Origin: Gemmatimonadota bacterium
Lineage (GTDB): Bacteria; Gemmatimonadota; Gemmatimonadetes; Gemmatimonadales; GWC2-71-9
Assembly (NCBI GenBank): GCA_043751835.1
Contig: JAYUZK010000009.1
Coordinates: 1 to 32,768, forward strand
Direction of reading: 5' to 3'
Length of the DNA stretch: 32,768 bases
In this document: piece after piece, positions 1-32,768 of the stretch
Numbering within the stretch: the first letter of the stretch is position 1
How the letters are laid out: every line of letters begins with the position of its first letter
Notes under the pieces: generated by a model
Told to the model about the DNA's origin: nothing
The model's input: the letters and a program-made list of their open reading frames with translations, nothing else
Databases searched by the model: none
Position numbers and translations under genes: made by a program

Positions 1-434
1 GCCATCCGGGCGTGCCAGTGTTCCGGAGAGGCGATGACGACGCCGTGAATGTCTTTCCGGCCGAGGAGCGCGCGGTAGTCGGCGTAGTAGGTCTCGACCG
101 TACCGGCGCCCTGCACGGCCTCGAGCTTCTGCCGGGCCGCGTCGAGCCTGGGACGACAGAGATCCGCAAGCGCCACCACCCGCACCGCCGCCCGCCCGTC
201 CTTCCCGATCGTCGCGAACGACTCGACATGGCCGGTCCCCATGCCCCCGGTTCCGATGACGCCGATGTTAAGGGGCTCGTCTCCCGAGACGGCCGGTCGA
301 GTTGCGGCACGGGGAACCGGCGCCGCGAGGGCCGCGGCGATCCCTTCGTTGGTCCGGGCAAGGGAGAGCACTCCGGTGCCCACGGCAGCCCGGGTGGTGC
401 GGGCGAGAAAGTCCCGGCGGGTGGTGTCGGTCAT
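1..434 (-). CDS. Gfo/Idh/MocA family oxidoreductase, TAT-exported (N-terminal part; C-terminus lies off the window)
   Basis: The minus-strand frame is open from the window edge to the ATG at 434-432. My own translation starts [26 protein letters not shown] (twin-arginine signal). It continues with [14 protein letters not shown] (Rossmann dinucleotide motif) and [10 protein letters not shown], typical of the family. It is absent from the ORF track because it runs off the edge. Its start overlaps the upstream gene's stop by 4 nt (ATGA). Confidence 0.8.
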
Positions 435-1306
435 GAGGCCAGCTCGGTCTGGAGTCGCTGGAGAAGACGAAGTGTTCCGGTAATGCCCTGCCGTTCGGTC
501 AGGCGATCACCCTCATACTCGATGCCGATCCAGGAATGGAAGTTGGCGTCGAGCACGATCCGCATCAGGCGGCGGTAGTCCTTGGTGGTCTCGTTCCCGA
601 AGCCGTCGAAATCATGAGACTTGGCGCTCACCGCTTTGGCGAACGGCATCATCTCCTGGACTCCCTGGTAGCGATCGTACTCGTAGAAGTTCCCGAAATC
701 GGGCAGGGTGCCGCAGCGGGGGTGGTTCACCAGCCGCATCACCCCGGCCAGCCAGTCGCCGTGAGACGAGAGCCCGCCATGATTCTCGACGATCACGTTC
801 AGGTCCAGCGGCGCGGCCAGTTCGGTGAGGCGCCGGAGGCCGTCGGCCGCGAGTTTCTGCTGCTCCTCGGCGGACCCGGCGCTCTGGGCGTTGACCCGGA
901 TCGTCACGCAACCGAGCGTCTTGGCGGCCTCGAGCCACTTCTTGTGATTTTCGACGGCTTCTGTTCGCTTGGTCTCGTCGGGGTCGCCGAGGTTCCCTTC
1001 GCCGTCGCACATGATGAGATGCTGGAAGACTCCTTCGCCATTCGCTCGACGGTTCATCTCCGCGAGATAGGTGGCGTCGCGGGCGCGATCCTTGAAAAAG
1101 GCGTTCACGTACTCGATGGCGTCGATCCCGTAGTCGCGCCGCGCGATTGCCGCGAAGTCGAGATGGTCGATCTCTTTGGCGAATAGGGCTTTGTGGAACG
1201 ACCACTGGGCGAGCGAGATCTTGAACGGGACCGGAACCCTCCTGCGGGCCAGGGAGGGCACGGCGAGGGCGGCGGCGGTGCCGGCGAGGAAGTCACGACG
1301 GTGCAT
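431..1306 (-). CDS. Sugar phosphate isomerase/epimerase (xylose isomerase-like TIM barrel), TAT signal
   Basis: ORF 431..1336 (-). I prefer the internal start [20 protein letters not shown] (twin-arginine motif). The body (ISLAQWSF..., IEYVN, IVENHGG, IGIEYEG) is typical of the AP-endonuclease-2/xylose-isomerase-like TIM barrel fold. Confidence 0.85.
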
Positions 1307-1373
1307 TCGGGGCGATCCGGGTCGGTTTCGCCCCAATACTACCGCGAGACCCTACCGGGCGCGACCGCTGGTT

Positions 1374-2870
1374 CTACCGGGGCAACCGCACGAGCCGGGT
1401 GCCCTCGAACCGCAGCGCCTCGACGGTGCCGCCGGCGCCGATCTCGAAGGTGACCAGGGCGGTTCCCTGCCAGAGGTTGTCCCAGTGGGCCCGGAAGGTA
1501 TCGAGATGCCAGTGCTCCAGTGTGGCGTGGATCTGGGAACTCTGGCGGAGCCCGAGGACGCCATGGTCCTCCGTGATCTCGATTCGCCCGATCAGGGAGT
1601 CCGCATAGGTGCCGGTGTAGGCGCCAAGCGGCAGCGACGGCTTGGTGCCCGTAATCCGCTGCCGCTCCTCCTGCGCTCGGGCGCTGTCGGACTGGGCGTT
1701 CAATTCGCGATAGAGTCCCAGCAATTCCGTGCTCCAGTCCCGCTCCGGGACTCCGAGCCAGGTGTCGAAGGCCCGGTACATGAGGGCATGCCGGGCTTCG
1801 ACGTGGTCGAGATTGGCCAGGACATACACGCCGAGACGCTGCTCAGGAATCAGGCCGATGATCGCCACCATGCCGTCGATGCTGCCGGTATGGAACTGGA
1901 CCATCTGGCCCCGATAGTCCTGCTGGAACCACCCCATGCCATAGGTCTTCCAGTGCGGCTTGGTGAGCCGCTGGGATGGATAGAACTCGGAATTCGGGAC
2001 CATGGTCTGCGGCTTGAACAGCTCGGCCCAGGTCGCCGGCTGGAGCAAGGGCCGGCCGTCGACCCGGCCCGAATCGATCATGAAGCCGGCCCATTTTGCC
2101 ATGTCCGTCACGCTTGACCAGATCGAACCCGCGGGGGCGACGGGATCGACGGCTGCGTTGCTGATCACGCGGGGGACGCCGCCGATCCGGAAATGGGGTG
2201 AGGCCACGTTTGGTTTCCCAGCCGTTCCGGCAAGGGTAGCCACCGTTCCGGTCATGCCAAGCGGCCCGAAGATCCGGGTCTCGATGAACCGTTCCCATGA
2301 CATGCCGCTCGCGGCGGCGACCACGGCGCCGGCCGTCGCGTACATGATGTTCTGATAGATGAACCCCGACCGGAAGGAGTAGGCCATCGGAATGAACCGG
2401 GCCCGGCGGAGCACCTCGGCCGAGGCGTTGTCGTTGCGGTACCAGAGGACATCTCCGTTGGCCAATCCGGCCCGGTGGGTGAGGAGATCCCGTACCGTCA
2501 CCTCCCGGGTGACGTAAGGATCACCGAGCTCGAAGCCGGGCAGATACTTCGTCACCGGGTCGTCCCACCGGACCTTCCCCTCGTCCACCAGCATGCCGAT
2601 CGCGGCGGCGGTCATTGCCTTGGTGGTCGACCCGATGGCAAAAAGCGTGTTGGCGTCCGCGGTCTCGAGCTTGCCGAGTTCGCGGAGCCCGTAGCCCTTG
2701 GCGAAAACGGTCTTGCCATCCTTCACTACCGCGACGGCAAGGCCGACGGCGCCCCAATCCTTGACCGCCTGGGCGGTGTAGGCGTCGAATGCGGCCACCT
2801 TGGGGTCTGGGGTCTGAGCGGCGGCGGCGGCGGCCGTCCCGAGGAGGAGGAGGGCAAGAAGCGTTTTCAT
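1374..2870 (-). CDS. Secreted serine hydrolase, beta-lactamase/PBP-like family with C-terminal beta-sandwich extension
   Basis: ORF 1374..2909 (-). The likely start is MKTLLALLLLGTAAAAAAQ (signal peptide). An SxxK motif is present (GSTTKAMTAAAIG), and the length and composition fit class-C-like esterases/peptidases. Confidence 0.85.
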   Translation of the reverse strand: MKTLLALLLLGTAAAAAAQTPDPKVAAFDAYTAQAVKDWGAVGLAVAVVKDGKTVFAKGYGLRELGKLETADANTLFAIGSTTKAMTAAAIGMLVDEGKVRWDDPVTKYLPGFELGDPYVTREVTVRDLLTHRAGLANGDVLWYRNDNASAEVLRRARFIPMAYSFRSGFIYQNIMYATAGAVVAAASGMSWERFIETRIFGPLGMTGTVATLAGTAGKPNVASPHFRIGGVPRVISNAAVDPVAPAGSIWSSVTDMAKWAGFMIDSGRVDGRPLLQPATWAELFKPQTMVPNSEFYPSQRLTKPHWKTYGMGWFQQDYRGQMVQFHTGSIDGMVAIIGLIPEQRLGVYVLANLDHVEARHALMYRAFDTWLGVPERDWSTELLGLYRELNAQSDSARAQEERQRITGTKPSLPLGAYTGTYADSLIGRIEITEDHGVLGLRQSSQIHATLEHWHLDTFRAHWDNLWQGTALVTFEIGAGGTVEALRFEGTRLVRLPR

Positions 2871-2981
2871 GGGCTGGCCGATTGAAGGAGTTTCGGGGGA
2901 CCAGACCAAACCTAAGCGTGGCCGTTGCGGTCATCGCTCAGTGGGCTAGCTTCCCTCTGCCCTCACAAAATACTTCGGCCA

Positions 2982-4244
2982 ATGCCCAAACGTCTCGGAG
3001 TCGGTTTCATCGGCAGCGGGTTCAACGCTCGCTTCCACATGCTCTCCTGGCAGGGAGTCCGCGATGCGGACGTCCTTGGCGTCTGGAGTCCCAACCGCAA
3101 GAATGCCGACAGCGCGGCCCGGTACGCCCGGTCGCTCGATGTCGGCGAATGCCGTCCTTACCGGTCCATCGCCGAGATGGTGGCCGATCCGCGGATCGAC
3201 GCGATCTGGCTGTCGGGCCCGAATCAGGCCCGGATCGAGAACGTCGAGGAGATGGTCGATCCGATTCTTCGGGGACGAGCCGAACTGATCGGCGTCGCCT
3301 GCGAAAAGCCGTTGGCCCGCAATGTCGCCGAGGCAACCGAGGTGACCTCGCTGGTCAAGCGGGCCGGCCTCATGCACGGCTACCTCGAGAACCAATGCTT
3401 TTCCCCGCAGGTCGAACGGGGCCGGGAGTTGCTGTGGGCACGGGGTGCCGCGCTGACCGGCCGACCGTACCTCGCCCGAGCGGCGGAAGAGCACAGCGGA
3501 CCCCATATGCCCTGGTTCTGGCAGGGCAAGCTGCAGGGCGGCGGGGTCCTCAACGACATGATGTGTCACTCGGCGTTGGTCGTTCGCCATCTGCTCACCA
3601 AACCCGGCGACGATGTCAGTACGGTCCGTCCGGTGCGCATCACGGGGCATGTGGCGAGTCTCAAATGGACTCGGCCGGAGTACGCCCGCCGCCTGACGAA
3701 GGCGATGGGGCCCGAGGTGAACTACGCCCGGACGCCATCCGAGGACTTTGCCAGTGTGATGATCGAGTTCGAAACCGCGGACGGCTACCGGGTGTTTGGC
3801 GAAGCGACCACGTCGTGGAGCTTTGTCGGGGCGGGCCTCAGGCTCTCGGCCGAGCTGCTGGGTCCTGAGTACTCGATGTCGTGGAATACGCTCGACAGCG
3901 GCCTCAAGCTGTTCTTCAGCCGGGAGGTGCAGGGTCGAGCCGGTGAGGATCTGGTGGAAAAGCAGAACGCGGAAATTGGTTTGATGCCGGTGGTGGCACA
4001 GGAGGCGGTCGCCTACGGTTACGAGGGCGAGAACCGGCATTTCGTCCGGGCGTTTCTTGGCAAGGAAAAGCCCATGCTGACCTTCGATCACGGGCTTGAT
4101 GTCGTCCGTGTGCTGATGACGGCCTATCAGAGTGCCGAGCAGGGACGGACGGTAGAATTTCCGCCGCCCGGGATCGGCAAGTTCGTGCCCGACGTCGCCA
4201 AGCGAGGCGCGAAGCTCCCGAGGGCACGCACCAGGAAGAGTTGA
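2982..4244 (+). CDS. Gfo/Idh/MocA family oxidoreductase (cytoplasmic)
   Basis: ORF 2925..4244 (+). The start is chosen at MPKRLGVGFIGSGFNARFH, where the Rossmann GxGxxA/G motif lies directly at the N-terminus. The CEKPLA motif is typical of the family. There is no signal peptide. Confidence 0.85.
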   Translation: MPKRLGVGFIGSGFNARFHMLSWQGVRDADVLGVWSPNRKNADSAARYARSLDVGECRPYRSIAEMVADPRIDAIWLSGPNQARIENVEEMVDPILRGRAELIGVACEKPLARNVAEATEVTSLVKRAGLMHGYLENQCFSPQVERGRELLWARGAALTGRPYLARAAEEHSGPHMPWFWQGKLQGGGVLNDMMCHSALVVRHLLTKPGDDVSTVRPVRITGHVASLKWTRPEYARRLTKAMGPEVNYARTPSEDFASVMIEFETADGYRVFGEATTSWSFVGAGLRLSAELLGPEYSMSWNTLDSGLKLFFSREVQGRAGEDLVEKQNAEIGLMPVVAQEAVAYGYEGENRHFVRAFLGKEKPMLTFDHGLDVVRVLMTAYQSAEQGRTVEFPPPGIGKFVPDVAKRGAKLPRARTRKS

Positions 4245-4284
4245 CGTGGTCCCCACACCCCGGAGGTCGGCGGTGACTGGCAAG

Positions 4285-5541
4285 ATGGGACGCCTTTCGG
4301 TCATGATGTTTCTCCAGTATGCCGTCTGGGGCGCCTGGCTTCCCCTGGCCGGTCGCTATCTCTCCGCTCCGGCGGCGACGGGCGGGCTGGGCTTCACGGG
4401 CGGTCAGATCGGGCTCATCCTCGGCCTCGCGGGATCGATCGGCGCCATTGCCTCCCCGTTCATCGCCGGACAGTTGGCTGACCGGTATTTCAGCACCGAG
4501 CGGTTTCTCGCCTCGCTGCTGGTGGTCGGCGGGGTCATCAAATGGGTGACCGCCGGGCAGACCGGGTACCCGGCGTGGCTGCTTCTGTCGATCCTCTACG
4601 GCGTCGTCTACATGCCCACGCTCGCCCTCTCCAATTCAATGGCGTTTGCCCACCTCGACAAACGGGATCAGCAGTTCCCGAAGGTCCGGGTCTGGGGCAC
4701 GATCGGCTGGATCGCCGTGAGCTGGATCTTTCCGATGCTGTACCTTCAAACCCACCTCCACTTCCAGTGGATGCCGCCGTTTCTGGTCGGCCCCGAAAAA
4801 GCCAACGTGACGGCTCACTTGGCGGACTCGCTGCGGTTTTCAGCCGTGATTTCATGGGGCTACGCGATGTTCTGCCTGTTCCTTCCGCATACGCCGCCCA
4901 AGCGCGATGCCGTCGAAAAGCTCGCTTTCGTCAAAGCCTTCCGGCTCCTCAAGGAACCATCGTTCGCGGTCCTGGTGGCGGCCAGTCTGCCGATCAGCAT
5001 CATTCACCAGATCTATTTCATTCAGACGCCTCCGTTCCTGTCCCACCTTGGGCTGCTGGACAGCCAGATCGGACCGGCGATGACGATCGGCCAGTTCAGC
5101 GAAATCGCTATCATGGCGATGCTGGGCTGGATGCTGGTCCGCTTCGGGTTCCGGACCGTCATCACTCTTGGCGCGTTCGCCTATTTCGTTCGTTATTTCC
5201 TCTGGAGCCTTCCGGGACTGCCCCCCTCGGTTCAGGTGGCGACCCAGGCGCTCCACGGGATCTGCTACGCCTGCTTCTTCGCCGGTGGTTTCATCTATGC
5301 CGACCGGGTCGCGCCGGCTGACATCCGCCACTCGGTACAGACCGTCTTCGGTATTGTCATCCTTGGCGGCGGACCGGTGCTCGGCGGCATTTTGTCCGGG
5401 TGGCTGGCCGATCATTACGCTGCCTCGGCTGGCGGGGTCGACTTTGCCGCACTGTGGAGGGTCACAGCCATGATCGGTCTCGCCACGGCCGTCCTGTTCT
5501 ATCTCTTCTTCCGCGAGCGCCGCGCGGAGACCGCGACATAG
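4285..5541 (+). CDS. MFS transporter, nucleoside:H+ symporter (NHS)-like family
   Basis: ORF 4246..5541 (+). The ATG at 4285 gives MGRLSVMMFLQYAVWGAWLPLAGRYL, which matches the NupG/XapB-type N-terminus (xxLKxxSFLQYxxWGSWL). The protein is hydrophobic throughout, with about 12 predicted TM segments. Confidence 0.85.
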   Translation: MGRLSVMMFLQYAVWGAWLPLAGRYLSAPAATGGLGFTGGQIGLILGLAGSIGAIASPFIAGQLADRYFSTERFLASLLVVGGVIKWVTAGQTGYPAWLLLSILYGVVYMPTLALSNSMAFAHLDKRDQQFPKVRVWGTIGWIAVSWIFPMLYLQTHLHFQWMPPFLVGPEKANVTAHLADSLRFSAVISWGYAMFCLFLPHTPPKRDAVEKLAFVKAFRLLKEPSFAVLVAASLPISIIHQIYFIQTPPFLSHLGLLDSQIGPAMTIGQFSEIAIMAMLGWMLVRFGFRTVITLGAFAYFVRYFLWSLPGLPPSVQVATQALHGICYACFFAGGFIYADRVAPADIRHSVQTVFGIVILGGGPVLGGILSGWLADHYAASAGGVDFAALWRVTAMIGLATAVLFYLFFRERRAETAT

Positions 5542-5576
5542 CGACCGCCGAGTTGGCAAGGCGGGCGTTTACCTTT

Positions 5577-7796
5577 ATGCCGGTGCCTAACCTCTGCTGG
5601 TGGCTCAAAATCGTCCGGGGTCTCCGGGCCAATTCTCCGGTCGGCCTCTGGCTGGCCGGCGCGGCGTTGCCGCTCGCCGCCGGACGACCGCTGACGGCCC
5701 AGATCCAATCCGGCACCTTGGTCGTTACGGTGCGGCGGGAGGATTCGACCCTGCTGCGGGGCGCGTTTGTTCGCGCCGATCGGATCGGTGCCACGACCGA
5801 CGCCGCGGGGTTGGCCCGCCTCGAACTCCCGGCCCGGTTGGTAACCATCGCGGTCTCCCATCCTGGATATGTGCCCCGGGTTTTTGAAATCACGATCCTG
5901 CCGGCGCTGTCCCAACGGTTCGATCTCTTGCTGGAACGGGAAACCGCCGCAACGCGACGGGTCTACACCGGCCGAACCATCGACAGCGCCGGCGGGTCGC
6001 CGCGTCAGGTCCAAACCCTCGGCTCAGATGATCTCGACCTCGGCACCCAGATCCACCCCACTGATCTCACCCGTCTTATCCCGGCCGAATGGGGAGTTCG
6101 AGCCCAGCAGCAATCCGGGTCGCTCGATGGTACCCGGCTCCGCCTTGGAGGTTTGAGAGGTCAGTACACCGGAATCCTGGTCGACGGCTTGCCACTGCTG
6201 GGCCAGCAGCCGGGGGCGTTCGGCGCCCTGCATCTCGCCCCGTTCGAGTTCAGTCAAGCGGAACTGCTGTCGGGCGCGGCTGGAGCCATCTACGGGCCCG
6301 GGGCGGCCGCGGGGGTCATTAACCTCATTTCTCGTCGCCCGGAGCGCGATCAGGCCCGCCTCGGGATCAACCAGTCCTCGGAAAAGGGCGGGGACGTGAT
6401 GTTTTGGGGGGGCCGGCGTCAGTCGGCGACCGTGAGCGGATCATTGACCGCGAGTCTGCACCAGCAGCGCCTCGTCGATTCCGATGATGACGGCTGGGGC
6501 GAGTTTCCGAGAGCTATCAGCGTGGCGGTTCGGCCCCGCGTCTTCATCGAGCGCCCGAACGGTGATGCCCTGACCGGGACGGTTGGCTTCCTCTCGGAGG
6601 AGCGAGCCGGCGGCTATATCTCGACCAGCAATGGTGCCGATCTGTATCGAGAGGGGCGGCAGACGCAGCAAGCCGACGGTGCCGTGACGGCTTCGAAGAA
6701 CCTCGGCGGCGGCGCCACGCTTCGGTTCAACCTGACCACTGTGTTTCAGACCAACACGCACAAATTCGATGAGCGCCGGGAACGGGACCGCCGCGAGATG
6801 GTGGCGGGAGATGTCGCGTTGCTTCGTCCGATGGGGCCGGGACTCCTGGTCTTCGGCATCGGTTACTGGCATGACGCGTTCCGCGAACGCGATCTCCCCC
6901 TCTTCGACTATACGGCCAGCGTTCCCGGCGTGTTCGCCGAGCTTTCGGCCCCGCTTGGGGAACGAGTTCGTGCCGTGGTGGCGGGCCGGTGCGACCAGCA
7001 CAACGTGCACGGCCTGCAGTGCGTTCCTCGGCTTGATCTGCGGTATCGATCGGCGGCCGGGATCGATGTCTCGGCGTACGGCGGCCTCAGCTATACCTCG
7101 CCGATTCCGCTGACCGACGAGGTCGAGACCCTTGGCCTCGCTGGAACCGCTCCAGTCGGTCTCAAGGCCGAGCGGCTCGGCTCGGCGGGCTTCGTGGTGG
7201 AGCGTCAGTCCAGGCGATGGGACATCCGGATCGCCACGGGCTATGACCGGATCGGCCTTCCGCTTCGCCTGGTCCCTCTCGCCGGCGACCCGGCGAGCCG
7301 GCTTCGGTTGCTCAACGTGCTGGAGCCGACGCGGGTCTTTTCGGCCTCGCTGGTGGTCGGCTACCGTTCGGGCCGCGTCTCGGTCCGATCGTTCTACCGA
7401 TTTCAGGACGCCACCGAAGGAGTTCCGGAATCGGCCGGGCGGCGCCAGTCTGACCTGACGCCTCGCCACCAACTCGGCGCCACGCTCAACTGGCGTGCCC
7501 CGACCGGCGCGGGTACCGAGATCCAGGTCGAGGGGATCTACGTTGGTAGACAGGCCCTCACCGACAATCCATTTCGGGCTTATTCGCCTGTCTACTCGCT
7601 TGGGAACGCACTGATTTCGCAGCGGTCGGGGCGGGCTCGGATCTATCTCAGCGCGGAAAATCTGTTCGACAAGAAGCTGCGAGCGTACGAGCCCGTGGTA
7701 TTTCCGGTCCCAGGGCTTGCTGGTCGCCGCACAGCCTCGCCGTGGGTGCCCGTTCGGGGACGGGAGATCAGTCTCGGCGCAATAGTTGACTGGTAG
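5577..7796 (+). CDS. TonB-dependent outer-membrane receptor with N-terminal carboxypeptidase-regulatory-like domain
   Basis: ORF 5400..7796 (+). The start is trimmed to MPVPNL..., after the MFS stop, followed by signal-like LWLAGAALPLAAGRPLTAQ. Plug-like motifs are LRLGGLRGQYTGILVDGLPL and GAAAGVINLISRRP. A long beta-barrel-like region follows, with a C-terminal aromatic residue (..AIVDW). Confidence 0.75.
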   Translation: MPVPNLCWWLKIVRGLRANSPVGLWLAGAALPLAAGRPLTAQIQSGTLVVTVRREDSTLLRGAFVRADRIGATTDAAGLARLELPARLVTIAVSHPGYVPRVFEITILPALSQRFDLLLERETAATRRVYTGRTIDSAGGSPRQVQTLGSDDLDLGTQIHPTDLTRLIPAEWGVRAQQQSGSLDGTRLRLGGLRGQYTGILVDGLPLLGQQPGAFGALHLAPFEFSQAELLSGAAGAIYGPGAAAGVINLISRRPERDQARLGINQSSEKGGDVMFWGGRRQSATVSGSLTASLHQQRLVDSDDDGWGEFPRAISVAVRPRVFIERPNGDALTGTVGFLSEERAGGYISTSNGADLYREGRQTQQADGAVTASKNLGGGATLRFNLTTVFQTNTHKFDERRERDRREMVAGDVALLRPMGPGLLVFGIGYWHDAFRERDLPLFDYTASVPGVFAELSAPLGERVRAVVAGRCDQHNVHGLQCVPRLDLRYRSAAGIDVSAYGGLSYTSPIPLTDEVETLGLAGTAPVGLKAERLGSAGFVVERQSRRWDIRIATGYDRIGLPLRLVPLAGDPASRLRLLNVLEPTRVFSASLVVGYRSGRVSVRSFYRFQDATEGVPESAGRRQSDLTPRHQLGATLNWRAPTGAGTEIQVEGIYVGRQALTDNPFRAYSPVYSLGNALISQRSGRARIYLSAENLFDKKLRAYEPVVFPVPGLAGRRTASPWVPVRGREISLGAIVDW

Positions 7797-7805
7797 ACGT
7801 CCTTC

Positions 7806-9776
<1,971 letters not shown>

Positions 9777-9815
9777 GGACGGCAGCGATGAATCTCATGC
9801 CCGGGGTTGGGCCGG

Positions 9816-11831
9816 TCAAGGACGACGGCGCTTGGCGACCTCCTTCTTGGCGTCTTCGTGGCCCTGCACGGCGGCACGATCCAGCCACTGAAGTCCGACC
9901 TCTTCGTCTTTGGCCAGACCGCCCCGGCCCCGGATGTACATCATGCCAAACTGATATTCGGCTCCCGGGTGGCCCTGTTCGGCAGCCTTGCTGAACCATT
10001 TCGCCGCTTCCTGCTCGTTCTTCTCGACACCGCGCCCGCGGGTGAACATCTCGCCGAGGTTGTACTGGGCCGCCCGGTTACCCGCTTCGGCAGCGCGGCG
10101 ATACCAATTGGCGGCGTCCTGATCGCTCCGCTTGGTGCCAAGACCCTGTTCGAATCGTTCCGCCAACAGGGGCCAGGCCTCTTCGACACCGCCCTCGGCC
10201 GCCTTGCGAATGAGGGCGGTCGCCTCAACGTCGTTCTGCGTGATACCGGTGCCGGTGGCGTACATCACGCCCAGGCGGAAGGTGGACTGACCGTCGCCCC
10301 CGGCAGCGGCCTTCCGATACCAGACCGCCGCCGCTGAATCCGAGCGATCGACTCCGGTGCCTTTCTGATACAGGATCGCCAGGGCCCGGCTGGCCGCCGC
10401 GCTGCCCCGATCGCCCTCCGCTCCGCACAACTTGACCGCTTCGGTCCATTTCCGGGCCGAGATGGCGATCTGGCAATTGAGGGCGGCCAACGTCGGTTCC
10501 GGCTTGGCCGCGGTCGTTGAGGCGGGCGCATCCGACTTCTTCGGGGGCGCCTTCGGAACCGCGACCGTCGGGCCAGGCGGCGGAACCACGGGTGGGCCGG
10601 GCGTGGGTCCGGCCGGGACGACGGCGCTGGGCTGCGGGGGTATGGGCGCCGGGATGGCGGTCGCCGGTCCGCCGGCGCGGTTTCGGCTCACCAGGATGGC
10701 GATGACCACGACTCCGACGGCCCCGGCCAGCGGAAGGAAGCGTCCCCCCTTTTTGGGCTCGGCCGGCCGGTCATTGGCCGCGGTCGGCCGGGGCACCGGG
10801 GCGGTGACCATCTCTGTCACCGTCGCGCCTAACGGAAGCGTGTCGGGGCCCGAAATGGCTTCGGCGAACGCCGCCATCGACGGGAACCGTTCCTTGGGAT
10901 CCTTCGCGAGCGCGCGGTCGACGGCGAACGCAACCGGGGCTGGCACGTCGGGCACCAGGTCGCGGAGACTCTTGGGGACACCGACCATCTGCTGGAACAG
11001 AACCGCCCGGGTCGACTCCCCGTCGAAGGGCAGCGAACCGGTGATCATCTGGAACCCCACCACAGCCAGCGAGTACTGATCGCTTCGATGGTCGAGATGG
11101 GTGTCGCCCGCCGCCTGCTCGGGACTCATGTAGTGAGGCGTGCCGACCAGCATGCCGGTACTCGTAAGGCCTGGCGTGGAGTCGCTGGTATCAATGGCTT
11201 TGGCGATTCCGAAATCCATCAGCTGGACCCGTCGCCCCTTGCCCTCGAGCATGATGTTTTCGGGCTTGATGTCCCGGTGCACGACGCCCGCTTCGTGGGC
11301 GGCCTCGAGGGCGTCAGCGGCTTCGAGCAGAATGCGGCCGGCTTCGCGGGCCGGTCGCGGTCCCTCCCGATGAAGGAGGGCGCGGAGGCTCTCGCCCTGG
11401 ATCAACGGCATCAGGATGTAGGCGATTCCAGCGGCCTCGCCAATGTCGTAGATCGGGACAATGTGGGGATGGCGAAGGGCCGCGACCGTTTCGGCCTCGC
11501 GCCGAAACCGGGTGAGGAGCTGCTCCGACAACATCAGGTCCGGCCGGAGGGCCTTGAGAGCGAGGTCCCGTTTGAGGCGCTTGTCGTGCACCAGAAAGAC
11601 CTCGGCGAAGCCGCCCCGTCCGATCAGCTTGCCGAGCTCGTAGTTCCCGCCGAGGGCCTGCTGAAGCCGAGCCTTGTCGGAGGTGGCAACCCGATCTGCG
11701 TTGTAAGTCTTGATCTCACCCGTATTCTTGTCGATGGCCTGCGGCGTTTGGGTGCCGCACATCATGCAGAAGGCGGCCTCCATCGGCAGGGGATGGGCGC
11801 ACGAAGGACAGGTCTTGGCGGTCGCTGACAC
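9816..11831 (-). CDS. Ser/Thr protein kinase paralog: zinc ribbon + Hanks kinase + TM + Sel1-repeat ectodomain
   Basis: Zinc ribbon CPSCAHPLPMEAAFCMMCG. Kinase motifs are GRGGFAEV, ALKAL, HRDIKPEN, DFG and SPEQ. A TM segment (FLPLAGAVGVVVIAILV) and a Pro-rich linker follow. There are at least 4 Sel1-like repeats (AAVWYRKAAAGGD, AANWYRRAAEAGN, AAKWFSKAAEQGH, GLQWLDRAAVQGH). Confidence 0.9.
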   Translation of the reverse strand: MSATAKTCPSCAHPLPMEAAFCMMCGTQTPQAIDKNTGEIKTYNADRVATSDKARLQQALGGNYELGKLIGRGGFAEVFLVHDKRLKRDLALKALRPDLMLSEQLLTRFRREAETVAALRHPHIVPIYDIGEAAGIAYILMPLIQGESLRALLHREGPRPAREAGRILLEAADALEAAHEAGVVHRDIKPENIMLEGKGRRVQLMDFGIAKAIDTSDSTPGLTSTGMLVGTPHYMSPEQAAGDTHLDHRSDQYSLAVVGFQMITGSLPFDGESTRAVLFQQMVGVPKSLRDLVPDVPAPVAFAVDRALAKDPKERFPSMAAFAEAISGPDTLPLGATVTEMVTAPVPRPTAANDRPAEPKKGGRFLPLAGAVGVVVIAILVSRNRAGGPATAIPAPIPPQPSAVVPAGPTPGPPVVPPPGPTVAVPKAPPKKSDAPASTTAAKPEPTLAALNCQIAISARKWTEAVKLCGAEGDRGSAAASRALAILYQKGTGVDRSDSAAAVWYRKAAAGGDGQSTFRLGVMYATGTGITQNDVEATALIRKAAEGGVEEAWPLLAERFEQGLGTKRSDQDAANWYRRAAEAGNRAAQYNLGEMFTRGRGVEKNEQEAAKWFSKAAEQGHPGAEYQFGMMYIRGRGGLAKDEEVGLQWLDRAAVQGHEDAKKEVAKRRRP

Positions 11832-12028
11832 GAGGGAAGTTTCCGCAGGAAGGCGAGTTACGGCAAGGGCGAGCCCCGACGACTGGCCTCGCCTCCGCTC
11901 GGGTCGATTGGCCCCAAACCGTTGTGAGAGTTATATTTATGGGCTTCCCTGACATCGGGTCAGTGCGGCAGTCGGGACCCTCAACGGCCCGGCGAATCAC
12001 TACCAACGCCCCACAACGGTCAAGCGGT

Positions 12029-12592
12029 ATGGCAATCATTGCGAGCAATATGCGGCGCGGCATGGCGATCATGTTCAACGGCGATCCCTGCCGGGTGCTG
12101 GATTTCCATCATCACACCCCGGGGAACCTGCGAGCACTGGTTCAGGCCAAGCTTCGAAGGCTCAAGACAGGTATCCAGTTCGAACACCGGTTCCGGGCCA
12201 CCGACAGCCTCGAAATCGCTGACCTCGAGACCCACCAACTCGATTTCATGTACAAGAGCAGCACGACGTACCACTTCATGAACACCGAGAACTTCGATCA
12301 GCTGGAGGTCGAGGAAGAGGATCTCGGTGACAATGCCAAGTGGATGACCGATGGGATGCGCATCATCGCCGAGTTCTACGAAGGGCGCCCGATCGGGATC
12401 CAGATGCCCAACACCCTGACCCTCGAAGTCACGGATACCGCGCCGGTGATGAAGACCGCGACCAAAACGGCCTCGACCAAGCCGGCCGTGCTGAATAATG
12501 GCATCACGGTCAACGTGCCCGAGTTTATCCAGACCGGGGAGAAGATCCGAGTGAATCCGGAAACCGGGGAGTACCTCGACCGGGCCAAGTGA
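12029..12592 (+). CDS. efp: Translation elongation factor P
   Basis: ORF 11924..12592 (+), trimmed to MAIIASNMRRGMAIMFNGDPCRVLDF..., giving 187 aa. It is collinear with E. coli/Pseudomonas EF-P, including HFMNTENFDQL, GDNAKW, KPAVLNNG and the C-terminal ETGEYLDRAK. Confidence 0.95.
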   Translation: MAIIASNMRRGMAIMFNGDPCRVLDFHHHTPGNLRALVQAKLRRLKTGIQFEHRFRATDSLEIADLETHQLDFMYKSSTTYHFMNTENFDQLEVEEEDLGDNAKWMTDGMRIIAEFYEGRPIGIQMPNTLTLEVTDTAPVMKTATKTASTKPAVLNNGITVNVPEFIQTGEKIRVNPETGEYLDRAK

Positions 12593-12604
12593 TCGGGGCC
12601 CCGC

Positions 12605-13708
12605 ATGGTCCTTTTCTTTCTTGCCGTCCAGGTGGCGGTGGCGCGGCCGCCGGCGCCGGTCCGGGATTCGGTGCCGTTCGCTCGGCTGGTGGAGTCGCTG
12701 TCCGAGTCGGGTGGCTATTTCGACTCCGACAACCTGATCTCCAACGAATTGTCCTATCTGCACATCGCTGGGGCGTTACGGAGCCGGGCCGACAAGGGGG
12801 GGGCGTACGTTGGGGTCGGGCCGGACCAGAACTTCTCCTACATCGCTGCCGTCCGGCCCTCAATCGCGTTCATCGTCGATCTCCGACGGGACAATCTCGT
12901 TCTTCACCTGCTCTACAAGAGTTTGTTTGAACTCTCCCGGAATCGGCTCGAATTCCTCTGCCTGTTGTTCGGCCGACCGGTTCCGGCCGACCGGACCGTC
13001 TGGGACAGTCGCTCGCTCACTGATCTCCTCGGTTACATCGATCGCACGGTTCCCGATACGGCCCGGCAGGCGCGGACCCAGGCGATCGTCGCTGACAGGG
13101 TCCGGAGCTACGGGCTCGGACCCCGGTCGGTCGACTACCGAACTCTGAAGCGGTTCCACGATGATTTCATCCGGGCCGGCCTCGAGCTCCGCTTCACATC
13201 CTACGGCCGGGGACCGCGTTCGTACTATCCGACGATCCGCCAGCTGTATCTGGAACGGGATCTCGCCGGGCGGGAAGCGAGTTTTCTCGCCCAGGAGGAC
13301 GACTTTCGCTATGTCCAGACTCTCGAGCGGCGCGGTCGGGTCATTCCTCTGGTCGGCGATTTCGGCGGTACCCGGGCCTTCAAGGGTATCGGGCAATATC
13401 TCCGAGGGCGAGGGGAGCGGGTCAGCCTCTTCTACACCTCCAACGTCGAATTCTATGTCTTCCGTCAGCAGGTCTTCCGCCGCTACGCGGATAATGTCCG
13501 GGCGCTTCCTTGGTCCAACCGGGGCCTGATTGCGCGGAGCTACTTCGGTGGGGTCATGGGTCAGCCGCACCCGCAGGCTCGCCCCGGGTACGCCAGCGTT
13601 CAGTTGCTTCAGACCGCGGACAATTTCTTGCGCCAGGCCGCCAATCCAAACCGCGTGTCCTATCGGGATTTGGTGAGTGACCGCGCGCTCGATCTCGAGC
13701 GCCCCTGA
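12605..13708 (+). CDS. Conserved protein of unknown function (YVGVGPDQNFSYIA / FIVDLRRDN motif family)
   Basis: A 367-aa ORF with high GC3, starting 12 nt after the efp stop. It has a short hydrophobic N-terminus (MVLFFLAVQVAVA) with no charged n-region. I recognise no catalytic signature beyond a G-x-G-containing strand-loop (YVGVGPDQN) that resembles a Rossmann-like fold. Confidence 0.7.
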   Translation: MVLFFLAVQVAVARPPAPVRDSVPFARLVESLSESGGYFDSDNLISNELSYLHIAGALRSRADKGGAYVGVGPDQNFSYIAAVRPSIAFIVDLRRDNLVLHLLYKSLFELSRNRLEFLCLLFGRPVPADRTVWDSRSLTDLLGYIDRTVPDTARQARTQAIVADRVRSYGLGPRSVDYRTLKRFHDDFIRAGLELRFTSYGRGPRSYYPTIRQLYLERDLAGREASFLAQEDDFRYVQTLERRGRVIPLVGDFGGTRAFKGIGQYLRGRGERVSLFYTSNVEFYVFRQQVFRRYADNVRALPWSNRGLIARSYFGGVMGQPHPQARPGYASVQLLQTADNFLRQAANPNRVSYRDLVSDRALDLERP

Positions 13709-14407
13709 TCAACGGGGCATGGCGAAGAGACGCTTCCAGCGGATATTCGTCAGGAACGGCAGCGGCTTGTAGGTGTCGGCATCGAAGCTGAAATAGATGA
13801 TCATCGGCCGGCCCCGGACGTTGGCTCGTGGAAGGAAGCCCCAGAACCGGCTGTCGTACGACTCCCGCCGATTGTCGCCCATCATGAAGAAGGAGTCCTG
13901 TGGCACCACCAAAGGTCCCCAGTCGTCGGGGTCCGGCGCGTATCCGGCCCGGTCTCCGCTGAGGAGTCGAGGCGCCTGCCATTCCCGCATCTTGGCGGAT
14001 CCGGCCGGGTCGGTCTCCATGTGGCGATTGCCCGGCAGAACCCAGGGCTCCTCGACCGCGCCACCGTTGCGTTCGAGGACTCCGTCTCGCATGGCGATCG
14101 TGTCCCCCGGGACACCGATCAGGCGTTTGACGACCTTGAGACCGGCCTCCTCGACGGAATCGAAGACCAGGAGGTCGCCCCGCCGCGGCTCGCGAATCGC
14201 TGGAAGTCGCTTTCCGTTCAGGGGAACCTCGGCACCGTACAGCATCTTGTTGACGTAGAGCACATCACCGATCAGCAGCGTCCCCTCCATACTGGAAGAA
14301 GGGATCCGGAAGGCCTGGAGGATGAAGGTGCTGAACGTGAACCAGATGACCAAGGCAATCGTGATGGTCTTCGTCCAGTCCCAGATCCAGCGACCGAAAG
14401 CGCGCAT
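13709..14407 (-). CDS. lepB: Signal peptidase I
   Basis: N-terminal TM segment, catalytic Ser box IPSSSMEGTL, Lys box VKRLIGVPGD, and GDNRRESYDSRFWG, all diagnostic of S26 signal peptidases. Confidence 0.9.
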   Translation of the reverse strand: MRAFGRWIWDWTKTITIALVIWFTFSTFILQAFRIPSSSMEGTLLIGDVLYVNKMLYGAEVPLNGKRLPAIREPRRGDLLVFDSVEEAGLKVVKRLIGVPGDTIAMRDGVLERNGGAVEEPWVLPGNRHMETDPAGSAKMREWQAPRLLSGDRAGYAPDPDDWGPLVVPQDSFFMMGDNRRESYDSRFWGFLPRANVRGRPMIIYFSFDADTYKPLPFLTNIRWKRLFAMPR

Positions 14408-14482
14408 CGAGACATCCGTCGGGTAAAAAGGTGGCCGAAACCGTACGAACGGTCGTGGGTCAGGTTTCAGGATCCGGCTGGT

Positions 14483-14707
14483 TCAGAGCTTGAGAATCCG
14501 CCGATCGTCAACGTCGAGCATGATCAGCGACCCGATCGTGCGCGCCATCATGCCGGACCCGAGGAAGGAGAGACTCTTGTTGATGGGGAAGGCTCCGCTC
14601 CAGATCGCCCCAAGAGTCACGGCGATCGCGGCGGCCGACAGGGTCGAGAGTGGGCCCTCGGGATCCCAGGTCTTCGACGTGGTCCAAAGGTGCCCCGCGA
14701 ACGGCAT
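14483..14707 (-). CDS. Small hypothetical membrane protein (74 aa)
   Basis: This is the only ORF in the 430-bp spacer with genome-typical codon bias. I read its codons by hand, and the large majority end in G/C. There is one clear hydrophobic segment (LSAAAIAVTLGAIWSGAF). It is co-oriented with lepB and lies upstream of it. I recognise no homology. Confidence 0.35.
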   Translation of the reverse strand: MPFAGHLWTTSKTWDPEGPLSTLSAAAIAVTLGAIWSGAFPINKSLSFLGSGMMARTIGSLIMLDVDDRRILKL

Positions 14708-14838
14708 CCAGGGCCACCCATCGTTCCGATCGATTCATGGCGTTGACCGTTTTGCGAGAGTCTCGTGGCGGTCGATCCTGCGAGCCTATATGTTACGCTA
14801 TTCGGCTCAACCACTCCACTCTCCGTCGGACCAGTGAT

Positions 14839-16653
14839 ATGGCGATACCCCGGCGCGTCCTCGGTTTGATCGGGCTCACCCTGAGCCTCGGCTGTGGCAA
14901 ACCCGAAGCGGCCGGAACCCTCATCAACATGACCGACAACCAGTTCAGCGGCTCGGTGGCCAGGGTCCCGGTTGGAACCCGGGTCACGTTCCTGAACGGC
15001 GGGCGGAGCGTCCACAACGCGACCGCCGTTGACGGCAGCTGGAAGAGCGGCGACGTTGCGGCTCACTCTTCCGGGGGAGGGCGCGGCGGCGACGTCGTGT
15101 TCGATAAGCCCGGCGTCTACAAATACTATTGCATTTATCACGGCACCAAAGACGGCCGGGGGATGGCCGGGGTCGTGGTCGTTGGCGGCGCGAGCTATAG
15201 CCCGAGCGCCCGGGGGGCCATCGCCGCGGTCGACAGCGCGACGGGCGTCGTGCGCCGCGTGCCGGCTGCGTATCCCACGATTCAGGCGGCGGTGGATGCC
15301 GCCGCCCCCGGCGACCTGGTCCTCGTCGACCGGGGCGTCTACCGGGAGGAGGTCACGGTCACCACCCCCTCGCTGGTAATCCGGGGTGTTGATCGCAACG
15401 AGACCATCATCGACGGCGAGTTCGTGCGGGGCAATGGAATTACGGTGCTTGCCGACGCGGTGGCCGTCGAGAACATGACCGCCCGGAACGCCCTCCTCAA
15501 CGGCTTCTTCTGGACCGGCGTTACGGGCTTCCGCGGCTCCTACCTCACCGCCTACAACAACGGAGACTACGGCATTTACGCCTTCGGCGCGAAGGACGGG
15601 GTGTTCGAAGACTCGTATGCGTCGGGTTCGCCGGACTCCGGTTTCTACATCGGCCAGTGCTATCCCTGCCGGATCGTGATCCGCCACGTTGTAGCCGAGC
15701 GCAACGGGCTCGGCTTTTCGGGCACGAACGCGGGCGGGCAACTCTATCTTGTGAGCTCGGTCTGGCGGAACAACCGGGCCGGCATCGTGCCGTCGTCGCT
15801 CGACATCGAGCTCGATCCACCCCAGCGCGACGCTGTGTTCGCGGCCAACCTCGTGATCGACAACAACAATGCCGCGGCGCCGGCGATCCCGATCAATTCG
15901 GTGGCGTTCGGGAATGGCATCCTGCTGGCGGGATCGGTACGGGACACCGTCGTTCGCAACGTGGTGCTCGATCACGCCGGCCACGGGATCGTGACGAGTC
16001 CGCTGCAGGATCGCAATTATTACCCGGCCATCGACAACGTGATCCGGGACAATATCGTGCTGGGATCGGGGCGGGCCGACCTTGCCAACGCCGGGCCCGG
16101 TGAGTCCGGTAACTGTTTCTCGGGCAACGAGCACCGCACCGCGATTCCGTTCGGACTCGAGGCCGCTCGCGGCTGCCTCGGGCTTCGGATGCCATGGTGG
16201 TCCGATTGGGTCCCGTTCGGAACGGTGTTCGTCCGGGCGCTCCAACTCGGCGAGTCGTTTCCTGACTGGAAGACCCAGCCAGCCCCGCCGCCCCAGCCGG
16301 GCATGGAGACGCCGGAGGCCGCGCCGGTCCGGATCGCGAGCCACGTCTTCGAGACACTTCATTTTGATCTCGCCGCGGCAACATTGCCGGCTGGCACCGA
16401 TTCGATCGTGGCGGCCTGGCGGGGTGGTGTGATCGGCCGAGACCGGACGCCGGGATGGTTCGGCCGGATCGGAGCCAACGCCGCGTTCCTCATCGGCCCG
16501 CTGGTGGTGTTCTGGTGGCTGATGCGGGTCCTTCGATCGAGGAAAGTGCCCGCGGAACGGGTCTGGCGGCGCCGTCTGGCAACCCTGGCGACCGGCCTGA
16601 TCGCCTGGGTCGCGGTGGTCGGGCTCAGCATCTGGTACTACAGCCGGATCTGA
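14839..16653 (+). CDS. Membrane-anchored cupredoxin + right-handed parallel beta-helix (NosD-like) protein
   Basis: ORF 14650..16653 (+), trimmed to MAIPRRVLGLIGLTLSLGCGK (signal peptide with a possible lipobox). The cupredoxin domain has type-1 Cu ligand spacing (SVHNAT ... YYCIYHGTKDGRGM). The NosD-type beta-helix begins PTIQAAVDAAAPGDLVLVDRGVYREEVTVTTPSLVIRG, followed by repeated N/G-rich turns. Two C-terminal TM helices are separated by an Arg-rich loop. Confidence 0.8.
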   Translation: MAIPRRVLGLIGLTLSLGCGKPEAAGTLINMTDNQFSGSVARVPVGTRVTFLNGGRSVHNATAVDGSWKSGDVAAHSSGGGRGGDVVFDKPGVYKYYCIYHGTKDGRGMAGVVVVGGASYSPSARGAIAAVDSATGVVRRVPAAYPTIQAAVDAAAPGDLVLVDRGVYREEVTVTTPSLVIRGVDRNETIIDGEFVRGNGITVLADAVAVENMTARNALLNGFFWTGVTGFRGSYLTAYNNGDYGIYAFGAKDGVFEDSYASGSPDSGFYIGQCYPCRIVIRHVVAERNGLGFSGTNAGGQLYLVSSVWRNNRAGIVPSSLDIELDPPQRDAVFAANLVIDNNNAAAPAIPINSVAFGNGILLAGSVRDTVVRNVVLDHAGHGIVTSPLQDRNYYPAIDNVIRDNIVLGSGRADLANAGPGESGNCFSGNEHRTAIPFGLEAARGCLGLRMPWWSDWVPFGTVFVRALQLGESFPDWKTQPAPPPQPGMETPEAAPVRIASHVFETLHFDLAAATLPAGTDSIVAAWRGGVIGRDRTPGWFGRIGANAAFLIGPLVVFWWLMRVLRSRKVPAERVWRRRLATLATGLIAWVAVVGLSIWYYSRI

Positions 16654-16656
16654 ACC

Positions 16657-17640
16657 GTGCTGCTCACGCGTCGAGATCTCGTACTCCTGGGCGGCGGCGT
16701 GACGGCTGGCGCCGGAGCCCTGCTTGGTCGCGACGCCTGGCTCGCCCGGGCTCAGGCTACCTCCGGGCTCGTCCCACCGAGGCCGACGGCACAGCGCTAT
16801 GGACACGGCGCCATGCCTCCGAACGAACTCGGACCGCTCAGCCTGGACCAGGCCACCCGGCCCTCAAAACCCGATCCCCGGTCCGGTCGGACGACCCGGC
16901 GAATCATCCTCGAAGTGGTCGACCAAACCGTCGGGATCTCGGTCGATCGGAGCTTCGACGCCTGGACTTTCGGCGGAACCGTTCCCGGCCCGACGTTGCG
17001 CGCCAACGAGGGGGATGCGCTCGAGATCACGCTGCGGAATCGAACCGGCCACGCCCACAACCTCCATTTTCACGGCAACCACGAGATCGAGGCGGACGGC
17101 TGGGAGCCCGTTCCCCCGGGCGGCGAGGCCGTGTATCGGTTGACGGCGGGTCCCTTCGGCGTGCATCCCTACCATTGTGATTTCACTCCCAGCGAAGATC
17201 ACATCGCCAACGGCCTCTATGGGCTGCTGATCGTCGATCCGCCAGAGTCCCGGCAACCGGCTGAGGAAGTGGTACTCGTGCTCTGCGGGTTCGATGTTGA
17301 CGGCGACGGAAACAGCGACCTGTTCGGCTGGAACGGACCGACCGGTTTCTACGCCAAGTACCCCATCAAGGTCGAGTCTGGCCGACTCGTCCGGGCGTAC
17401 GTCGCCAATTTCGTCGCCGATGTGCCGGTGGCGTCATTCCATCTTCACGCCCAGATGTTCGACGTCTACCGGAACGGCACTCGGCGCGAACCCGACGAAC
17501 GCACCGATGTGCTTTCCCTCGCCCCGGCTGAGCGGGCCATGATCGAATTCCGCCTGCCCCGGCGAGGGCGCTACATGTTCCACCCCCATCAGCGATTTCT
17601 GGCGGAACACGGCGCCATGGGTTGGTTCAGCGCCGTCTGA
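16657..17640 (+). CDS. TAT-exported two-domain cupredoxin protein, NirK / two-domain multicopper oxidase-like
   Basis: GTG start 3 nt after the upstream stop. Twin-arginine signal MLLTRRDLVLLGGG. Motifs are FGGTVPGPTLRANEGDALEITLRN, HNLHFHG, HPYHCD...DHIANGLYGLLIVDP, FHLHAQ and YMFHPHQRFLAEHGA. Confidence 0.85.
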   Translation: MLLTRRDLVLLGGGVTAGAGALLGRDAWLARAQATSGLVPPRPTAQRYGHGAMPPNELGPLSLDQATRPSKPDPRSGRTTRRIILEVVDQTVGISVDRSFDAWTFGGTVPGPTLRANEGDALEITLRNRTGHAHNLHFHGNHEIEADGWEPVPPGGEAVYRLTAGPFGVHPYHCDFTPSEDHIANGLYGLLIVDPPESRQPAEEVVLVLCGFDVDGDGNSDLFGWNGPTGFYAKYPIKVESGRLVRAYVANFVADVPVASFHLHAQMFDVYRNGTRREPDERTDVLSLAPAERAMIEFRLPRRGRYMFHPHQRFLAEHGAMGWFSAV

Positions 17641-17765
17641 CCCGGCATTCCTTCCCACATCACTTTGCTACCGAGATGGATCGCCAGGATTGGTGTAGGG
17701 GTTCCCGGCCCCGGTGGTTGTCACTCCCCGCTCATCAAATCAACTGCCTGCAAAGGAGGAACGGA

Positions 17766-18128
17766 ATGCGCCGTTCGATCTTGGTCGTGAGTTCGCTGTT
17801 GCTGATGGCTGCTTGTGGAGCCAGCACTCCAGATCCCATTTCTCCGCCGCCGCCCCCCCCGCCCCCCCCGCCGGCAAACTCCGTGTTGGTGAGTTCGAAC
17901 CAGTTTTCTCCGGCGCAACTGACGACCAGCAGCGGCTCGACCGTCACTTGGACTTGGCAGGGCGGTATCCACAACCTGACGTTTGAGGACAACGTGGGCA
18001 ATGCCGCTGACATGACCAGCGGCACCCACGCCCGCACGTTCAACGCCGCCGCCACGTTCCGATATCGTTGTACCAACCACTCCTCGAACTTTACCAGCGG
18101 GATGAGCGGATCGGTTGTGGTGCAGTAG
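17766..18128 (+). CDS. Blue-copper (cupredoxin) lipoprotein with polyproline tether
   Basis: ORF 17622..18128 (+), trimmed to the ATG at 17766, which is preceded by a strong Shine-Dalgarno sequence (AAAGGAGGA, 17752-17760). Signal plus lipobox MRRSILVVSSLLLMAAC. Ten consecutive Pro residues. Type-1 Cu ligands are IHNLTF ... YRCTNHSSNFTSGM, the same C-x2-H-x7-M spacing as the cupredoxin domain of the 14839 gene. Confidence 0.85.
   Translation: MRRSILVVSSLLLMAACGASTPDPISPPPPPPPPPPANSVLVSSNQFSPAQLTTSSGSTVTWTWQGGIHNLTFEDNVGNAADMTSGTHARTFNAAATFRYRCTNHSSNFTSGMSGSVVVQ
17844..17873 (+). repeat. Poly-proline coding tract containing two C8 homopolymer runs
   Basis: Read directly: ccg ccg ccg ccc ccc ccg ccc ccc ccg ccg. 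The C8 runs are at 17853-17860 and 17862-17869, separated by a single G. Confidence 0.9.
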
Positions 18129-18147
18129 TCGGGATCATTGGAATGAC

Positions 18148-18180
18148 AAACGGGGTCGGCTCGCAGAGCCAACCCCGTTT
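18148..18180. terminator. Bidirectional intrinsic terminator hairpin between convergent genes
   Basis: AAACGGGGTCGGCTC-GCA-GAGCCAACCCCGTTT forms a 14-bp stem with one C/A mismatch and a 3-nt loop. A/T-rich flanks are partly inside the stem on both strands. It lies between the cupredoxin stop (18128) and the ahcY stop (18201). Confidence 0.6.
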
Positions 18181-18200
18181 CGTTGCCGCCGGCTTGGAGC

Positions 18201-19691
18201 CTAATAGCGGTAGTGATCCGGCTTGTAGGGCCCCTGGGGCTTCACTCCGATGTAAGCCGCCTGTTCGGCGGTCAACCGGGTCAACTTCGCGCCAAGCTTG
18301 TCGAGGTGGAGGCGCGCCACCTTCTCGTCGAGGTGCTTGGGCAGGACGTACACCTGCTTCCCGTACTGGCCGGCGTTCAGGTGCAGCTCGAGCTGGGCCA
18401 TCACCTGATTGGTGAAGCTCGCTGACATCACGAAGCTGGGATGTCCGGTAGCGCAACCGAGATTCAGCAGCCTGCCCTCGGCCAGAATCATCACGCTGTG
18501 CCCATCCGGGAACACCCACTCGTCGTACTGTGGTTTGATGTTGATCCGCTTGATCCCCTTGATCTTCTTGAGGCCGGCCATGTCGATCTCGTTGTCGAAA
18601 TGGCCGATGTTCCCGACGATGGCCTTGTCCTTCATCCGCGCCATGTGATCGGCGGTGATGATGTTGAAGTTGCCGGTCGCCGTGATGAAAATGTCGGCCG
18701 AGGAGATCACGTCCTCGATCGTCAGCACCTGATACCCTTCCATCGCCGCCTGAAGCGCGCAGATCGGGTCGATTTCTGTCACCACCACCCTCGCGCCCTG
18801 GCCGCGAAGGGCCTGCGCGCACCCTTTGCCGACCTCGCCGAACCCGAAGACAACAGTGAGCTTGCCGGAGATCATGACGTCACTGGCCCGGTTGAGTCCA
18901 TCGATGACTGAGTGCCGGCATCCGTAGATGTTGTCGAATTTCGACTTGGTAACCGAGTCGTTGACGTTGATCGCCGGGAACAACAGGGTTCCCGCCTTCA
19001 TCATCTCGTAGAGCCGGTGGACGCCTGTGGTCGTCTCCTCGGAGACACCCCGAATGTCCGCCGCGACCTTGGTCCATCGTCCCGGGTTTTTCTTGGCCTC
19101 GGCTCGCAGCAGGTCGAGGATGACCCCCCATTCCTCCGGGTCGCTCTCGGGTTTGAAGGCCGGAATGGCGCCCGCCTTCTCGTATTCAGCGCCCTTGTGC
19201 ACGAGCATGGTCGCGTCCCCGCCGTCGTCGAGCAGCAGGTTCGGCCCCGAGCCGTCAGGCCACATCATCGCCTGCTCCGTGCACCACCAGTACTCCTCGA
19301 GGGTTTCGCCCTTCCAGGCGTACACCGGCGTCCCTCTCGGATGGTCAGGGGTGCCGTTTCTGCCAACGACCGCGGCGGCTGCCGCATGATCCTGAGTCGA
19401 GAAGATGTTGCAGGACACCCAGCGGACGTCGGCGCCGAGCTCGGTCAGGGTCTCGATCAGGACGGCCGTTTGCACGGTCATGTGCAGCGATCCCATGACC
19501 CGGGCACCGGCCAGCGGCTTCGTGTCCCGGTGCTCGGCCCGAATTGCCATCAGGCCCGGCATTTCCTGCTCCGCCAGACGGATTTCCTTGCGACCAAACT
19601 CGGCCTCGCCAAGGTCACGGACCTTGAACGGGGGCCGACCGGCGGTCTTGGCGGCGTCGAAGGGGTGCAGGTCCAGCGCGGTGGTTGCCAC
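18201..19691 (-). CDS. ahcY: Adenosylhomocysteinase (S-adenosyl-L-homocysteine hydrolase), long form
   Basis: The 496-aa protein is unmistakable: [58 protein letters not shown] (NAD site), HFDNEID and the C-terminal YRY. Confidence 0.95.
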
Positions 19692-19693
19692 GA

Positions 19694-20650
19694 TCAGGTT
19701 CTCCCGGTGAGTGAGTTTTTCTTGGCCGAGGCCACGAACAGCAGCGGCCCCTTGGCCGACGGCTGCGGCGGTAGTCCTCGGTATGCCCCTGTTTCAAGGC
19801 CAGCGTCTTCGAACCAGCGACCGATCGTTTCCGCCTCGAAGCCAAGCCACTGATGCCCAACAGTCTCACGATAATCAGTGTGCTCGTGCGGCATCATATC
19901 GGCGACGATCAGGCGGCCTCGCGGTTTGAGCGCTCGACTCGCCTCGCGGATGGCGAGCGCCGGCTCGGCGAGGTGGTGGAGTACCAGCACGATCAGGGCG
20001 AGATCGAGCGACCCGGTCTCGATCGGCAGGGTTTCGAGCGTTCCAAGGCGGAGTTCGATGTTGGCACAGTGGTCGAGCCGCTGACGAGCGGCCGCGAGCA
20101 TCGCCGGCGATTCGTCAACCGCGATGACCCGTGCCACAAACGGCGCGAGGCCGGCGGCCAGCTGTCCGGTGCCGGCACCCAGATCGCCGACCACCCAGTC
20201 GGGTTCGAGCAGGCCGCCCAGTGCCATCCAATTGATGGCGCTGCCGAAGAGTTCGACTCGGAGTCGGTCCCAGTCGCCGGCGCTCGTCGCGAAAAATTCC
20301 TGGCTTCGCGAGTGACGGCCGGAAAGGACAGCGCGGACTCGCTCGGCATCCCGCCGAGCCGCCGTACCACCCGCGAACTGGTTCCGAACGACATCCCAGA
20401 GCTGGCGAGCGTCAGGTTCGAGTGCGGTCGGGTTCAAGCGGTACCAATTGCTCGAGCCGTTCGCCCGGCTGGAGATCCAGCCGTCATCGCTGAGAACCCG
20501 GAGATGCCGGCTGACGGTCGATTGAGGAAGCTGGACGGCCTGACACAGTTCGTTGACCGCGAGCTCCTGGCTTTCCAACAGCAAAAGGAGCCGGCACCGG
20601 GTGGCGTCGGACAGGGCGCTGAGGCGGGAAAAAAGCGGCGCTGTTGTCAT
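19694..20650 (-). CDS. ArsR-family HTH regulator fused to a class I SAM-methyltransferase-fold domain (SahR-like)
   Basis: The N-terminal winged HTH ([44 protein letters not shown]) is ArsR type. The C-terminal domain carries methyltransferase motif [17 protein letters not shown]. Its stop codon lies 2 nt before the ahcY start. Confidence 0.8.
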
Positions 20651-20748
20651 CCTTTAATCCGGCTATATAGATACAACGCCGAGTCAATGGAGTCAACTGT
20701 CGGGAGATACTTCCATAAGATATTGTTTTACATATAGTTGCAGCACAA
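20651..20748 (-). promoter_or_regulatory. AT-rich promoter/operator region upstream of the SahR-like/ahcY operon
   Basis: This 98-bp segment is strikingly AT-rich within GC-rich DNA. It contains palindrome CTATATAG (20663-20670), the related CATATAG (20731-20737), and direct repeat GAGTCAA x2 (20681-20687, 20690-20696), which reads TTGACT x2 on the coding strand. Exact -35/-10 assignment is ambiguous. Confidence 0.45.
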
Positions 20749-22134
20749 TCAAAGAGGCGGGTCCACCTCGTGCCAATGGGTTAGCCGCTGGTAGACCATC
20801 CCGAGCGATAACAAGGTGTCCTCCCGGCCAAGGTCGCTGACCAACTGCATCGCGATGGGCAGACCAGACCGGCTCCGACCGCACGGCAGGGCGAGCGCGG
20901 GGGCCCCCGTCAGGTTCTGAGGCGCGTTGTAGTGGCAGAAGGCTTCCGCCAATGATCGTTCCCGACCGGCAGGGCCCACGGTCAGGGTTCCGATCAGCGG
21001 GGGCAGGACCGGCAGCACGGCACCGACCAGGCAATCGACCTCGCGGAAGAGGGCCTGATACTCGGCTGCCAACCGAAGGCGCGCTTCTTCGGCCCGAACC
21101 AGCTGCAAGGCCGTGAGTTGGTAGCCGGTTTCCAGGCGAGACCGGACCAGCGGGCCGTACCCGCCAGGGTTGTCACGGAGGAACTGATCGTGGTAGCTCA
21201 GCGCCTCGGCCCCGACGATGACCCGGGATGCCTCGAGTGCCTCCTCGAGAGATGGGAGCTCGACGGAAGAAATCCGAGCGCCGAGCTTCTCGAGCGTCTG
21301 GATTGCCACTTCGATGGCCCGCCCGATCTCGTCGTCGACGTCGCGGAGCAGGAACTCCGACACGGCGATCCGGGGCCGTCGCAGGCGTCGGGACAGCGCG
21401 CCGCGAGCACGGCGCGCCGACGCCCGCGACGTGACCATTGACTCGAACAGCAGCGCGACATCCTCCACCGTCCGCGCGATCGGGCCGACATGATCCAGCG
21501 TCGCGGCCAAGGGGAATACGCCGTCGCAACTCACGGCTCCGAAGGTCGGCTTCAGTCCGACCACGCCGCAGCAGGCGGCTGGGATTCGGATCGAGCCGCG
21601 CGTGTCGGTGCCCACTGAGCCCAAGCCCAGCCCGGCCGCCACCGCGACGGCGGATCCGCCGCTCGAGCCTCCCGCCACGCGGTCGGTGCTCCACGGGTTG
21701 CGAGCCGGGCCGAAATGCTCGTTGACCGTGGTCACCCCGAAGGCTACCTCGTGCAGATTGGCTTTCCCGATCACGATGGCGCCCGCGCGCCGAAGCCGGG
21801 CAACGACCGGGGCGTCCATGCCGGCCGGAATTCCCTCGGGCAGGATTCGCGATCCCATCGTGGTTGCGGCATCCCGGGTGAGAATGAGGTCTTTGATCGA
21901 AATCGGAATCCCGAGGAGTGGCGGCCGGCTGGCGCGCGAAGCCAGTCGTCGCTCCGCCTTCCGAGCCGCCTTCCGCGCTTCGTCGGCGGTGACGGTGAGG
22001 AGGGCGTTGAGCAAGGGGTTGAGCCGGTCGATTCGGTCGAGCGTGCTGTCGATCAACTCGATCGGGGACAGACGGCGGGCGCGGAGAAGACGAACGGCAC
22101 CGGCGATGGTCAGGCGGGGCGATGAGGCGGCCAT
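20749..22134 (-). CDS. Amidase (amidase-signature family)
   Basis: ORF 20749..22212 (-), trimmed to MAASSPRLTIAGAVRLL. It has the catalytic Lys context GIPISIKDL, the signature GGSSGGSAVAVAAG, and TDTRGSIRIPAACCG. Confidence 0.85.
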   Translation of the reverse strand: MAASSPRLTIAGAVRLLRARRLSPIELIDSTLDRIDRLNPLLNALLTVTADEARKAARKAERRLASRASRPPLLGIPISIKDLILTRDAATTMGSRILPEGIPAGMDAPVVARLRRAGAIVIGKANLHEVAFGVTTVNEHFGPARNPWSTDRVAGGSSGGSAVAVAAGLGLGSVGTDTRGSIRIPAACCGVVGLKPTFGAVSCDGVFPLAATLDHVGPIARTVEDVALLFESMVTSRASARRARGALSRRLRRPRIAVSEFLLRDVDDEIGRAIEVAIQTLEKLGARISSVELPSLEEALEASRVIVGAEALSYHDQFLRDNPGGYGPLVRSRLETGYQLTALQLVRAEEARLRLAAEYQALFREVDCLVGAVLPVLPPLIGTLTVGPAGRERSLAEAFCHYNAPQNLTGAPALALPCGRSRSGLPIAMQLVSDLGREDTLLSLGMVYQRLTHWHEVDPPL

Positions 22135-22257
22135 GCGTGATAATAACCCGGGTCGTCCCGTCCTCCTCCCTTGCCGTAGGGGGTTTTTGGGCCCGGCCAT
22201 GTCATATTTCACGGCGGTTCGAGCCGTTCGGTTCGAGCGCCATTCGAGGAGAGTGTA

Positions 22258-22803
22258 TTGGTGACGAACGTTCGACGAGTCATTCGCCTGGTGATCGCGA
22301 TGGGGGTCCTCACGACCGGGACGGTGCTCTTGGCGCAGGAGCGCCGCCCGGAGCGCCCGGCTCAGAAACCGGAGAAGGAAAAGGAAGTCGTACTGAAGGT
22401 GAAGCTGGACAAGAAACTCAAGTTCATGGCCGGATGCTGGCGGGGACGCCTGGATCCCGACACTGAGGTGGAGGAGATCTGGACCAATCCGACCGAAAAC
22501 CTCCTGACCTCGACGACTCGGTACCTTCGGAAGAACCGCGCCACGTCCTTCGAGATGAGCCGGATTCTGGCCACCGACTCGGCGGTGACCTTTTCAGCCT
22601 CCTCCGAAGGGCGGCCGTTCGATGAGTACACGATGACCCAACTCGTCGACGAATTCGTCCTGTTCGAGAATCCGAAGAAACCTTTTCCCCAGAAGATCAG
22701 CTATCGGCTCGCGTCGGACGGCAGTCTGATCCCCCGGAACGAGGGCGACGGGCAGACCGCAGTCGAAGTCCGCTTCAAGAAAGTGAAGTGTCCCGGCACC
22801 TGA
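22258..22803 (+). CDS. Secreted DUF6265-like protein
   Basis: TTG/GTG start at 22258/22261. N-terminal signal/anchor IRLVIAMGVLTTGTVLLAQ. FMAGCWRG...EEIWT...FENPKKPFPQKISY matches my recollection of the DUF6265 pattern. The family call is from memory only. Confidence 0.6.
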   Translation: MVTNVRRVIRLVIAMGVLTTGTVLLAQERRPERPAQKPEKEKEVVLKVKLDKKLKFMAGCWRGRLDPDTEVEEIWTNPTENLLTSTTRYLRKNRATSFEMSRILATDSAVTFSASSEGRPFDEYTMTQLVDEFVLFENPKKPFPQKISYRLASDGSLIPRNEGDGQTAVEVRFKKVKCPGT

Positions 22804-23034
22804 CTCAGGGCTTGGGAGGGTTCTTTCCCCGGCTTACGAGCCAGGTCCCGGCCCCCCGCCCCCTCGAGAACACCCTCGAAAGTGGTTGACGTCGTCTCAC
22901 CAGTCTCGGGGTCGGGGTACGGCTCAAGCCAGCCAGTGACCTCTTTTCCTTCACAGCGCACGAAGCTGATCTTGATCACTCTGGGCACTGTTCGTGAAGA
23001 CAACATTGAGAGGGCGAGGAAGGCGGAACCGGCG

Positions 23035-24102
23035 TTACTTCCAGCGAAAGATTCTGACGGCCAAGGTGAAACACACCACGAGCCAGGCGGCCAGAACTCC
23101 GAACGCCAGCGACAACTGGGTGATTCCGGCACCCTCGAGCATGACGCCCCGAATACCATCGTTGAGGGCGGTCAGGGGAAGAGCCTTGATGAACGGCTGC
23201 ATCGCGTCGGGGAAATTGCCCGACGAGAAGAAAACCCCCGACAAGACCCACATCGGCAGCATGACGACGTTCATCAGTCCCGATGCCGCTTCGACCGTCT
23301 TTGGCCGCGCGGCGATGAGCAAGCCCAGCCCGCCGAACGCCATCGAGCCGACCAGGCACAGCGCCGTGAGGGTGAGGATCGAGCCGCGAAGTGGCACGCC
23401 GAAGGCCAGGACCCCGAAGCTCACCAGGAAACCAATCTCGATCACCAGTAGCGTCAGCCGGGCCAGAACGAAGGAAGCGAGGTATTCGGCTCGTGACATC
23501 GGGGTCGCCACAAATCGGCGCAACAGCTTCTTCCGGCGCTGATCGACGACCGAGAAACCGATCCCCCACATGCTGCTGGCCATCAGATTCATGCCCAGCA
23601 GGCCCGGGATCAGAAAGTCGATGTACCGGGACCCGCGTTCCCGCACGAGTGCGTTGGTCGCTGGTACCGGATCCTGGCGTCCCGATGATCGCTGCAGCGC
23701 GTCATCGACGATGCGCCGCGCGGAAACGGCCTCCGGGCGGCTGTCGTCGAACCGGTATTCGACCCCACCGCCGGCGGTCGGAACCACGAGCAGCGCCACC
23801 TTCCCGGTCCGCAGCAGGCGGGTGCCGGCGGAGTCGTCGACCTCGCGAACGTCGAGTTGGGTTTCGTTGTTGAGCCCCGCGCTCACCACGGCAGACGCCT
23901 CCGTCCGCACGACAGCGACCTTGACCACCTCCGGGGGCTTGCTGCGAAAGGCGAGTCCCAGCCCCGCCGCCATCAGGAGGGGGAAGACAAAGGTCCAGAA
24001 CAAGGCTTCGGGTTCGCGAAAAAATTCGCGGTACCGCGCCAGTGTCAGCTGGACGATGGCGCGATCACGCCAGTGGCGCGGGTCTGCCTTGGGGTCAGCC
24101 AT
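23035..24102 (-). CDS. ABC-2 type exporter permease
   Basis: A 355-aa protein with an N-terminal TM, a large extracytoplasmic loop and then 5 clustered TMs, typical of ABC-2/YadH-like permeases. Its start overlaps the ATPase stop by 8 nt. Confidence 0.85.
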   Translation of the reverse strand: MADPKADPRHWRDRAIVQLTLARYREFFREPEALFWTFVFPLLMAAGLGLAFRSKPPEVVKVAVVRTEASAVVSAGLNNETQLDVREVDDSAGTRLLRTGKVALLVVPTAGGGVEYRFDDSRPEAVSARRIVDDALQRSSGRQDPVPATNALVRERGSRYIDFLIPGLLGMNLMASSMWGIGFSVVDQRRKKLLRRFVATPMSRAEYLASFVLARLTLLVIEIGFLVSFGVLAFGVPLRGSILTLTALCLVGSMAFGGLGLLIAARPKTVEAASGLMNVVMLPMWVLSGVFFSSGNFPDAMQPFIKALPLTALNDGIRGVMLEGAGITQLSLAFGVLAAWLVVCFTLAVRIFRWK

Positions 24103-25030
24103 CGCGGAGGTGCCGACCGGTCAGATGGACGAAGACGTCCTCGAGCGTCGCGGTGTGGGTCACGAGTTCTGACAGGGCGCCGTTCCGCCCGTTGATCAGC
24201 AAGAGCAGCGCGGGGATTGTCTGATGAATCCGGGTCACTTCGAGCTGATACCGGCCTTCTTTGACCCGAACCTTGGTGACCCCCGGCAATCCGGCAAGGT
24301 CCGACTCCGGCAGGGTGAGGCCCTCGAGCGTGAACTCGACGACGTGCTCGCTTCCGAGGAGTGCGATCAATTCGCGAGGCGTGCCCAGGGCAATGATGTT
24401 TCCGTGATCAACGATCGCCACCCGGTCGCAGAGATGTTCGGCCTCATCCATGTAGTGGGTGGTGATGATGACGGTCCGACCCTCGGATTTGAATCGATCG
24501 ATCAGGTCCCAGACCTGGCGACGGGATAGCGGGTCGAGACCGGTCGTCGGCTCGTCGAGGAAGAACAGGTCGGGATCCCCGACCAGTGCACAGGCCAGGG
24601 CGAGGCGCTGTTTCTGTCCGCCGGACAGTTGGCCGACGCGGGCCGTTCGCTTTTCGTCGAGCTGAACCGCCGCTATCACGTCGTCGACCGGCCGTCTGCG
24701 GGGGTAGAAGCTGCGGAAGAGGCGGATCGTTTCCTCAACGGTGAGCTTCTCGGTCAGTTGGGTTTCCTGGAGCGAAATCCCGATCGCCGCCCGGATGGCC
24801 AGGGCGTTGTCGCGGTGTCGCATGCCGAGCACCAGGACCTCGCCCTCGTCCGGCTCGTTGAGGCCCTCGCAGATCTCGATGGTCGTCGTCTTGCCAGCGC
24901 CATTCGGCCCGAGCAGGCCGAAACACTCGCCCCGAGCAACCTCGAGGTCGAGACCGGCGACGGCGACGAGGTCGCCGTACCGCTTTACAAGGCCTCTGAT
25001 CGAGAGTGCCGGGGTCGCCGTTGTATTCAC
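24095..25030 (-). CDS. ABC transporter ATP-binding protein
   Basis: Within ORF 24095..25804 (-), only the C-terminal ~311 aa look like protein. Motifs are Walker A GLLGPNGAGKTT, signature LSGGQKQRL and Walker B LFFLDEPTTGLD. I place the start at GTG 25030-25028 (VNTTATPALSIRGL...), which overlaps the upstream ORF's stop as GTGA. Confidence 0.88.
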   Translation of the reverse strand: MNTTATPALSIRGLVKRYGDLVAVAGLDLEVARGECFGLLGPNGAGKTTTIEICEGLNEPDEGEVLVLGMRHRDNALAIRAAIGISLQETQLTEKLTVEETIRLFRSFYPRRRPVDDVIAAVQLDEKRTARVGQLSGGQKQRLALACALVGDPDLFFLDEPTTGLDPLSRRQVWDLIDRFKSEGRTVIITTHYMDEAEHLCDRVAIVDHGNIIALGTPRELIALLGSEHVVEFTLEGLTLPESDLAGLPGVTKVRVKEGRYQLEVTRIHQTIPALLLLINGRNGALSELVTHTATLEDVFVHLTGRHLRDG

Positions 25031-25437
25031 GCGTCGGGGGTTCTGGGCCTCAAGGGTAACGCTGCCAGCTCCAGGTGGCCAGCGGGGTTGCGACCGCTCC
25101 AGTCCTGCCGCGAAGGAGTCAGAATCGGCGTCGGATCCCGCCGGCCTGCCAGGAGCCGTTCGGCAAAGTCGATCCGGTTCTCCAGTTCCCCGACCCGAGC
25201 GGTCAGCATCTCGATGTCCCCATTGCGCGTTTCCAGCTCGGCCTGAAGCTCGGCGACTTGGCGCCGGCGGCCTGGACGCCGAAGCCCGCGATCGTCGTCC
25301 GTATCCCATCCGTCGACTCGCCACCAACGCCGGCGGCTCCAACTCCACCCGACACTCCACCGGACCGCCGGGACAATGACGAACACCACCCAGAATAGCG
25401 ACCAGAAACTCGGGAAGCCTGCTAGCACGGGTGCCAT
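25027..25437 (-). CDS. Small membrane protein with Trp-rich TM and coiled-coil (PspB-like tail, tentative)
   Basis: A 136-aa ORF with TM FWSLFWVVFVIVPAV, Arg/Trp-rich juxtamembrane WSWSRRRWWRVDGW, and a heptad-like segment VAELQAELETRNGDIEMLTARVGELENRIDFAERLLA. It sits between padR and the ABC ATPase and is coupled by the GTGA overlap. Confidence 0.6.
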   Translation of the reverse strand: MAPVLAGFPSFWSLFWVVFVIVPAVRWSVGWSWSRRRWWRVDGWDTDDDRGLRRPGRRRQVAELQAELETRNGDIEMLTARVGELENRIDFAERLLAGRRDPTPILTPSRQDWSGRNPAGHLELAALPLRPRTPDA

Positions 25438-25446
25438 GGATCCCCC

Positions 25447-26034
25447 TTAGACCTTTTCCCATTCGCGTTCGATCTCGTCCGCGGCACGCTTCAGAATTTC
25501 CACGATTCGCGGCACCGCCGGGTGGTCGCCGCCCGAGCGCCAGGCCCGCTTGTAGGTCAATCCGGCGAGTCGGGTGAAGGTGTGGTTGAGGTCCGCCATG
25601 TGACCGCCGGCGAAGTCCCGCACCGTGTCGCGGACCCGATCGAAGATGTCGTCGAGCAGGTCGCGGTTCTCGTCCAGAAACTGCTCGCCTTCGGGTGTGA
25701 TGTGATAGACTTTCTTGCCCTCCTCCTCCACCGCGCGGACGTATCCCTGGTCTTCGAGCAGTTGCAGGGTAGGGTAGACGGTTCCGGCCGACGCGGTGTA
25801 GCATCCGCGGAGACGTTCCTCGAGCGCCTTGATCACGTCATAACCGTGGCGAGGTTTCTCCCGGAGCAATCGGAGAATCACGAACTTCACTTCGCCTGAT
25901 TCAAACATCTGGCGGCGGCGGCGGCCCCAATTGCGCTGACCTCCAGGTCCTCCGAAACGGAATGCCAACTTGCTGGGGTCGAAATCAAACCCGAATAGCT
26001 TGCCTAAGCCCCAGTCATCAAAGTCTTTAGCCAT
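25447..26034 (-). CDS. PadR family transcriptional regulator
   Basis: The winged-helix core VILRLLREKPRHGYDVIKALEERLRGCYTASAGTVYPTLQLLEDQGYV is diagnostic of PadR. There is a ~45-aa Gly/Arg-rich N-terminal extension and a C-terminal helical domain. Confidence 0.9.
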   Translation of the reverse strand: MAKDFDDWGLGKLFGFDFDPSKLAFRFGGPGGQRNWGRRRRQMFESGEVKFVILRLLREKPRHGYDVIKALEERLRGCYTASAGTVYPTLQLLEDQGYVRAVEEEGKKVYHITPEGEQFLDENRDLLDDIFDRVRDTVRDFAGGHMADLNHTFTRLAGLTYKRAWRSGGDHPAVPRIVEILKRAADEIEREWEKV

Positions 26035-26077
26035 TTTAAAATATCCTTCCCGAGAACGATGGTGAGCGGCGACAATA

Positions 26078-26152
26078 ACATGTCGTACAATGTATCATAC
26101 GATATATCGTACGATAGGTTTCGATATATGTCAAGATATATCGTCAGATATA
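26078..26152. promoter_or_regulatory. AT-rich divergent control region with palindromes and phased GATATA repeats
   Basis: Read directly: ACATGT (26078-26083); inverted repeat TCGTA-N10-TACGA (26083-26102); perfect 14-bp palindrome TACGATATATCGTA (26098-26111); inverted repeat CGATATAT-N6-ATATATCG (26122-26143). GATATA occurs at 26101, 26123, 26135 and 26147, with degenerate GATAGG at 26113, so spacing is 10-12 bp. Confidence 0.5.
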
Positions 26153-26195
26153 ACTTATCGTTCCACTGTGGAACTGATCGACTCTTCATCCCCGT

Positions 26196-26630
26196 ATGCG
26201 GGCGTTGTTTCCAGCGAATACGTCGTCCAGTTCCACTTTCACGCGGAGGTGCCCCGCGTTCGTTCTCTCCAAGTCCGTTGCGATCACCGCGACATTCCTG
26301 ACCCGGTCGCTGGTGATTCCGGCGATCGGCATGGTGATCGTGTGCCAGTTGATCTGGCACGTCACGCCAGTGGCCACCCACTTTCCCGAGGCAATCGGGA
26401 TTCAGGCCCTCCACCAGACGTTCTACATCTCGCTCACGCTCATCCTTCCCAACCTGATCCCCCAATGGATCGTGGTGGCCATGCCGTGGAGCTTGGCGTC
26501 GGCTGCGGCGTCGATTGCGGTTTGGCAGCCGATCCCGGCCCCGCTGTGGATTCCCGCGCTGGCCACGGCCGGCTGGACCGTTCTGGTCCTCGTCGTCGCG
26601 CTCTGGCGGTTCGGGTGGGAGGAGTTCTAG
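26196..26630 (+). CDS. Small polytopic membrane protein, unknown function
   Basis: A 144-aa ORF with high GC3 when read by hand, especially from the internal Met at 26331. It has 3-4 hydrophobic segments (VIPAIGMVIVCQLIW, FYISLTLILPNLIPQWIVVAM, LWIPALATAGWTVLVLVVALW). It is divergent from padR. The start is uncertain. Confidence 0.5.
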   Translation: MRALFPANTSSSSTFTRRCPAFVLSKSVAITATFLTRSLVIPAIGMVIVCQLIWHVTPVATHFPEAIGIQALHQTFYISLTLILPNLIPQWIVVAMPWSLASAAASIAVWQPIPAPLWIPALATAGWTVLVLVVALWRFGWEEF

Positions 26631-26685
26631 CGCCGCGCCTCGCCTTGCGAAACACCTGACCGGCCCAGAGATTCGGGGCGGCCGG

Positions 26686-28572
26686 ATGTTCCAACCAGGA
26701 GTGGCGCTCATGTTTCTGGATACGCTTCTACATCCATTGCGATGGTTCGGTGGAGCCGCCGCGGTTTCGATCCTGTTCGTCTCCGGCGGGGCGGCCCAGG
26801 ATGTTCGTCCCGACTACGTCAAGCGAACCGAAATGATCCGGATGCGCGACGGCGTCCTGCTCTACACGGAAATCTTCACCCCCGCCCACCAGGCCGGCCC
26901 GCTCCCGGTCCTGATGGAGCGCACGCCGTACAATGCCGCCCTGATCGGGCCCCGGCTTTCCAATCGCTACAAGCTCCTGGCAGACGACGCCTACATCTTC
27001 GTCTTCCAGGATGTTCGCGGCAAATACCAGTCCGAGGGAACCTTCGTGATGATCCGGCCACCTCGCGATCCGAAGCGAGGCGAAACGGTCGACGAAGGGA
27101 GCGATACCAACGACACCATCGACTGGCTTCTCAAGAATCTGCCCGGTCACAACGGCCGAGTGGGCATGGTGGGGATCTCCTACGGCGGCTGGCTCACCAT
27201 GATGGCGCTGGTGGATCCGCACCCGGCGCTCAAGGCCGTGTCGCCTCAGGCATCTCCCGACGACATGTACCTCGGCGACGATTTCCACCACAACGGGACG
27301 TTCCGCCTGAGCTATGGCTTCGAATACGTGGCGAGCCTGGAGGCCGGGCGGATCAGTGAACCCTGGCGTTTTGACCGGGCGGATACCTTCGAATGGTTCC
27401 TCAGGCTCGGCGGTCTGGCCAACGCCGATACTCGCTACTTCAAGGGCCAGCGGCCCACCTGGACCGATTTCGTCAATCATCCGAACTTCGATGAATTCTG
27501 GCAGCGCCGGAAGGTGAGTCCGGTGTTTGCTCACAAGCCGGTGACCGTGCCGACGCTGACGGTGGCGGGCTGGTGGGATCAGGAAGATTTCTATGGTCCG
27601 CTGACGATCTATCAGGCGATGGAACCGAACGACACGAAGGGCATCAACCACATCGTGATCGGCCCCTGGAACCACGGCGGCTGGGCCCGCGGAGACGGGA
27701 ACACACTGGGCCCGATTCAGTTCGGGACCAATGCCTCGGCCTGGTTTCGTGAGACGGTCGAAGGCCCCTGGTTCGCGTACTGGCTCAAGGATTGGGGCAC
27801 CCTCGACCTTCCCGAAGCGCTGACCTTCCGGGCCGGCGACAACACCTGGCAGCGTCACGACCATTGGCCGCCCCGGAGCGGGGTCTCGGCCAAGTCGCTC
27901 TATCTCCAGCCGGATGGCGGGCTCGGCTGGGAGGTTCCGCGGAGCGGCGCCGCGTTCTCCTCCTATGTATCCGATCCGAATCGTCCGGTGCCGTACCGGC
28001 GACGCCCGGTCACGCCGCTGTACGGGGGCAAGGTGCCTTCGACCTGGCCGTTGTGGGAGGTGGACGATCAGCGACACGCTCACCTTCGGCCGGACGTCCT
28101 CTCCTTCGATTCCGGAATGCTTGCCGATGACGTCACGATCTCGGGCCAAGTGACGGCGCGGCTCTTCGCGGCGACCACGGGTACCGATGCCGACTGGGTC
28201 GTCAAGCTGATCGACGTCTATCCGGAAGACGTGCCGGCGGATCCCATGATGGGCGGCTATCAGCTGATGGTGGTCAACGACGTCTTTCGGGCCCGCTTCC
28301 GAAAGAGCTACGAGCACCCAGCGCCGGTGGTCGCGAATCAGGTGGCGCCCTATACGGTCGACCTCCACGCGGCCGATTACACTTTCAAGAAGGGCCATCG
28401 CATCATGGTCCAGATCCAGAGCAGCTGGTTTCCGCTGATCGACCGGAACCCCCAGCGGTTTGTCTCCAACATCTTCCTCGCCAAGGACGTCGATTTCATG
28501 ACGGCAACCCAACGGATCTATCACTCGGCGCCCTATCCCAGCCGCATCGACGTGTCGGTGGTGAATCGGTGA
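26686..28572 (+). CDS. Secreted CocE/NonD family hydrolase (peptidase S15 / Xaa-Pro dipeptidyl-peptidase-like), paralog A
   Basis: ORF 26515..28572 (+). The start is at ATG 26686 or ATG 26710 (MFLDTLLHPLRWFGGAAAVSILFVSGGAAQ signal). Motifs are RTPYNA, the nucleophile elbow GISYGGW, GPWNHGG, and a C-terminal jelly-roll (HAADYTFKKGHRIMVQIQSSWFPLIDRNPQ). Confidence 0.9.
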   Translation: MFQPGVALMFLDTLLHPLRWFGGAAAVSILFVSGGAAQDVRPDYVKRTEMIRMRDGVLLYTEIFTPAHQAGPLPVLMERTPYNAALIGPRLSNRYKLLADDAYIFVFQDVRGKYQSEGTFVMIRPPRDPKRGETVDEGSDTNDTIDWLLKNLPGHNGRVGMVGISYGGWLTMMALVDPHPALKAVSPQASPDDMYLGDDFHHNGTFRLSYGFEYVASLEAGRISEPWRFDRADTFEWFLRLGGLANADTRYFKGQRPTWTDFVNHPNFDEFWQRRKVSPVFAHKPVTVPTLTVAGWWDQEDFYGPLTIYQAMEPNDTKGINHIVIGPWNHGGWARGDGNTLGPIQFGTNASAWFRETVEGPWFAYWLKDWGTLDLPEALTFRAGDNTWQRHDHWPPRSGVSAKSLYLQPDGGLGWEVPRSGAAFSSYVSDPNRPVPYRRRPVTPLYGGKVPSTWPLWEVDDQRHAHLRPDVLSFDSGMLADDVTISGQVTARLFAATTGTDADWVVKLIDVYPEDVPADPMMGGYQLMVVNDVFRARFRKSYEHPAPVVANQVAPYTVDLHAADYTFKKGHRIMVQIQSSWFPLIDRNPQRFVSNIFLAKDVDFMTATQRIYHSAPYPSRIDVSVVNR

Positions 28573-30425
28573 ACGTCCTCCGCTCGATCGGGCTCGTCGC
28601 GGGCCTGTCGCTGGTCTCGGCGATGCCGGCCGCGGGTCAGCATCTGCCGCCAGGTGCCCAGAAGGCCATGGACGGCTATGACCATTCCACGGTCATGATT
28701 TCGATGCGGGACGGGATTCGTCTCAATACGGTAGTGTGGCGCCCGAAGGATCAAGCCGGCCCGCTGCCGATCCTGTTCCAGCGGACGCCCTACGACGCCG
28801 ACGGAAACTGCCGAGGGATCTTCTTTGAGTACGCCGCCATTGTCAGGGAGCAATATCTGCTCGTCTGCCAGGACCTCCGGGGCAAGTATGGATCGGAAGG
28901 CAAGTTCTCCATGATGCGTCCGACCAAGGCTCCCGACGATAGCAAGACCGTCGATGAGACCACCGACGCCTACGACGCGATTGACTGGCTGGTCAAGAAT
29001 CTGCCGAACAACAACGGCCGCGTGGGGATGCGGGGCATTTCCTACGACGGGTGGACGACCATGATGGCGTTGCTCGATCCGCACCCCGCGCTCAAGGCCG
29101 CCTCGCCCCAGGCCTCCCCGGACGACATGTTCCTGGGCGACGACTTCCACCACAACGGGGCCTTCCGGCTGAGCTACGGCTTCGAATATGTGGCGGCCGT
29201 GGACGGGCAGACTTTCACGCCGTACGCCTTCGACCGCCTCGACACCTATGAGTGGTTCCTTCGCCTTGGCGGCCTGGCCAATGTCGACGGCAAGTACTTC
29301 CATCGGAACAAGCCGGCATGGACGGACTTCACCAGCCATCCGGCGTTCGACGAGTACTGGAAGTCCCGGAAGGTGATTCGGCACATCACCAGTGTGAAGG
29401 TGCCGACGCTGACGGTAGCCGGCTGGTGGGATCAGGAGGACTTCTACGGTCCGCTGACGATCTACGAGAAGATGGAGTCTCTCGACACCAAGGGGATCAA
29501 CTACCTGGTGATCGGGCCATGGAATCACGGCGGCTGGGTCGCGCCGGAGGGCTCGTCGCTCGGCCCGATCCAGTTCGGCAGCGCGACCAGCGCCTTCTTC
29601 CGGGACTCGGTCGAAGCCCGCTGGTTTGCCTACTGGCTCAAGGATAAGGGCACGCTCGACTTGCCCGAGGCCCTGACGTTCCGGGCAGGGACGAACACCT
29701 GGCAACGCCACGACTCGTGGCCGCCGAAGACCGGCGTGGCCGAGCGGAAGCTCTATTTCGGCCCGGGCAGTCGCCTGACCTGGGAGCCGCCGGCCGCGAC
29801 CGCGACGTTCGACAGCTATGTCTCGGATCCGGCGCATCCGGTGCCGTACCGGGCCCGGCCGATCGTGCCTCTCTACGGCAGCAAGCCGCGCTCGTCATGG
29901 CCGCTCTGGCAGCTCGACGATCAGCGACACAGTCACCTTCGGCCCGACGTGCTCACGTTCGAAATGAATCCCCTCGCCGAGGACCTCACGATCAGCGGCA
30001 AGGTCCTCGCCCGGCTGTTTGCTTCGACCACAGGCACCGACGCCGACTGGATCGTCAAGCTGATCGACGCCTATCCCGAGGACTATCCCGACGATCCGAA
30101 GATGGGTGGCTATCAACTGATGGTGGTGGGCGATGTGTTTCGCGGCCGGTTCGTCACCAGCTACGAGCGGCCCGCCGCGCTCACGCCCAACAAGGTCACC
30201 ATGTTCCCGGTCGATCTCCATGCCGCGGACTACACGTTCAAGCGGGGTCACCGGATCATGGTCCAAGTCCAGAGCACCTGGTTTCCGCTGATCGATCGGA
30301 ACCCCCAGACCTTCGTGGCCAACATCTTCGAGGCCCGCGACCAGGATTATCGAGCGGCAACCCAGCGGATCTTCCGGTCGGCGCGTTATCCGTCGCACCT
30401 GGCGGTCTCGGTGGTTACCCGGTGA
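28569..30425 (+). CDS. Secreted CocE/NonD family hydrolase (peptidase S15-like), paralog B
   Basis: The GTG start overlaps paralog A's stop (GTGA at 28569-28572). Signal MNVLRSIGLVAGLSLVSAMPAAGQ. It has GISYDGW and GPWNHGG, and is collinear with paralog A over its whole length, with long identical blocks such as TLTVAGWWDQEDFYGPLTIY. Confidence 0.9.
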   Translation: MNVLRSIGLVAGLSLVSAMPAAGQHLPPGAQKAMDGYDHSTVMISMRDGIRLNTVVWRPKDQAGPLPILFQRTPYDADGNCRGIFFEYAAIVREQYLLVCQDLRGKYGSEGKFSMMRPTKAPDDSKTVDETTDAYDAIDWLVKNLPNNNGRVGMRGISYDGWTTMMALLDPHPALKAASPQASPDDMFLGDDFHHNGAFRLSYGFEYVAAVDGQTFTPYAFDRLDTYEWFLRLGGLANVDGKYFHRNKPAWTDFTSHPAFDEYWKSRKVIRHITSVKVPTLTVAGWWDQEDFYGPLTIYEKMESLDTKGINYLVIGPWNHGGWVAPEGSSLGPIQFGSATSAFFRDSVEARWFAYWLKDKGTLDLPEALTFRAGTNTWQRHDSWPPKTGVAERKLYFGPGSRLTWEPPAATATFDSYVSDPAHPVPYRARPIVPLYGSKPRSSWPLWQLDDQRHSHLRPDVLTFEMNPLAEDLTISGKVLARLFASTTGTDADWIVKLIDAYPEDYPDDPKMGGYQLMVVGDVFRGRFVTSYERPAALTPNKVTMFPVDLHAADYTFKRGHRIMVQVQSTWFPLIDRNPQTFVANIFEARDQDYRAATQRIFRSARYPSHLAVSVVTR

Positions 30426-31813
30426 CCGACCTTCGCGCTACGGGTCTCGACCCGGCAGCCGAGGTGGAACTGAACACACTGCTCGGCGATCGATTCACGA
30501 CGTCGCCGGCCATTCGCGAGCATCATGGGCAAGGCGAGGCCTATCCAATTTCCCATCCACCGGACGCCGTCGCCTTTCCGAAGACGACCGAGGATGTGAG
30601 CCGGATCGCGACCATCTGCAGCCGCTACCGAACGCCGATGGTGGCCTGGGGCTCGGGATCGTCGCTCGAGGGCCATATCGCGGCGGTTCGGGGGGGTGTG
30701 ACGGTCGATTTTTCGGGAATGAACCAGATCACCCGCCTGTCGCAGGAAGATCTTGACGTGACGGTGGAGGCCGGCGTGACCCGGAAACAGCTGAACGAGG
30801 CCCTCAAGGGAACGGGGCTCGCCTTCTTCATCGATCCGGGCGCCGACGCAACGCTGGGCGGGATGGCGGCGACGCGGGCCTCCGGCACCACGGCGGTGCG
30901 CTACGGCACGATGCGCGAGAACATTCTTGGCCTGACGGTGGTGCTGGCAGACGGCCGGGTGATCCGGACCGGCGGGCGGGCCCGGAAGTCATCGGCCGGC
31001 TACGACCTCACCCGGCTGTTCGTCGGGTCGGAGGGGACCCTGGGGCTGATCACCGACGTGACGCTTCGGCTCCATGGGATACCGGCGGCGATCGCGGCGG
31101 CGGTTTGCCAATTCGCCACGCTCGACGGGGCGGTCGACACGGCGATTGCCACTATTCAGCTCGGGGTGCCGGTGGCCCGGATCGAATTGCTCGACGAGGT
31201 GTTCATGGGGGCCGTGAACAAGTACGCCAATCTCCAGTATGCCGCGGTCCCGACCCTCTTCTTCGAGTTCCACGGCGGCTCCGACCTGGCTGTCCGAGAG
31301 GATGCCGCGACGGTCAAGGAGTTGGCCGAGCAGAACGGCGGGTCCGACTTCCAGTGGGCCACCGACGAGGCGTCCCGTTCCAGGATCTGGAAAGCCCGGC
31401 ACGAAGCGTATTTTGCCGGCCTCACGATCCGGCCGGGCAGCCGATCGTGGATCACGGACGTGTGTGTGCCGATCTCCTGCCTGGCCGAGGCGATTCGGGC
31501 CACCAAGCGGGATATCGCGGAGTCGTTCATTCCGGGCGCGGTGCTCGGTCACGTCGGCGACGGCAACTTCCACGTCGGCTACATGATCGATCCGGCCAAT
31601 CCGGCGGAACTGACCGAGGCCAAGCGCCTGAATGACCGGATGGTGGACCGGGCGATCGCGGTCGGGGGTACCTGCACCGGCGAGCACGGCATCGGGCTTG
31701 GCAAGCAGGAATCGTTGCTCAAGGAACACGGTGAGGGCGTGCAGGTCATGCGGGAGATCAAGGGTGCGCTCGACCCCGACAATCTGCTCAATCCGGGAAA
31801 GATCTTTCGGTAG
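30422..31813 (+). CDS. FAD-linked oxidase, D-lactate / D-2-hydroxyacid dehydrogenase (GlcD/DLD-like)
   Basis: Within ORF 29717..31813 (+), the protein-like part begins at GTG 30422 (VTDLRATGLD...), overlapping the upstream stop as GTGA. The FAD-binding PCMH domain shows AFPKTTEDVSRI, WGSGSSLEGH, GYDLTRLFVGSEGTLG. The C-terminal motif is GTCTGEHGIGLGK ... LDPDNLLNPGKIF. There is no signal peptide. Confidence 0.9.
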   Translation: MTDLRATGLDPAAEVELNTLLGDRFTTSPAIREHHGQGEAYPISHPPDAVAFPKTTEDVSRIATICSRYRTPMVAWGSGSSLEGHIAAVRGGVTVDFSGMNQITRLSQEDLDVTVEAGVTRKQLNEALKGTGLAFFIDPGADATLGGMAATRASGTTAVRYGTMRENILGLTVVLADGRVIRTGGRARKSSAGYDLTRLFVGSEGTLGLITDVTLRLHGIPAAIAAAVCQFATLDGAVDTAIATIQLGVPVARIELLDEVFMGAVNKYANLQYAAVPTLFFEFHGGSDLAVREDAATVKELAEQNGGSDFQWATDEASRSRIWKARHEAYFAGLTIRPGSRSWITDVCVPISCLAEAIRATKRDIAESFIPGAVLGHVGDGNFHVGYMIDPANPAELTEAKRLNDRMVDRAIAVGGTCTGEHGIGLGKQESLLKEHGEGVQVMREIKGALDPDNLLNPGKIFR

Positions 31814-31837
31814 ACTCCTCCATCGGGGAATCACTCC

Positions 31838-32768
31838 ATGCGAATGCTTCTGGTGACCGCGACGTTCGCGGCGGCGACGGTGTTGCCGCTCGCCGCGCAA
31901 ACGCCTCACGATACTTCGGCGGCGGTGATCCGGGCCGGGCGCCTGTTCGACAGCGAAACCGGCGCGTTCGTCACCCATCGGGAGATTCTGGTTCGGAACG
32001 GCCGGATCGCCGCGGTCGGTGAGAAGGTCGACCATCCGGCCGGAGCGCGGCAGATCGATCTGAGCCGTTACACGGTGATGCCGGGTCTGATCGACGCGCA
32101 CACCCATCTTCTCTATCTCGCGGGCATCGGCGGCGGTCTCACGATGGAGGGCGTCAAGGCGGTGGTGAACGAGGGTCTGGCCCTCCGGGCGCTGCATGGC
32201 GCCGCGCGGGCCCGGACCTTCCTCGAGGCGGGCATCACCTCGGTCCGGGATCTCGGCAACAGCGGCCTCTTCGGCGACGTCGCCCTTCGCGACGCGATCG
32301 AGGACGGGAGCGTCGACGGGCCGAGGATGTTCGTCTCGGGGCCGGGGTTGAGTTCGGCCGGGGGCCAGTTTCCCGGCTTGAAGCGCGGCTACGAGGGGAT
32401 CGCGGGTGACGAATACCAGATCGTCCACAACGCCGCCGAGGCCGCCGATCTGGTCCGGCAGAACGTGACGTTCGGTGCGACGGTCATCAAGATCTACTCG
32501 AACAACACGCCCAACGTGGGGTATCTCTCGCTCGAGGAGATGCGGGCGATCGTGGCCGCGGCCAAGGTGCACGGAGTTCGGGTGGCGGCCCACGCCACCG
32601 ACGATGCCGCCGTGTACCGCGCGGCGCTGGCCGGCGTGAATTCAATCGAGCATGCCTACCGGGTGGAGGACTCCACCCTCGCGCTGATGGCGAAGAACGG
32701 GGTGACGATGGTCCCGACCGACATCGACAGCCTGACCCTGCTGCAGTACGCCAAACTCAGCAATCAGA
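31838..32768 (+). CDS. Secreted amidohydrolase family metallo-hydrolase (partial, continues past window end)
   Basis: My own translation from ATG 31838 gives MRMLLVTATFAAATVLPLAAQ (signal), then VMPGLIDAHTHL (HxH metal motif), VIKIYS, VAAHA and NSIEHA. The frame stays open to the window end. It is not in the ORF track because no stop codon is reached. Confidence 0.8.
   Translation, partial: MRMLLVTATFAAATVLPLAAQTPHDTSAAVIRAGRLFDSETGAFVTHREILVRNGRIAAVGEKVDHPAGARQIDLSRYTVMPGLIDAHTHLLYLAGIGGGLTMEGVKAVVNEGLALRALHGAARARTFLEAGITSVRDLGNSGLFGDVALRDAIEDGSVDGPRMFVSGPGLSSAGGQFPGLKRGYEGIAGDEYQIVHNAAEAADLVRQNVTFGATVIKIYSNNTPNVGYLSLEEMRAIVAAAKVHGVRVAAHATDDAAVYRAALAGVNSIEHAYRVEDSTLALMAKNGVTMVPTDIDSLTLLQYAKLSNQ

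Follow-up and report, generated by a model that had tools for sequence, protein, structure and literature searches.

A conserved gene pair for a beta-helix cupredoxin protein and a two-domain multicopper oxidase: a candidate extracytoplasmic copper redox module in Gemmatimonadota and other bacteria

In the nitrite reductase NirK, a small blue-copper protein such as pseudoazurin hands electrons over to the type-1 site of domain 1. Nmar_1354 from Nitrosopumilus maritimus (archaeal MCO4, 9CCK) is a hydroxylamine-to-nitroxyl oxidase that holds a pendant cupredoxin, situated 13.5 Å from the type-1 site of the oxidase (PMC11761707). Another two-domain protein, 3GDC from Arthrobacter sp., is a type C structural-genomics entry for which no function was found, and 3GDC-like oxidases are located in plasmid metal-resistance islands (PMC8556283). 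The locus described here, from a Gemmatimonadota bacterium, encodes a two-domain oxidase next to a cupredoxin fused to a beta-helix. No paper describing this pair was found in the literature, in agreement with a previous sequence-only reading of this DNA, which did not recognise the arrangement as any characterised system; genes 1 and 2 constitute an uncharacterised copper-protein pair.

The locus lies in a stretch of 32,768 nucleotides (the window; contig JAYUZK010000009.1) and consists of three genes on the + strand. Gene 1 (14839..16653, 604 aa), delimited by its ORF and Pfam matches, encodes a membrane-anchored cupredoxin/beta-helix protein; gene 2 (16657..17640, 327 aa, GTG start), a type-C two-domain multicopper oxidase with a Tat signal; and gene 3 (17766..18128, 120 aa), a lipoprotein cupredoxin. 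The ORF coordinates leave gaps of 3 nt between genes 1 and 2 and of 125 nt between genes 2 and 3, confirming the co-orientation and minimal spacing claimed by the sequence-only reading, and identical public contigs carry matching gene calls for the three genes. The neighbors of the gene 1/gene 2 pair in the window are the housekeeping genes efp, lepB, and ahcY. As the same reading had stated, nosZ, nosF, and nosY were looked for in the window and none was found. Its strong bidirectional terminator stands in part. A GC-rich 15-bp hairpin (18148..18180), placed where gene 3 and ahcY converge, is stable on both strands (−31.1 kcal/mol, z −2.25, on the + strand; −33.3 kcal/mol, z −3.55, on the − strand), and is probably a two-way terminator; however, its U-tracts are weak and a consensus terminator scanner did not flag it.

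Species genomes were scanned with the gene 2 oxidase, and the 80 closest loci were examined. A lack of synteny in other genomes had been set beforehand as refuting a functional unit; for genes 1 and 2 the outcome is decisively the opposite, as in 79 of these loci a beta-helix gene is found immediately upstream of the oxidase gene, on the same strand. The loci come from at least six phyla, comprising Gemmatimonadota, Actinomycetota, Acidobacteriota, Chloroflexota, Myxococcota/Desulfobacterota, and Leptospira. In most lineages, roughly 6–40 nt separate the stop of the beta-helix gene from the start of the oxidase gene. The cupredoxin occurs in two arrangements: it forms one protein with the beta-helix, or it is a lipoprotein whose separate gene immediately precedes that of the beta-helix. 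Since this adjacency extends over many bacterial phyla, genes 1 and 2 probably function together. The divergence of the two genes is also correlated (r 0.86, pairwise, 61 loci), which may merely reflect the shared species phylogeny. One close relative (L011/L091) lacks genes 1 and 3 but keeps the oxidase at the equivalent chromosomal position, and the oxidase can therefore persist alone. A gene for a SCO1/SenC copper chaperone follows the oxidase gene, in the same operon, in six loci, which shows that copper supply matters to the module. No further conserved neighbor of the pair was found in the 80 loci.

The conserved unit thus comprises genes 1 and 2 rather than the whole trio that had been regarded as one system: among the 80 loci, gene 3 homologues occur only in the closest relatives (L001, L002, and L005–L008), and gene 3 is a lineage-specific add-on. 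Its product was correctly described as a lipoprotein cupredoxin on a 10-proline tether, with a lipobox LMAAC, exactly ten consecutive prolines (residues 27–36, nt 17844–17873), and a PF00127 match of 29.5 bits (cut-off 21.2), and its type-1 ligands are read from the sequence as H69, C102, H105, and M113. The translations also confirm that the cupredoxins of genes 1 and 3 have in common a C-x2-H-x7-M ligand loop and an NQFS start; they share 31% identity (E 8e-8).

The product of gene 2 holds the two features that had been attributed to it, a Tat signal and two cupredoxin domains. A twin-arginine signal is read at its N-terminus (16657..16755, +; T-R-R-D-L-V at residues 4–9), where the motif precedes a hydrophobic stretch (MLLTRRDLVLLGGGVTAGAGALLG), and most of the 80 homologous loci encode an S/T-R-R-x-L-L motif. 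On the basis of this predicted signal, the protein would be Tat-exported. The two cupredoxin domains, which together take up ~300 residues, match Cu-oxidase_3 and Cu-oxidase_2 (E 3e-16 and 4e-20). Domain 1 bears H134-N-L-H137-F-H139 (17056..17073, +), which provides a type-1 copper His and two His of the trinuclear cluster, and H173-C174-D175...H182...L187 (17173..17217, +), a type-1 Cys/His loop with an axial Leu. Domain 2 contributes the cluster ligands H262-L-H264 (17440..17448, +) and H309-P-H311 (17581..17589, +). In alignment A1, the first motif, both domain-2 motifs, and the type-1 ligands H134, C174, and H182 are invariant; the H-P-H of domain 2 lacks a Cys, and this domain therefore has no type-1 site. 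The trinuclear cluster comprises seven invariant His in the same alignment (H137, H139, H173, H262, H264, H309, and H311), the remaining position of the eight-His criterion being occupied by Asp175, opposite a His of 3GDC in the HMMER alignment. Among the top 120 oxidase homologues, 97 hold HCD, 22 HCH, and one HCE, and HCD in place of HCH is the form of the Gemmatimonadota oxidases. The gene 2 product is a type-C two-domain multicopper oxidase and, by analogy with 3GDC and 9CCK, would form an O2-reducing homotrimer with inter-subunit clusters.

The kinship of this protein with NirK and two-domain multicopper oxidases, proposed from the sequence, holds for the latter and, for NirK, at the level of a fold match. 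As a NirK, gene 2 was rejected: TIGR02376 reaches 80.2 bits, against a cut-off of 296.3, with only the first domain aligned, and H134-N-L-H137-F-H139 is not H-x-x-D-x-H, with extra H-x-H pairs in domain 2. By NirK residue numbering, His137 would lie at the position of the NirK catalytic Asp (H-x-x-D-x-H). The protein falls outside the clades of characterised laccases and NirK, with a structural-genomics entry, 3GDC, as its top match (41% identity).

Gene 1 starts with a signal peptide ending at Cys19 (14839..14895, +), as read from the sequence and from the conservation of this residue (at least 90% in 40 homologues). The claimed lipobox fared less well, as SLGC is non-canonical, and a lipobox-like motif was found in 95 of 120 homologues with a deliberately loosened pattern; this N-terminus is probably a lipoprotein signal. 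The type-1 cupredoxin of the plastocyanin/amicyanin family that follows (residues 26–115; 14914..15183, +) is fully supported, with a PF00127 score of 24.1 bits over a gathering cut-off of 21.2 and a complete ligand set (H59, C98, H101, and M109) that is invariant in all 74 sequences compared across phyla. Pattern matching detected a C-x2-H-x7/8-M loop in 69 of these 74 sequences. The top PDB match of the domain is 5FC9, and its profile also matches the pendant cupredoxin of Nmar_1354 (E 6e-8). At the other end of the protein, the two helices noticed in the translation are reproduced by AlphaFold (mean pLDDT 88 for the whole model) as a hairpin of residues 540–603 (16456..16647, +; helices 540–569 and 572–603), which is probably a two-helix membrane anchor. 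The C-terminal tails of gene 1-type proteins hold two to four hydrophobic segments in nearly all lineages, and Pfam assigns this tail to PF13396 (PLDc_N) in relatives.

The central part of gene 1 (residues 138–430; 15250..16128, +) is a right-handed parallel beta-helix of the CASH type, as indicated by PF13229 (Beta_helix, E 4e-11), the strand pattern of the model, and Foldseek, which matches it to AlgE4/AlgE6, AlgG, and alginate and pectate lyases. The resemblance to NosD that had been claimed for it is weak. Pfam NosD (PF05048) gives 18.1–19.9 bits, under its cut-off of 23.6, and TIGR04247 (NosD) gives 35.2 bits against a cut-off of 300, spanning the first 70 residues of the region; alginate epimerases, lyases, and tailspikes make up the top 50 Foldseek matches, with no NosD among them, and a PDB search with the sequence profile of the domain did not retrieve NosD either. 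At E<0.01, Pfam NosD does detect 21 of 22 family members (6e-13 for the best of them), and some exceed the Pfam cut-off. The beta-helix is thus a generic CASH-type fold whose NosD likeness is not specific. A turn of this helix carries a G-Q-C-Y-P-C motif (15652..15669, +). All 79 aligned sequences keep its C274 and C277, which are among the many residues of the beta-helix that are invariant across phyla. The Cys motif is absent in haloarchaeal homologues without an oxidase neighbor, and the fold therefore has some function independent of a redox partner.

A branch of the beta-helix family from Streptomyces adjoins the gene of a Tat-exported Dyp haem peroxidase. This system resembles the present one in that a lipoprotein beta-helix, 41% identical over 83% of the gene 1 domain, is encoded beside an exported oxidoreductase, and the G-Q-C-x-P-C motif is found in all 120 Dyp-linked homologues. 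However, the Streptomyces protein has neither a cupredoxin nor the C-terminal membrane hairpin, its partner is a haem enzyme, and the genes are divergently oriented. In annotations, this uncharacterised lipoprotein is sometimes automatically named NosD. Because a haem peroxidase requires no insertion of copper, the pairing with it speaks against a copper-insertion role of the family and weakens the earlier view of the beta-helix as a maturation partner; it fits better with a role in donor handling or as a partner than with copper delivery.

As the likeliest but still tentative proposal, which may well turn out otherwise, genes 1 and 2 would encode a conserved extracytoplasmic copper redox module, in which the cupredoxin of the beta-helix partner feeds electrons to an O2-reducing oxidase. 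Gene 1 would be the dedicated, membrane-tethered partner of the oxidase. Its cupredoxin, which has an axial Met and probably a lower potential, would pass electrons to the type-1 copper of oxidase domain 1, the putative entry site, probably of high potential because of its axial Leu, in the manner of pseudoazurin with NirK and of the fused cupredoxin in the archaeal oxidase Nmar_1354; from here they would reach the inter-subunit trinuclear copper cluster, where O2 would be reduced to water. The beta-helix groove, with its invariant residues and G-x-C-x-P-C, may bind the electron donor or itself be the donor, the candidates being a dithiol, a bound metal ion, or a group attached to a polymer. 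Gene 3 would provide an additional tethered cupredoxin, acquired in this lineage only. The domain identities, intact copper ligand sets, export signals, anchors, and strict gene linkage across phyla are the observations from which we infer the direction of electron flow, a direct docking of both proteins, and any role of the beta-helix.

It is less likely, although not far-fetched, that gene 1 acts as a maturation or assembly factor, whose beta-helix, like NosD, would give the apo-oxidase a periplasmic docking platform after Tat export and fill its copper centres, with Cu(I) bound at C-x-P-C and the cupredoxin as a redox helper. The family-wide Pfam NosD matches, the TIGR04247 match, a possible binding of Cu(I) by the C-x-x-C pair, and SCO1/SenC in the operon of six loci are in line with this, as is the Tat export of the oxidase, since NosZ and CueO are also copper enzymes metallated after export. 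Nevertheless, the NosD scores of gene 1 stay under the curated cut-offs, the structural and profile searches return no NosD, no nosF/nosY-like ABC genes are present in the window, no other neighbor is conserved in the 80 loci, and one relative keeps the oxidase without its partner. A complete type-1 site strictly kept in 74 of 74 sequences would be unexpected for a chaperone, and the haem peroxidase pairing points the same way.

Somewhat more doubtful is a role in copper detoxification, where the two proteins would form a CueO-like cuprous oxidase pair and the C-x-P-C groove would take periplasmic Cu(I) and present it for oxidation to Cu(II). Bacterial periplasmic multicopper oxidases commonly act as cuprous oxidases, and the Cys pair could bind Cu(I). 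Related 3GDC-like oxidases do occur on plasmids, in metal-resistance islands (PMC8556283), but they represent a different subfamily (~40% identity) with a metal transporter and without the beta-helix. Across the 80 loci, the pair has no conserved metal gene beside it, be it a copper-responsive regulator, an efflux pump, or another; here it is found among housekeeping genes, and the conserved cupredoxin would be left unexplained. An assignment to nitrogen-oxide chemistry, with gene 2 as a nitrite reductase or an Nmar_1354-like hydroxylamine oxidase and the cupredoxins as electron partners, appears improbable. JGI labels many homologues 'nitrite reductase (NO-forming)', the gene 2 model strongly matches the fold of NirK structures, and one relative with a pendant cupredoxin, Nmar_1354, converts hydroxylamine to nitroxyl (PMC11761707); even so, the TIGR02376 score is far below its cut-off, His137 would stand in place of the NirK Asp, the near-complete trinuclear ligand set is of the oxidase rather than the NirK type, and nitrogen-cycle genes are absent from the window and none is conserved across the 80 loci. 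Oxidation of hydroxylamine may still be among the activities of the enzyme. Chance adjacency of functionally unrelated genes could be read from the oxidase that stands alone in one relative and from beta-helix family members without an oxidase, but synteny effectively refutes it and leaves it a negligible probability: 79 of 80 loci, drawn from at least six phyla, have the genes side by side and co-oriented, the gaps being short and the cupredoxin undergoing fusion or fission.

Compared with known systems, the electron-transfer module proposed here has its closest structural counterpart in 3GDC, which is the top sequence match of gene 2 (E 3e-58, 41% identity over 250 residues) and the top fold match of its model (TM 0.87), and has the same two cupredoxin domains, with a domain-1 type-1 site with an axial Leu and H-x-H motifs in domain 2; it differs in holding H-C-H instead of H-C-D. 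The plasmid-borne oxidases, at 38–45% identity to gene 2 (near the level of 3GDC), adjoin a 'metal transporter' and metal regulators, and have no beta-helix or cupredoxin partner. Nmar_1354, whose core strongly resembles gene 2 in sequence and fold and which is among its closest solved relatives, also combines a two-domain core with an extra cupredoxin near its own type-1 site (PMC11761707). However, the identity of the cores is only ~32%, the archaeal type-1 site has an axial Met (PMC11761707) where gene 2 has Leu, and no beta-helix partner accompanies it; its cupredoxin forms a C-terminal extension of the oxidase itself, whereas here it resides on a separate membrane-anchored beta-helix protein, with a free cupredoxin lipoprotein (gene 3) added in the lineage of the window. 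NirK, with pseudoazurin/azurin or with fused cupredoxin/cytochrome domains (2DV6, 6HBE, and 3ZIY), shares the trimeric two-cupredoxin-domain scaffold, but has a single type-2 copper with catalytic Asp/His, in contrast to the oxidase-type cluster ligands of gene 2. Finally, NosD, from the NosDFY–NosL system that serves N2O reductase, is likewise an extracytoplasmic CASH-type right-handed parallel beta-helix beside a Tat-exported copper enzyme, a fold common to many unrelated CASH proteins. Unlike NosD, gene 1 has no NosF/NosY ABC partner and no nosZ, and its beta-helix, which structural and profile searches do not link specifically to NosD and which belongs to a family that also pairs with a haem peroxidase, carries C-x-P-C and is fused to a type-1 cupredoxin.

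Genes 1 and 2, which encode a membrane-anchored cupredoxin/beta-helix protein (14839-16653, + strand, 604 aa) and a Tat-exported two-domain multicopper oxidase (16657-17640, + strand, 327 aa), form a pair that is conserved well outside the window. In GTDB, scanned with one genome per species, at least 599 stretches match the oxidase motifs YMFHPHQ and GAMGW, and at least 566 relatives were confirmed among the matches listed. The loci studied here are the best 80 of these confirmed relatives, each at least 48% identical, and their ORFs were searched with the domains of the window proteins. A beta-helix homologue lies directly upstream of the oxidase and on the same strand in 79 of the 80 loci, so that the sequence-only reading was right to expect genes 1 and 2 to be a syntenic unit elsewhere. 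These loci come from Gemmatimonadota, Acidimicrobiia, Nitriliruptoraceae, Acidobacteriota, Caldilineaceae, Myxococcota, Desulfobacterales, Leptospiraceae (including the cultured Leptospira gomenensis and L. ainazelensis), and one proteobacterial MAG. The beta-helix stop and the oxidase start are separated by 3 nt in the window and by roughly 6-40 nt in most lineages.

The cupredoxin is fused to the beta-helix in most lineages, and in Acidimicrobiia and Acidobacteriota it is encoded by its own lipoprotein gene immediately upstream; this alternation of fusion and fission is classic evidence for a functional link. Its four copper ligands are kept in all 74 of the 74 sequences compared, and a long ligand loop characterizes the family. 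Pairwise divergences of the oxidase and the beta-helix protein are correlated (r 0.86), which is consistent with co-inheritance, although shared phylogeny alone could yield the same value. Two Gemmatimonadales genomes hold two tandem paralogous cupredoxin/beta-helix genes before the oxidase (L009, 3756-7363; L010, 3719-7363). One close Gemmatimonadota relative (L011, the same as L091) shares the chromosomal neighborhood of the window, with a TonB receptor, two kinases, efp, DUF7790, ahcY, the ArsR-methyltransferase, and an amidase, and has kept only the oxidase of the cluster; at L091 5048-11299, a 355-aa gene and a peptidyl-prolyl isomerase stand in place of genes 1 and 3 and the signal peptidase.

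All-against-all clustering of the ORFs from the 80 loci revealed no universal third partner gene, and targeted searches added only two candidates: a small PLDc_N membrane gene, present in some lineages, and a SCO1/SenC copper chaperone gene 3' of the oxidase in six loci. The C-terminus of the beta-helix protein nearly always bears two to four hydrophobic segments, which in some of the proteins are recognized as PLDc_N, and in several lineages the small PLDc_N membrane gene separates the beta-helix gene from that of the oxidase. Leptospiraceae and a few others (L070, at 7527-7841 and 8904-9527, together with L042, L053, L062, L073, and L076) combine this inserted gene with SCO1/SenC after the oxidase. 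A small membrane gene is also found in Nitriliruptoraceae, Caldilineaceae, and L009/L010.

Gene 3 (17766-18128, + strand, 120 aa) encodes a lipoprotein cupredoxin with exactly ten prolines ahead of the cupredoxin domain, which is 31% identical to that of gene 1 and has the C-x2-H-x7-M loop in common with it. It follows gene 2 after 125 nt and has a strong ribosome-binding site (AGGAGG). The proposal that all three genes make up one system is not borne out by conservation for this gene, whose homologues are confined among the 80 loci to L001, L002, and L005-L008. Gene 3 is separated by 72 nt from a convergent S-adenosylhomocysteinase gene, and this spacer contains a 15-bp GC-rich hairpin (18148-18180, both strands) with folding energies of -31 kcal/mol on the + strand (z -2.3) and -33 kcal/mol on the - strand (z -3.6). 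The scan for consensus promoters and terminators missed this hairpin because its U-tracts are short, and found nothing useful upstream.

The window has a G+C content of about 65%, and the region is identical to metagenomic contigs, as long as 144 kb, on which the same gene 1 is found; close homologues are labeled as Gemmatimonadota or Gemmatimonadales. Rfam and tRNA scans of the window gave no matches. Divergent from gene 1 lies a 74-aa hydrophobic ORF (14483-14707, - strand), also called as a gene on the public contigs, which has no Pfam match and is not kept upstream of the pair in locus L003. Tandem genes for Ser/Thr protein kinases of about 655 aa with Sel1/TPR repeats (7806-11831, - strand) occupy the same position in the related genomes L001 and L091. 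On the other side (18201-20650, - strand), the S-adenosylhomocysteinase gene is directly followed by one for an ArsR-type HTH fused to a SAM-dependent methyltransferase, a pair also kept in L091. Four long candidate ORFs of 235, 598, 434, and 534 aa (26004-29837 and 30989-32593, all on the - strand) have no Pfam match at E<=1e-5.

The gene 1 protein begins with a signal peptide whose last residue is the conserved Cys19. Its AlphaFold model is confident (mean pLDDT 88, pTM 0.87) and comprises a cupredoxin of the plastocyanin family (PF00127; residues 26-115), a right-handed beta-helix (PF13229, E 4e-11; 138-430), a helical stretch, and a C-terminal helical hairpin (540-603). The beta-helix had earlier been described as NosD-like. 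However, NosD models score weakly and under their cut-offs, and NosD is absent from the top 50 Foldseek matches of the model in the PDB, which consist of mannuronan C5-epimerases, alginate and pectate lyases, AlgG, and phage tailspikes at 10-18% identity. Searches of the PDB with family sequence profiles returned no NosD either, their matches being limited to cupredoxins or to the cap at the N-terminus of pectinesterases. A specific kinship with NosD is thus rejected, and the beta-helix is a generic CASH-type fold.

C274 and C277, in a G-x-C-x-P-C turn, are invariant over 79 beta-helix sequences together with many other residues, among which Tyr, Asp, Glu, and Asn repeat at roughly one-coil spacing; to judge from this alignment, the invariant residues look like a functional groove. 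Among 1.8 billion representative proteins, a search yielded 322 beta-helix clusters (50% identity representatives, E<=1e-30), most of which hold the C-x-x-C pair whether or not a fused cupredoxin is present. In Streptomyces, a 41%-identical lipoprotein version, often auto-annotated as NosD there and in Actinacidiphila, holds G-Q-C-x-P-C in 120 of 120 homologues, and a divergent Tat-type Dyp haem peroxidase adjoins it in all three Streptomyces-type genomes examined. No literature on this lipoprotein/peroxidase pair was found. The Dyp-linked loci of Streptomyces and Actinacidiphila (L090, 4624-7218; L092, 5756-8356; L093, 1325-4056) continue with two further genes, one for a protein of some 250-290 aa and one for an SdrD_B-domain protein of some 840 aa. 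A Tat-signal beta-helix encoded on haloarchaeal megaplasmids is 47% identical and lacks the Cys pair, the cupredoxin, and an oxidase neighbor. These versions, from Haladaptatus and Natrinema (L088, 5893-7098; L089, 5890-7079), hold R-N-N-P-F-H in place of the Cys motif; the Haladaptatus gene lies downstream of DUF7344 and DUF7521 genes, and the Natrinema gene is apparently split by a frameshift.

The gene 2 protein holds a twin-arginine signal (T-R-R-D-L-V) and both cupredoxin domains of a multicopper oxidase. Its top solved relative is the Arthrobacter two-domain oxidase 3GDC (E 3e-58, 41% identity, TM 0.87), followed by the Marinithermus oxidase 7RAB and Nmar_1354 from Nitrosopumilus (9CCK), with NirK enzymes ranking after them. 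In an alignment of 21 oxidase homologues (A1), the predicted ligands are H134-x-x-H137-x-H139, H173-C174, H182, and L187 in domain 1, and H262-x-H264 and H309-x-H311 in domain 2. This is, by its residues, an oxidase-type pattern; since domain 2 lacks the Cys, the type-1 copper is assigned to domain 1 only, in a predicted type-C layout with an axial Leu. Membership in NirK is rejected on the basis of this pattern and of a NirK model score of 80 bits against a cut-off of 296.

Multicopper oxidases normally have a cluster-binding His next after their type-1 Cys (H-C-H). In gene 2 this position is Asp175 (H-C-D, residues 173-175, window 17173-17181), and the 120 closest homologues divide into 97 with HCD, one with HCE, and 22 with HCH. 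Among the genome loci, the acidic variants occur only in Gemmatimonadota (L001-L018, L023-L025, L029, L045, and L049, one of them H-C-E), whereas all other phyla and two Gemmatimonadota loci (L020 and L026) hold HCH. One His of the trinuclear cluster has therefore been exchanged for a carboxylate in the Gemmatimonadota oxidases, a natural change that is open to direct spectroscopic test.

What the sequence establishes is an oxidase with an export signal, in which the predicted electron-entry site is complete and the predicted cluster for O2 reduction nearly so. Its partner, probably membrane-tethered, is established as having a strictly conserved blue-copper site and tight genetic coupling to the oxidase. 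By analogy with NirK/pseudoazurin and with the pendant cupredoxin of Nmar_1354, an electron relay between both proteins is the simplest reading, and the model as a whole is given somewhat under an even chance. Electrons would pass from the partner cupredoxin (axial Met) to the type-1 site of the oxidase (axial Leu), and from there to the trinuclear cluster and O2. In this scheme, the groove of the beta-helix, together with its Cys pair, would be a candidate binding site for the electron donor, or the Cys pair itself might be oxidized. That members of this beta-helix family are also paired with a haem peroxidase argues against copper insertion and for donor handling. A NosD-like role of the beta-helix protein in maturation is unlikely. 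A cuprous oxidase or a function in copper homeostasis is a still weaker candidate, a nitrogen-oxide enzyme is improbable, and coincidental adjacency of the two genes is scarcely credible.

Beyond the electron relay, a broader proposal is that the G-Q-C-x-P-C beta-helix proteins are an unrecognized class of extracytoplasmic redox partners for Tat-exported oxidases, which is doubtful when taken jointly with all of its parts. These proteins would be the substrate-oxidizing or substrate-presenting subunit, and the true electron donor would be the Cys-lined groove or something bound there. In most phyla, a dedicated blue-copper domain would relay the electrons to a two-domain multicopper oxidase, which would pass them to O2; the Streptomyces proteins would act on behalf of the Dyp peroxidase; and in Gemmatimonadota the system would rely on a His7-Asp trinuclear copper cluster without precedent. 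If true, the proposal would add a new oxidase system of the periplasm or cell surface, with thiol/disulfide or envelope-polymer chemistry among its possible targets.

Full-text literature searches found no description of the oxidase/beta-helix pair, and public sources hold no names for the exact window proteins. The database labels of homologues, such as "plastocyanin", "nitrite reductase (NO-forming)", or "NosD", are generic or, in many cases, probably wrong. The component parts belong to known kinds; as far as can be told, what is new is how the genes are combined, the beta-helix partner with its Cys motif, and the exchange of a cluster His for Asp. The signature motif, in at least 566 species genomes, defines a sizeable oxidase subfamily, whose obligatory membrane-tethered blue-copper/beta-helix partner offers a concrete handle on the natural electron donor. 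The same donor question ties in the very common Streptomyces lipoprotein often mislabeled as NosD.

NirK-like (type C) two-domain multicopper oxidases are widespread and, to our knowledge, almost none has an assigned physiological role; Nmar_1354, the one studied, reportedly makes nitroxyl and N2O. The two type-1 coppers of Nmar_1354, one of them in its pendant cupredoxin, lie 13.5 A apart (PMC11761707). The 3GDC-like two-domain oxidases on plasmids of Rhodococcus, Rubrobacter, and Shinella are about 40% identical to gene 2, but they are accompanied by a metal-transporter partner and metal regulators instead of a beta-helix protein. In each of three such loci (L085, 6746-9072; L086, 6380-9072; L087, 6848-9192), the oxidase is followed by a gene annotated as "metal transporter", and these pairs adjoin MntR or other metal regulators, P-type ATPases, and SCO/PCuAC chaperones. 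These plasmid relatives were dismissed as a clue to the function of gene 2, being a different subfamily with a metal-transporter partner; the plasmid oxidase and its transporter are a distinct conserved pair.

Follow-up and report, generated by a model that had tools for sequence, protein, structure and literature searches.

The open reading frame at positions 16657-17640 of the window, the whole 32,768-nucleotide stretch of Gemmatimonadota DNA analysed here, encodes a two-domain multicopper oxidase (MCO) in which one histidine position of the trinuclear copper cluster is occupied by an aspartate. The two-domain MCO fold is known; what is new is a conserved Asp or Glu at one cluster His, together with a blue-copper/beta-helix lipoprotein partner. 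The eight-His trinuclear cluster is treated as an invariant MCO signature, and a literature search found no description of an HCD multicopper oxidase. The features discussed below are the following, all on the forward (+) strand.

16657..17640, +, two-domain MCO, HCD variant (ORF of 327 aa, GTG start)
16657..16755, +, Tat signal peptide MLLTRRDLVLLGGG...ARAQA (read from the sequence, cleavage site inferred)
17056..17073, +, domain-1 motif H134-N-L-H137-F-H139 (T1 His, then the HxH pair of the trinuclear cluster)
17173..17217, +, H173-C174-D175...H182...L187 (Cys-His electron-transfer diad, Asp in place of the second T3 His, T1 His, axial Leu)
17179-17181, +, D175 codon GAT, within CAT TGT GAT (HCD) at 17173-17181
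17440..17448, +, domain-2 pair H262-L-H264 (H262 aligned with NirK His255)
17581..17589, +, domain-2 pair H309-P-H311 (H311 aligned with NirK T2 ligand His306)
14839..16653, +, cupredoxin and beta-helix lipoprotein, 604 aa (gene call in identical contigs)
17766..18128, +, small lipoprotein cupredoxin, 120 aa (gene call; poly-Pro linker, His/Cys/His/Met T1 ligands)

The motifs of the oxidase are HAH at residues 132-134, HFH at 137-139, HCD at 173-175, H182, L187, HLH at 262-264 and HPH at 309-311; the ORF and the HFH, HLH, HPH and HCD motifs are where the first-pass annotation had placed them. Pfam assigns Cu-oxidase_3 to residues 100-197 and Cu-oxidase_2 to residues 224-324. The Cys and His ligands of the T1 copper are all found in domain 1, and the domain-2 motifs contain no Cys. 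A single T1 copper in domain 1 defines the type-C layout. The AF2 monomer model has a pLDDT of 86, the mean column identity of the MCO alignment (19 sequences) is 59%, and the twin-arginine RR[D/E] motif is kept across the MCO homologs. No Rfam or tRNA matches were found in the window.

By sequence and fold the protein belongs to the MCO lineage and not to the copper nitrite reductases (NirK). In a profile search against the PDB, 3GDC from Arthrobacter sp. scores 289 bits, MhMCO from Marinithermus (7RAB) is second with 259 and Nmar_1354 from Nitrosopumilus maritimus (9CCK) follows with 200, while the best NirK reaches 135. No NirK ranks as high as these three, whether by sequence, profile or Foldseek; 3GDC is matched with an E-value of 3e-58 from the single sequence, and with a TM-score of 0.85 from the AF2 model. 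The score with the NirK equivalog TIGR02376 is 80.2 bits where the cutoff is 296.3, and this match is confined to residues 75-199. The 12-position ligand signature of the protein, HHHHC[D]HLHHHH, can be compared with HHHHCHH[L/M]HHHH for the MCO class (64 representatives) and HDHHC[G/S/A]HMH[V/I][V/L/M]H for the NirK class (about 22). With the axial residue counted, a single position separates it from the MCO class and five separate it from the NirK class, i.e., this is a derived MCO and not an intermediate. The initial description, NirK-like and lying between NirK and the two-domain MCOs, thus held in that the protein is non-canonical for both, but its place is within the MCO lineage. It conforms neither to canonical NirK nor to the canonical 8-His MCO; its three HxH pairs, HCD and axial Leu are all conserved. 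HMM score, catalytic residues and ligand signature led to the rejection of NirK membership.

The by-eye mapping onto NirK motifs that accompanied this description was reproduced by a computed profile alignment to the Geobacillus NirK 3X1E. Here, HSMDFH of NirK aligns to HNLHFH, with the catalytic Asp98 at H137 and the T2 ligand His100 at H139, and YHCG aligns to YHCD. Further on, FHVVG aligns to FHLHA, with the catalytic His255 at H262, and VTHQ aligns to HPHQ, with the T2 ligand His306 at H311. No shift of the alignment gives back Asp98 or a full HCH. H264, H309 and D175 occupy the columns that are V/I, V/L/M and G/S/A in the NirK class. The protein keeps the T1 ligands H134/C174/H182 and the equivalents of the T2 triad, H139/H173/H311, with an axial Leu and not Met; however, the T1 and T2-triad residues are common to NirK and MCOs and therefore do not discriminate between them. 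The HCH of 3GDC, 7RAB and 9CCK aligns exactly onto HCD, and the eight aligned cluster His of 9CCK fall on H137, H139, H173, D175, H262, H264, H309 and H311. Seven of the eight trinuclear-cluster His of a type-C two-domain MCO are present, and the second His of HCH is D175. The statement that the protein is shorter than NirK is broadly right, as the core (residues 76-327) aligns to the 288-residue chain of 3GDC and NirK chains are about 20 residues longer there.

The missing His, already pointed out from the single sequence, is a conserved property of the family. Among the query and its 120 nearest homologs, position 175 is Asp in 98, Glu in one and His in 22 sequences (D/E in 99/121), while H134, H137, H139, H173, C174, H182, H262, H264 and H311 are found in 121/121, L187 in 120/121 and H309 in 119/121. 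The retained T1 ligands and the change of the axial Met to Leu, both read correctly from the start, are therefore shared by essentially all of these proteins. The axial Leu is common to nearly the whole family, including the HCH members, 3GDC and 7RAB, and is not peculiar to the query. In 77 classified species genomes, D/E at position 175 occurs only in Gemmatimonadota (20/22), encoded by GAC in 16 genome loci, GAT in three and GAG in one. All 55 classified genome loci from outside this phylum have His, as do 3GDC, 7RAB and 9CCK. Among the 150 nearest representatives at 50% identity, 109 have HCH, 23 the NirK-type HC[G/S/A] and two HCD, both from the family of the query. A sequencing error or a pseudogene as the origin of HCD is ruled out, as the identical protein is present on 24 contigs and the change is clade-wide.

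Four sub-clades, with 47, 39, 20 and 8 sequences, keep D/E down to identities of about 50-55%. In a crude NJ tree the D/E sequences do not form one clean clade, and 18 HCH sequences are nested within them. Three to four positions switch along with D175: Y105F, one at 255, and 177 and 224. Position 255 is Asp in 89% of the D/E sequences and Tyr in 35% of the HCH sequences. This co-switching suggests a wider remodelling of the site. No compensating invariant extra His was found among the aligned D/E homologs. H50, in a conserved N-terminal Y-G-H motif, is enriched and not invariant: it is His in 86 D/E sequences (the aligned total is about 105-110, depending on the column) versus 39/79 HCH sequences. 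The H132 column contains His or Arg about equally. Judged from these sequences, HCD/HCE is a derived state that is stable in the Gemmatimonadota lineage, and not noise.

Of the known structures, 3GDC is the closest. Like the query, it has a compact core of two cupredoxins with the T1 ligands in the first domain, an axial Leu and HxH pairs in matching columns, but it has a canonical HCH, is about 39-45% identical and is without the query-family motifs YMFHPHQ...GAMGW and DGWEP. It is a structural-genomics entry released in 2010, and no paper on its activity was found. MhMCO has the same two-domain layout, axial Leu and ligand columns, but differs by HCH instead of HCD, by an inter-domain insertion and by forming a tetramer of trimers; laccase activity is reported for it (PMC10673308). 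Nmar_1354, MCO4 of N. maritimus, has a two-domain MCO core with the T1 copper in domain 1; this core is a homotrimer with an inter-subunit cluster. It oxidises NH2OH to HNO with reduction of O2, and in its structure the T1 copper is joined to the inter-subunit trinuclear site via Cys-His diads (PMC11761707). An extra blue-copper domain acts as electron relay in Nmar_1354, which parallels the cupredoxin partners of the query. However, the archaeal protein is about 32% identical, has HCH and an axial Met, and its extra cupredoxin is fused at its own C-terminus. NirK (Geobacillus 3X1E/3WKQ and AniA 1KBV) is trimeric and shares the two-cupredoxin architecture, the T1 His/Cys/His and the three T2-ligand equivalents, but the query has His for the catalytic Asp, the extra His 264 and 309, Asp175 and the axial Leu. 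A search for a characterised HCD/HCE member or partner protein found none, in line with the finding that no near homolog with HCD has a defined activity.

The gene directly upstream ends 3 bases before the start of the MCO. In its product, a type-1 (blue) copper cupredoxin at the N-terminus is followed by a right-handed beta-helix, and the C-terminus forms two transmembrane helices (540-569 and 575-603 in an AF2 model with pLDDT 84.6). The protein matches Copper-bind and Beta_helix in Pfam, and NosD weakly. Among 22 homologs, the T1 ligands H59/C98/H101/M109, the lipobox C19 and the CxxC motif C274/C277 are invariant or nearly so. A cupredoxin-beta-helix homolog is located upstream of the MCO on the same strand in 79/80 genomes from at least eight phyla. 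In Acidimicrobiia it is split into a separate cupredoxin ORF and a beta-helix ORF, i.e., a fusion or fission has occurred. All-against-all clustering of ORFs from 81 loci revealed otherwise only lineage-specific synteny, with CoxG-like and Mog-like genes in Acidimicrobiia and SCO1 in Leptospira. Only the closest relatives within Gemmatimonadota (loci L005-L008) have the small cupredoxin downstream of the MCO. It matches Copper-bind in Pfam as well as halocyanin, plastocyanin and amicyanin and is likely an electron carrier.

NosD, a beta-helix protein, takes part in nitrous oxide reductase maturation. It resembles the partner in being a periplasmic right-handed beta-helix tied to a multicopper enzyme, with weak Pfam/NCBIfam matches. 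However, the partner has its own T1 cupredoxin domain and a membrane anchor, no NosF/NosY ABC genes adjoin its gene, and the NosD model TIGR04247 gives 34.8 bits against a cutoff of 300. A structural search with the partner returned generic beta-helix enzymes, with polysaccharide epimerases/lyases at E about 1e-6, and NosD is absent from its top 50 matches. A NosD-like function is thus unsupported by either HMM cutoffs or structural search. Instead of donating electrons, the beta-helix partner could serve as an assembly factor or as the subunit that binds substrate. A literature search found no link between beta-helix proteins and two-domain MCOs.

We suggest, as a little better than an even bet, that the protein is a Tat-exported, trimeric type-C two-domain MCO which would reduce O2, with a high-potential T1 site, one carboxylate-ligated T3 copper and electrons fed from blue copper. 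By analogy with 3GDC, MhMCO and Nmar_1354, a homotrimer is expected, with a trinuclear copper cluster at each interface, to which two adjacent subunits contribute domain 1 and domain 2, respectively. From homology to canonical MCOs, the T2 copper would be bound by H137 and H262, one T3 copper by H139, H173 and either H309 or H311, and the second T3 copper by D175, H264 and the remaining one of H309/H311. As D/E replaces His while all other ligands stay, we infer that the carboxylate is a functional T3 copper ligand. With such a His2-carboxylate site, asymmetry within the binuclear T3 pair would increase, and T1 would be left with a single Cys-His electron path instead of two. The axial Leu187 predicts a three-coordinate T1 copper of high potential, above about 500 mV. 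The T1 copper would most likely receive electrons from the blue-copper domain of the partner, whose gene is translationally coupled, and/or from the small downstream cupredoxin, and O2 would be reduced at the trinuclear cluster.

A different role of the Asp has to be weighed against this. The carboxylate of D175 could point away from the metal, leaving a two-copper site (T2 and one T3) with D175 as a general acid/base, perhaps for the two-electron reduction of O2 to H2O2 or for redox chemistry on a small N/S substrate. NirK uses a carboxylate beside copper to position and protonate its substrate, and D175 would be a parallel to this. The positions that switch along with D175 also point in this direction, as does the oxidation of NH2OH to HNO by the relative Nmar_1354 (PMC11761707). 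However, the other ligands of the lost copper, H264 and H309/H311, should then drift, yet they are conserved in 121/121 and 119-121/121, and the occasional Glu is no harder to reconcile with a carboxylate that binds metal than with a catalytic acid in a precise position. We consider this loss of a copper unlikely. It can also be speculated, with somewhat less confidence still, that the D/E site is a new natural metal centre, either a carboxylate-bridged or carboxylate-ligated copper cluster or a mixed/two-metal site, in a two-component periplasmic system with a chemistry not assigned to MCOs, e.g., nitrogen oxide/hydroxylamine-like turnover or controlled H2O2 production, and that its genes are now miscounted as nirK.

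The protein might instead be a CueO-like cuprous oxidase of copper homeostasis or resistance in which the change from His to Asp is neutral or near-neutral drift. Its 3GDC-like relatives (40-45% identical) on Rhodococcus/Rubrobacter plasmids are located in metal-resistance islands by P-type ATPases and metal transporters, and at one Leptospira locus a gene for a SCO1-like copper chaperone is directly 3' of the MCO. However, those plasmid relatives are not located beside a beta-helix partner, whereas the family of the query has its own very stable context, and no efflux pumps or metal regulators adjoin the MCO in its loci. Furthermore, a D/E at a cluster ligand that is fixed in about 100 sequences and never seen in other phyla is unlikely to be neutral, and we regard this explanation as improbable. 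A NirK of an unusual class, reducing nitrite at a mononuclear T2 copper on H139/H173/H311 with the extra His in the second sphere, would agree with the T1 ligands and T2-ligand equivalents in place, with the NirK structures among the significant matches and with the label "nitrite reductase (NO-forming)" that JGI gives to 14/120 of the nearest homologs. It is contradicted by the low TIGR02376 score, by His137 for the catalytic Asp, by His264 and His309 in the V/I and V/L/M columns and by the axial Leu; every nearer relative is an MCO with a full trinuclear cluster, and the gene calls show no nitrogen-oxide genes near the MCO. This makes nitrite reduction of that kind very improbable. Finally, the absence of one canonical ligand is what would be seen in an MCO homolog that is decaying and not catalytic, comparable to the pseudo-enzyme FtsP/SufI. 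As eleven of the twelve ligand positions are essentially invariant, the Tat signal is intact, the columns of the MCO alignment are well conserved and the co-conserved partner has invariant T1 ligands, we find this hardly credible.

The roles of individual T3 ligands have mostly been learned from engineered mutants. A lineage that has naturally carried a carboxylate at a T3 position for a long time is an evolutionary experiment on how redox potential, the asymmetry of the cluster and the pair of Cys-His electron paths matter, and it might open a way to altered chemistry with O2 or small molecules. Thousands of sequences make up the wider MCO family; they come from at least eight phyla, and cultured Leptospira are among the carriers. 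A search for a characterised member of this family found none. Its annotation is inconsistent, as the nitrite reductase labels above demonstrate, and counts of nirK for Gemmatimonadota and other phyla could therefore be inflated in nitrogen-cycle surveys.

The gene for the two-domain multicopper oxidase (MCO) follows a partner lipoprotein gene, whose stop codon lies 3 bases before the MCO start. Downstream lies a small cupredoxin gene, found only in the closest Gemmatimonadota among the genome loci compared.

Copper genes of the window
14839-16653, + strand: partner lipoprotein gene, 604 aa
16657-17640, + strand: MCO, GTG start, 327 aa
17766-18128: small lipoprotein cupredoxin, downstream of the MCO

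A direct motif search of the MCO finds HAH (residues 132-134), HFH (137-139), HCD (173-175, where MCOs have HCH), HLH (262-264) and HPH (309-311), with H182 and L187 at the expected spacing from the Cys. The reading frame and these motifs are present where the first-pass annotation described them. Residues 100-197 belong to Cu-oxidase_3 and 224-324 to Cu-oxidase_2 (Pfam). The N-terminus is a Tat (twin-arginine) signal, MLLTRRDLVLLGGG...ARAQA, and its RR[D/E] motif is conserved in homologs. The mature protein also has a conserved N-terminal arm, Y48-G-H-x3-P54-P55...L63-D64 (residues 48-68, window 16798-16860), confidently placed in the AlphaFold2 model (pLDDT 92-95). Y48 is nearly invariant in HCD and HCH groups alike; the aligned part of 3GDC, in contrast, is without this arm.

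Structurally and in sequence, the protein is closest to MCOs. The PDB was searched both with the single sequence and with a profile.

PDB matches of the MCO protein
Rank 1: 3GDC, "Multicopper oxidase", E 3e-58 (single sequence), 289 bits (profile)
Rank 2: 7RAB/7RAC, dodecameric MCO of Marinithermus hydrothermalis (MhMCO), 259 bits
Rank 3: 9CCK (Nmar_1354), 200 bits
Best NirK: 135 bits

The AlphaFold2 model (pLDDT 86) has a TM-score of 0.85 to 3GDC, above every NirK in the structural search. That the protein is a NirK is highly improbable, as the solved MCOs outrank the best NirK and its score with the NirK equivalog TIGR02376, 80 bits, is far below the cutoff of 296.

The first-pass annotation had mapped the protein onto NirK by eye, and a profile alignment computed against Geobacillus NirK gives the same result. 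The catalytic Asp of NirK falls on H137, the catalytic His255 on H262, and the T2 ligands His100/His135/His306 on H139/H173/H311. The HCH of the three solved two-domain MCOs aligns precisely with HCD in both single-sequence and profile alignments. No shift restoring a full HCH, or Asp98 together with His255, was found in the alignments to NirK and these MCOs.

Twelve ligand columns (134, 137, 139, 173, 174, 175, 182, 187, 262, 264, 309 and 311) were compared in an alignment of the query family, 3GDC, 7RAB, 9CCK and the 150 nearest 50%-identity cluster representatives from a library of 1.84 billion proteins. They separate into three clean classes.

Ligand signatures over the twelve columns
MCO class (includes 3GDC, 7RAB and 9CCK): HHHHCHH[L/M]HHHH, n=64
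NirK class: HDHHC[G/S/A]HMH[V/I][V/L/M]H, n=about 22
Query class: HHHHC[D/E]HLHHHH, n=8

A single substitution separates the query signature from the MCO class, against five for the NirK class, axial residue included. The earlier proposal of a ligand set between NirK and MCO, and with it an intermediate protein, is rejected on these distances. There is little doubt that this enzyme belongs to the two-domain MCO lineage and is not NirK; its sequence identifies it as a derived two-domain MCO with T1 in domain 1 only, the type-C layout. As D175 replaces a His of the canonical 8-His set that defines two-domain MCOs, it is filed as a variant.

The replacement itself is real, reproducible, solid and directly testable. 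In the query and its 120 nearest database homologs (51-85% identity), position 175 is D in 98, E in 1 and H in 22, bearing out the earlier reading that HCD leaves one cluster His missing. H134, H137, H139, H173, C174, H182, H262, H264 and H311 are each found in 121/121, H309 in 119 and L187 in 120. No compensating invariant extra His appears in the query and homolog alignments. With these ligands in place, a pseudo-enzyme is hardly credible.

One genome per GTDB species was scanned; more than 566 contain a relative, and 77 of the best 80 could be classified. Among these 77, D/E occurs in 20 of 22 Gemmatimonadota (19 D, 1 E) and in no other group. All 55 non-Gemmatimonadota loci have HCH, including Acidimicrobiia, Nitriliruptoraceae, Caldilineaceae, Acidobacteriota, Leptospira and other spirochaetes, Myxococcota and Desulfobacterales. 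The window belongs to Gemmatimonadota as well, with 84% identity to two MAGs of this phylum. HCD is present in only 2 of the 150 superfamily representatives, both members of the query family. Because every outgroup has His, Asp is the derived state. The Asp codons in the genome loci are GAC (16) and GAT (3, plus the window) and Glu is GAG; the residue has therefore been maintained through synonymous change.

In a neighbor-joining tree (Kimura distances) of D/E and HCH sequences, the D/E sequences form four pure sub-clades of 47, 39, 20 and 8 members. Nested within their common ancestor are 18 HCH sequences from Myxococcota, "Deltaproteobacteria" and unassigned metagenome proteins. Four positions switch together with D175: 105 (Y to F), T177, G224 and 255, the last being Asp in 89% of D/E sequences versus 0% of HCH, where 35% have Tyr. 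These sequence patterns argue for a selected, derived and lineage-restricted change. Near-neutrality of the substitution, combined with a role in copper homeostasis, seems improbable to us.

What we describe is an otherwise intact, Tat-exported and predicted high-potential type-C MCO in which one T3 ligand His has been exchanged for Asp or Glu specifically in Gemmatimonadota; the functional consequence of this exchange can be inferred as follows. By analogy with MCOs in general and the Nmar_1354 structure, the enzyme would be a homotrimer in which the Cys-His diad carries electrons from T1 (H134/C174/H182, without an axial Met) to a cluster between subunits. H137 and H262 would hold the T2 copper; H139, H173 and either H309 or H311 one T3 copper; and D175, H264 and whichever of H309/H311 is left, the second. 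Because its two His partners are invariant and Glu is accepted, D175 is most simply read as truly coordinating, through its carboxylate, a metal that has been retained. The main rival, in which the neighbouring copper has been lost or Asp serves as an acid catalyst in a remodelled site of altered chemistry, seems to us unlikely, if less so than near-neutrality. Carboxylate ligation would make the T3 pair more asymmetric, lower the potential of that copper and leave only one of the two Cys-His routes for electrons. The axial Leu runs through the query's whole family; it predicts a high-potential T1 able to take electrons from ordinary cupredoxins, of which the operon encodes one or two candidate donors. 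We lean towards the full picture, in which the oxidase reduces O2 at a carboxylate-ligated cluster and receives its electrons from blue-copper partners.

The MCO belongs to a widespread, so far uncharacterised two-gene copper module. The partner has an N-terminal blue-copper cupredoxin domain, whose T1 ligands H59/C98/H101/M109 do not vary across 22 homologs; next comes a right-handed beta-helix that carries an invariant CxxC (C274/C277), followed by two C-terminal transmembrane helices. In 79 of 80 loci (the best 80 of more than 566 genomes, at least eight phyla) a homolog lies upstream of the MCO on the same strand. Since the neighbourhoods are otherwise unrelated, the pair is a self-contained module. 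The partner is one fused gene in Gemmatimonadota, and its cupredoxin and beta-helix are separate adjacent ORFs in Acidimicrobiia, so a functional link is supported. With more than 4,800 relatives in the database, the partner family may be a more general discovery than D175.

The beta-helix shows only a generic likeness to alginate epimerases and lyases (Foldseek E about 1e-6). A NosD assignment is not supported, with HMM scores far under cutoff and no NosD among the top structural matches. Database names are limited to "right-handed parallel beta-helix repeat-containing protein" or "plastocyanin". In many non-Gemmatimonadota loci a PLDc_N-like small membrane protein separates the two genes, as in Leptospira gomenensis (L070, 104 aa), where a SCO1/SenC-like copper chaperone gene (6904-7527, CPDMCP motif) also adjoins the 3' side of the HCH-type MCO. 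Two Gemmatimonadales MAGs (L009 and L010, about 1810-5318) have two tandem beta-helix paralogs ahead of the MCO, 63-65% and 49-50% identical to the window partner. 3GDC-like relatives (40-45% identity) are carried by Rhodococcus and Rubrobacter plasmids, within metal-resistance islands, beside a "metal transporter" and with no beta-helix partner; its separate gene context thus sets the window's family apart as a distinct subfamily.

HCH, rather than the query's HCD, is present in all three of the nearest proteins that have been solved or characterised, 3GDC, MhMCO and Nmar_1354. Nmar_1354, a two-domain MCO that forms homotrimers and has a trinuclear T2/T3 site, converts NH2OH to HNO with O2 reduction (PMC11761707). 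MhMCO has laccase activity, as cited in PMC10673308. The open-access literature searched yielded no activity paper for 3GDC and no description of an HCD/HCE multicopper oxidase or of the MCO/beta-helix module. The 120 nearest homologs are named inconsistently, 14 as "nitrite reductase (NO-forming)" and some two dozen as "FtsP/CotA-like multicopper oxidase", which affects nirK counting in metagenomes. The 9CCK chains are named "copper-containing nitrite reductase" in the PDB sequence file, although the entry title and PMC11761707 give a multicopper oxidase forming HNO from NH2OH; this label could misdirect homology-based annotation.

Elsewhere in the window (18201-20650, - strand), a gene for an ArsR/HTH_5-fused SAM-dependent methyltransferase is followed, 3 bases further downstream, by one for S-adenosylhomocysteine hydrolase, and the two are likely co-transcribed. 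No SAH riboswitch or other Rfam family was found in the window. Two tandem Ser/Thr protein kinase genes (about 7806-11783, - strand) each code for a protein of about 650 aa that carries Sel1/TPR repeats at its C-terminus.
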